A stretch of DNA of 64,000 nucleotides from Sphagnum compactum (Eukaryota), in the NCBI GenBank assembly GCA_965153455.1, contig OZ234494.1, positions 7,564,001-7,628,000 on the forward strand. The letters are read 5' to 3'. Of this stretch, positions 1 through 64,000 are shown piece after piece. Position 1 is the stretch's first letter. The number at the start of each line of letters is the position of its first letter. A model generated the notes under the pieces. The model was not told the origin of the DNA. It ran no database searches and saw only the letters and a program-made list of their open reading frames with translations. Position numbers and translations under genes: made by a program.

Positions 1-500
1 GACTTGAGAAGAGTTGCCTGCAAATGGAGGAACCTGTCTGTCTGGATAAGGAGGAGCATCACGTTCTTTAGTATCCACCCACCGAATCAATGGGAATACC
101 ATTCTCCATGCCTCCAACAGTGCCACAAGCCTTGGCAGTTTTGCCACAAATCATTAAACATCGCTCAAACCATGGCGGTTTGCATTGACCTGCGCCGGAT
201 TCTCCATGCTCCTGTTTCAACTGATTAAATCTCTTCCGCATTATGTGTACTTTGGACTGAACTTGAGCCCAAGTGCGTGAGGGGTCAATAGAAATGCCTC
301 CTCAATCCTCAATAAAATTTCTTGCCACTGCTGCTGTGTCATGCTATTGGCAAGAAACTTCTCCTCAAACAAATCCATCAACAATCCATCAACAATGCTG
401 TAGAATCATCTTTCCAATCTCTCTTGGATTTGGGTGGAGCTGGAGGTGCTGTGTGAGGCACAATGAACAAGGGAAGTGAAGAGCTTGAACCCATCATCAT
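1..500 (-). pseudogene. Frameshifted Myb/SANT-like (trihelix / PIF-Harbinger ORF1-like) DNA-binding protein; runs off the window start
   Basis: Joining minus-strand frames gives KRDWKDDSTALLMDLFEEKFLANSMTQQQWQEILLRIEEAF/IDPSRTWAQVQSKVHIMRKRFNQLKQEHGESGAGQCKPPWFERCLMICG, which has the W...W...RT.AQ.QSK...MRKRF...PWF spacing of Myb/SANT trihelix domains. Breaks: an 11-nt tandem duplication (TCCATCAACAA x2, 374-395), a 1-nt deletion near 290 and a probable 4-nt duplication near 75-82. Confidence 0.75.
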
Positions 501-962
501 CTGGGACAAGAAACTTGGCTCTGAGACGGTTCCATGGTGAGAAAGACAGAAGAAAATGTGATTCAAAGAATTTTTTTGAGAAACACATTGCCTGTATTGT
601 GTGCAGTGAGCAAATGGCTATGGAATGCGGGCAGGTGAGCACGGGTGAGCACGACGGTGAACGGTGAAACTCGTGAGAGACACGGGCAGAGTGCTAAACG
701 GAGCGCCTCAGTTCGTGGGCAGGCCGGAAGGGGAGCTACAGTGCCAGGCAGACGTGCCAGGTGCGGCCGAGCAGAACGTGGGGATTTTCTGCCTGCCAGA
801 TTTTGTGGCTGATCGCGGGCAGATCTGCTTCTCGCGCGGCAGTCTGCTGCGCTGCTTCTTCATGTGCGCGACAGAGGGTCAGGATTCTCACACAGAAACA
901 ACAACCGATCTCCAATTTTTTCCAAAGGCCAGGAAGGAAGAGTAGGTGCTTCTTCATCAACC

Positions 963-3692
963 ATGTCGGCCTCCAAGGTTGCTGTTTTCTGGAACCATCC
1001 AGCAGGACCCAAAACCAGTGAGCCCCTTTTGTCGTCCATGGCTCTCTGTCCGTCAGTTCCTCGGCGTGGTGTTGCCCTAAGTTTCTGTGTTGTGCTGTGT
1101 TGTCTTGAATTCTATTGGAGGGTGTTTGATGCGTTTGGCTTGCGGTTTTGGCGAGAACCGCAGTTGCTTTGACTCTTTCTTCTACCCTCTTTCCTGGAAG
1201 CTGTAACCTAGTCTTTTACGGTTTGAGCCCCCTTTGTAAGATCGCGTGAGGAAAATCTAAGCAGAAAAGATGAAAAGATGTGATGAAAGGATGAAACACT
1301 TGGATCATATTTTTGACATTCTTAATGAAAGAAGATTGCTTTGGCAACAAGTGAGCCACCGGCATCGGTACACCCTACAGCTTCTCATATGAGCAAATGT
1401 GAAGCAGCTATGCTAGCTGGGAAGAGGGAAGAATCTTGCTGTATGTGCCACTCAAGTTGATACGGTCTTTTTGTGTGTTTGTTCAATCTTCTTTGGAATG
1501 GACCAAAAGAACCAAAACCCTGCACCTGTAGAATGGAGAGTAACTTGTGGAGAGGAACTTTTGATACTGTTGTATTACCAAAAGTTTGCTGTGACTAACT
1601 CTTCATGAAAGCAACTGGTTGCTTCTTCAATGTCAACTCGTATGAGCTTATTATCTTGTAATTTTTTTTAGGTTGAGAATGAGAGAGGGATGAGGTTGGG
1701 TTGCAACAAGGAATGGTGTTCATATGTTTTCTCTTTTCCTTTTCATTGTGATGTGCAGTTCATTTCTGGGCTCCAACTTTCAAGTGGGGAATTTCTATTG
1801 CCAATGTTGCTGACTTCTCCAAGCCACCTGACAAGATCTCATACCCTCAGCAAATTGGTATGTAAGATTTAACCCTCAAAAGTGTAGGGCTATTTCCATG
1901 GTTTTGAGGTTCCAGGAGTCCCTCAGAAACATTTGCACTTGCTAAATATAGTAGTAGACCACAAGATGTGCATTGAATGGTGAAGATTTGCAACTTTTGA
2001 TTTAGATTCCACATCAGTTCACTGTAGTTAGGGAAAGTGTTGTATTTTCTAGAAATCATGTTTATCCTTGTGCATTAACAAGCCTTGATAAGGGATTTGT
2101 AGGTTGCTCATCTTTCAGAAGTTGCACTCACACACCATTTTTCCTCCAAAAGTATGGCAACCTTGGAGGCACACTTTACTACAGGACAGCAGCAGATATT
2201 AGTGTGACATCAATTTTATCTGACGACTTCTCTAGTTGCTATGCTTCATTGACCATTCCTGTCTGAGGGCTGTTGGCAGTTTTGAGCAGTCAACATAGAC
2301 CTGGTTATAAACTTTAAAAAGCCCAGGGATGGGGACTTTTGTTGGATAAAGCAGGCTACTCCTGCACAGAAGATTATGTTCAGCTAAGAGGCTGACCCCA
2401 ATTTCTGTCTGTCTGGTGCACCTGAATCCACTGTTGTTTTGCACAATCATATCCAGATATTGAACACAAGGGCCTTATGAGTGGTTTACATTGTCCACAT
2501 GTGGCTTGTGAGATGAGGGAAGACTCACAGAATTATCTGGTGTCTTTGCATGTAACAGCTGTAACAGCTACAGGTCTCATCTGGTCTCGCTACAGCACAG
2601 TAATCACACCAGTATGTCAGCATCCACCTCTCTCCAATTGATTCTATAGATAGCCAGTTTCTTCTTGAGTTGAATGAAGCTGTGGTTGTTGCTGGTGCTT
2701 TAGATGTAGGGTACAGGTTCTCACAGCTTCATCCTGTGCCAATCAACTATCTGTTAGCTCTGATGTAGCCTCTCAAGCTCCAATGCTGCATCTACCATTG
2801 CACCAGGAATCAAGCCCGGTGCATCCTGGTTAAACACACTATCACAACTGTATAATGGAAAAGTACCCAACATGACTCTCTTACAAAAGAGTATCTGTCC
2901 CATGGTGGTTCTTTTCTTCTGAGTATGTGCTACAATAGTTGGTATATGCTCCATGATGTCAGCTGGTACCGTTTGTTTGTTTCTAGATTTCTTCTTTATG
3001 GAGAGTTGAATCCATTGAACCACTATGTGCAGAAAAATTGGAACCTATTTAGCGTGAATGTAGCAATGGCAGCAACAGGGCTCTATCAGCTCTCACGTAA
3101 AATCAGGTAGGACTCCTTACATGTTCTTTGTCTGGTTTCTCACAAAGAAAGCTTTCATATTCCATCCCCTCTGTAATCTCAAGCACTGTTCTCTTCACAT
3201 GCACTAAGCCCTGAAGCTTGCTCTAGATTGCTATGGGCAAGAGATGAACAACTATTCTTTACATTAAACATGGTATCTTGTCAAAATTCGGTTACTTCCC
3301 CTTGGGATCAGGGCAACAAAATTAGCATCATTCCTCACGGTTCATCTTGAAGGTTTCAAAGATGCTTGAAAAAAAGTCAAAATACTTTTCCTCAGTTCCA
3401 TAGTTTGCTGACCATGTGAAGAGAGTCATCTTGGGACTGTGAGTTTTGCATATTTTCTTAGCAAAACTCTGCAAAGTTCAATTTATTTTTTACAGCCACT
3501 TGGAGTTGTACTTGAACCTTTTTTTGCCTATGTGAAGATTTTGATGTTGTCTTCAGCTTTCTAAATTGTTTTGGTGTAAGTCCTCATAGGGCTATGAAGT
3601 GGTTGTGGAAGTTCTTAGGGCATGCAACTAATGAAGTTCTTGGTCAATGGTTTTGCAGCCAAGACTACTCTGGCACACTCAACAAGGTTTGA
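963..3692 (+). CDS. MPC2: Mitochondrial pyruvate carrier, MPC2-type, 104 aa, 5 exons
   Basis: Exons 963-1017, 1759-1857, 2559-2611, 3033-3106 and 3659-3692, all GT-AG with consistent phase. Spliced protein MSASKVAVFWNHPAGPKTIHFWAPTFKWGISIANVADFSKPPDKISYPQQIAVTATGLIWSRYSTVITPKNWNLFSVNVAMAATGLYQLSRKISQDYSGTLNKV carries the hallmark HPAGPKTIHFWAP and IWSRYS..ITPKNW motifs. Confidence 0.95.
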
Positions 3693-5105
3693 ATGGAAAT
3701 CACTAGATTGGCTTACACCATGTGTATGTTGTTGGTCCTGGTTCCAAAAGTCAGGCATAAGCTGCAAAAGAAAAAGTCACTAGTGCTCGACATTCTTGGG
3801 TATGCATATGTGAACGTCACCATGAATAATAAAATGTTGTCTTTATACTTTGGGATGGTGAAAACTATTTATTTCTCTTTGATCCTGCAGGTTGATGTGT
3901 AGATGGTGAATGTCATCCAGAATGTTCTGGCTTTTCAAGGTGTAAAGTATCATATCAGGCAAGTAGGAAGGTACTAAAAGTAGGAGTGTCCTTGTTACTC
4001 TCTGTTACAGTTCCTGTTGGTGCATTTGTGCTTTTGGGTGCTTTCTCTTTGTAGGATGATGGTCTTCTCTTTTTTAACCTCTATTTCCCCTTTGGGATGG
4101 GTGTTTGTTCTTTATTTAAGTTTGGCAGGGTTTCATGTGGACACATTATACAACAGATAACACATTTCCTGCCATATAGTGTATTTTACTGCACCATATG
4201 TTTCAAAAGCCTGGTCTAGTAGTTGCAACTAAGTACCTCCAAGACCAATCTGTGGTGTGTCTGCCATCAATTTTTCCTACAAGGTTTCATTTCTACACCT
4301 GGTTCTAATACTTGCAACTCATAGCAATGCACCTTTGGAACCAGAATGTGGTGTTAGTAATTTCACCATGAGACATCACATTGTCCAAAATTTGGTCATG
4401 ACATGTGCATACTGCTTGTGTTATTGAAGTTAATGGAATAATGAAAGCAGCAACTTGTTTCATACAGCTGGGACTGATGTCACCCATGATAACAACTTAA
4501 AATTGATATTGGAGACAACATACAGCAAGATTTTCTTCTAACCTGCATCAGTTTCTACCTAATTTCTTGTGCTCAACTACTTGAGACTATTTTGATTTGT
4601 GGATCACCTTCCTTGGACATCAGCCCATCTCCAAACATAGACGTGAAGATGGATCAACTGGAATATGCACCTACCTAGTAATCCAGTGGGCAGTTTACTA
4701 AGTTTCGTAGGACCATAAAAATTGAAGTGTACTGCTAGATGATTTCTAAGCTATGTAACTCACTGTACAACAAGTGTCGGTTCAAAGCATATCATCAAGC
4801 AAGTAAGGACATCTTGCTGTGATAGTTCCAGATTTCTCAGGATGCTTCAGGCCTGGATGAGTAGGCAACATCTCAAGCTGCTAACACCAGCTAAGAACTT
4901 TTCTTCTGGAGAGATCAACTTCAATGAAGAGAGTATCACTAACAAAATTTTGACATCACTACATACCTCCTTGCTTTGGGTGATCAAAGTCCCTCAAATC
5001 CTGCATGGATATTTGGGGCCTTCTTTATCAGATGGCATGAACTTCTTTTCAAACATTTCATGCGCATGACCTTTTTAATGTGCAAGCAGTAGAGATCTTT
5101 GATGC

Positions 5106-7103
5106 TCATCGGAAATAAGTGGCAGTGGAGGTGTAATCCTTCTTGGGCCCAGTGACAGAATATGAGATCTCCATCTGTGCAATGCTGTTGCCTGAGAAAG
5201 AAAATTGATAGGAAGCATTGTACAGGTCTTTCCCACAGAGGTGTTGACCTGCTGCCCTCCAACCCCCAGACATTTCAATTCCCCCTTTTTCTGTGGCAGA
5301 CGAAGGTTTGGGGGACAGGAATTGAAGAGAATGGAAAGGAGAACCCCTGCTCCCTTGATTTTCAAAAAAGACATCAATCTGGTTGGTGTGTGTGTCATAC
5401 ACATATACATACTTGCGATGTACTCGGAAGTGCTGGCCCTGCTGCATGGAAAGCTCCCCAACCTCAGTGTAGAGGTATTCATGGGACAAGTCAGTGACAG
5501 AGAAGGTTGCTGTCCCCTTAACCTCTCCAGAATTGGCAAAATCTATCCGGTTTTCAATACGTCGATGAAGAGTCCATGAACCAGCCAGTGAGCGGAACAC
5601 TGCATGAGGTACCATCTTACCATCTAAAAACTCCTTACATGCCTTCTCCAGAACTTCCACAGCTTCTTCTGCCACACTTCCTCTACGAAAGTGGGCAGGT
5701 ATAGATATATTGTGTTTCTGATTCCAATCCTTTGAGGGAAGTACATTCAGATCTGCAGCGAAGGTGTCTGCAAAACCTACATAGTCTCCATGTGGAAATT
5801 GGGGCCGTGGAGTTTGACTTTTGATCCATTTCTCAAAGGCAATTCCTTCTTGCTGGACAGACTCTGGTATGGGTGGTAAGTCCCCAGAAAAGATAGCAGC
5901 TGCCCACCTAGCTTGCAATTCCATAACACCAAAAAAGGTTCCCCGATACATCCCCACAAAAGCAGACCCAGGAAGTGAGGGATGGAAGGTGGAACGGTGC
6001 AGAAGGAATGGCACAAATCTGTCAGCAGGGTCAAAGGATAAAGTATCAAGCACATCAGATGAAAGGTAAGGCATGGAAGATTGGAAACCTGTGCAGAAGA
6101 TAATGCAATCAACTTCAGGAATGGTGGTCTGATCTTCCAGGATCACTGTCTGGCCCTGCACCTCTTGCACCTTTCCACGTCGAACCATGATGTGGTTTGA
6201 ACGGACAAGTTCCAGGTATGAATCAGAGATGGCAATAATGGGGGGATCAGTGTCCTGCTGCAAGTTAAGGGCCCCCTGATCACCACACAACTTACGAAAG
6301 TACTGATTTGCTTTTCGATTTTCCTCCTCATTAGGGAAGACCTCCTCACCCTGTGACTGGCGAGTAGAGTGGCGGTAAAGGACTAAGTCTAAAGGAAAGA
6401 AGGGTGTGGAGGCTGAATCAGGGTCGAGGGCAATATAACGTGGAAGAACCCAGAATGGGCGACTGACTATGTTTATCACTTCAGTAGCAAGTGGAGCAAG
6501 ATCCGCTGCCACCTCTGCTGAACTGAATGATGCACCAAGAATCACCACCCGTTTACCTCTAAATCTTTCTGGTGAGCGGTACTCGGAGCTGTGCAAGACT
6601 TCACCAGGAAAGCCATCAAGTCCTTGAATGCTAGGTGTGTAGGGAATGGAGAAGAATCCTGATGCAAACACTACAAAATCAAATATCTGAGATCCTGCTT
6701 TAGATCCCTGATACTTTTGCTCCAAAGATGACCATTGTACAAGCCACTTGTCATTGTTGCTTCTTGAGACATTTGTAACTTCTGACCCAAGACAGAAGTG
6801 AACAGGTTGGAGGAATTTGTTGGCATAAGCTTGAAGGTAGCCATATACATCATGCTGAGAAGGGAATATGGGAGAGTCAGAATCCCATGGGAAGTCAGAA
6901 AAGCAGCATGAATACCGTGAATCGTTGGTTCTTAAAGAGAACCAGCAGGAACTTGATTGAGGGTTCCATACCCCACCAAGATCAGGTCGCTTGTCAAAGA
7001 GAGTAGGGAAAAGACCAACCTCCAGCATGCTCTTGGCAGCCACAAGCCCTGCTGGACCTGCACCAATTATTGCTACCATCTTTCTACCTATCATAGCCTC
7101 CAT
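5106..7103 (-). CDS. Flavin-containing monooxygenase (class B, FMO-like) fused to a C-terminal DUF6314-like domain; intronless CDS, about 665 aa
   Basis: Single open frame. FAD motif IIGAGPAG, FMO fingerprint FPGEVLHSSEYR, second dinucleotide motif ILGASFSS, and IIFCTGF. The C-terminal ~165 aa (5109-5600) has LAGSWTLHRRI, YLYTEVG, HLCGKDLYNASYQF and VTGPKKDYTSTATYFR, typical of DUF6314. Start set at MEAM (7103) because the upstream ORF extension crosses a strong acceptor (ttttctctgcag ending 7192). Confidence 0.9.
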   Translation of the reverse strand: MEAMIGRKMVAIIGAGPAGLVAAKSMLEVGLFPTLFDKRPDLGGVWNPQSSSCWFSLRTNDSRYSCCFSDFPWDSDSPIFPSQHDVYGYLQAYANKFLQPVHFCLGSEVTNVSRSNNDKWLVQWSSLEQKYQGSKAGSQIFDFVVFASGFFSIPYTPSIQGLDGFPGEVLHSSEYRSPERFRGKRVVILGASFSSAEVAADLAPLATEVINIVSRPFWVLPRYIALDPDSASTPFFPLDLVLYRHSTRQSQGEEVFPNEEENRKANQYFRKLCGDQGALNLQQDTDPPIIAISDSYLELVRSNHIMVRRGKVQEVQGQTVILEDQTTIPEVDCIIFCTGFQSSMPYLSSDVLDTLSFDPADRFVPFLLHRSTFHPSLPGSAFVGMYRGTFFGVMELQARWAAAIFSGDLPPIPESVQQEGIAFEKWIKSQTPRPQFPHGDYVGFADTFAADLNVLPSKDWNQKHNISIPAHFRRGSVAEEAVEVLEKACKEFLDGKMVPHAVFRSLAGSWTLHRRIENRIDFANSGEVKGTATFSVTDLSHEYLYTEVGELSMQQGQHFRVHRKYVYVYDTHTNQIDVFFENQGSRGSPFHSLQFLSPKPSSATEKGGIEMSGGWRAAGQHLCGKDLYNASYQFSFSGNSIAQMEISYSVTGPKKDYTSTATYFR

Positions 7104-8159
7104 ATCACCATCTTGGTTCCAAGTTTGGCATGCTGACACGGGTCTTATCTGCTTGCATTCAACAGATGAGCGCAACAAAAATGGGAGTGTCCTGCAGAGA
7201 AAATGCACAAGGCAAGTCAATAATCTGAGACAAATGATCCCCATGAACATAACCAGCGGAATGGGGTATTTCCTGGTCATCATACATTTCACATGATGAG
7301 ATCTTAATGAAGTGCATCCAAAAGAGTCTAGGTTCAGTTACCCCTGAATTCTTCCACAAAGACTGATGCATGCCATTTATAAGCCTGCTTTGCCTTGCTT
7401 CCTTTCTCCCCTTCTTCTTCCTGCTCTCAGCCAACTAAGTGCCCAACTAACACTGATGATACAACAACAATGAAGAATTCCTCGATGATGCAGGGAAGTA
7501 CAGATGTCTGACATACAGATGTATGTTTGACACAGATGGCTTCAATAAATTCTGTCACAAAGCATGCTGAGTTAAAGTATATCACATGTCAAACCATACA
7601 TCAACAATGAATGTATACAACAACATATATCAGCCTGGATCCGCGTGAGACCTACTGATATATAGCTAGGTATACACGATTGAGCATCTCAGTTTTAGGA
7701 CTGCGGAAGAAGCTATTTTGACCATTGCTGCCAGATATCTTGGCTCTCAACTTCCCTAAGAAATGAAATGAGCACCACCTCAAATTTCAGAGGTGCTTGT
7801 TCACTCAAAGGAGAGCAGACATAAAACTGTTACCTGCCTAATGCAACAAACAATTGCGAAATACTCGACGCGGATAAACCCAAACGCTTGAAACCCTAGA
7901 TCGATGCCGCCAACACGCCCCGCCCCCACCCAACATAGAGATCACCATTTCAGTCACACACACAAGAAAACATTCCAACAGATCGGAGCATCCAATCATC
8001 AATTTATGGAATCCTATGGGAAGACGAAATTTGGCAACAACAGACCTTGATGGAAGCGTGGATCACTTGAAGAAATATTCAACAATCCCTCGTCATATTG
8101 TCTTCTTCTTCTTCTTTTTCTTCACAATTGTTGAAGAAGTCAAAAACCCATCACTCCAG

Positions 8160-8170
8160 TTTTTATATAC
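8160..8170 (-). promoter_or_regulatory. Putative TATA box of the FMO-DUF6314 gene
   Basis: Minus-strand GTATATAAAAA about 1.05 kb upstream of the FMO ATG, followed by a (GAA)n-rich leader-like tract and later splice-like signals. Confidence 0.4.
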
Positions 8171-8423
8171 CTCGTACAAGAACGAGCTCCTGGTGGATAT
8201 CACAAATATGTCAAAATCCAAGACGAAAAAATAACAAGGCATATACTCGAGTCTTTGATGACCAGGCTTGCATCCCACAACTTGCTATCTTTTCATTCCA
8301 TTTTGTATGTTACATTTATCACGTAAAAACGTAAAACCCAGCTTTTTCTAGTGGACACTTTACAAAGCGTACCAAGCCTTCCGGCATCCAGGTATCATGA
8401 GGAAAATAAATTTTAATAGACCC

Positions 8424-11400
8424 ATGGAGGGATGTCGTAGGCCATAAGCCAAATGTCTTTAGGCATTAAGCCACAAGTCTTAGGCCTTAAGTCAAATGTC
8501 CTGAGACCTAAACCAAATCTCATTGGCCATTCACAAAAAGTCCACTGTAACACCTTAAGCCAATTGTCTTAAGCCATTTGACACACCCTTTCTCACTTGT
8601 TCCACACGCCATGTCAAGCTTCTCTTGTGTCCCCTCCTTTAGTTCCCAATTACCTGCACACCCCACTACACATTTGGTTAGTCTCAAAGTCTTGACCCCT
8701 CAAGATGACTCAAACTCTCTACTTAGATTTGTCAGACTTTGCTATCAAAATTAAGTCCTAGTCTAACTCGGAGCCAGCCTTGGGCTCGACTCCCAAAGCT
8801 GACCCAAATAGGCCCTTAGAACCGGGTCAACTCCAAGTTGCCCCGGGCCTTCCTGTAACCAACTCCTGGAATCGGTCCAAAGAAGACTTCAACTCGGACA
8901 ATACCAAGTTGTTTCAGGGCTAACCCTCTTTTGGCAGCCTCAGAGCTTGAAACAGACATCTCTTAATCATCCCCATTGTTTTAATGGGCCAACCCAAGGA
9001 GACAACACTTAATTGTCCGTTGAAGGTTTTAACAGACAGTGCCTTGCATTATAATCCCAAGGACAACCCTTAGTCATCCTCTTGGCCAACGAGAGCTTGA
9101 GCTTCTGCTTTAGCCCATCTGGACCCCTAAGTCTGGATGTCACCCGACTCTTAGAGGAGTCGAACCTTATGGAATCATTTTTGGTTTAACACCCATATCA
9201 CCTTAGTGCCCCACTAAGGTGGTCTCATATGAGGCTCGTTGTCACTTAAGACATTTCTTAAGCAGAAAGGCATTCACCCCCACCTTCGGGAGGTTTACAT
9301 TTTCGTAGACACAAATAACATGTCAACCTTGTTATGGCAAGTTCACCTTTTTACCACCCTTATACTTCAAACCTTTTAGAAAGTAGCTAGTTCTCGATTT
9401 AGGTGTAATTTGTATTCCAAACATTTTCTAATAGATGCAGGAGGAATCTTAGACACCTTTCATGTCCATCTTTGTGATAGTTTCTTAAACCACATTAGTA
9501 CCTTTTAAATCCGCTTCTCTTAGCAAACGCCATTTCCCCTTGGGCACCTCAAAACATTTGAGGGTTAAGCTTCATGTCTAGGCTTGTTCTCTTGATGACC
9601 CTAGGCAACCATGAGAGGGTAAGACTATTAAACGTGTTAATAGATAGTGTCGACTTGGGCTTAGCCAAGCCGGGCTCCTTTTACCTTAGAAGGACTCCAT
9701 GCATTGAAAATTTCGTTCCCACAAGCTTATTAATAGTTCGGGGACATGTCATTTAATATGCGCACATGACTACCATAATCTCATAGATTATGCTTAATTG
9801 AGCCATTAGAATTTGTTTTTCAAGTTCAATTCTTTAAGTCTGTTTTTGTTGGCTATTGTCATCTCAACTCAATCTTCATATACTTCTTCTATGGTTCAAA
9901 TTTTTCGTACATCTTGACGACAAACCGACTATCACCTACCTTAGTTTTAGTTTAGATATAGGTTCATTTTTCTAGATTTCGCTTTCACCCCCCACTTTAG
10001 AAGGTTGGGTTTTACTTTGATGTGCTGGATTTTTCTTTATGCATTTTTTTGTTTCCCATATCACGACCCTGCTCCCATTTAAACTTTTCAACCATTTCCA
10101 ACAAGTGGTATAAGTGAGCGAACTTCACTCACTATGACTATTTCAGGTGACATCCTTTCCGCTTGATTAGGTATTGCTTGCTAATTTTTTAAATTTGTTT
10201 TGTGACTAAAATGCATTTTACTTCCTTAGTGTACTTATGGTCAATGAAGTTGAATCTTGGGTGATAGGCTTGTTTTCAATCCTTCCTTTTCTTGTCCTCA
10301 TCAATTGGTTTCAATTTGGACACGTGAAAAGTTGAATGGGCTACTAATCGAATGGGCTAGTTGATAATTGTAAAATATAGACATCCACGCAGGGTTTATG
10401 AATGACCTTATAAGGATTCACATACTTTGGAACAAACCCTTTGCCAAAGTTTTGAGTATTTTAAAATCCTTAATATTTAATCACATGTAACCACATTAAG
10501 TCCCTCAACTCGAACTTTATATGGCTTCATGATTTATTGGCTTGTTTATCATAATTCACCTTTTTCTAAGAGCTTAATGGCTTGTAACTTCTTCTCTTCA
10601 CGATCCTTGGCAATTTTTGTTACATACTTGCTACCTTCACGGTGAGATTCATTTTAGTGGCCGAGCGTTCTGTGGAATTGTAACAAAATTGCACCAATTC
10701 CAAATGGTCGTCCAATCCTTATGATCATTGACGATGAAATTACAGAGGTATTGATTCAATATCCTGTTGAAAGTTTTAAGGGGATAGTGCCTTGCATTAC
10801 AATCCCGAAGACAATCCTTAATCGTCCTTTTGGCCGGTGAAAGCTTGAGCTCCTTCCTTAGCCCATTTGGACCCCTAAGTCCAAATGTCACCTGACTTTT
10901 AGAAGAAGAATTGAATTTTGCAAAGCCATTTCTAGCTTAACACCCATATTGCCTTAGTGCCCCACTAGGGTGATTTCGATATGAGGCCCATTCCGCTTAA
11001 AACACTTCTTAAGCGGAAGGGCATGTCACCATTGTTTAGCCGCAAGAACCTGAAGCCAAATTCTTTTGGTAAAGACATTAAGCCAAAATTCCCTCGAGTG
11101 CATCAAACCAAATGTCTTATAAAAATGTTAAGTCAAAAGTCCCATGAGCACTGTAAACGAAAATGTTATGAACAGCCTTAGCAAAGAACCTTAGACCATA
11201 GGCCCAAAGCCCTATGAACATCCTAAGACAAATATCTTGCAAACATGGTTAGCCCAATGTCCTTGGAACCAATATGAAATAACCCTAGGTCATAAATTTC
11301 AAAAATGAGATAAAAGTCAATCTGGTTAGGCCTAGTGTTAGACCTTAAACCATGAAGTTTAATCCCCAGCCAAAGCACCCTTTGGCTTGGGAATTTTGGC

Positions 11401-11566
11401 CTAGTGTTAGAATATTTTCAAACATATTGGTTTAGGGTTAGAATATTTTTCAACATTTTGGCTTAGGATTAAAATCATTTATGACATCTTGATTCAGGAT
11501 TAGAACATTTTTTGACATCTTGGCCTAGGGTCGATGACTTTGGCCTAATAAAGAGTCACCTCCAGT
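8424..11566. mobile_element. Non-autonomous element built from ~20-bp AAGCCAAATGTC-like tandem repeats, split by the LTR element at 8579-11028
   Basis: The same degenerate repeat (taagccaaatgtc / ttaggcc) occurs at 8440-8578 and 11029-11330, in inverted form at 11330-11550. Loosely complementary ends TGGAGG...TAGGCC (8425) and GGCCTA...CCTCCA (11543-11563). Confidence 0.5.
8579..11028 (-). mobile_element. Internally deleted Ty3/Gypsy chromovirus LTR retrotransposon
   Basis: TG...CA ends with TGACACACCC / GGGCATGTCA inverted termini and a perfect 5-bp TSD CCATT (8574-8578 and 11029-11033). 3' LTR 8579-9276 with PPT at 9277-9285; partial 5' LTR ~10765-11028. Degenerate integrase C-terminus (NRILNQYLCNF..DHKDW; FVPKYVNPYK; HSTFHVSKLKP) and chromodomain remnant (YLIKRKGCH...HLYHLLEMVEKF) at ~10080-10760. 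Confidence 0.88.
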
Positions 11567-11951
11567 ATGGCTCTTTTTGTATTCCATAGTTTTTACACCG
11601 CATAAAGCCCTGGTCCTGGGCAGGGTCTTTTATTCAATTTTATCGAGTAGGTGGACTGACTAATTTGGCTAGAGGTTAAACAATAAAGTAAATTAAAGTT
11701 TTGCAGGGTTTTGATAAAGTAAAATTTCTTGCCTAGTTCTGGCAACCAATAGATAAATATGGGGACCAAGACAGTATGTCATTGTCTAAATATGGGGACA
11801 TGTGACATATGTTTTTCCTCATGATAAAGCAACTTTGACAATTTTTTTCCCCAAAAAAGCCTTTGTTAAATTCACACTGGGTTTTGTTTGTTTGCCACGG
11901 TGCCAAAAATTCGCCAAGAAGAAGAAACACCGGTCCTAGGGCTTTACCTAC

Positions 11952-12287
11952 ACATAACCGGTTGTCGTGGATCATTCTTCCAATTCCCTTGGCAGATTAT
12001 GTGCTATGGAATGGGGCTTGCCCACCCAGGAACGTGGCAGGTGTAGAAAGACAACCCACCATTCCACACTGTTCAGTTATGTGATAACAGTAACGACCTG
12101 GATGTGCTCTAGTGTGTAACCAGTTTATGTGTTCTATTCAAGCACTATTAATTCATTTTTCCTAGGCGGGATAAGCAGTTATCTCCCGGCTACACTTTTT
12201 TTTTTTCCTATCACTGTCAATCTTAATGAATGATCAAGTGAGATATGAGCCTGAAATTTGAAATCTCAACTAAAAAACTGGTTATGT
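11952..12287. mobile_element. MITE-like element with short terminal inverted repeats
   Basis: ACATAACCGGTT (11952-11963) versus AACTGGTTATGT (12276-12287), 11/12 complementary; no coding capacity. Confidence 0.45.
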
Positions 12288-13242
12288 TGTGGAACAGGCC
12301 CTGGCAAAACCTATTTCCACCCAACAAAATGGCAGCTTGCCCTACTAGGCTCACCATCCTCCTGGGCAGAACAAGCCCTATTGGGCCTATTCCATGTACA
12401 TATCCGGTTTCCTAGCTATTGATGCGATTCACATCTCAATCCTGTTCTCCAGGGTCATTTCTCCAGGGTATGCAAAGCACCAGGCTGTTTTTTTAACACT
12501 AGGATGAATCAGATTCACAAAGTGTAATCAGAGGTGGGAGGGAATTTCCGTTTGTTGTCAGGCGTTGCATTTCTTCATCAAGAATTCTGATCCGTCATTG
12601 GGCCTTACAGTTCTTCACTGCGGAGCAATTATTGTGCGAGCTTCAACCTTCAACAATTGTAATCGTTAAAGATCTCAGTAATTCTAGTGAAGCATTATTG
12701 CCAAAACAAGTTGCAATTGGAAGTTGGAAGAGCGAGCTTTGAATTGACTATCTGTCTATATGACATGCAAAATAGACATAGCTAGCGGAAAAGTTCCTTC
12801 ATTTCATGAAAAACTCTTGGATTTGAAATCAAAACTATACCTGGAGCCAGAGAACAGAGTTTTCTCTGGCTACCAAAAATGCTGCATTAGGTTCAACAAC
12901 TGTCATTCATAGAAGCAAGTAGGAACTCAGTCAATTGCACCCCACACAACTATATCCAGGTGGTGAGGATGCACTCCTAGTGTTTCCTTGATAATATGGG
13001 AATTACTACTAAGATCATCCACCATATCCAATTGATACTGTTGTGAGCTGAAAAAGGATGGTCCCCTCTTTGAGACCTCTTGCAGTTCAAACATAATTAC
13101 AATTCTCTTGATGCCTTGGAAAGAGCATGTGTTGAATCACATTGTTTCTGATTGCAAACTACCTACTACCTTAATTGTGCTTTTGCAAATTGTTGCCAGA
13201 ACAAAACCCCAACAGTTTAATTTCCAACTAAGGTAGTTCCAA

Positions 13243-15461
13243 TTATGATTCTTTGGATGCAACCATGTCATCACCTTCTGACAACAAAAGCAGATCAGTT
13301 GCAACACTACCCTCTTGGACAGCTTCCAGCCTTTGTTCTGCCTTTTTATTTGCAAACCTGAGACATAACAGAGCAAAATTTGTGAGTGTCACCAATCTTG
13401 TACAAGTACGATTTTTCATCTTGGGGTGTTGGAATGGAGAAGTAAAATAAAATGCCTATTTCACAGTACATTCCCTTACATGGAGAGAATGGTGACCCAG
13501 ACTATTTCCACGCAATCCACCCACAGAAGACGCTGTTCTACTGGGACTAATCCATATGTCACCAAGTGTGCAAATGGCCACAATTTCCAACCAGCCTGCA
13601 CACATCTGGAGAACAGAAAAATTAGAATTCTTGGTACAGCTGCACAGGAAGGAGACAAGAAAAAAAATTGGATAAATTAACTTGTAGATTTCTCTTGTTT
13701 CTGATGTTCATGGCAACAGGAACCAAAGCTGAGGAGGAGAGTTCACATACACTAAGAAGAGGGAAAAATGTTGCTTTTAAATCTTTCCAAATCCGCACAG
13801 GTGATTCAAACCGCAAAAGTCCCAGCACCACATAGTAAATACTATTCCAGATGGCTGACCAGATTGTTTGATCAAACACCACTTTCAATGGAACCACCCA
13901 CCAGCCCTTGAATGGAAATAGAAACTGCATGGAGAAAGGAATGAATTAATTATCAGAACTTCTTCAAGGGTATTGGCAGCAGACAACCATAGCACTGGAA
14001 AGAAAGAATGACGTGACTAGATGTCATGACATTATCCAAGCCTTTCAGTTGATTCTTTTCTTCAAGATCTGTGAAACTTCACATACCTCACAGACATAAT
14101 AGTAATAGTGTGATAAGGAGCCATGCAGGCAGAATCCGACGAGTCCTGATCTTAGCAACCGAACTCTGTTGAATTCAAGAACAGGTTTCCCCTCCATACA
14201 CTGCAACAGGGAAACACATGCATCACCTTTCAAGTCATACAAGAGGACAAAGACCATGGACAGAGAATCTCTCTATGATGGCTTCTCAGGCTATATGGCA
14301 GTTACTTGCCAAGGCAGCCTCTCGCTGGAGAGCTGCATCGTGTGATTGAAAAGGACAACAAAGTCTGGAGAGCAAGGCGACATTAATTTAAGGAAAAGAA
14401 ATTGTTTAAATACCTGGCCAATCCAATCACCTATGGAGTACACCACTCCACTTATCATCATCTTAGCAATGACAGGATTGCTCTTGAGAACTTCCTCGTA
14501 TGCATTCCAATTGTGCAGAGGTGCGTACTTGAGAATTTCCATAATTGTCCAACCCTGTTCGACAATCATCACACATCGAATATCAGCAGATTATCAGAGA
14601 AATCCAGCTTCAAGAAAAGCTCGTCTGGCATACGTAGCACGCCGCAGAAATTCACAAGCACGAAAAGATCTTCGTCTGCCGTAGTTCAACGGATCAAAGC
14701 TGCAGGGTAGCGGACACACTTACATGCCAGTAATCGTGGTCGACGGTGACGAGTTTCGTGAACGCGAACGACAAAGCAGCCCCAGCTAGGGTAGCATTGA
14801 TGGCCCTGTCCAGGTATCTGTTCTCCTCCTCTTCAGACTTGGCGAACCAGACCAGCTTGGGATGATACATGGGCGGCGCCATCACTTGCACGTCGGCGGT
14901 AACTATCTCCACACCCGACAATTGTTCGCGGACGCCGGAATTGAATCCCCCTACAGGTATTGGCTGCGGCCGCGCTTCATTGAGATCCAAACTCTCGGAC
15001 AGCGAAGCCATAAAACCTTCTTGCACTTGATCGCCAAGCACTGCACCTACAGCATCTATGATCAGCTTCGGGTCTGCCGATTTGGATACAGCACTCAAGA
15101 CCGAAATTCTGCGACGAGGCGCTCCATGAACCAGCTCCACATCCTCTTCTATCCACAAAAGTTTTGCCGCATCATGATCATGATCTCTGCTGCTGCTAGT
15201 AACGGAAGTATTCCCCACTGCAGAAGCCAAATTGCCTCCTTCTGTCCATTGAGCTCTTGGCTGCAAACGTGCACATGAATATCTGGCACACGTATTACTC
15301 GTGCCAATTATTTTTTTGCTGCAAGTTCTGACGGGGCTCACGAACTCTGCAATAACACATTCATGTTTCAGTGCAACACCTCCAAGTTCGCGATTTTTCG
15401 ACAAATTAGTGATACCTGATCTTATTACATGACTGCTTGTTGGATTAATCAAAGCCGCCAT
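13243..15461 (-). CDS. Mpv17/PMP22-family membrane protein with a long N-terminal extension (probable plastid transit peptide), about 465 aa, 6 exons
   Basis: Exons 15461-14724, 14554-14414, 14200-14087, 13924-13751, 13595-13480 and 13357-13243, GT-AG and in phase. Motifs DHDYWHGWT.MEILKYAP.HNW.AYEE, GDWIGQ, HGSLSHYYY, KVVFDQTIWSAIWNS and AGWKLWPFAHLVTYG.VPVEQRLLWVDCVE. Confidence 0.93.
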
Positions 15462-15857
15462 TGCACAGTGTACAGTGCCGTACACTGTTGTTTTATCACG
15501 TCTGGTAATCGTGATCAATGCGCGAGCGAGCTGGGCGGCAATCGAGGACTGTCTCCGCTCAGAACGGCGTGCCGCAAAACAGGAGAACTTCGAACGGGGG
15601 AGTGCGGTGAAGAAGCGTATTCGCAAATTTTTGCATTTATTCTAGAGCGGGTTGTGCGCCACGAGGAGAGCGATCTCTGGCCGTCGATTGAGCCAAGCAG
15701 ACGGACACGATTGCACAAGGCGTCGCCCCCAAATCGTTTTGACTTTTGACACTTGGCGAAAGTCTCCCAAAGTCTAAAAACCTGGTCCAATGATAGTGTG
15801 GATGGGAACCTTTGGGGTCAGGTGACAGCTGTGAGGTGCCCCCAGTGAGAATACAAG

Positions 15858-15865
15858 CCACGTGG
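15858..15865. promoter_or_regulatory. Palindromic G-box/ABRE (CCACGTGG) upstream of the Mpv17/PMP22 gene
   Basis: Perfect GCCACGTGG about 400 bp upstream of the ATG in a GC-richer promoter segment; function not demonstrated. Confidence 0.4.
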
Positions 15866-18800
15866 ACGATGGACTCTGGATTCGGGATCTGGATTCGCCA
15901 GTTGTGCCAAAGTGGAATTTTTGGATTTGCATGTGGATAAAATCACCGTCTGAATACTCAAAAGGCAAATCCCCCCACCCTCATAACCACACGGCAACCG
16001 GCGAAGGCTGTATGAATAGATGCGTTACAAGTGGGCTCTGAGGTGGGCGATTTTATTGTAGCATGGAGAGGACCCAGTAGGGCCCATTACACGAAGAATC
16101 GGCCTTGGCAGTGTTCTGTCAGGTGGTAACAGGTTCTACCAGGGCCCGTTCCAGACTAACCAGTGTTCCTAACCGTTGATCAGATTGGAAGTGGAAATGG
16201 CAAACTGAAAACTGGAACCAGCAGATGACCTCCAGGTTCCCACCTAAGGAAAAACCTTAAAAAGTACCTGAATACCACACCAAAATTGGTTACCTTATCG
16301 TTGGGATACCTCCAGTTTTTTGCAGTAATTGGTTAGAATTTTTTCTAAAGTCATGGTCACAGGTTTGTTGGATCTACCCTGAGGGAACAGATTTCACCTA
16401 TATGAGTGACAACTTGGAGCCCTAAAAGTACTCTCTATGTGTATTTTTTACATGTCGATCCTGGGGTCAAACCCTGGTACCCACATGATATGTGTATTTT
16501 ACATATCAGATTCATTTTGCACTCATTTACTCAACCATATTACACAATTCTATGATCTTTGATGACTGTTTTCCTATCTTCAAACCCTTCCCCTACATAA
16601 AGACCAGCGTGATTTTTTTGGCTAACACAAAAAGTGATAAAATGGGAAAAACAATGTAAATATGCAAAAGATAGAATAGTGAGTTTGAAAACTGTACCTC
16701 CAGAAATGTGGAAGGCCCAGTACAGCGGGGATCCAGCCGGGATCTCAAATCCAGAAGGTCTGTTTTCAGACCCTTCTCCTATACTTAGGCACAGACCTCT
16801 TGCACAAGACTACTAAAACAAATTTGTGGTTAGAAGATCAGCACTTACACCATGCTTGATTTCACACCAACTTGAGAATGGCCAAGTTTTCTCCTAGATA
16901 GTTGGTGTGAAAACAGAGATTTAGTGTGGGTCACGCAAAGAGCAGGTGCCAACTCCAGTCACCTCCCTTCTCTTTTTCAGTGGGATTGCTCAGTATCTAC
17001 TGTTATTCGTTTGCTTTACTGAATCTCATCTTGCAAGCCGAAGTCTCATCTGAATTGCGTCCCTTAGTTACAAACGTCATGTTCTCTTATGCGCTGTCTC
17101 CTTGGCGCACCAGCTCGTTGGCCAACTCTGCCCTTGCTCCAAACTAATCTGTACCTTAAACCAATTAATTCCAGACCTCACAGCGCTTTAAGCCTAAGGC
17201 GTAAAGAGCCCTAGGTAGTAGTGGGCCCTCCTGGAACCTGAACATATCCTATATTACCCACAACGCCTATGTCTTTTTCCAAGCCCTAAACTAAAACCTG
17301 TTGTTTCGCCTCTGGTTCTTTAAGTCAACAGTGGGGCTGAATTTTTGGAAGTGCCCCAACTCCTAGGGCTTTACCCTAAACAAATTTGCACTGGTGGGCG
17401 CTTGTTCACTGTGACCATTATATATGGCCTGAGCTGCGTGTGCCTATGTCATGGCACCAACGACACTGTGCAATACTATGGCCTTTCAAAATAAAGCTTC
17501 ACAGCACCCTGATTTCTGGATGACTTGATTAATATCACAATGGTTGTAGTGGGGGCTAATTGAAGTACAACGTATGTTGCTTGGACAGATGGTGCGTAGA
17601 CTGATGAAGTGATCATGGGATAACATAACATTATCAGCATATATACTTTCCTGGGTATGAAGGTCCCACATGAGTATCCAGGCAACTTGCATAAACAGCT
17701 TCCTAAAGTGTACCTGCAGCAATCACCTCTATGTAGCAGAAGTAGTAAATGATTTTTTTCTTTTTTTCTTTTTTCTTATCCCTTTGTACATTTTCCTAAT
17801 CTGCGGTGTGTCTATCAATAAAGTTTTACAGGGTTGCATCATTTTGACAAGGAGAGTTTGTACTTTGGGCCAGAGCAATTTGACCCACACATTGGGAAGT
17901 TCCCCCAATTCAGCACAATGAAATTGTTGAATGTCAATTTCAATCCCATAAGAACATTGTCTGAGTATGTCGGTTCACTATTTAGTATTTTGTTAAATGT
18001 GTGGGTCCAGAGAGCATGTAACAGATGGAGTGCAATCTTAAAGTAAGGCATTTTAGACTTGACATTTTGAATTATCACTAAACTCTTTTTCATTACATTC
18101 TTGGTTGTTGTTTTGTCTTTTTAATGAAAAATAGATTTTAAAAAAAAAATTAAGCTTCATTGTACATTGTGTTATCTCCAGTATTGACACTATTACTAAA
18201 TATATTAACATAAATATTGGTGTAGGTATACTATAATTAATGATATTGCATAACCATGATAAAATTTCAATAATGTGTAATGTTTATCACAATGATATCA
18301 TAGGTATTGTAATGAATATATATAATGTTTGTACTTAACCTAGGTATGGAGTAAAACATAAGTTTGCATAGGTTTAACAATGTGCAAAAGTCTATAATAA
18401 TTATATTAATGATATTTTAGGCTTTGCAATTCACGTATGAAACACAACCACATGTATTGTTATTGTTTGGAAGTTCCATCATTGGTATTCCATGTCCTTA
18501 TACATTATTTACACGTCTTCATATATATTATGTAACTATTGTTTGGAATTTGTGATTGAACATATGTTGCTTTGTTTAAAACATATGTGTGACTTCCATA
18601 TGCTAAATCTCATTACTCACATGTAAAATTGTGTGTACCTAACATTAATGTAGAGAGTGCACATTTTCTAAGGTTATAAAACATAGATATTGTCAAGGAG
18701 TTTGATAATTTGCATTCAAAGCAACTAGACTTACATCATTGGTATTACCATGTTCATATATACCCACATATTAAGTATTGAACTATGACATAAGAATTGG

Positions 18801-18979
18801 ACTTAGGTTTAAATTCATGATAAGGATATTTAAAAAGTCACAATTTATTTTATCTAATATAGCTTGTGCATGTGTGTTCTCATGTTCTAATTCTAGTGGT
18901 ACATGTAACAGAGTACCCCATGGTATGCCCAAAAGGTGTTCATGCTCAAGATGTGTCCATTCTTGTTTTGATGCCCAAA

Positions 18980-19330
18980 ACTCGCCAAGGTTTTACAAAT
19001 GTGGCGGATGCCGTGGTTGATTACATACCATGGGCTAGTGTGGGAAAATACATTGAAAGAATAAAAACAACAAGGATGCACCATATCAATTCATACAATG
19101 GCATTATGACTAACCATAAAACTTGAAAAGGTCACTAATTGATAGTCACATTGGTCATCATTGGTAAATAATCACATGAAAATAAATGCACTTGAAGTGG
19201 GGATCTATGTGGGTATAACATATTGAAATCAATAACATTGTGTTTTGTATGCATGTAAATATCATTGCAACTTTGAACTAGAAAATTATCTTGGTGATTT
19301 GAGGCATCCCAAGGTGTATACACATGAACA
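18980..19330 (+). mobile_element. Possible degenerate fragment of a MULE/SWIM-type transposase N-terminus
   Basis: Frame fragments DAVVDYIPWASVGKYIE and VLYACKYHCNFELENYLGD resemble, from memory, the IP(W/Y)ARV..F and Y.C.FGPENY blocks of plant MULE-derived SWIM proteins; many stops. Confidence 0.3.
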
Positions 19331-21894
19331 AGGTTCTTGCACTTTGGAATGAATCACTGTTGTAAAATTATTTTTATTGAACCACGTGGCAAGAAAAGGT
19401 TGGAGGACAAATCAATAGCGTAATGAAATGAGGTTGGCAAAAATTTCAAGTTTGTTAAATTTTTGCAAAAAATTTCAAACTTTTTAATTGGCTTTCCTGG
19501 TTGTGCCAAGGTGCGCATGCGATTTACTTCACGTGTGACAGTCATCTTTTTTGATTATTCGAAACCTTTATTTAAACCCTAGACATTACTCGATGTTAAA
19601 GACAAACTTGAGCTTTGAGAAAAACTTGGTATTGTAGTTTTCTTTCAATCACATGCAACAACTTGTTAGCCAAGGAGTTCATTGACCAAAAAGTTTGAAA
19701 GATCGAAGTTGGGTTTGACAAGTTAAAATAATTACGGCTTTAAAAGATCCCTCATCGTTAGGGCTTTTTTGGGTGATTGTTGTTTCTAATGAGCTTCAAC
19801 TTTTGTTGCAGATTTTGTAAAACTACAACTTGTTATTTAGCGTTCATCAACGCCTTCAACATTGGTGAATGTCAACTATACCAAGTTGTGTTTTTGGGTT
19901 TAGGGTTGTAAACAAGTTTGTTCATTGTGCAAGCCTAGAGCTGATGAAGTTGTAATGGAGGGTTCTCGACCTCCAAAAGGTGTTGAATTGAAGGCAAATG
20001 TCGAGCAACTTTGGGTGTAATCATATATTTAAAGTTGTATGCACATATATGGAAGAATTAAAATATTGAAACTCATTTGAGAATAAACTTGCACTTCATT
20101 GAAACTGCTAACATTTTATGTTTGTGGGTTCACAGAACAAAAATGCAAACGTGATTTCAAGTGTATTACTGACAATGTGGATGACATTGAACAGAACATG
20201 ATATGGAGACGAGTTATTAACATGGGGAGATTCCATGAAGTGTTCTACATTCCCCCACAAAGTCCACAAAGAGGTGAACTAGTTGACCTTGAAGGAGTTT
20301 GGAAAACTTTAAAGTATTAGTAGAGAATACTAAAACTTCTACTCATCTAGAAGTTAATTATGTCTCTCATGCTATTATGTTGAACAACTTTGGTCAATGT
20401 ACTTTGCTAATCCAATGCAACATCCTTCATTGAATCACTTGCCAAATTTTTGAGTTCGAAGAGTGCGTTGTAAGAAACTAGCAATTAGTAGATCTTCTAG
20501 TTTTAGTTTGGTGAATTTCAATGTAGACATGTAGCTTGAACATGAATTTAAAAGTAGTTTATATTAGGTTTCATTGCTACAAAATGTGGGTGCAATTCAC
20601 TAGTCCCCATTCACTAGACCAGTGAAATCATCGCTTCTTCAGTAGTCCCCGTTCATTACAACCAGTGAATTCATTCAAAATCCAGTGAAATCACTTGGCA
20701 TACAGGGACACCTTTTGTTGTAGTGTTTGTATGTAAGCTCTTTCTAATTCTGGAAATTCCAAGCAATTTTGATGCCGACTATTCATGTTTGATTATACAT
20801 TGTGCAAGCTCATTTGTTTCTAGAACTCTTAAGTGCAAAATCTCAAGTGGCTATAAAGTTAGGTACATAACTTGTCATTTCATCTTGATATGTGTTTTCA
20901 AAGTTAAATGTTGGGGCTAAATGTGATGCATATATGTGTTTCCGTTGGTTTTTCTCAAGAATTAGTATTAGGAAATTAATGAAGCTTGAAGTATTGTTGA
21001 TGCTAACAACTTGTTTCTAAAACTTGGTAAGTAATGAATTCAAACAAATTGTGAGTGGAGACAATTCTATGTAACCATAGAGAAAATGTAGATGTTAATA
21101 GTCAAGAACATCTATGGTTAATTGTGCCTTTCAGTTGTAGGGTTGGGTTCATTTTTGAATTTTGCAATAGTTTGGAGATGCACTTTTGAGAATTCTATTT
21201 TGGTGATTTCAAGTGCTCAACATAACTTTTTGAGAAATTTTCATTCTAATATTTTTCTTGTGAAAAGATAATCCACAAATTAGTTTCATCAATTCAAGTT
21301 GGGCAAAACATTTGTGAATCAATCAGGAATTTGTGCATTCCATCAACCCACCACTCATCAAAGTAGCTAGTTTATAGAAGTAGAATTGCCATCCATGGCT
21401 GTGTGATCCATAAAAACTTAGGATTTATTGAAGTAGTAGATGGTGCATATTGGGGAAACCTAAAGTACTATGGAATGAAGTGCTTGTGAATTCATGCAAA
21501 ATATTGCCACACTGCTTAATATGAATATGTGGTTTTGAGTACTTCCTTACCAAAATATTGAATGGTTGTTTGTAGTTATATGATTAGTTAAGGAAACTTT
21601 GATTTGCTCACCACAATTTAGAAGCAGGGGGTGCTTAGACATGCCTCTATGTTGTTTAAGGAAGGATTGCTCTCCTAACCATATTTTTGTGTTGTTTAAG
21701 GAAGACTTTGACCAATTCCACATCAAAACATCATGCAAGGTCACATTGTCATGTTTTACATACAATATGAAGTTCAAGAGATGTTCAAATGTCAACTTGC
21801 AATGACTTGCTTGAAAAAATTAAAGTTTCCCTTGTTATGTTTAAACGCCAAATTAGGTTATATCTTTAAATTTAGCTTCAACATTCACCTAAAA

Positions 21895-22750
21895 AAATTA
21901 GACCCTAAACCCTAGCTGTAATCCTAAAACAAACCTTAAAATCATATAACCCTAAACCCTACAAAACAATTGACACCAAAATTGAAAAATTAGATCTTAA
22001 AGCCTAACCCTAAAATAGACTCTAAAATCCCTAAACCTTAAATGAAGAAATTTAAACCAAAATAAAAAATTTAGATCCTAAACCCTTACCCTAACTCTAG
22101 AATAACAACTAAAATGACTAAACCTTAAACCCTAGATGCAAAAATTGAAATGAAAACAAAACATCAGACCATAAACCTTAACCTTAACCTCTAAACCCTA
22201 AAATAGACCCTAAAAAATTTAAGACCTAAATTGTAGATGAAGAAGTTGGCACCAAAAGCAAAAAGATCAAACCTTAAACCCTAACCTAAAAAAAACCCTA
22301 AAATCAACCCTAAAATCAACCCTAAAATCACTAAACCCTTAACTATAGATGAAAAAATTGACATTGAAAAAGATCAGATCTTAAACCCTAACCATAACCC
22401 TAAAACAACAATTAAAACAACTAAACTTTAACCCTAGATGAAGAAATTGAACCCAAAACAAAAAAAATCAGATGCTAACTATAACTGTAAAACATCAATT
22501 AAAATGACTAAATCTTAAATCCTAGATAGAAATTGACATCAAAATAAAAAAACTCAGATCTTAAATCCTAACCGTAATTCTAAACAACAACTAAAATGGT
22601 TAAACCTTAAACCCTAAATGAAAAAATTGAAACCAAAATAGAAAAATAAACCCTAAAACCTAACCCTAAAACATCAATTAAAATTATTAAACCTTCAACC
22701 CTAGATGAAGAAATTAAAATTAAAACTCAAATCCTAATCCCTAACCTAAA
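21895..22750 (+). repeat. Degenerate tandem array (~80-95 bp units) rich in plant telomere-like CCCTAAA
   Basis: Recurrent AGATCTTAAACCCTAACC...CCCTAGATGAAGAAATTGA units (e.g. near 21990, 22072, 22164, 22375, 22469, 22555); strong C/A strand bias. Confidence 0.8.
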
Positions 22751-23339
22751 GATGAAATAAAAGGCTCACATATAAATTATGCATGGGCTCAAATTGTGGG
22801 GACTATTTGAACCACCAATTCATCAATTTGTACCAAAGTGAAGTTGGTCAAAATCTTGAATAAATGTGGTGTGGCATGCATTGTAGCTAAGATGTTTCAA
22901 ACACCAAGAGTTGGGTCCACGAGTTGTTCTATCTCGTCCCCATCTAAGGTGAATAAAAACAAACATGAGAATTGCAAATAATCATCATAAAATGAAAACT
23001 AACCATGTCCTTTTGATCCATATTCTTCAACATCTCCTCATCATTTGAAATAAAAATAAAGTGATCATTAGTAGAGAAAGAGTCATGACTTTCATTTTGG
23101 GAAGACATCTTTTGGTTTCAAATGAAAGAAAGTGAAATTCCCCCTTAAATAGCTTTCATGGAATCTTAGTTTACATCCTAGAATGTTAAATTCCACCAAA
23201 CTTACATTGAAACCCAATCTTTTGGGTCTAATTTTTTATTTCATCATTTACATACACATAAAGCAAAACCATAAAATTACATTTCTAAACATAAGTTCAT
23301 CATAACTTGATCTATGTTATGCACCCTAACTTCATAACT

Positions 23340-23720
23340 TTAACCCTAATTAAAAGAATCGCTTCAATTTCTATAATTTTACTCTTAATTTATGAACCCA
23401 AACCCTAAAGCTTAAAGAATAAAACCAAAACCCCACAGCCCTAAACCATAACCCAAACCCTAATTCAAAATCCTAACCTAAAAATAAAACTAAAATATTA
23501 AACATAAAGCTTAAAAGCTAAACCCTAAAATTGAAAGTCTTAAGCTAAACCTAAAACTTTAACCCCAAAATTCCAAAAATAAAACACTGAATCTTAAACT
23601 CTAAAAATAACCACACACACAAACCTTAAAATCTAAACCTTAAAAGCAACAAATCCTAAACCCTAAACGCATAAACTATAGCTTATACCATAAAGCCCCA
23701 AAGCCCTATATAGCCACCTA
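23340..23720 (+). repeat. Second telomere-like (CCCTAAA/AACCCTAA) degenerate tract
   Basis: Multiple aaaccctaaa variants in the same orientation as the first array. Confidence 0.7.
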
Positions 23721-24598
23721 GCCCTAGCCCCCATAGCCCCCCTGTCCCTAGGTAACCCAAAAAGGAAAACAAATTGTTTTGATACCCCTTGGGGGGAGTT
23801 CATGCTGAGTTTGGGAAGAGAGTGCCTTGTTTTCATGGCTTTATGGATAACAATGAACAATACATAGGAACAACAAGCGACAGTCAAAGTGGGCCCCAAG
23901 AGGGCACCACTTTATGGATAACTCAATTATGTTATGAATTTGATGTTTTAAGAAAATAGTCAAGTTTTGGAGAGAAAATGTTTTCAGAAAATTTTGCTAC
24001 ACTTGAAACAAATTTAGATTTTGGGGCAGTTTTTCATCAATTTCTACACATTTCATAGAATTTAAAAACTTATCAACAGTTAATGCTACTCTTTTGGGAT
24101 GATGGCTGATACTGCTACATTAGAAAACTGAAAAGAAAATCCAGTGGGTGACAGGCCACTAGACTCTCCGGCTCCTGTCGTAACCAGCAGGCCTTCAGGT
24201 GAAAAGAAACCAACTGATGCTTGCTAGATGAAGACATGGCGACATTTCCTTGCAACCTGGGAGAAATCTTCTGTAGCTGTAAGCTCCCGCCCAATCAGTA
24301 GGAAAATTTCTTTTCAGTAGGGCCAATGATAGTGCTGGTTCCAAGTTCAGGAATCCTTCACTAACCCAGGCTTGACATTATGGATGCGAAGTATGGTAGT
24401 ATTTATGCGTGCAGCCAGCTAACCATGTCTCACGGCTGAAATCAAATGTATATACCAGCAAATTTGATGCAAGGAACCTTTGGAGCTTGTGTTGTTTGTG
24501 CACAAGTTCCTTTATGTGGTTAGCAAGGCTAATGACAACACAAGCTACAAAACACTAATGGTGACTCCTTTCCAAGTTCCTTTATATGGTTCCACGAT

Positions 24599-26054
24599 TC
24601 ATGCTATGTTAGAAGCAATGCGGACGAACCAAGGTATTATGAAGATCGCAACAAGAGTTGCAAACAAGGAGTTGTGCACCGCCTTGCACTGCCACAATAT
24701 TTGTCATAACTTGGACACAAGCCTGCCAGTTCTCAGTCCCCGTACGGTTTCAACCGTGACCCCATCCACTAGTTATGCTCACGATGGAGCGTTAGTGACA
24801 CGCCCTTTCTTGCTTGTTGCCTTAAGCTTCTCACGCCTCACAAAGCTCCTCTCATGTCGATTCCTTGAGCTCCTAGCTACCTGCACATTCCACGGCACAC
24901 TTGGTTAGTCCCAAAGTCCCGACCGCTTAGGACAGACTTAGACTCGTTGCTTAGACTCATTAGACCCTGCTGTCGAAGCTAAGTTTTAGTCTAACCTCGA
25001 GCCGGCCGAGGCCTGATACCTAGAGTCTGTCCACATGGCCGTAAGTTGAATCAGCCTTAGGCTGACTCGACTTAGTCTAAAGGACTTAAATCGAGACGAC
25101 TCAAGTCATCCCGAGGTCAACCCTCTTTCGATGGCCTCGAAACTTTAAAAGGACAACTCCTAATCGTCTCAAACACTTTATCGAGCTCGCCCTTTTGAAC
25201 GACCCAATATAACACTTATTCATCTGTTGAAGATTTTAAGGGGACAGTGTCTCGCACTATAGTCTGAAAAACAACCCCAGTCGTCTTTTTTGACCAGCGA
25301 AAGCTCAAACTCTCGCCTTAGCCCATCTGGACCCCGAGATCTAGACACGAAACCATTTCTGGCGTAACTCTCATATCGCATTAGTGCCCCCACTAAGGTG
25401 GTCAGGATATGAGGTTCGCATCTGCTTATGACACTCCTTTGAGCGGAAGGGCATGTCAGCCAGTCTCCAGCCCTTTGCCCACATTCTGTACCGTGTCGCC
25501 ATAGATCTGGCATATGCGGTTACTCGAAACTTGAACCACTTCTCCACGCACTGACAATGACGAGTCTGCTTGCTCGCACATGCAAGCTCCATTGGCTATC
25601 CGGCTCCTACGGCATTCAGACCTCTGTGGCAGATACGACATATCTTATCGCCATCGCCCTCATGCTCGCCTGCATCCGCACCCAGTTAGTCCATGGACCT
25701 TTCCGCGCACGGTTGTTAAATCACCCATCTCGATGTCGGGATCCAAAAGGATAGCGGCTCCATCTGCTTATACGACGGATCGTCAAGGGAGATACCAATC
25801 ATGTATGCGACTCTTGCAGCTTGTGAAACCCGGTAACGCTGATGTACATTCCCAGGATTTTCTACATTGTCACAACGCTCAGCACTGGTCTCAGAGTTTT
25901 CCTCGCTCTCTTCAAGTCTATCCAAGGTGCTCGATTCCTGGTCCCCAACACTGCCACCATCTGCATCGACTCTAGCCCTCTGCGACACCTCCGCAGCTAG
26001 GTTCCCAGAGATCCAGTCTTTTGCAGGAATGTCCATCGGCCTTCTGACGAACAT
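24599..26054 (-). pseudogene. RING-CH (RINGv/MARCH-type) E3 ubiquitin ligase pseudogene interrupted by a solo LTR
   Basis: Minus-strand frames give an acidic N-region (ORF 25716-26054), then GDKICRICHRGLNAVGAG*PMELACASKQTRHCQCVEKWFKFR/NRICQIYGDTVQNV (~25650-25477). After the LTR comes LWQCKAVHNSLFATLVAIFIIPWFVRIASNIA* (stop 24601-24599), the TM tail typical of this plant family. The 5' limit is uncertain. Confidence 0.82.
24796..25458 (-). mobile_element. Solo LTR (663 bp) of the same family as the 8579-11028 chromovirus
   Basis: TGACACGCCC...GGGCATGTCA termini. Internal blocks (ttagcccatctggacccc, ttagtgcccccactaaggtggtc) are shared with 9110-9225 and 10858-10970. Degenerate TSD GTTAG (24791-24795) / GCCAG (25459-25463). 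Confidence 0.85.
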
Positions 26055-29000
26055 AATCCGTGAGTCTCAAAACCACGCGGGTGCCGTGTTGATGGAAAGG
26101 AGCTCTGGGCTAGGCCTACATCAGTTCCAGGTCCTGCATCGCAGCAGCCATGGCCCACAGCTGTATTTGTTATGGCATTGCACGTGCCAGTTCTTGAGTA
26201 ATTTCCATCACCTTTGCAACGCATTTCTGTGTGCCGCAACAAAAGGGAACTGTCTTCATTTACATACACAAGACTTCTGTTTCCTAAATGTATTAGAGGC
26301 TGCTATTCGTTGAATAGCCACCGAAACCGGTTCAATGCAGACAAACTAGTTCAGAACCTGCTAGAGCAACCAAGATCCCGTGGACACCCGGATCAACGCG
26401 GATCAAGACCACATTCCTCACAAAGCTAAACTAGTGCTACAATAACACAGACTCACAATAATATCCTGCGGGCGGCTTGGCTTTTGCAGGCGATCAGAAT
26501 TTGTGGGATGAGTTCTGCAGAAGCTCCGTCGAAGGGTCAATTCGAAAAGGCTTTTTACTCTAGCTTGCGGTTCCTAAATGAGTTTGCCCACTAACGTTCT
26601 ATTTGCAGTTGAAGCTCCAACTACGGCAAGAAATTCGAGCCAACTTTAGAAAGAAGTACTCATTGACCTTTCTTGACCCGGGGAGGCAAAATTGTTTCCC
26701 ATTCTTTTTCTTTGGCTCTTCCAAGTTCCAGGAAAGGAGATCCGAGCGACAACGATTTAGTTTTCATTTGGTGCCACATTTTAACGCATTTAACCAGGTG
26801 TTAATTTGAACCGTGACTTCATTTAAGAACTTCATGCTACGTTTCCTATTTTAACTGCTGCTGGTTTGAAGTTTGTTCTTGCCATCAATTACAGAGCAAA
26901 AAGGTTATTTTTCCCCCCAAAATTGTCTTGGTAGCACAAGATGTGGTCATCCTTCCATTTACTGGCTAGCTACTGAAACCTTGATGTAGAATCTGGCCGA
27001 TTGTTGCCCCCCCCCCGGTCCCCCCAGGGTCCAAATTTGACGATCAGAAACCCAGAAAAGCACTCATTTGTGGCATTTTTGAAAAACAAATTGGCGTTGA
27101 ATACGATATTCCGCACAAAAGAATTTGGCAGGACTGCAGAGCCATTCTTCGATGACGAGCAGATCTAGTTTATGACTGCCACAACATATATCTTAGTACT
27201 GCTTTTAGTGTAGGCTACCATGTTCGGAGGAAAATCCGCAAGGTGCATCGGCGATGTGTTGCTGTTGGTGGGAACTGTGGACTGGAGAGTGGACAGAGTG
27301 GAAGGAGGTAGGAAACAAGGAAGCGTACAAAGGCAGACTCTGTTTCTCAGCTCAAGCAACAATCTTTTTCCTCCTAGGTCCAACCTTTTTCTCCGATTAT
27401 TTTGGTGTGTTTTGGAGCTGATCGTTTCGTAAAGCTTTAGTGTTGCGATTTTTTTTCCCTATTGTTGCGGTCATTGCAACGAATGCGAGCCTTCTTCCTC
27501 TTTCATCTTCAACTTTTTCTCGTATTATGTGTCTCTTGGTTTGTTTTGCAGTAACTACTTCAATGCAAAATTCTCTAGCTGGAAAGGGCCCATTTCCGCC
27601 AAATATTCGGCAGCTGCCTGCGGTACGGTAAGTCATATTACCCACTGAATTTGTTTCATCCTATCAAACTTTCAAACGTTTCCGCTCGAGGATTTCATGA
27701 CAGGGGGTATTATGGGGACAGCAAGTCTACCATTGGTCGTGTTGGTTTTAGTCAATCTAAGAGATATTGGTTGGAAGGACTACATGCAGATTGCAAATGG
27801 AGAAACCTAGTTCTGGCGCTCCACTAGGGACATATGTTTCATCCAAATTGTCCCAGAACACCGCAATTGAGATAGTTAATGGTTATTCTTTATTCACAAG
27901 CTTACAGTGCCCAGATGGCTAATTAGCTTTCTTGTTCTCAATCATCCGTTTGATAACACTGTGAACAGTCCACATGAAGGCATCGATTCCCAAGTATGAG
28001 TGATGTTTAGTGTTGTTGAAGATGGCCAAGCTCAATCTAAGTAGCAAGACAACAAACTCATTTAAGAAGATGAAACCAGCTCTAACAAATAGATGGCTCA
28101 GGTGGCGAACAAGTCTGGCGGAACTGATGAAGAAGATGGATGTGGTGAAACAAGAGTAGACAGATAGGATTCAAGTGTATTTTTACCATTCGCTATTTCA
28201 TTTGTAATGTGAAATTTTGGATGTTGAATAAAAACATAGATTCTTGGTAAGTTCTGTAATCTGAAAATTGTGTGTGGTGAGAGATTTGCCAAGATGTAGG
28301 ATGCTTGCTACTGCAATACACATGGAGAAGGTGCTTGGTGAGACCTTATGAACCCTTGAGTAAAGAGTGAGAAGCTTGAATGATTATGTTGCGGGAATTT
28401 GCTATGTGTAAGCATGTGCAACATGGATTAATATTTTTAATGAGAAGGCATAATCTTGTTTAGATTATTTTGGTATGGAGCTTGTTGTTTAACCAAGCAT
28501 ACAATTTGACAAATAGACGAACATTCTTGTGCAAGTTTCACAAAATGTGGACATGGTTATAAGGTGTCAAGTGTGGAATGCTTTGTATGGTGCATAACTT
28601 TAAATATGGCGTGGGTTTTGAAATGTCACATGACATGTTACGGACAAATGCTATGATGTGTCCTAAAAGAACATTATAAGGGGACACATTCTGGAGGATT
28701 CAAATTCACCCTTTGCCCCCAACCTTCAACCCTAAAACAAAAAAATGAGTATATTTTATTCATACCATTAACACACTTCATTGGATGCCCAAAAAATACT
28801 TTCCTAATCATTTTCAACATTCCTTTTGGCCTAGACTAATGTTAGGGGCAATATTGTTGGCCAATTTTATATAAACATCAAGGGGCATTGGGGGTTGGGG
28901 AGGGGGGTTTGCTTTTGGGGTTTTGTTGGGTCTTCTATTCTTTGAAGGTTAACCTCAGAATTATTGTTGGGTCTTTTGACATTCAAGGAGAGATGTTAGG

Positions 29001-32000
29001 CATGATGAATTTCATGAAGGAGAGGTGTGTTTAGACTATGTGCTTTATAGGGAGGAACGACTATTTCAAGACTTCACCTCTATATGGTATGTAGGATTTA
29101 CAATTCTAACAAGCCTGTAGTTTTGAACAAACTAATCACAAAATGTTTGGGCTAGGATGATATGAATAATGCTCCATCAAGACATTAATGTGTGCATTGG
29201 AAACTGTTGAAGGGAGTTGGCATGAACTCATAAACTAGCATGATTGGGTATTGTTTGAAAAACCAATGGTGAAACATTTTGAATTTTGTCATATGAATGT
29301 TAGTTCTCAAAAACTGCAAGAGGGAGTTGATGAATATGTCAAATATGAAGCTTGCTTTTGCAAAATCAAAGTTTGTTTGACACAACTTCATGGAAAAAAC
29401 TGCATGATGATGCATGATGCCCATGAAAATGCATGATGATGCCTTGAGCTATGGAATTAAATGATATTACAAGAAAATTTTATGAACACATAAACCTTGG
29501 TTTTAGGTTGAAAAAAATAAGAATAGAACTTGCCTGACTATTTGGAAGAATTGAGGAAAGGATGCCATCATTTTCACAGTCTGATTAGCAACAATCATCT
29601 AGTTAGCATATGTGAATGTTTTTCAAAAGAACCCATGTTCATCCCTATTCACATTAAAAAAAGTTAGTTTGAATCATTCTTTTTGAATTGCATAATCTGT
29701 GTTAGATACTATAAATAAAACTTGTCTTTTACATAACGATGCATGAAATTTGTATAAAGTTTTAAGTTTTCACTTAGATCCCTATATCATGTGTAAAGGT
29801 TTAATTATGTAATTTAAAATTGTCATTTGCATGAGTTCGCATGCATATTTTCTTTTCACTTACATCACTAGACCATGTGGACAGTTTCCATTTTACAAAT
29901 GTGAGTTTTTGTTTTGGGTGGTGAACTGATCAAAGATGTCAACCACCAAAAGGAAAAGATGGTGGTTCAAGATGTCATTGATCCCTTTTGTGGTGATTTT
30001 TGCAGTTGTTTGACCTGAAAAATCTGCTTTTGACTGATATGAAGGGTTTGAGAAAAGGCCCAAATTTGGCAGATTTTGTGTAAAAAAAAGAAATTGAAAG
30101 ATTTAAATTGCAATATATAGATTCCAGTAGCAAACCCAAAATATAGAAGGGTTTTTTTGACACTCATATCTAGTTATAGCCAAAATCTGGCTACCTTCTA
30201 ATTTATGATGGCCACTTCAGCTACATCACAAAATTGAGAATAAAAAAATGCTGTGTGGAGTTAGATTTTCTTACTGTACTGCAGTCATAATCAGTGTTTT
30301 CTGTTTTTGGGAAAATTTTACACCACAGCAACCAAAAGAGTCCAGTGCGAAGAGAACAAAGGAGTTTTTGATTAGAAAAGCGTCAAAGTCACCACATTTT
30401 CAGGGAAACAATTCTGATGCCTCCCTAAATAGACAATAGGTTCCTGGATGTCATCAAAACAAAGTAGGATTCTAAAATAAAATTCTACTTTCCTGTTTGA
30501 CCTCTACCCAAATTTGGTTCATTCCTCTTGCAGATGATTGCCAGTCCACCTACCTCACAAAATTAAAAAATAAAACTGTGGTCATAATCCCCTAGAGTAG
30601 GGTAAACATGCCCCTCACTGAACATCACCTGGTGACCGAGCACCTCTCTTGTGCAGATCAACATTGATGAATGAACGCACTCATTTTCAAAAGTGTTTTA
30701 AAATGACCTTACGACCGGATGGCCAGTCTTGAAAAAATGTGTTCAACCTTTTTACATTTTACACGTGAACACTTGATTTTAATGCTCAATTTTGGGTGTG
30801 GGAAAGTACACTTTAAAAACAATTGTGTGCAGTTTTGGGTGTGGGTAAATACATTTTTAAAAAAAATGGCACACTATTATGTGTAGTGTGTGTGGTTTTG
30901 TGATAGGAGAGGACCAGCACATTGGAATGTGTTGATAATGTTCCTCTTAGGGGTGGTTCACCCCATTTTCACAAAACGAAATTCAAAGAAGGAAAAAGAT
31001 GGGTTGGTTAAGGGGTGGGACCAATGCTTTCTCATGTACAAAATAAAACAATACTAGGGTTATAATGTTTGGTTTTGGGGTGGGATCCAAAGAGTTTCAC
31101 AAAACAAATGAAATCAAAGAGCAATTTAACTTAATGCTTGGATATGGGGGTTTAGCCTCACATTGAAGAGTAACAAATTGCCCATCAATCAACCCTAAAC
31201 CTCTGCAAAGATACAATGCATAAGGATCAACAAATGACATGAGACTTTTGAAGAGTCTAAAGAGGCACATTTATTAGTCCCCTAAAAAAAAGTTCGTGAA
31301 GATTCCTATTATGCAAAAGGAGTTTGCATTCCCTCCAAAAACAACTTAGCACAAATCAAAATATGAACTTAACCAAGGCTTACATCATTTTCTACCAAAC
31401 AATCTTCCTTTAAATATGTCTTTTTTATGAGCCCATGTAGAAAAGCAACAACTTCGTGCTGAATTTCTAGGTCCTAGTGCTAAAGTTTTAGGAAATGCAA
31501 ATCTACCATTGAAATTAAAGAATGAGAGTTCAATTTTGAAGGTTTACTTGCAAAATTCAGGTTTGAGATAAAAAGAAGAGCAATAAGTAATTTCAAAAGT
31601 AAATTTGAAGAGACAAATTTGCAAGTGAAAGTAAAGTGCCAAGTAGATGAACAAAACCAAGGTTCAAAAGTAGATATGCAAACAATAAATCTCAATGTCA
31701 AAGTAGAGCTTGTAAAAGAAACATCGACATTAGAATTCTAGATAGAAATTGTAGATCAGATTTACAATCAAAAGTTCAAGAAGTATTTGGATTACTTTGG
31801 ATCCAAAAATCCATGGTTCAAAATGTTGCATCAAGGACCTTCAAGAGAGCTAAGGATTAACTAAGTCATATCAATCGCTCTTATATCTTTCTTCCAATTG
31901 CATGCACATCAACACAAGACATTGATTTAGTATGGGATGATTTTTCAGAATTCTAGAATCTAATTTATTTTAGTGTAACATTCCTAAAACATGCCATAGC

Positions 32001-32299
32001 AAGATTCCTAGATTTATTACACTTTTTGGATTCTTGGGTTGTTTATAGGAAAGAGAAAGGGATACCTTTGGTTGGGCCATAATGCATTCCACCAAGTTGT
32101 TAGAGGCTAAGATTAGGAAGTTCAAAATAATCATGAACTTGACAATCCTTTGAATAGGCAACGAACAACACTTTGGATTTGCAAATAATGAACAAGGATA
32201 ATCTACCCCTGCAACAAACAAAAAAAATTGTCCACCTATTCTTGAGCCACAAAACAAAAGATCAACATAACTGAATCAAGTGGCTTGAACAACAAAAAG

Positions 32300-33480
32300 A
32301 GGCATGTGGAATAAGCAATGGATGTTTTTGAGAATGGGACATATTCCTTACGGAGGGCCAATAGGGCATGGAACATTCCAATGAATTCCATTTTGGACCA
32401 CTTGAATGGAAAAACCAAATCAAGGTAGATGAGGTGAGGAGGTACATCCTTACTAAAGAAGAAGAGGTAGCAATGATTACATAGACATTAGCTATGGGTG
32501 AATGTGGACTATCCATAAGCCCACAACAACTAAAGATGAAAATTGCAAAGCTAACATAAACAAGGGCTACATCGTTTTGGAATGGAATACCTAGCAATAG
32601 TTGGTGGTACTAGTACAAATGTAAACACCCAGAAATTAATATTAGATAAGCAAAAGGATTAAAGGTTTGCAGAACATAGGGGCTGACACCCAACTCTTGC
32701 AACTCTTTCTACAACAATTTACAAACATTGTACAACCAACACAACTACTGTCTAGATCATATATGGAATTTTGATGAAACAAGAATTCAAGCTAGTAAAT
32801 AGTTTGGAACAAGAGTGTTGGCTAGGAGAGGATCCAAGTTTTGGGAATAGTTAATTATAAATTGTGCAATCAATGTTGTAAGAAGTATTCTGCTTGGTTT
32901 CTACATCTTTAAAGGCAAAAGGCTACAAGATGACTACATTAAACTCTACAAACTAGGTACATGTATGGCCATGCAAAAAAGAGCTTGGATGACTGCTTTC
33001 CTATTTAAGGAATTTCTATCTTTCTTTAAGAGGTCAATTCTAGGTGGGGTTTCACTCACCAATAGACACTTGTTAATTTTAGATGGACATGGCAGCCATG
33101 TCACCCTAAAAGCAATACAACATGCCAAAGATATTGGGTTAAACATGATCACACTACCATTTCACACATCACATGCATTGTAACCATTATATGTTTCTTG
33201 TTTCAAGCCTTTTAAAACAACATTCAGAAAGGTTAAGGATGCTGCTTTGTTTGGATCAATCATCAGGAACCAAACAAGATAACCCTAGCTGGTTGGGTGG
33301 ATCAAGCTTTAAAGTAATCGTTGACCAAAAAAAACATTAAGTTTGGGTTTAGAAATTATAGGTATATGGCCTATTAACCCAAAGGCAATGGATAACAAGA
33401 CTAGACCATTAGAGGTTTACATTGTAGCAATAAAAATCAACAATGCAAAAAGTGAAGAAGATTATACAATAGAGGAAGAA
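32300..33480 (+). mobile_element. Degenerate pogo/Tigger-like (Tc1/mariner superfamily, DDE_1) transposase
   Basis: HTH-psq-like AMDVFENGTYSLRRANRAWNIP; CENP-B-like LTKEEE...GIPSNSWW; catalytic IWNFDET (32773), LILDGHGSH (33082) and LPFHTSHAL*PLY, where the third Asp is mutated. Multiple stops. Possible C-terminal remnants continue to ~34330. Confidence 0.88.
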
Positions 33481-35599
33481 ATTTTTCCATATGTTCAAAT
33501 TTTTCAATGTTTACTAAATTTTTCAAAATAATTGATTAGATGAAGTCTAAAGCTAATTAAATATAATTAAAACAAGCCAAAAAACCAAGATGTGACGTCC
33601 ATACATTACCAAAAAATTTAATTGCAAAAAATCATACATGTGACTAAATGGTTTAGTGTGCTTTCACCCATATGCCCCATAGCCCTATAGTGAGAGAATA
33701 ATATCCAGAAGAGAATACTATTGTAAACCTTGATGAGGGAAGCCCTGAAGGTAATCTTGAGGAAATTTAGCAATCTCCAAATTTGATTCAAGAATCCATG
33801 AGGATGCATAACCTCTTGTTGCTACCTCATTTACTTGCAAGACGCACAAAAGGAAAAGAACCCTTAGTTAATTGTTCATAGTCACATGTTATGACTACTT
33901 TTGAATATTTGGATATCCTAAGGAAAAAATCAATGGAAAAGGTAGTTGCATAGGAAATCAGGGAAGGCAAATGAAAGGAGAAGGAAAAAAAGTGAGCCAA
34001 ATGAACAACAAAATTGGGTTTTGTAACAGATTGAGCAGCTCGAAAATGTGTAAAGAAATGTGCTAGAATAGAGTTCATTATAATTTAAACTCCAATAGTT
34101 GTAGTTGAGGTGGGTGATTACTTTCACCAGAAATTTCAGGCAGGTCTACATGTAGATCCATAGAAGTATAGGGGGGTAAATCTAGGGATTCAATAACATG
34201 CAAGGCTGCAAGCACAAATTAGGCAATAAACAAGAAGGTGTTTTGTAGCAAGGCTACAACCTTTAATGACTAAGGAAGAAGCAAGGAATTGGTTAGCACT
34301 AGAACCAACATAAGGGTACAATCATATGGGTCCAAACAACATATAACAAGCCAATGTGTTTACTTTGAATTTAAGACTATCGTCTTTTTTGGAGTCCTTT
34401 TTCCCAAAAAACGTGTTTTCCTCGAGAAGAATTTTCAAATGAAATGTTTTGAAACTTTTTATATCTTGCATTTATAATTTCTTCAATATGTCATTTTTTT
34501 TTACAATCAAATTTGGAGAAATATGAATATTTGAAAATTCACAAATTTTGCTAGATTTTATGTTTCGTCTTAAATTTTTTTCATAATTTCAAATCATACC
34601 AAAACATGTTAACACTTTTAAGTTTAATTTTTTATGTTATAACCTACAAGTTTTCTTTAAACAACATATACATTGCATCACATTTACATGTTGAAAATGA
34701 TTCATGAACTTTTTTTAAACCTTAATTTTTTATAAACACAAAATTGAAAAAATATGAAAATTTGAGTGCTTTTAGATTTGTCTAATAGTACCTTGTTACT
34801 ATAAAAAAATTAAAGATGAAATAAATTGTATTATGAAAATTAAGAGGCCCTTTATGAAAGTAGTGTCATTGAATGAAGTTGTTAAACATCCTTTAGGGTG
34901 AAAATCCTTTAAGGTGTAGCACACAAGACAAAAGGGCCCAATCTTTACTACAATTATTTTTACTTTATATTTTGATCCCCATAAAAAATAATGAATCAAA
35001 AGTTATCAAAATTTTAGAAGGAGTATATTCTAAACTATTACAATTTTAGATTATTTCATAATCATCCATAAATGTGTTTTTACATGGTAAAAAAAAAAGT
35101 AAAAAAGACAGAAAAAGGTAATGTTGTGACAAGATTTTGGTACACCTTAAAAAACTTTCATTCTTTATTCAAACCAAACTTTGATATTGGAATTTTGTTT
35201 GATTCATTTTAGATTTTTCAATATCCATATTATTCAATAAGCAGAAGTTTCCATGATTCACATGCCATTAAAGTGACACCACATAGACAAATGTAGCAGG
35301 AATTATAGAAAAGTTGATGTTTTGACATTAATTTTGGCTCGTTTGAGTTCATATGCACCCATATAGATGACTAATACCAAAAGAAAATAAAACAACCTTA
35401 AGAGGATAAGCTACAACAATTAAAAAAATCAATCAAAGAAAAAGAAAACCAATAATAACATCAAAGAGGATCAATCAACTACCAAGGACTAGCTACAACA
35501 CCAAAGATGATCAAAAGAGACAAAAATTACAATAGTCGGCTAAGATCGAGGAAGAAGAGAGACAACCCGACGTTAATTAAGGAAAAACATGACCAGAGG

Positions 35600-36420
35600 T
35601 TAATCAAGGAAAGAGGACCAAGCACTGGGAGAGGAGAGGGAGGACTAGACACAGAGAGGATTGAATGGAGAGGACTGGGTTCAAAGGACCAGGACTTGAG
35701 AGAAGACCAGACGTGAAAGGATCGAAAGAGAGAGAGAGGACCAAATGCTTAGAGAGAATAAACTCATGACTAGGTGCATAAAGTTGAGAGAGAGGATCAA
35801 ATGTTAAGAGACGAAACAGAAGACCGGGCATGTGTGGAGAGGATCAAGAGAATTGGTGCTAAGAAATAGGAAATAGAGGACTACGCATGCATAGGAGATA
35901 GAGGACCAAACATTTGTAGAAAGAATTGAGGACATTAGGCATGCATAGAGAGCATGCAAAGAGGATTAAGAGCACTAGGCACGTGCGAAGAGGATTGAAA
36001 GCACTAGGCACATGCAAAGAGTGCGTAGCAAGGATCGACAACACCTAACACACATAGAATGTGCGTAACAAGGATCAACAACATTTAACGTGCATAGAGA
36101 GCATGCAATGAGAATTGAGAGCACCTAACATGCATAGAAGCGCACATAGAGTGCGCACAATGAAAATTGAGAACACTTAACATGTATTGAAACGTGCATA
36201 GAGTGCGTGCAATGAGGATTGAAACACATAGCATGCATAAATGCATGAAAAGGATTAAGAACACAAGGCAATGAGATGATTTAAAGGACCAAGCACAAGT
36301 GAAAGGATATGGAAGACTAGGAATGAATGAGAGGAGATGGATTAACTTTGAGAGAGAGAGAAGGTGCAAAGAGAGAAGAGCTCACAACATGGGAGTAGGC
36401 ACTTGCTCTTAAAAAAAACC
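35600..36420 (+). repeat. Purine-rich degenerate tandem repeats (GCATGCATAGAGAG...AGGATTGAGAGCAC, ~30-40 bp), likely retroelement-derived
   Basis: Recurrent gcatag/aggatt/gcact motifs at 35880-36300 within a GA-rich tract. Confidence 0.55.
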
Positions 36421-39400
36421 ACCAGAGGCTCAAGGGCTCACATAATGCAATCACTTACAATACACACGCACCAATAAGATCACCTTAAACAAAAGACATC
36501 ACCATTAGTTCACAACATTGAAGGGAATCAACATCTATTTACCTACAAACGAGACCTTCACCCAAGAGCTCACAACACCAAAGGTGGGATCAACATCTAC
36601 CAACTTCAACCAAGAGCTCACAACATGAAATAGAATCAAGCTCTCTTGATTTTTTGAAAGGACCCAAAGAGGAGGATGATTGAGCAAGAGAAAGAAGAAT
36701 GAGCAAATTGAGCAGGAGAAGGAGCATCAAAAGCTCAGAAAATGTGACTGGACGTCGCATAGGGAGGATGGACCAACTGTCAAATGCCTAGGAGGGTGAT
36801 GAAAAACCACCCCCACAGATATTCAGAATGGGCATGACAATTTTGGTGAGCAAGATACTAAAACCCTATTACCGTTGATTTGTTAGCCTTAGATTTCCTG
36901 GGATTTGAGCCCTAGGTTGGAAAAGTGAACATTTATTTTGAGGATGTTAATCATCTTGTTCTTCATTTAGTTTGATTATGGGAGTAGGTAATGTTTAGTA
37001 GTGGGGTAGTGATTGATTGGTTTTAAATGAGTAAACAAATTGTCATGGGCTGCCATGTGTACAACTCACTTTTTTTTAACGTTTTTTGCCCCCAAACTTT
37101 GAAAGAGTGTATCTTACTCATCTTTCACCCATTTTAAGTGATTGAAAGGGCATGGGTGCACTTTCTACTCATGAAGATTTTATGTTCAAACCCTATGTGG
37201 AAAAGAGGCGTTTTGAGTGAGAGGGAGGTGACTGAGACAGTAAGTATTCAGTCACCGGCCTGTTTACCCTACTGGTTGTCTATTCCTGCATGAATAACAT
37301 CTTCTCATGAATATTGCATCCATGGGGGTACCAACGTTAAGTACTAAACCTGGTCTATGGCATATTTCTCTATTTGTTCACAATAATTTATACTAACGAC
37401 CTACAATGTTTTCAAGTGAAAACTTTAACATGTTCAAGTGACCTATTGCTCAATTTGTTGATTTTTATGCACATGGTATTTGCCTTATTCTTTAGTGAAT
37501 ATTGTGGAATAGCTATTAAAGTAAATGAGAGGCACTACATGCTTAACTTGGTTTTGAATTACAGATGTAAATCCCCAAATCGATGATTATATAGAATAGA
37601 AGTTATGAGGACCCACTAGGGCTACTTGTTTCCCAATTGTAATCGTGATTTTGAAACATGGTCATTCCAGAAGACATATGTTCCACTGAAATATGAAATA
37701 GGATTTTTTTCCCCCACCTTAAAGAAACCGTCGCCAAATGACCATATGATCATCACCAGAAGATTATACCATGTAGTGTGGTCAAGAAAATGACAGAATC
37801 TGCCACCCCACACATTAATGTTATATGCAACCTAAGGTTGTCGGTTTTGCTATGAGCACGAGGTTACTGCCGCGAATATAATTTCCATAGTTTGAGGAGA
37901 GTCTGGATGGACCCTGGCTAGTGATCATGGGACGGCTGGCATCAATTCCCACAGGAGTGATCTCTAGCTGAAAAGAAAAGAATCTCGAACAAAATTGAAG
38001 AGTCGATCTGCGCGCACGCTGCACAGAATGGACAGCACAGATCATGTCACCACTTTGCTTCTTCTTGTTTCGGAAGTAACTTCCCGTCCAGCTGAACGAT
38101 GAAGAAGTCCATCCTTCTTCGGCCTCTACACGTATCTCGCCAAGGGATTTGGGTTGACATGATCACCAATTTCTCACTTTTTTTGCGTGATCAAGGGAAA
38201 AGGTGACCAATAATTGTTTGATGTCCAGCAGTACGATGTCTAAAACGAGATATATGTGATCCACATGCTCACAGCCCCGCGTGGGGGGTCGCGTGCGGAC
38301 GTCACGCGTCCTCAGAAGTTCCTTATATCCCTTCCATGCTACTATTATATATTTGCATAGATCGGAAATGCCGCGTAGAATATGTCTCCCTGGAGAAGTC
38401 GTCCTTCCGAGAAAACGGCGAACGGGTCCACCACTAACGATTTACTGCAGTCCGGTTGTGGAAAGATTATTCCTGTAGAATAGATAGATGACGAAGGTAA
38501 AACTTGAAATGATCCCGGAAACTAGGGTCAAATTCCTCTGTCACTAGAGTTCACATTCACCCAATTGCTCACAGCATGCAAAATTATGATTTGCAGATAT
38601 CATGAAGTGGTTTTGCAGGGCGTATCCCCTAATCACGTGATCTGCAAAATAATCCTGCAGAACCATCAAGGTAGCAGATTTCTGTAACACAAAGGTGCGA
38701 AACACTGCGAGCTGAGAGATTAGCATCTACATTTGATGCTCAGACTGATGGAATGTTCAATGTTCGTCAAGTGCTTTGGTTTCCCTAACAGGTACAATAA
38801 GTGTCTAAGGAATGAATAAGAACCCCGTAAAATACTGAAATCTCTCTTTGACAGCTGAGACTCTGACGACAGTTATTGAAGTTAACTAGCGCGTAGATGC
38901 GGTATATGTCTTCTCTATATGAATCTCATCATGCGCTTCAACTTCAATTCTGATACATGTTATCAGCTTTTGAGTTAAAACTGAGGGCAGTACAGCTGCA
39001 ATGGAGCTTCATCGGTATGGGGTTAGCTTTTGATAGGAAGTAGGAACATATGCATTGAACAGTCAGATTCTGCGATCCTTGACCATTGACTTGACGTATT
39101 GATCCGGGGCTGAGCCGCCATTAGTGGATCCAGTGAACGTCAGGGATGTCAGCGAGCGTGATAAATATCCGCACACGTACAAGGAATCCGTAGATGCTAG
39201 TTTATATTTCAGTGTAAGAGAATTGAAATACGCCAGTACACTATACCATCGACCTACAGACTGCGATTCAGTGAATAAATGGTGCAATAAGCCACTTAAA
39301 GATCTGTCTAGAAACCTCGGATGCAGCAAAAGCGTTGCCATTGAAGAGGTCGCTCGAGACTAGGGACCCAGCTTTTCAATAGAAACCGATTTGGAATGAC

Positions 39401-40655
39401 AAATATGGATCCCAAGGTGACAATAGATAATCACATCGACGACAAAACCGACAACCAATTTAGGATAAAACTTGACAAGAAGCAACTGCAAGTCTGCAAC
39501 CGGAGCCAATATCCTGCAAATCTCGAGAGACAGGAATCACTCGTATATGTAATAAGTCCAAAGTCGATGATCCTACCAAGGTTTGAATTTCAAGAACGAA
39601 CTCAATACTAGAGTTCAGAAGCCTGATCTGCAGTTGACTCAATTCTGAAGGGAATTATAGAAGTGTTAAGCATCTATACATGATGGGTCCTAAGCATGAA
39701 GCCAGTGGCCCCGATGGTTGGCACCCAGGCCGGCCCATCTTGGAAGTGATTGTCAACTTAGACCTCAATCACACTAGACAATGCAGAGTCTTTTTTTTAT
39801 CTTCCATGGATTAGTATGTTTTTATGTTCTTTCAAACCACGAAAAGACTTGAAGAACTTACAAAACCAAGCTAGAGCTCAAGAAAAAATTTCAGAGTTGT
39901 TCGAGTTGAAGATGAAGAAACGCGCAAGATCCAAAGTAAGTGTGAAAATCTTTTGGCACTCGAGAGGAAACTCATCGCAGGGACTCTACGTCGATTTCTA
40001 CCAGTAATCTATCCTAGTTTCATGTCTAGTGTACGATCTACGAGGACGGATCAGACAATAGATTTTGAATATTCGGCTATAGGCATGCAGGGAAAGAAAC
40101 GGCAATGGACACTTGCTGCATTTGCGTGAGCCATAGCTGTATATTGTTCTAATCTAGACGTTAACAAGCTTCTCATCAGCACAAAGTGGAAGCTCGTGGA
40201 ACTCCTCAGCAAAAGTCAAAACCTTCCAGAACCATCTTCAGGTCCTACTCTAGAAATGAAATCCTGCATGCATAGCCTACAGGTGTGGACTCATGACCAC
40301 GTTGCAATTGGTTGGAAGTTCAAATCCTACGAGATTGATTCCCATGTCAGATGTGATATGCATGTAATATTCTACCCGGTTAATGACTGATGAGCCTCGT
40401 CAAAACTATCTAATGGCAGCCCAGGGCATCCGGCTCAAGTATGGGGGAAATCTGGGCAATGTTGATTGTCCAGAGTTCCCCTCAGGAAAAAAAAAGGGAT
40501 TAAAGCCCTGAGCTCATGGGTGATGAATCCAAGTGCTCATCTTCTTCTCTAGCTAGCTTTGCCGGAGAAACTGAATATCCATGGAACTGCAATGAGCTGA
40601 CCTGATGCGTGCACAACCTTCAAGGTTTCATCAACTGATGTCGAGTAGCACCAAG

Positions 40656-41246
40656 CTAGTTAAGAGGCGACCAGTAACTGCGTTCCTTCAAATCTGGAGT
40701 CGCAACGTTGTTGGAGGAGGGAACTGTATAAACCTCCGAAGCAGTTGTCTGCGTGGAGAGAGGGTTAGCGACGACGCCTCGATCCTGTAGATTATGGCCT
40801 TGATATCCGCCGACCATCATCGCTGCCGTAGCAGCTGTCGCTTCCGCGACTGCATTGTCGTGTCTCCTGTATCGCATAATCTCCTGTCTAACGGCGTTGA
40901 GTTCAGCCTGAAGCGACTGTGCCTGCTGCTGGAGGGCAGATATCGCGCCCATGCATCCGTATACGGGGTCACGGATACGAGCGTTCGCCTCGTACACCAA
41001 GCTGCTTGCGGCATCGGCGCGCTGGCTCTCAGGAACCTCCATCAGCATCTTCGAAACATTACTTGCCCCGAAGATCTTGTGCACGGAAGCGAACTTCTGG
41101 GGCTCGTGTGGCGAGAAATAAGGCGAGAAAGGGCACTCCTGCGCGCATCGCCTGCGAAGGAGTTTGCACGCGGCACAAGGGGTGGACGAATTGCCCTGCC
41201 CTTGGCTGCCCGGCATGGCTCGTCGATCTAGCGGGCTGCTAGACAT
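40656..41246 (-). CDS. LBD15: Class I LOB-domain (LBD/AS2) transcription factor, LBD15-like, 196 aa, single coding exon
   Basis: C-block CAACKLLRRRCAQEC (CX2CX6CX3C), GAS block FASVHKIFGASNVSKML...DPVYG and leucine zipper LQQQAQSLQAEL. Orthology to LBD15 is by recalled similarity only. Confidence 0.95.
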   Translation of the reverse strand: MSSSPLDRRAMPGSQGQGNSSTPCAACKLLRRRCAQECPFSPYFSPHEPQKFASVHKIFGASNVSKMLMEVPESQRADAASSLVYEANARIRDPVYGCMGAISALQQQAQSLQAELNAVRQEIMRYRRHDNAVAEATAATAAMMVGGYQGHNLQDRGVVANPLSTQTTASEVYTVPSSNNVATPDLKERSYWSPLN

Positions 41247-44200
41247 GCCTCTAATCTGCTAGCCCTTCGGCAGACGAGGAACTTCTTACTGAGAACGTAA
41301 GTGACTTCTTTGATCAAGCTGAGCCTGGAACTCGTCTCCACGGAAAGCTTCAAAGACGATGTCCAGACCGTTATAATCGAGTAACAGATCAACTTTCAAA
41401 CAGCTGCGCGTATCACATGATTGTCACGCTCCAGTTCAACTTGCTCAGGCTCCAGAACCCCGATTCATCCTTATGTGTTATGGTGCACTGTATCCAGGAG
41501 AACGAACAAATTTACATGGCTCAGATCAGTACGGCACTGGTCAAGGTTCAAGACAGAGACAGAAAACGAACTCTTGTGATTGATCGGAAGCCTAGAAAAA
41601 CATTTCTTGTGTGAAGAATTTCAGTCCCAGACGATCGATATGCGGAGGCTGCGCATATGGTTAGCAAAAGGAATTGCCAAACTTGAAAGTAAGCTCTGAT
41701 TCCATCCCGGCGAAAGCATTACTACTGGATTATATAATCGAAGTTTAGGAGAAACTAAATCGCAAACGAACTTCTAATCAAGGCAGTCAGAATGCAAAAT
41801 AGTCAGACGCAATCATCTTAGTTACGTAAACGAACGTTATAGGCACTGTGATGCTGGCAAGACCCCCTATAAATTCGGTCATTAAAACACAGTAATACAG
41901 CCAAGCTTCTCGAATTGAGCGCAAGATTGTCAAAAATTGTAGTAACAGGTATATATGAACCTGATATAATTCCTCGGTATATCTCTGGAGGGTCAAACAG
42001 ATTAGCTCGGCAAGAGATCGATGGTACATACCAGAAGTTCGGCCGACTCGGGGAATACACCTCACGTCAGCAAACCCCAGGCTGCCAAAATATTGGCACT
42101 TCAACTCCGGATGAGAACCTTGGGATTAACCTTTTACAAAAGCTTCGAGGATACAGGTTTCCAGCTTGAAACTATCAACCAAAACACCACAAATGGTCCC
42201 AGAGGGAGGTCAAGCTAGGCTCATGTGCAACCAGATCAACAACTTACCGAGTTCAGCAACCTGGGCCTCCGAAAAAGAGATCACTACTTGTACGGCAGAA
42301 GCGTTAGAAACCTAGCGTTATTGGGTCTCGTTACTTGCAGAAACCTGGAGCCAAAGAATTGATCGTCTAAACCTTATTTTAATACGACAGCAGAAAGCTT
42401 CCTTGAATTAAAGTGCTTGCAAAAGACATTGAAAGCGAGATAAAACCAAAAGCTGTGCTCCGTTTGATCAGCCATGTCTAGACTCTAGAAACATACAGTA
42501 ATCATGAAACCAAAAGCGACGGCAGGAGCTTGCTTGCTTGCGGGCCAGTCTCATGTCTGACAACAGAAACTGAAATAAGTTATACTTGCATATTCATCAA
42601 CTTCAAATTCGAACTTCACCTCAAATATCAAACAGACACCAGTCACCAGTTCTCGACCATCAAACCACTGAAGGCATCGTGCCAGCAAACGCCAAGCTCC
42701 TCCCCCTAAAGCCTTCGAGGCGTGAAAACTTCCTTGTACGACTAGGGTAAACAGCCTGAAAAACGACAGAAGCAACGATTTAGGAATGATCCCTTCTGAT
42801 GTCACGTACAGCAGCCTGAAACTGTTCTCGAAGATCAAAGCAGCGGCACGCAAAAAGATTACTAGCTGCTACAGTTATAAAGTGCTACGGAGAAACTTAT
42901 AACAGAACCTAACAGAAACCAGAGTGTTGAATAACAGATCCGGCGAGGTCCACCTTGTATCAATATTACCGCATCGAGGAGGGCTACTGAACTCTCTCAA
43001 ACCGGAGTTAAGAAGCAGTAAACCAGAAGCAGCTAGTATCTAGAGGGGGAACTCGACACGTGATGGCTCGCTAGTCGTAACGTAATTCCGGCGCAAACAA
43101 CAAAGGGGGACTGAAAACACGGACCCTAGAAACTCGAAAACCTCGCACCGGAGATCGACGACCATAGAGCTTGCAAAGCTGCACAAAGTTAGGTGATCGA
43201 CTTTTTTAAAAACAGTCAATCGGAGAGAGAGGGATGAGATGAGAAGCAATTTTGGTAAACAAGAGGTTGCAAAATGAGGAAGCACTGCCAGGGATGATGA
43301 ACCTAGAGCGGCGATGGATGGTAAAAAGGCCGCGAGGAGGACGCAAGGGTTACCTAGCGGGGCACGGAACCAAGCCACCAAAAGAAGGGAAAGAGAAAAG
43401 AGGCGGACACAGGGGGAAGGGGTGGCGAGTTGACTATGGATGTGGGGTGGGGGGCGCTCCAGGACACAACAAAGAGGGCACACACAGTTGACCGTGAAAA
43501 CGCGGCTGGGGAGCTAGTCGCGGTGTTTTGTATTATTAAGCCACTTTGTGGGCCTTGCCGCACGTCCTTAGATTCGTTCGTCTCCCGAGTCTCTCCCCCT
43601 CCTCATCGCTCTATGCTTATTACTTTTTTACCCTTTGCCTGATCAAATTGTAAACCCCACTTCATTACATTATGCCTCAACCTCTTTATATTACTGTGCA
43701 CTGGGACCAATTTCAAATCATATCGTAGCAAGTCCCCTGTAGCCTGCAGCGCTTCATATTAGAATTTTTATGCAGCAAAGTGGCGATCATCCATTGGAAG
43801 ATGTAGAAGAAGTGGCCATATCCCCCGGAAGATTTAGTCAAAATCTGACTATAAACCAAAAGAAATTATGAAGTACAATTTTTCACTTATCCTTTTATAT
43901 TTTTGCCTACATACTGAAAACCAAATATAGAACTCTGGCTATTTTAAGTAACTTTGTTCCCACTTCTGGCCCAGTGTTTCTCTTTGTGGGGAATTTTCAT
44001 CACTTAGTGACCGGAAAAAATAAATTTCAACCCCTAATGACTTGAAACTTTTAATGGCCCAAATACGACAGGTTTATAAAATATATATATGAAATCATCA
44101 GATTTCTACATTTGGTTCCAGAAGGTAGCCAAAATATGGCAGGATTCTTAATTTTTTCTGTTTTCATATTCTTTCTGTAGCCAAATTTGGCTAAATAACA

Positions 44201-44467
44201 ATGTGATTGATTGCCAATGGAGCTACATAAAAAATTTGAGGGAAAAAAAAAAGAAAACCATTTTCTAGCCATTGAAAATTTCAAGAATAAAATTCACTTT
44301 CGAATTTTTGATTTAAAATTTGTCTCTGTGGCAGAATTTTTGCGAGTGTAAAATCGGCTTCCTCCAATAGGTTACTATAGATGCTAAGGTCAAAGGCCAG
44401 GGTGAAAAGCACCTACACTTGGTACCTTCACCTTACCTCTTCTTAGAGCCTATATTTAACCCAGTAA

Positions 44468-44800
44468 TGTTAAATTTGGTTTCAGAGACCCTGATTTAGT
44501 TCAAAGATGGAAAGTTTATTGTGTTTAGAAGCAAGTCAAGAAAATTTGGGGTTTTTACGTTTTTACCATGGTGGGTGATCATTCACCCAAGGCATCAGAT
44601 TGGTGCCAGCTGTTGCTGGCTCTTCACTCATACGTGGGGCTATTCTCCTGCCTGCGTAACTCCCTCCCTCCCCTTCCTTCAAGGTGGACCCCATGGGACA
44701 ACTTGGGTTCTCGTTCTATCCTTCGATCACTCTCATGACCAGCTCTTTGCAGGTTTGCCACATTTTATGATTCTATGAAAAGAGTGAGCTGATCCTATAA
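44468..44800 (+). mobile_element. Possible short LTR remnant
   Basis: TGTTA...TAACA termini followed by CTGGTAA, a PBS-like TGG start; no TSD found. Confidence 0.3.
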
Positions 44801-47406
44801 CACTGGTAACCCATGAGAGGTAATCTCTTGATCTAGTAGTGTTACTGGGTTTAAGGTCATCACAGAGTTGTTTAAAGTCAGCACCTAGTATTAACTCCCT
44901 ACTAATACGTGATAGTTTGAGGGCTCTACTACTCCAACAATGTGTGCCATGGCGACTCATTGGAGACTTGTGGCTGTTAGTAGCAAATTGATGTTTTGGA
45001 CTTCAAATGAGTTGACTAACCAGCTTCTCCTTACACACGAAATCCATCTAAAAGTCATCTCTTATATTGATAAACAATTTAGGGATTCCATCAGAGATTA
45101 CATCAATAGGCTTGTATTGGATTCATTGTAATTTTGCTAAATATTTTGAAGGTCTTATGATTGACCTTATTCTTGCACGGAACAAACAAGGTTTTTTCCT
45201 ATGGAACCATCCAAGAACTCAGCAGCCTTTTTCTAGGGTGAATTTTCAGCAAAGAGGAATTTGGAAAGAGAAAACATGAAAATAAAATGCTATTTTGGAT
45301 TTTTAATGGCAACGTTTTCCAGTACAAAAGAAGGAAAAATCAGCAGATTTTCATATTAGATTGCAATACATACCCAACTGCATAGCAGTATCCTTCTATT
45401 TCTTTCATATCTCCTTTATAGCCAAATTTGGCTAAATCTTCTCATTGCTGATCTTCACTTCAAATGATGAGTGTTCTAATGGATGATCACCACTTTGGCA
45501 TACATCCCAAAATTGAAAAAATAGAAATAAACAACCAGGTACTCAATGCAATTCTTAGCAAGGAAGTATAAAAATACTGTTATAAGAAATGAAGTTAGTG
45601 TATATGCTACATAATAACTAATTTGGCTTGCTCTATTAAGTTCCAGCATTTTTTCTTGTTTTTTCATTTTTTTGATTTAGCTGAAGTGGCAATCATCCGT
45701 AAGAAGTTCAGCCAAAATTGGCTATATCCAGGATATAAAAGTAAAAATATTTAAGCATCCTTCACATTTTTGGCTGTTAATGATAGTGAAGGTTTATCAT
45801 TGTATATTGTAACAAAATTACATCGAAAGAAGAAAGTGAACACTATCTTTGGCTGTTTGTAGGATTTTAATTTGACAATAGTGACCTCTTTAATTATATT
45901 AAATTTAGTGTGCACTTTGTGCCGTGTATGACAAAACGTTGAAGTAATTATTCTTTGTTGGTAGTATGATTACTAGTATTATTAATTTACCACATGATGA
46001 ATGCCAATGTAGGGTACTTGTTCAAATGATTTTCAAATCTTTAAGTATATGTACATAATTCAGCAGGAACTTAAATATCTGACTTTCGAGCGGAAAAATA
46101 ATCTGAGCAGTGAGTTTATTTTCAAAAATTGAATTTTCTCGGAATATGGTGGGTTTTCTCCAGAGATACTAGATATTTAGTGTAGAGTAATACCAGATTG
46201 AAAACCCGCAATTTTCAATTGATTCCCACTTTAAATATTCTGGCTAGCTCAACACCTGACGAATCTTGAACTACACTAGACATTAAAGGTAGACATCAAA
46301 GGAAAGTCTGTACACTAGAAAAATAGTAAATTCCTACAGGTATTTTCACCCTGTCATAGTCAAGATCCTTCATAGTAGTCATTTAAAGGATTAAGAGAAA
46401 ATGATTACTATAAGGAGAACTAAACCAGTTTTATTCAAATTAAATTTTGGAGGATAGCTTTTGTACCCTTTCTTTTTAATAGAACTGGTTCCTATTCAGA
46501 GTTTGTGCTGTTTGCTGGACATCTCATAATCCTTTCATTGAAGCCACTATCAAAGCCTGAGACATTTTTACCAATTACTGCCATGGAATTGAGTTTTCAT
46601 TCAAAGTTAATAGTAATGACAAAAACTATGGACTTTGGTCTGGCTCTCTCTTTTCAAATTGGTTCTGGGGCTCTAGTAATGGGATCTGGTATCTCTCTTA
46701 ATTGGGTGTTTTCATTGGCTCTGATAGATGCATCAATGCAAAAATATCATCAACAAACACCCTTGACCCCTTCGCTCTCTTGGAAATACTGTAGCTAACA
46801 TGACTGTCCCTGTGTTTAAACTTTCAAGGTTGGTACTCTTGTAATGACTGCGGGAATGCAGTTTTTGACTTTTGCAATTGATCTTCCTGTCTTGCTCATC
46901 AGACGGTTCATGGAGGTGGTGGCCATTTATTGGTGACAATAACCGTAATTGGGCTCACATCCCGAATCAGTTAAAAAGGCTCAATCCCCAAACTGCTAGA
47001 GAGGCTACTAGCTGTGCTACACCCCTAACTCCAATTCCTCAGTTGCATTTTCTAGGGAGCAACAATGAGCTGTAGGTTATATTGCACCAAACTCCAAATT
47101 GGTTCAAGGCCTAGCTAGGGAGACTCTAACATAGTTTTTGGTCATTTATTGTTCTCAAACTTTTTTCCTTTGTTCCTTCTATATCTTGTACAAATGATAC
47201 CAGTGGTATATGTAAACAATTACTGCATTGATGCCTCTACAGCAGAATCTATATTGAAAGTATCAACAAACTTGGATATCACGTTTAAGTTTTGAGAGGC
47301 CCACTTTGGAATTGAATTTCAATTCCATAATTTAAGTTTCAAGGAATTATAAGGAAAATTGGATGAGTAAACTTGAGCTGGTTTTGTGAGCTTAGAGCTT
47401 CTACAC

Positions 47407-49234
47407 CAGTGTTGGTCTGGTATAGAGACTAATATCAACACTGGTATCAACACGGGTATCAAATACCAGACCAGTCTTGTCTGACATAAGAGCCAATTTA
47501 GACAAGGGTCCAAGGACCAAAAACCCAGGGACCAATTTGAGGGAAATTGAACCTTGAATTGGACCCTTCTTCGCATTATAAAAAAGCACTTTTTCCTAAG
47601 GTACAATGAGTGTGTCCAAAGGCTCGGGGTCCAATTTGAGGGTCCAAATGTGTGATTGGCATGTGAAAGGATTAGGTTAACCTTTGGTAAAAAAAAATTT
47701 CTTTTTTTTTTTTTTCATTTTTTTTTATAAAATTTTTATTTCTTCTTTCTAACTTTTACGACACACAATGGATGAGAATGGATCATTACTACTTTTTTCC
47801 TTGGTGTTGTTTTTTTAAATGAGAACTGATTTAAGCCTCTCTTGTAAATTCAAATCCCCTTTCAGTTGTGAAAATTGACATTTCAATGCTTCACTTTCTA
47901 TCCCACCTTTTGATTCAGTTTCATTTCATGCGCTTGAAAAGGCTGAAAATACATTCCTAACAATCACCTTGTGAGGATCCAAAAAACTAGCCATGTCAAC
48001 TCTAGAATTGATAAAACATGATATAGTTATAACCATATCCTCAATCCATAACATGTTTTTCAATATGAGCAATGACGGGAAACGAAAACAATGAAAAAAC
48101 ATTGAAAAATAAAACAATGAGCAACCTTGGACCTTAGTTTACACTTTGGTTATCCAACCATGAGCTCTCATTTAAGCTCTTTTCTTTTAGTCTGGACCAA
48201 TTGGTTTTCCTTCCAAAAAGATGCCATGTAAGCTAAATCACAATTTGATTTGTCTTGATCGTGGACCCTTGTCTAAAGGCCTTGGGATCAATTCAAAACT
48301 CTTGACCAATGCTCCATTTCAGTTGATCCTGCCCCTTGGACCCTTGTCTGAAATGGGCCTAAGTCTGGCAGGGACTTGAGATAATACTAGTCTGGTATCT
48401 GTCTTATATTAGTCTATATACCAGGCATATACTTGCCATATGCCAGCCCAAAATCAATATTGAACTTAATACCAGTACTGGGCTGATATAAAAAAAATTT
48501 AAATAACCGATACCAGTACCAGCTGGTATCAAAATAAGTTGACACTGGACCAACCAGTGTAGGACTAGTGTTGTCTGGTTATACCTTTAAATTCGGATGT
48601 TAATCCGGATAGTACCCAGATGTCAATGTATCCATATCCTGAATGTGTTTTTTCACTATCCATCATATTCACATCTGATTGAACTTATTGCAAATGCTAA
48701 CCAATCTCTATGGATATTCAATAGATATCCCTAACATATCTTTATTCATATTTGTTGCTTAGTGGTATTAAATTTTATGGACATGATACTGGGTTTATAC
48801 ATATTTTTTAGAAATGATTTAAATTGATTATTCAGATATCATAGCTAGGGTTTAAGGGGACAACTTGATAGGCTTCTTTCTTGTGCATCTGCATAACCTT
48901 GTGTGGGGGTGTGGTTGGGATAAAAAACTTGTGCTACAATTGAGCAAAAATTTTCATAAAATTGGGATTCAACATTGTTTTGGATTTGGTTCACGTTGGT
49001 TTTATTTTGGAAAGCTAGGTTGTATTCTAATAAGTTTTTTTCAAAGCAACAAAATTGAAATTTTATTTGCATAACCTTTGTGCATATCTATCATGTTTTG
49101 AAAATTGAATACCAGCATATTCATAAATGACAAAAGATTTTTTTTTAAATACATATCTTTCTTTGTAATATATACATATATTTTTTATTGAAATCCATAG
49201 GATAGGTCTAAAAATCAATAACTGACCAACACTG
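47407..49234. mobile_element. Non-autonomous hAT-like element
   Basis: Perfect 11-bp TIR CAGTGTTGGTC / GACCAACACTG; 8-bp flanks TTCTACAC (47399-47406) and GTCTACAT (49235-49242) match 6/8; internal ATACCAG/CTGGTAT subterminal repeats. Confidence 0.65.
47490..48359. mobile_element. PIF/Harbinger (Tourist-like) MITE nested in the hAT-like element
   Basis: 26-bp imperfect TIR GAGCCAATTTAGACAAGGGTCCAAGG / CCTTGGACCCTTGTCTGAAATGGGCC, flanked by TAA on both sides (47487-47489, 48360-48362). Confidence 0.78.
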
Positions 49235-52200
49235 GTCTACATCCACAGCGGTAAGAACTCCTGTACCCACAATTTTGCAATCAAATTGTGTGGCATTGTC
49301 ATTTAGGCGCTAAGTTTGTTCAGGGTAGTGACGGGAGACACTCTAACAACTGAAAATTAAGCTCCAAACATTTTGGCCAGAAACATTCTCTAGAATATTT
49401 TCCCTTCATTTCAATTGATATTGTTGTGACCTGAAACTATCATCCAAAATTTTTAATGTATTGTAATTTCTGAGCCTTTTGGTTCAAATCTTCAGAGAAC
49501 GAGAAAATATCACTCTTGCCAACAGCAGCTTACTGACAACCTCTTCCTTTTTACACCCTAGGTAGCTCCTCCCATATTAGGTCTGTATATGGTCCCAACT
49601 CCCAACACCAAGCCTTTGAGTGGGTTGGCCATCGATCCTAGAATGTCTTATATCTCAAGGTGATCAACTTCATATACAGAGACGAACATCTAAATAAGAT
49701 ATATTGCCATTAATGTATCAACAAAAATTAGCCCAGAAATCAAATCCTTACAATAAAAAAATACAAGCCCACAAGTTCCATCATTCACAACAAGAAAAGG
49801 TTCTTAGCCAAGTCAACAAACAGGTTCCTTGTTTCAGGGCACGGTGGGTAGCTGGAATGCTATTAAATGGATCCATGGGCACATCATGTGCTTACCTTTA
49901 AGGATGTCCCCCAATCAAGGCATGCCCATACACCAAAGATGGCAAATGAATGGGCAATCCAACTTCATAAAATTTGAACAACACCATGAGAAGACCTTAA
50001 CAAAACTCCTCATGATGATGAAACACTCTTGTCTTCAACCACATGAAATATGTCCATACTTTTGCTTCAAAAAAGAACTATATGAGCAAAAGATAACTAG
50101 GTGGTATATGAAAAGGGAAACTATGATTTTATTTAGTGTAAATCATTCCAAGAATGTTAGAGAATACACAGTAACTAGACCTGAGAGTCTATATAAGATA
50201 ATGAGATGTAGTTTTAACCTTCTTATTTTGCAACACATGTCACATTTGGTATTTGAACATGGGTTATCACAAACTATAATCAACATATTTATGATCTATG
50301 TCTCCTACAATTGGGTGCATAAATGTGAAAACAAAAATCACATATGAATATGTAGCAATCGGAATGGGATGAATGCATGATTTTACAAACTTAAATTGCA
50401 AAAATCTGGAATTTTGGAATTTTATCATTTGCAAACCTTGAAAACATTGCCATAAAAATTTATGAACAAAACCTATGAATATACTAGTTTTAAAATTGGA
50501 ATTGAAACAAATTGAATTAAAGATGAATTGTGTAGATGAAAATTAAAATGTAATTAAAACTTACACTTCAAATTAGATTTATATGATTTCTTTATTCTAA
50601 AACATTTCAAGCATCATACATTATGGTTACAATTTGTATTTCATGTTTATTCATTATCAAATATATAATCAATGCAATTTGAATGAATTTTACGTAGTAA
50701 AAGTTATTTGATGATTTTGTATTTATTTACACTTGGATTTTTTTGTAATTTCATGCATTGATCATAATGATAATATATTATGTACATGAGATATATTTTG
50801 ATAATTTACAGCCCAAGTTCTATAAGCAATGATTCAAAACATGTTCCATCAAATCTAATTTTATATTTGAGTATGTTCATGCTAAAAGGAGACAAATGCA
50901 CCCACTTGACTGAGTCCTTACAAAGAGTGAGTAGTTTTATTAAAAGCGATGTGTTCAAATATGATTGATCATTCAAGGAGAATACTTTTTAAATCAAAAT
51001 GTAAATGTTAACATTTAAAAAATTAAAATGTCATGACCCAAAAAAATTTGACATTATATTCTTAATATGTAAAATTATATATTAAAAAATTCTCATGAAT
51101 ACGTCATTGAAAAAAAAAATGAATATTTTCAAAAACAATCATAAAATAATGAAAGCATGCATTACATTATTTCACTACACCAAAACATGATTTTATGATT
51201 ACATTCAGAAGCCTACATAATCAAATAGGACTCATTTTTTATGCCATTCTAATATAAGTGACTACAAAATTAACATAAACAAAAAATTTAATTTTACTAC
51301 AATCACATTTTGATATAGTGTTTTAAGTGTGTTTTTGGGTATTCCATACTCATAAGATTCATTTCAAACCTTTCAAAAAAGAAAAATATCATCATGCATG
51401 TTGATCCAAAAAATTCAACATCAATTTAATTTACAAGTTGAAACAATGAAAACATAACCACTTTGTTGCACATGAAGTGACTCCTTATAGAAAGAATGCA
51501 CCCATTTTGGGTATTTTGACCACAAAATCTAAACCATCATGCAATAACCCATAACTTTTTCATGACATATTTTCATCATCAATATGTGGTTGTTAAAACG
51601 AGTGAAAATTATTTGTTGTCTTGGGCAAACCACTATATATACATAACATATAACCAACCAAAAGAATTAGGTTATGTTATATTTCAATTGAAGAAAATTA
51701 TGCAATCCTAGCCTTCAATTTGCATTGAATTCAAGTTGATATTATTGCTACAATGGATATAACACATCAAATTAGTGTCAAATCATGTTTGACAAGCAAG
51801 TTCCCAACAAAGTACAAGCATGGCAAAGAAGACATTTCATTCAAGTCCTTTCAAATCATCAATAATGCTCCAAAATGTAAATGAAAAGTAGATTTGTCAA
51901 AACTTTTAATACTAGATGCTTCATTTCTAGGAAACAAAAATTCATGATTTGATAAAAAAATCCTTTTAAATTACAAGGACCTCCAACATGGTCTCATAGT
52001 AACAAAGCTTTTTTTATTTCTCCAATTGCACTTAATGAACAAATAACAAATGTATATACTTCAAACTAACTTCATACTCCTAAAAAGACCTAACATTACA
52101 TATGCCCATTGTTGTGTCTGCAATTAAAGTTGATTCACACTTGGTGTTAAATCAACGGTAAGTCAATGTTAAGCTTTCTTGATTATTATGTACATTCACA

Positions 52201-52680
52201 TATGAATTGTTAGCTAACATTGTCAATGACATGGCATCCTAAGTGGCAAGTGGTGATATCTTGATGTTAGACATTGGTGATAGCCAACATTCAATCTAAC
52301 TTAGATTTTAGACATTTTTTTCAACTTTAGATAACAAGGCCAAAAATGATCATTTAACTCAATGTTAGCTAGCACATATAAGATGGGGGCGGGAGGTCTA
52401 GATCCCACCTCCTTCACACTTACCACCCACCTGGAGCAAAAGATAAGACAACAAGACTGCTACGTACCTTTAAGGTACCTCTGGTGTGAATGCCCTATTA
52501 TGTTAGGGTAGTGAAACAGGTTGTGGCATCTTAAGTGTAAATGCACAACTTTTTTTGGTGGCTGAAGTTTCATCATTACTAACATTATGTGCTAAAATCT
52601 AAAAAAATGTGACAACTATGCTAATGGTAGCCTGTTTTAACAGAAACACCCTCACACCAGGTGTGAATCTTGCTTTAGTA

Positions 52681-52903
52681 CAAGAATACAGCTACAAATT
52701 TTTCCCCTCAGTCTGCCCTCAGCCCTGTTTTTTTCACTTGTCATGTTTTGCACCCGTAACCTCCCATGTTATGAGTACCAAGGGGCACGTAACATGCCCA
52801 AAACATGTATGACACAGACCCAAAACATGTCTCAAAATGCCAAGGTAAAAAGAAATGTGGTAAAGGGCAGACTGGGGGAAAAAGAACTGCAGCAATACTC
52901 TTG
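52681..52903. mobile_element. Tc1/mariner-type (Stowaway-like) MITE, 223 bp
   Basis: ~40-bp imperfect TIR CAAGAATACAGCTAC...TTTTTCCCCTCAGTCTGCCCT versus AGGGCAGACTGGGGGAAAAAG...GCAATACTCTTG; TA on both flanks. Confidence 0.75.
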
Positions 52904-55019
52904 TACTGATGCATTAACAAGTATGGGCATATGTAATCTTAGGGCCTAAAATAGTGTTTGCATCACTACAAGAGGTTGTATGTGCATCCCATATGTATGT
53001 AGGTCTCCATTTTGTTTTTCCTTACTATAAGGTTTCATGGACAGACATGTGGTCTACTCTTTAGAATTGAACAACAGTTGAGGCAAACTGAATTACTTTA
53101 GAAATGCTCCATAAAATCATAAATATTTACTTTCACAATAATGAAGGATGTATGTATTAAATGATTTACTTTTTGCTTCAATGAATTGACTTTTGGTGTA
53201 TAATATTATCCGAAGACCCAAATATCTGCACTACGGTGACCATTCTACTTCTTCTGTAGATACTTTACCATGCTTCGACTAAATGGTGTGCAAAAATGGT
53301 TAACATCAAATCAATGATCATGTCCCATGGGACAAAGATTAAAATAGTCAAAAGCATCCTCCCTTTGAAAGTTGTATCAAGGTTGAAACCAGATTGTGTT
53401 CAATTTGTCAAAGGTTGTTTGGACTTGGAACACAGAAGTTAAGGATTGGATTCTTTAAAAACCTTTCACAATGTTCTTCAATGTAAGATCACTTTTGCCC
53501 CCTTGTTGTGGTAATTTATATTATTATTTGTTCAATGATATGGTTGGATGAATCCAACAAATGCCCAAAAATATTTGGCTTCAAAATGAAGGAGTTGTGC
53601 CATCCACAAAGGTCGATATAAAATTAAAAACATGAACCAGATTTCCAATCAATGTTTATTGAATCTAATGGAAGATGGGTGCAAACCAAAAAAAGAAATA
53701 TGTAGATCTTGTGTGCACATGTCGTATCATCATTATGATAAAATAGGCAAATGTTTAAGAATGGTCCATGAGCTTCAATTTTCAACACAAGAATGACTAT
53801 TATATTGCTAACTTTAGACACATGATTTGACATTGACATGTGTTGGGGCCAAAGCGTTACCTCTTCCCTTCTATACTTCAACACGAGTATATTATCATTT
53901 GGTTAAGAAAAAGGGAGATCTGTATGCAAAACCCATACTTCAACCATATTTTTACATGGTTGAAGTATTTGAACCAAGGCACTCCAACTGGTTTCATGGC
54001 ATAGTGAGCACCTCAAGCCACTAACTTGTGATTAATGAATTATGTCACAAATTACATCCAAAAACCAATCCCAATTAGTTCATCAAACCAAAGTTTCTTT
54101 TTTTTTTTAATTTATTGATATCAAAATTTTGAGAAAATTCAACAAAAGTTTAAAAAACTGGTTGAATTTACATTAGAAGAAAACATCCAATTTTTTCCCA
54201 ATTTTTTGTCAAAAAATGGAAAAGCATTGCTAGAGAAAATTCATTGCATCAAACATACATGTATTTTAAAAGTAACACAAAAAAATTTTAAAATAAAAAT
54301 ATTTCATGTAGTTTAAATAAACCTTCACAGATGACATTAATATATGTTGAACACCCATTTTCATTCATATGCATATATATAAAGGCTAATGCTCAAATGT
54401 CCTTTCAATAATGCCATAGTGGGCGATATGGAAACTTTATTAAGTTAGCTCCTCAATTAAACACAACTTTAAGAGATATTTGCCTCATTTTTTTCAATGT
54501 ATTATCCACAAGTCTAAGGTACAACCTTACATTATAACCATGTTCAATTTATTTCATATTTAAACTTTTTCATCTTATTCAAATAATTTTTCTTGAGATA
54601 TTTTCATGTATATTTCACATCCTTGTCCCACATCATCAAGTTTTGTGTGAAGTTGGATTTAAGTTTAAGGTAAAAATGCAATCTTAGGAGATAATTACAA
54701 CATTAATCCAAGGATGGCAAGGTGCTTTTGTCCAAAAATCAAATTTCATAAAATAGATTTGTGGAATCATTATTAAGAAATAACTTGTTATGAAATACTG
54801 AGTGGTCATTAACTAATTCAAAGGTATGTTTTAAAACTAAATTTGTAGAATCAAATACCCATTTATTACTCAAAAAATATTATTCAAAAATCTAAATCAA
54901 ACCACCCCATCACTTTGTAAAACAATATGATTTCAAATGGACTTAACATGTATCTTTAAACTTCCATGAAATTTTTTGTCAATGTGTATACCAGCATTTG
55001 AACTTTAATTTTTTTCATA

Positions 55020-55445
55020 AGTAGGATTAGTATGTATCTAACTAGGTAGATAGGTAGGTACACATGCTTACCTACCTATGTTTTTAAATGTTCATACCTA
55101 CTTATGTAAACTATAAGTAAATCAAAAAATTGTCTTCATATGTAGGTAGATAATAGGTAGGTAGATAGATAGATAAATAGAATATAAGTAGGTAGGTAGG
55201 TAAATAAATAGGTAACTTAATAGTAAATAATTAGGACATAGGTAGGTAGATGGTAAGTAAGTAGGTAGGTAGTCGGTAGTGGGACATAGGTAGGTACGTA
55301 TGTAGGACATAATAGATAGATGGTGGATAAATAGGCAGGTAAGTAAGTTAATAGGACATAGGTATATAAATGGTAGGTAGGTCGATAGGACATAGATGTT
55401 AGGTAGGTAGGTCAGTAGGACATAAGTAGGTAGATGGTAGGTAAA
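55020..55445 (+). repeat. Degenerate (TAGG)n/(TAGA)n microsatellite with GGACATAGG subunits
   Basis: Direct reading of the sequence; explains the spurious low-complexity ORF 55122-55586. Confidence 0.85.
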
Positions 55446-58106
55446 AATTCCCTTAAAAACAATTTTTTTTTTTTGTTTAAAGAAAGGCAAGGTTACATTT
55501 TCATATAAAATTATACATAATTTTAGGTTAGTTGCAAATTTGGGGTATACACTACATGGGCGAAATTTGAATATAATGATTAACATTATAAATGCATTGA
55601 ACCTAATGTAGAATGAAGATTGAAGGTCTAAGGTAGAAATTTAACTATTTAGTCAAAAATCAAGTGAAAGAAACCCAATACCCTTTCTAGAATCTTAGTA
55701 ACTAGACTTGGATTCAATATTGTTTTACAATATTGGATTGGATGTGGATGAAATCATAAGATCATTTAATTAGAAGTTAAAGTTAATCTAGTGTATGTCC
55801 TGAATCCCCGTTGCTCCCATTTGTAAACTTTTCATTTCGCTTCAAGGTTGAAACAACAATGTGGCATTAATTTTTTTTAGTTCATCACTTTGTGAGCCTT
55901 GTGCTAAAGATTTGATGAATTGTCGCCATTCTTCTGGTTCACAAAGTTTGCATTGAAACTCCATTGTGCCTGCAAAAGTTTTTGGCGCCTACTGTTCAAG
56001 TATGGATGTGCTTGAGCCTGCCTTCGAGCTTCGGTTGCCATTGCCTTCCACCTGCCAAGATGGTTGTCACAAACGATTCAAATTGGACTTGAGAAGTTAC
56101 TACAACAAGTTCACAACTTTGTGTCAATTTTCGTTTATAAATTTGTTGTGTAAAGATGACAAAGATTACGTGAAGGGAAGTTTTTTTGGGCGCAATCATA
56201 GATTGTCAAATCATGCATGTTTAGACCAAGTTGCAATTGTGAAGTGAATAGGTGCAGAGACAATGAAGGTATGAGTAGATCTTGATCTCAGTAATCTTCA
56301 AGCCTTTGTATTAACCTCTCAATTTTTATTTTTTTTATGTTGCATTTACATCTGGTTTTAAAGCACACTTATTTGCATCAATTGAACTCAGATCTTAATC
56401 ATTAGGTTTTCATTTTTGCAAGTAACCTAAATAGTTGGTGATTGTTAGCGAAAAAGAAGTAGGATTGTTGTGGCAAATATTCAAATTCAAACCTAGAAAA
56501 TTGGGTCTTGATTTAGGAAATTATGTGCTGTTGGAACTAAAGCAAGACTCGTAGCTTCAACCAGAGGCATAAAAGAAGGAAAAGCTACCTCCATAAATAG
56601 ACATGATTTAGCTTGCACCAAATGTGAAAAAACTTGGATTTTTTTTCACAAAATTCGAGGTAGAGTAGTAGGTGCAACTCTTGATGCATGTGTTGAGTGT
56701 TAAGAACACACAACCACTAGTGATCTTTGCACCTATTTCTATAAAACAACTGTCAAAACAATTGTTTTCTCCAATAAGAGCGGTTGGGGATAACAAGCAT
56801 AGGAGTTTTCCCACTTTGATGTTTCATTCATGCTTACACCTTTTTTTGGAGACCAAGGGGCTCAACAACAACAAGAAGCAGTGTTTTGTTGGAGTTTAAC
56901 CTAGTGTGAAAGTTTTGGTGTGACTGTAGGCAAGAGTGAAAGGTGTGGGTGCTTTCCATCCTGGTGTAGAAATAACAATAACTAGTTCTAATGATCATTA
57001 TTTGGGTTGTTTCCCACATCTCCAAAGTATATAACTAGATTTAAGTGTATTCCTTTTGTTTGTGTAGGTGACATGTTCCTCAATGGCATTTGTCTTCAAT
57101 GGTTATGAATTCAAAGACATGTGCACTAGTTCAGGGTTTAGGAGTGTTAAAAGATGGTAAACATGTTTGTGAATGAAGATCTAGAATATTCTAATATAAC
57201 TTGTAACTACAATTTGTTGATATCTTTGTAGGTCTAATTTGATTAATATCCAGATGCAACTATGGGAATGTTGGAGATGTGGTCACACAACTCACACATA
57301 CCTACATGTCATGGTAGTTCAAACAATGGAAATGCTTTGAAGTATATAACACAAAGTGAAGGTATGCAAGCACATTCTATTACTTTATATTGTTGTGACT
57401 TTTGTGATTACTGTTTAGGATTATTATATGCATGTACATAATAAGGAAGAACTTGAATACTGCTTGTTGTAATTGCTTGTCCACTACCCGCGACCTAGTT
57501 ATTTGCTATAGAATTACAAATTCTCTACCATCGTCATGGAATTCATTTGAACATGGGTGTATGAGTTAGCTTTTGATGTAATGTTCTTTGTTAAGGATCA
57601 AAATAGGAATGCCACACACGGTACAACCCCCACAAACTCTAATTTGTTAGAACTAAGGTTTCATTTATTGTAGGTCATGGAATACCCACCAATTTTTTGA
57701 TTTCTTCCTAATATTCTACAAGACTAAAATGGCAATAATCAATTTTCATTCCATGAACATTCTTGTTTTCACCTACTTGATGTCATAATTGTTTCTAATT
57801 ACAGATGTTCAAAAGGAGGTGAAAAATGGCCCTTGTACTAGATGTGGCTTTAAACAAGGTTTATGCTGCTGACCCTCCCTAAGGACTACAACATGAATCT
57901 ACCTAAGTCAGTGAGGATAAGGTTCCAATGGAAGAAAATGAAATAGCTTTAGATTGATGTGCTTAGCAGCATTCAGGTATGGTTTTCTTCACCTCTCTTA
58001 TATACAATCCTAGCTATCCATCCAGTAATGAATGAAAGCATGAGGTTTTAAACAATAAAGAATTTAGACTACCACTATTGTACCACCTTTTTTGGATGGG
58101 AAACTA

Positions 58107-58985
58107 TAGAAAATGCTTGGCAGCTGCTAGGCGTTTTCTGGATTTGAAATCCTAGAAAGCGCTTGGTGGTCGCTAGGCGTTTTCTAGATCAAAATTGATA
58201 GAAAGTGCCTGGTAGTTGCTTGGCATTTTCTGGATGAGAAATCCTAGAAAACGCCTAGTGGCCACTAGGTGTTTTTTGGATCAAAAAGGGTAAAAAATGC
58301 TTAGCAGCCACCATGCGTTTTTAAAATAAAAAATGGTAGAAACCACTAGGCATTTTTTGGATGGGAAATAATAGAAAACGCCTAGCGGCTGCCAGGGGAT
58401 TTCTGGACTGAAATTTCTAAAAAATGTCTGGTAGTCGCCAAATGTTTTCTAGATGGAAAATGCTAAAAAATGCCTGACAATTGCTAAGCATTTTTTGGAT
58501 CCAAAATGCTAGAAAACACCTAGCGGTTGCTAGACATTTTTTAAACCAAAAATGCTAGAAAAATGCATGGTTGCTGCCAGGTGTTTTTTGAATCAGAAAT
58601 GGTGGCCACCGAGAGTTTTTGGGATCGAAAATGGTAGAAAACACTTGGTGGCCACTAAGAGTTTTCTGGATCTGCAATTTTAGAAAAGGCCTTGATGCAA
58701 CAAGGCGTTTTTTAGATCAAAAATCATAGAAAACGACTACCAAGTGTTCTCTTGGTTATAAATCGTAGAAAATGCCTAACATCCATCAGGTGTTTTTTGG
58801 ATTGAAAATCATAGAAAACACATGGTGGCCACCAAATGCTTTATGGATCAAAGAAAAGTGAGAATTGAAAAGAACGTTTCTACACAGTTAGCTTGGACAT
58901 AAAAATGCCTAACGGCTACATGGCATTTCGACGCATTGGTATTGGGTGTAGAAACACATGGTGACCACCAAGTGTTTTTGTGCAA
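58107..58985. repeat. Tandem array of 46-bp units, each with a ~32-bp palindrome
   Basis: Unit starts at 58107, 58153, 58199 and 58245 (period 46); about 19 degenerate copies. My reconstructed consensus is TAGAAAACGCCTRGCGGCCGCYAGGCGTTTTCTGGATCAAAAATCC. Confidence 0.9.
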
Positions 58986-59150
58986 TAATGATAGCTTGTA
59001 ATGGGCAAGTTACAAAACACATGTTATGGCTAGAACTCTAATCCTTGATTTAATGTCGCATTCCATTTATTCTTGGTTGAACAAGATATGGATGAAGGAT
59101 TCATATTTGGTAGTTCTATTAATATTTGAGACACAGATGAGAATGAAAGG

Positions 59151-62100
59151 GTGAAGATTGGTATTGGAATGTGTAGAAATTTGTCAATTGTTTTTATATA
59201 TGGACCATGTGGAGTGGAGAATTGCATAGTGGTTTTAATTGAAGTTATGAATGAGGATTGTGAACAACGAAAGCTATTCTATCTAGTTCCAAGTGTGAAA
59301 TATTGTAGATCAACAATGAGAATAGAGGTTTTTTGGCTTTGCAAATATCTATCAATGTATAATGAAGAGGTTGTGATGGTGAGAGACCAATGTCACATGA
59401 TAGTGGATGGGGTGAATAATTTTTCGAAGAAACGAATTTCATGTAAGGATGATTCCCTATCAGAGAACTTTCAAGCTAAAAAGATCTATGATGTGGAGAA
59501 TATGGGTAATAGAGTTGAGGAGTTGTGTAATGAAAAATTACATAGTGAAATGATTTATATCTCTGAGGATGGTGTGGAAAGGTCCATTGGGGAGTATGGG
59601 TCTAATTCTATGAATGAGGAAGGAAATGAAAAGAATATTGTGGAAGGCGATGAGGAGGTCGGTAGTGAAGAAAATTTTGAACGAAATAAGAAGGATTATA
59701 ACCAAGGGAATGCATGCATGAATGATGTTGTAATGCATAGCCATGGTGTGAGAAGGAGAGATTCAAACATACTGGGAAGACGTTGGTCTAAATGGCGAAG
59801 AGCTGAATGTGATCTTGTGAATGATGCTGGGGTTTTCCTTGCAAAAGGTCATGTGGTTGCATGCGACCCACATGAAATAGTTCTTGATGATCGGCTTGGG
59901 GAGGACCATGTTGGGCTTTGCATCTTGTATTGTCTTACGACTGTGTCAGTAATGATGACCATTTGGAAAGGCTGCTAGCTAAGATAATTCTTGATGGGTA
60001 CCCCTTCATAGAGCATCTAATTTCATTTAATGAAACCCACATACTATATGTTGATGATATGGGAGTAGTTGGTGTAAAGAAAAAGAAATATTCCTTTCAT
60101 AAAAGGAAGCAAAGTGGACTGACTCTAGGGGTTCCATTTCTAGAATTGAGAAAGTGTTGTCAGAGGAGTCTATGCATAATGTGGGTGCGGCAAAATGTTG
60201 TGCCATGAATTGTTGTCAACATTTTCCTCGTGAAAGACCTTATTGTTGAGATAGGAGTTTTGGAGTTTGTCATTTGAAGACCATAGAACCTATGGTTTAG
60301 ATATTCCAATAAGGTTGCATATGAGGGGAGTTGGAAGTGGACGAAAATTTATCAGTATTCAAGGTTCAAACATCCTGTGAAACTGCTTGGTACTAGATAG
60401 TTAGTTTCTCCAAGTCAACATATATGTTGTACAAATCAGATAGCAAGTGAGGTTGTCGGTTTCTACCACTTGGGAATAAAAGTACACATAAATTACGTAT
60501 GTCAACCTGACAAGTGCAATCCAATGTTCAATCGTTGATTAATTTGTTTACAAATACAATGTTGCATCAAATGAAAGGGATTGGAAATGGTAGACAAGAT
60601 GTGTGACGTCTTTTGCTTAAAACATGGAAGAGTCTATAGGAACACGGTGATTAGGTAAATTATATGGAACAACCAGCACTTTTTGTTCCTATCTAATGAC
60701 AAACGCTTAGCGGCCACTGGGTGTTTCTTGTGAAAAATTATTTTTCAAAAAATTGAATGTATTTTGAATGTATATGTGAAGGTATACATCTATAATGGAG
60801 AGCCTATTATTTCTTTATTTTTTGGGTATTTGTGGGATGGTAGATAAGCAAGGAATTAAGCATTGGAGGTATTTTTCAATATATTATGAATAGGTTGAAG
60901 AGAAGACACCATTTGAATATCGATGTGCGAAAGTGGGGGTTTGTGTTTGTGAAATGCATTGTTTATGAATCCTTAAAGGACTTATATCCAAATTGGGAAA
61001 GAATAGCAATGAAGTTCTAGAATATGAAGCGAAATTAAGAAAACATTTCCTACACCAAGAATCGTATAGACACTTATACCATACTTGGAGGACAGAATTA
61101 GTGCGATCGAAAGATGAATTCTTATGCATTATTCATGACAAGATGGTCCATGCAAAGTGGAAACGTCTACTTTTTTGGTACACTTTATCTTGCTTTGACC
61201 CTTAAAGACAGTAAGAATCAACATTTGTTAATGTTTATATCATTATTGATGGCGAGGGATGTTTTTGAGGAGGTAAAATTGGGATTTTTTGTTGTTGTCC
61301 ATACACATGAGGATATAGATGGATGCTTTGGTTATTTGTCAAAAAAGTTGGAGGAAAATAATGACATCTTAGCAGATTTGATTTCACAAGAGAGATTGTT
61401 CATTTATTAATTGATTCAAGAGATTCTAAATTTCAAATCTTGGGTCCTAGGTTGTTTGTTGGTAGGGCATACTAATATGCATCTATTTAGATTTTTTGTT
61501 GATTCTTTAAGTTGGCTAGTGATTCAATACAAGGTTTCCCCCACAGATCTTGTGTGGAGTCTAATAGATGGCCATCCAATTAGATTATGGAAAACTAATC
61601 CAGACGATTCACCAAAGTTACCTATTGGAGTTCCAAGCCATGTTCTATACTACCCAATTTGGGGCAATGATACATCGAAATCAGTGGAAAAAGAAAAGTT
61701 CATAAGTTCTTGACTATCCAAATACGTGGATTTATAGAATGTGGGCATTGCGCAAAGTTCCACATATGAAATAGAGATGAAGCCATATGTGGAATACTAG
61801 GAAGATGTTTTGTTGCATTTGTCAAAACCGTTACTACCTCAAAGTACAAGTCTTCTGGAGGGTTTTTGGCTTTCAAGCAATTGGATGTTTAATTATGCTA
61901 GGGCTTCATTATCAACCATGATGAACATTGTTGATCCAAAAAATTCAATTCGAGTTCCATATTGTGGGCCAAAGAACATGAAACCTTTAACTACGTACAT
62001 GCCATTTAGATATCTTACTATTGGAGATTTTGTGCTCGTGAGATCGCATGATCTTGATCTTATTCTTCTTTGGATGGGAAAAGTGGAGGGTGATGTTATC

Positions 62101-62360
62101 AAGGATGAAGAGAATGAATATTTTAAAATGGTGAAGGTTTAATGGTGGGTTCCTGTGAAGAAAGGACCAAATTTAGATGGACGAAATATGTATGAAGATT
62201 GCTAGAATGGGAAGTGGAAATGTAATTTAGTAGATCTAGAACAATGGATTAACATTTTAACTATTCTTTTATTTTTTCTTGCTTGAAAGAATACAACAAA
62301 AAAAAGTCAAATTAATATTCCTTCTACTTATGCTAGTAGAGCTAAAGTTAATCTTGATGT
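59151..62360 (+). mobile_element. Degenerate Sola1-like / DUF7869-type DDD transposase gene
   Basis: Frame fragments KCCAMNCCQHFPRE..EFWSL, CETAWY.IVSFSKSTY, KLRKHFLHQE...FLCIIHDKM, KDSKNQHLL and KLGFFVVVHTHEDIDGCFGYLSKKL (GHTHEDID-type motif), plus C-terminal IGDFVLVR...LWMGKV...WWVP. Many stops, frameshifts and an apparent deletion. Confidence 0.7.
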
Positions 62361-64000
62361 TGATTTGAAGAAAAAGTTGGAATTAAAACGAAAAGCGTCA
62401 ACTCTCCATAGCTATGCTTTCACCTTCAAATGAAATCCATTTTATCCCTCGTAAAACAGGATCCTGCCTGAATCTAGGCGAAGGATATTCCATCACTTTT
62501 GGCCTGATAGGAGGGGTGGTTGGTCATGCATTGCATTGGCATGTTATGAATAACTGAATATGTCCATGTAATATCAGTCACTATAACCAAAGTGGCAAGG
62601 CCATTCTTTAAAAAAAATTGAGCTGATTAAAGTAAGTTATCTATAAACCCACCTTGTCTTTGGCCCTAGTTTGACCCTCTAACCCCAATTTCATCCCCAA
62701 CTTGAGTGTAGCCTGAAAGTGAGCAAATTTGGCTACTGTTTAATGAATGGGGTTTCAGTTCATAAGATTTGTCGGGCATGACCTGATTAAATGAAAAAAT
62801 ATGAGCAGCAGTGAAGTCATGTAAGGAAATCCAAAACTGAGGGTGAAACTCCTGTGCGGACCAATTTTAGGTGAGAAAAACAGTTGGATGCTTTTTATTC
62901 ATTGCTTTTGCTCTCTTATTTTTTCCTGTGTACTGTTTTCATCCTGACATTTGATTGTCCCCAGTTTTGATGAAATTGGGACCCAGTAGCCCTTGAGTTT
63001 GGGGCTCTTCACAGATTAACTCCATATAGATCTATGGCCCCAAATTCTAAAATTTAGTGAATATTAGGTATTGCAGCTTGTCATGATTTTTTCCCTTGTT
63101 TGGGGATTCAGACAACTGTGCATTACAAGAAATAGGTGATTCATGCAATCCTTTGGTCATGAATCCAAATAGGTGATGAATTTTTCATGCTAGTCAAGGC
63201 AACTTGCACCCAGTTGCAACCTGATTTGGCCTCTTCTCCACCCGAAGTCATCCCATGAAGATTTTATTAGCTGGAGCGTGTCCAGACTCTGTGGGCAACC
63301 CGTGTGCTCACACATTCCAATGGTTCCACTAAAGATTTCAAATATGTGATTTTTGTCGAAAACTAGGACATGAGATCTTATGGGATCTTATGATAGTTCT
63401 TCCCTGCCCACTTGCTAGTTCGGTTGAATGATCTAAATGATTGGTCTTGAGTACCTGGGGATAAGGGATCATGAGTCATGGCTAGAATGGATTAAATCAA
63501 TACTTTGCCATTGGATTAATGGCTGGGTGCTTGGATGATGACATTCAAGATGCCAAAATGAATTTGGTTCAAGCGAAGGATTTCAATTTTCATCATGCTC
63601 TCAACCCCTGAATGTCCAACAATTCATGAGACCGCAAACTTCTTACCACATACAGAATGGAAAAGAAAGTGGCAATAGCCTTAAAATAGTGACAAAATGA
63701 ACGTTATTACTGTAGTATAGTGGCAGCTTCAACACAAGTCTGTTGAATCAACAATTCATTTTGAAGATTTCTGAATATTCTGTAGAAATTCTTTAGTTTC
63801 CTTCAAAAAAATGTGTTCTTTGAAAATAAATTTGTTGAAACGTTCAAGCAATGTAATTATGAAAAAGCTGCCAAGGTAGTACAATATTACACCAACATAG
63901 ATGAGAAAAAGTGAAGAAAGTCCTTACCAAAAAGGAGCCAAATTTAAATCCAAGTTGTAGCTTTGACACAATGAGCGAGGAACAATGAATCAGGAGATAG

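Follow-up and report, generated by a model that had tools for sequence, protein, structure and literature searches.

The closest described system to the gene reported here is the 'S-Ox-like 2' family of plant FMOs (Christensen & Neilson, Plant J 2026, PMC13557801; preprint 10.1101/2025.09.16.676513). According to that paper, two Sphagnum fallax genes represent the family, each encoding a class B FMO that ends in a beta-barrel; out of 78 genomes it was found in S. fallax alone, and it has algal homologues in charophytes and chlorophytes. The top BLAST match given there belongs to Botryobasidium (42.42%), and horizontal gene transfer (HGT) from a fungus was raised and left open. The window analysed here is a stretch of 64,000 nucleotides from Sphagnum compactum (contig OZ234494.1, positions 7,564,001 to 7,628,000), and it holds a gene that is taken to be a member of this family; the match is by description and not by the gene identifiers of the paper, since the window gene, as in the published account, encodes a Sphagnum FMO with a C-terminal barrel and an outside match of about 42% in Botryobasidium. 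The gene is already annotated, and the family, including its C-terminal barrel, was published in 2025-26. What is new in this work is the presence of the same architecture in a liverwort, Closterium, the Volvocales and Mesostigma, the approximately unbiased (AU) tests of its origin, the pairing of both parts in bacteria, and the predicted fold and conserved motif of the DUF6314 domain.

On the reverse strand, window positions 5106..7283 form a single unbroken frame (725 codons counted from the first ATG), and 5106-7103 translates to 665 amino acids followed by a stop. The earlier note on this DNA had described this last stretch as an uninterrupted frame with a full FMO and a C-terminal domain, and indeed both Pfam domains are complete; residue numbers below refer to this 665-residue protein. 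The same note had called the gene intronless, and in this it was mistaken: stranded polyA RNA-seq revealed three GT..AG introns at the 5' end of the gene, one of them inside codon 12, so that the unbroken exon is confined to the part that codes for the domains (Table 1). The joint of intron 3, 7190>7341 (cut +1), is supported by 35 polyA RNA-seq reads and by metatranscriptome contigs, and its acceptor AG is read at 7193-7192; the two metatranscriptome contig sets that show the joints appear to be duplicates of a single data set. The upstream exon encodes MACISLCGRIQ and two bases of codon 12, in agreement with the N-terminus of annotated Sphagnum proteins of 706 residues. From its start codon the annotated protein reads MACISLCGRIQG, then TLPFLL..., and the methionine at 7103 is an internal residue of this model. 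Given that the intron falls in codon 12, both domains lie on one exon of 2.1 kb, yet the gene and its coding sequence are spliced. The window gene is one of two Sphagnum paralogues, and in each of them a single exon carries both domains. The second paralogue, on chr8, has a long N-terminus rich in Ser, which may serve as a targeting signal. This single-exon coding is unusual beside the intron-rich neighbours; it is also compatible with an old transfer.

Table 1. Features of the window (positions count from its first letter).
Feature	Position	Strand	Remarks
MPC (mitochondrial pyruvate carrier) gene, convergent neighbour	1017..3726	+	at least 4 introns; limits are those of the part seen
3' UTR, approximate	4300..5105	-	RNA depth declines between 4273 and 4806
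Main coding exon	5106..7191	-	FMO and DUF6314 domains entire; stop codon 5106-5108; 5' end is the splice acceptor
DUF6314 domain	5109..5588	-	residues 506-665; PF19834; predicted barrel
H621-L-C623-G-K-D626 motif	5226..5243	-	hairpin joining predicted barrel strands 7 and 8
Class B FMO domain	5733..7082	-	residues 8-457 of the 665-aa protein; Pfam PF00743
Intron 3	7192..7341	-	150 nt, GT..AG, phase 2, within CDS codon 12
Upstream exon	7342..7551	-	5' UTR and annotated start ATG 7376-7374
5' UTR intron 2	7552..7833	-	282 nt; joint 7551>7834, 14 reads and metatranscriptome contigs
5' UTR intron 1	7896..8045	-	150 nt, ends +/-1; joint 7894>8045 (cut +1), 14 reads and metatranscriptome contigs
Mpv17/PMP22 exon, upstream of the FMO gene	13479..13676	-	profile 21-62 of 62, E 1e-12

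Several lines of evidence establish this as a bona fide nuclear gene of Sphagnum. PolyA RNA covers the coding exon at a depth of 28-47 on the expected strand, and the RNA-seq check thus gave an expressed and spliced gene. The protein is 96-98% identical to named Sphagnum proteins, its orthologues being CY35_02G049700 in S. magellanicum and BDL97_02G048800 in S. fallax. The dN/dS ratio is 0.31-0.33 against the orthologues and 0.22-0.23 against the paralogue (dS 0.69), with similar values in the FMO (0.22) and DUF (0.24) portions; these ratios, well under 1, show that the gene is under purifying selection. A pseudogene or retro-copy was ruled out on the grounds of expression, splicing and these dN/dS values. 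The idea of a contaminant or mis-assembly, i.e., a microbial gene misplaced in the moss assembly, has in its favour only the microbe-like architecture and the single exon that codes for the domains; it is contradicted by the spliceosomal introns and the polyA RNA, by the presence of the gene among the annotations of chromosome-scale scaffolds from three named species of Sphagnum, and by independent contigs that tie it to the MPC gene, namely one DNA contig filed under a second organism label that covers window 1802-8500, and two metagenome contigs collinear with window 1109-10343 at 93-95% identity. The probability left to this explanation is negligible, and the linkage to the MPC gene, which the earlier note had proposed to check, holds on single contigs. 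The neighbours named there, MPC and Mpv17, are likewise real and split by introns: RNA joints were found for the MPC gene at 1017>1759, 1856>2558, 2611>3033 and 3103>3656, its exon pieces align to the consecutive profile positions 45-65 and 66-89, and the Mpv17/PMP22 exon also matches part of its profile. One polyA RNA-seq set gave no RNA depth over 8545-16000, which includes the Mpv17/PMP22 exon. With a GC content of 0.43-0.45, the gene region resembles the other genic parts of the window.

The N-terminal part of the protein is a class B FMO by profile and motifs, and oxygenase chemistry is predicted for it. It matches the Pfam FMO-like profile with an E-value of 2.9e-53 (181.6 bits versus a cut-off of 22), and its best solved relatives are FMOs (E 1e-42 to 1e-27). 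The FAD motif GAGPAG occupies residues 14-19 (window 7047-7064); a GxGxxG FAD-binding motif near the N-terminus of class B FMOs is named in PMC13557801. The FMO-identifying motif FxGxxxHxxxY/F is present as FPGEVLHSSEY (residues 165-175; 6579-6611) and pairs in the alignment with FKGQYFHSRQY of the ancestral mammalian FMO2 (6sem). In a 12-row alignment of green sequences, H171 of this motif is at least 90% conserved and S194 is invariant. The latter residue belongs to a variant NADPH motif, G190-A-S-F-S194-S-A, which aligns with G-I-G-N-S-A-S (GxGxS) of the same FMO2; the strict second-dinucleotide pattern G.[GS]..[GA] has no match in the protein, and the GxxxS form agrees with the GxxxSG/A variant described in PMC13557801. 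A motif of the FATGY type, which links the NADPH and FAD domains, is found as FCTGF (residues 336-340). No NCBIfam equivalog was assigned, since the scores were 103.1 bits for trimethylamine monooxygenase (cut-off 675) and 97.1 for ArsO (cut-off 425). From this assignment, the domain would bind FAD, take electrons from NADPH and form a C4a-hydroperoxyflavin, which in turn would oxygenate a soft nucleophile (S or N) on a small molecule.

The second domain was matched over the whole length of the Pfam profile DUF6314 (1-131/131; E 9.5e-30; 104.2 bits versus a cut-off of 23.1). The view of the earlier note that this is a non-canonical plant FMO with an additional C-terminal DUF6314 was borne out, as both Pfam profiles recover the full architecture. 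No solved chain was found to match residues 480-665 by sequence, and the searched literature yielded no paper that mentions DUF6314 or PF19834. The AF2 model of the domain (pLDDT 92) is an antiparallel beta-barrel of 10 strands preceded by two helices (residues 476-505), and the full-length model has a pTM of 0.85. In fold searches the best match was CpeS (4tq2; Z 13.7, rmsd 2.8 over 143 residues), followed by DUF3598 (Z 12.5), BFA1 (12.4), OlmO (12.4), Rv2717c (12.3) and nitrobindins (11.3-11.5), and hence DUF6314 is predicted to be a 10-stranded barrel of the nitrobindin/CpeS-like type. With the barrel alone as query, an atlas search returned stand-alone fungal DUF6314 clusters at 0.87-0.88, which are leads only.

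The H-x-C-x2-D motif that the earlier note had considered conserved is indeed so: represented in the window protein by H621, C623 and D626, it occurs in 80-82 of 93 non-redundant DUF6314 domains from eukaryotes and metagenomes and in 15/15 bacterial ones. The window protein has all the residues conserved in the family (W510, R514, Y545, E547, H621, C623, D626, Y628 and the GP-K-D-Y motif), each of which is conserved in 79-92 of the 93 domains; among the 15 bacterial domains, ten of the 13 family positions are conserved in all, Y545 and Y657 in 14, and D656 in 10. In the mechanism that we propose, the barrel would be packed against the FMO domain, where it may hold the substrate or product or perform a follow-up step, a task for which R514, Y545, E547, Y565/567, H621, C623, D626, Y628, K655 and Y657 would form a conserved polar pocket. 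The barrel could also be a cofactor-binding redox or sensor module (binding heme, in the manner of nitrobindin, or a metal through His, Cys and Asp), or just a domain for stabilisation or oligomerisation. Barrels of the nitrobindin type rank with the best matches of the fold search (Z 11.3-11.5), and conserved His, Cys and Asp are common ligands of metal or heme; nevertheless, ligand-handling enzymes and lyases such as CpeS and OlmO match at an equal or higher Z, and the presence of at least ten conserved polar or aromatic residues besides these three points to a pocket more than to one ligand site. We consider a cofactor or stabilising role for the barrel less likely than one in handling the substrate or product.

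The distribution of the two parts in bacteria offers a further clue to their function. Of 26 bacterial loci, at least 15 pair an FMO with DUF6314: three of these are fused, in seven the FMO gene precedes the DUF6314 gene, in three the order is the opposite, and in two the frames overlap. Several bacterial proteins that appear as 'FMO-only' in our trees turned out to supply the FMO of such a pair. No conserved genes flank the pair, a nitroreductase being its neighbour in just 2 of 12 examined loci, and for the one bacterial DUF6314 partner tested there was no matching NCBIfam model. The statement of the earlier note that DUF6314 is a free-standing domain in bacteria, and that fungi and some bacteria have it joined to FMOs, was confirmed by the homologue searches and the bacterial loci. 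The FMO and DUF6314 thus make up an old two-part module, found as adjacent or fused genes in bacteria and as a fusion in fungi, bdelloid rotifers, green algae and two bryophyte lineages. The occurrence of neighbours and fusions in both orders (a 'Rosetta stone' pattern) argues that both parts jointly serve one task. A complex prediction for a bacterial FMO and its neighbouring DUF6314 protein, computed without supplied alignments, gave a score of 0.00, which speaks neither for nor against a complex. It is tempting to go further and to propose an obligate two-component enzyme system from bacteria to bryophytes, in which the pocket around H-x-C-x2-D would be a second active or cofactor site and the two Sphagnum copies would serve a lineage-specific metabolite; this proposal is speculative. 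If it were true, the barrel site would capture and transform the oxygenated product of the FMO, or present a thiol- or metal-bound substrate to it. A bacterial pair would offer an easy entry to this chemistry.

Regarding the origin of the gene, homologues with both domains were found in the green lineage in the liverwort Calypogeia (four proteins, 54-61% identical to the window protein), in Closterium (Zygnematophyceae), in Mesostigma, and among the Volvocales in Gonium, Pleodorina, Chlamydomonas incerta and Volvox africanus. At 50% identity or more, a word-index search returned only Sphagnum and Calypogeia from land plants. Such searches with the DUF region alone (7 hits) or with the green alignment added almost no new named plants, and since they missed algal homologues that an exhaustive search recovered, they are a weak basis for calling the gene absent elsewhere. 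Of the named organisms, fungi contribute the most fusions, with Botryobasidium botryosum as the best named non-plant match (43% identity over 99% of the query); Thelocarpon was the only name obtained in a cluster look-up of ten family proteins.

In the maximum-likelihood tree the bryophytes form a clade (100/100), and the clade of eukaryote-type fusions is separated from the seven sampled bacterial sequences at 100/99. Within it, the bryophytes are one of six lineages whose branching order the tree does not resolve, the others including the Closterium clade, Volvocales and fungi, and Mesostigma joins a metagenomic set (98/94), apart from the other green sequences. Topology tests on 41 rows were evaluated with IQ-TREE. 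A position of the bryophytes inside the fungal clade was rejected (delta lnL 55, p-AU 3e-6), as was a sister relationship to fungi, with a p-AU of 0.035 on 41 rows and of 0.007, ~0 and ~0 for the three such trees of the 15 evaluated on 66 rows. By comparison, grouping the bryophytes with Volvocales (p-AU 0.50) or with the Closterium clade (p-AU 0.38) was not rejected, and holding the three together costs 0.62 lnL relative to the best tree; the best-scoring arrangements keep the green lineages apart. These values are to be read bearing in mind that the groups were named after the trees were seen, that the topologies within groups were fixed, and that many alignment rows fail the composition test. 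A quick 66-row tree that united bryophytes and algae (SH-aLRT 89) turned out to be a poor optimum; a constrained search improved on it by 17 lnL, and as the uniting branch then had zero length, that support is not cited.

These results bear directly on the suggestion of PMC13557801, drawn from its top BLAST match, of a transfer from a fungus. A recent transfer into Sphagnum from a Botryobasidium-like Agaricomycete, or from a bacterium, would account for the best named outside match and for the abundance of the fusion in fungi. The fungal suggestion fails because the topology tests reject it, and bacteria are separated with strong support; moreover, there is a liverwort copy, the Sphagnum paralogues are well diverged in dS, and Closterium (45% identity) and Gonium (48%) score level with fungi in the exhaustive search. 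We therefore regard a recent transfer as very improbable. Neither the trees nor the AU tests revealed a supported nesting within, or sistership to, a fungal or bacterial donor clade, and with the same architecture present in Closterium, Volvocales and Mesostigma, the horizontal acquisition of a microbial-type gene by a bryophyte, which was the main proposal of the earlier note, was not supported. That note had named homologues that follow the species tree as the evidence that would speak for vertical descent; half of this was found, i.e., the homologues across green algae and bryophytes, while congruence with the species tree was neither shown nor rejected.

Most likely, the bryophyte copy comes from a green-lineage ancestor, by vertical descent with loss in most land plants, rather than from a recent fungal or bacterial import. 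As among land plants the gene was found only in Sphagnum and Calypogeia, this requires several losses. The rival is an ancient transfer from an algal donor, from an early fungus outside the sampling or from some other microbial eukaryote. The fusion would then have entered the common ancestor of liverworts and mosses, or else Sphagnum and Calypogeia in two events or by passage between them, and the 5' introns would have been gained later. The patchiness in land plants, in line with the single species among 78 genomes of PMC13557801, fits this scenario, as do the single exon for both domains in both paralogues, the lack of one supported green clade with Mesostigma placed elsewhere, and the fusion in bdelloid rotifers, which implies that the family can move between lineages. 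On the other side, no donor clade emerged, the bryophytes are nested in no sampled group, the tree that unites them with the Closterium clade and Volvocales is nearly as good as the best one, and the GC content is that of the other genic parts. An ancient transfer is thus a possibility to be taken seriously, to which we assign the smaller part of our belief. The balance tips slightly towards the complete picture of a Sphagnum gene that carries an old fusion, inherited by descent with losses in land plants, whose FMO chemistry would be aided by the barrel. The failure of the published fungal suggestion in the topology tests matters for compilations of genes that are said to have reached plants by HGT and eased their move to land.

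Compared with canonical FMOs, i.e., mammalian FMO1-5 (ancestral forms 6sem, 7al4 and 6se3), AsFMO1 of garlic (6wpu), the FMO of S. pombe (2gv8) and the bacterial trimethylamine monooxygenases, the window protein has the fold and motifs in common and would share the NADPH/FAD/O2 chemistry; however, these enzymes do not have the barrel domain, their match to the window protein is partial (E 1.9e-42 at best), and with respect to the trimethylamine monooxygenases the protein is far under the equivalog cut-off. The 'Seedless' FMOs described in PMC13557801 are also plant class B FMOs with an extra domain of the small-molecule type, but this domain is SnoaL-like and N-terminal, and they belong to another FMO clade. 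As for S-Ox-like 2 itself, the main text of that paper leaves the barrel unnamed, without use of the term 'DUF', and the paper does not include the liverwort copies or bacterial gene pairs reported here; it also describes the family as devoid of the central His of the FMO-identifying motif, in contrast with the window protein, which has it. Fungal DUF6314 FMOs (Botryobasidium BOTBODRAFT_59266, Laccaria LACBIDRAFT_313976, Hebeloma, Hydnum, Jaapia) have the domain order and length of the window protein and are 32-43% identical to it over 97-99% of the query, but they form a separate clade (100/99), and literature searches found no characterised member among them. The calycin-type barrels (CpeS 4tq2, DUF3598 2o62, BFA1 5yvf, the spirocyclase OlmO 7sfn, Rv2717c 2fr2 and nitrobindin 3ia8/3wjb) resemble the predicted fold of DUF6314 (Z 11.3-13.7, rmsd 2.8-3.7 over 126-143 residues) with only 7-13% sequence identity, and a common fold by itself shows no function. 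Finally, the bacterial pairs and fusions of Alphaproteobacteria, Chlamydiota, Verrucomicrobiota, Pseudobdellovibrionaceae and Allokutzneria consist of the same two parts as the window protein; most of them are encoded as a pair of genes, with either one first, their FMO halves fall outside the eukaryote-type clade, and their DUF6314 partners share with the window protein the H-x-C-x2-D-x-Y and GP-K-D-Y motifs.

The gene lies on the minus strand in a single open frame (5106..7283, 725 codons counted from the first ATG), and translation of 5106-7103 yields 665 residues and a stop. Frame translation and Pfam matches confirm the uninterrupted 2-kb frame that the earlier note had read as a full flavin monooxygenase (FMO) followed by a C-terminal DUF6314, and the H-x-C-x2-D motif noted in the latter is present as HLCGKD. 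The FMO domain carries the standard motifs GAGPAG, FPGEVLHSSEY and FCTGF, and its NADPH site is of the GxSxS form, aligning with the GxGxS of ancestral FMO2. The observation is real except for the word "intronless".

Features of the FMO-DUF6314 gene and its neighbours (window positions, or residues of the 665-aa protein)
Feature	Position	Strand	Evidence or remark
FMO-like (PF00743)	residues 8-457	minus	Pfam, E 2.9e-53, far over curated cut-off
DUF6314 (PF19834)	residues 506-665, whole profile	minus	Pfam, E 9.5e-30, far over curated cut-off
FMO-identifying motif FPGEVLHSSEY	6579-6611	minus	central His present
H-x-C-x2-D motif, HLCGKD	residues 621-626	minus	sequence
Intron closest to coding exon	7192-7341	minus	within codon 12; polyA RNA joints
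Start codon	7376-7374	minus	sequence and RNA joints
MPC gene		plus	at least 4 introns; RNA joints and profile matches
Mpv17/PMP22 exon	13479-13676	minus	profile match

Three GT..AG introns at the 5' end were evident in stranded polyA RNA reads labelled as the same species; the gene is therefore spliced, and only the portion that encodes the two domains lies on one exon. These introns, one of them inside codon 12, explain why the annotated 706-aa Sphagnum proteins start with 12 residues absent from the long frame. The identical three joints were seen in the metatranscriptome contigs X15 and X16, apparently duplicate entries of one data set. Over the portion of the run read, RNA depth was 28-47 across the domain-coding exon versus 2-13 at the adjoining MPC gene; unlike these two genes, the Mpv17/PMP22 region (8545-16000) showed no depth in the same run. 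Both neighbours named in the earlier note were recovered. A minor joint, 5905-6087 on the minus strand (4 reads against a depth of ~47), skips 181 nt of the FMO coding region; since this would shift the frame, it probably reflects noisy splicing or an unproductive isoform. The 679-aa model of S. fallax BDL97_02G048800 (P0134) diverges from all other models after about residue 564 of the window protein and retains just the first 72 positions of our own 165-position DUF6314 HMM; its 3' end looks alternative or mis-predicted.

One 6,718-base DNA contig with a second organism label covers 1802-8500, and two metagenome contigs (L003, L004) align collinearly to 1109-10343 at 93-95% identity. This linkage, together with the unremarkable GC content of the gene region, led us to reject the reading of a contaminant. 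The intergenic stretch upstream of the gene, 8545-11200, has hardly any matching DNA contigs under the second label, and L004 matches it at 77-88% identity in pieces that are rearranged or duplicated; the region is variable and probably derived from repeats. Elsewhere, 22001-24000 and 58001-62000 show low GC and strong base skews (GC -0.32 with AT +0.25; GC +0.21 to +0.29); both stretches probably consist of repeats or remnants of transposons.

The best match belongs to a 90%-identity cluster that includes S. magellanicum CY35_02G049700, S. fallax BDL97_02G048800 and S. troendelagicum proteins, and the chromosome-8 paralogue BDL97_08G012900 sits in a second cluster (71% identity). Paralogue loci share with the window the coding region only (77% nucleotide identity over 5098-7084), with no flanks in common. 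The dN/dS ratio (Nei-Gojobori), proposed earlier as a check, was 0.31-0.33 against orthologous contigs (30 differences each) and 0.22-0.23 against the paralogue (dS 0.69, dN 0.157), where both parts are equally constrained (FMO 0.22, DUF 0.24); among orthologues the DUF part has 7 differences, too few to inform. The S. fallax chromosome-8 protein (P0144) bears an N-terminal extension of ~140 residues rich in Ser/Thr/Arg that the window copy lacks, and that may be an organelle-targeting signal.

An exhaustive phmmer search of 1.84 billion cluster representatives returned 872 proteins at E <=1e-30. Named organisms with both domains, among 30 proteins looked up by cluster, were Gonium, Closterium, Pleodorina, Chlamydomonas incerta, Volvox africanus, Adineta ricciae, Laccaria and Thelocarpon; match tables also name Calypogeia fissa (4 proteins, 54-61% identity), Botryobasidium, Hydnum, Hebeloma, Jaapia, Trematosphaeria, Adineta vaga and Mesostigma. 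Among the proteins matched, only Sphagnum and Calypogeia reached at least 50% identity. Our HMM detected DUF6314 in 132 of the 290 proteins gathered by then. An Elasticomyces protein (P0167, 727 aa) carries an N-terminal DUF6314 but has no recorded Pfam FMO domain.

The 290 proteins gave a 244-row FastTree after removal of redundant Sphagnum and Laccaria cluster members, fragments <430 aa and one FMO-less protein; 66 and then 41 rows were picked to cover every DUF-bearing clade and bacterial relatives. In the careful 41-row tree (LG+C20+F+G4 by PMSF; support as UFBoot/SH-aLRT), 34 eukaryote-type fusions split from 7 bacterial rows at 100/99, which argues against recent acquisition from bacteria. 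The fusions form six lineages, with no resolution of their branching order: bryophytes (100/100), Closterium and one relative (100/99), Volvocales (100/100), fungi (100/99), the pair P0172 and P0021 (94/94), and rotifers with Mesostigma and further sequences (90/88). A quick 66-row tree that joined bryophytes and algae was a poor optimum and was not relied on. The fusions of the bdelloid rotifers Adineta vaga and A. ricciae lie inside a 100/100 clade of metagenomic sequences, and are therefore candidates for gene transfer into rotifers.

A fungal contribution has been suggested in PMC13557801 from a top BLAST match to Botryobasidium (42.42%). Against a recent fungal transfer stand two topology tests, both with subtrees kept fixed, groups defined with the trees already seen, and many rows of deviant composition. 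Among all 15 arrangements of bryophytes, Closterium clade, Volvocales, fungi and the rest (66 rows), the three with bryophytes sister to fungi were rejected (p-AU 0.007, about 0, about 0), and the three with a green clade were not (0.49, 0.13, 0.53). When the bryophyte clade was grafted onto 15 branches (41 rows), 7 placements were not rejected, including deeper positions; p-AU was 0.50 for sister to Volvocales (top RELL share, 0.38), 0.38 for sister to the Closterium clade, 0.035 for sister to fungi and 3e-6 within fungi (delta lnL 55). A search constraining the bryophytes and both algal clades together fell just 0.62 lnL under the best tree. The horizontal microbial acquisition of the earlier note is thus rejected in its recent form, fungal or bacterial. 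Vertical inheritance combined with losses explains the data most simply; an ancient transfer of the fusion is possible, and the position of Mesostigma is at odds with simple descent. The Mesostigma viride protein (P0086, 973 aa) has long insertions and groups with metagenomic sequences (98/94) apart from other green sequences; this placement is due either to a long-branch artefact or to a history of its own.

Bacterial-type fusions served as query in a scan covering one genome for each prokaryote species, which gave 26 loci; ORF analysis showed FMO and DUF6314 paired in at least 15: fused in three (Alphaproteobacteria, Rhodopila), as separate ORFs with FMO first in seven (Telmatospirillum, Micavibrio, Chlamydiota, Pseudobdellovibrionaceae and others), with DUF6314 first in three (Chlamydiales, two Verrucomicrobia), and frame-overlapping in two (Allokutzneria, an alphaproteobacterial MAG). 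Several of the remaining 11 are interrupted by contig ends, and four "FMO-only" proteins of the trees proved to be FMO halves of such pairs. One metagenomic protein (P0032) is fused in reverse, with DUF6314 ahead of FMO. The pairing is therefore old and recurrent, and gives the best indication that the two parts cooperate. No conserved flanking genes were found around the pairs at 12 loci. Two related loci, L029 and L030, have a divergent nitroreductase-family gene beside the pair and UvrB downstream, absent from the other ten.

The AlphaFold2 model of the whole protein reached pLDDT 83.9 and pTM 0.85 (12-row alignment); that of the C-terminal 197 residues (pLDDT 92, 50-row alignment) predicts two helices followed by ten antiparallel strands. 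Against 48,161 chains, VIA-align placed the CpeS lyase 4tq2 on top (Z 13.7, rmsd 2.8, 143 residues aligned), followed by a designed barrel, DUF3598, BFA1, the spirocyclase OlmO, Rv2717c and nitrobindins (Z 11.3-13.2); Foldseek supports the same fold class (TM 0.43-0.50). These natural barrels resemble the predicted one at 7-13% sequence identity, so the likeness concerns fold class only and assigns no family; residues 480-665 had no sequence match among solved chains. Twelve positions (W510, R514, Y545, E547, Y565, Y567, H621, C623, D626, Y628, K655, Y657) are each conserved in 79-92 of 93 non-redundant eukaryote or metagenome domains and in 13-15 of 15 bacterial ones. The nearest solved relatives of the FMO domain oxygenate N or S atoms; identity as trimethylamine monooxygenase or ArsO fell short of NCBI cut-offs. 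By analogy with any class B FMO, NADPH would reduce the FAD of the N-terminal domain, oxygen would then form a C4a-hydroperoxyflavin, and this would oxygenate a soft nucleophile. The modelled barrel has a conserved polar pocket, and one of its hairpins bears a His/Cys/Asp cluster. Its most likely role is to bind the substrate or product, or to carry out a subsequent step; the main alternative is a heme or metal site.

A literature search found no paper mentioning DUF6314 or PF19834. The gene family and the idea of its horizontal transfer are already in print. As described by Christensen & Neilson (preprint and Plant J 2026, PMC13557801), the "S-Ox-like 2" family comprises two FMOs of S. fallax, each bearing a beta-barrel at the C terminus, and was not found in the rest of the 78 plant and algal genomes surveyed, the journal version adding charophyte and chlorophyte PhycoCosm matches. 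We regard the window gene as a member of this family, judging by that description and because the same fungus, Botryobasidium, appears in its match list at 43%. The published family is described there as having an FMO-identifying motif without its central His, whereas the window protein has this residue.
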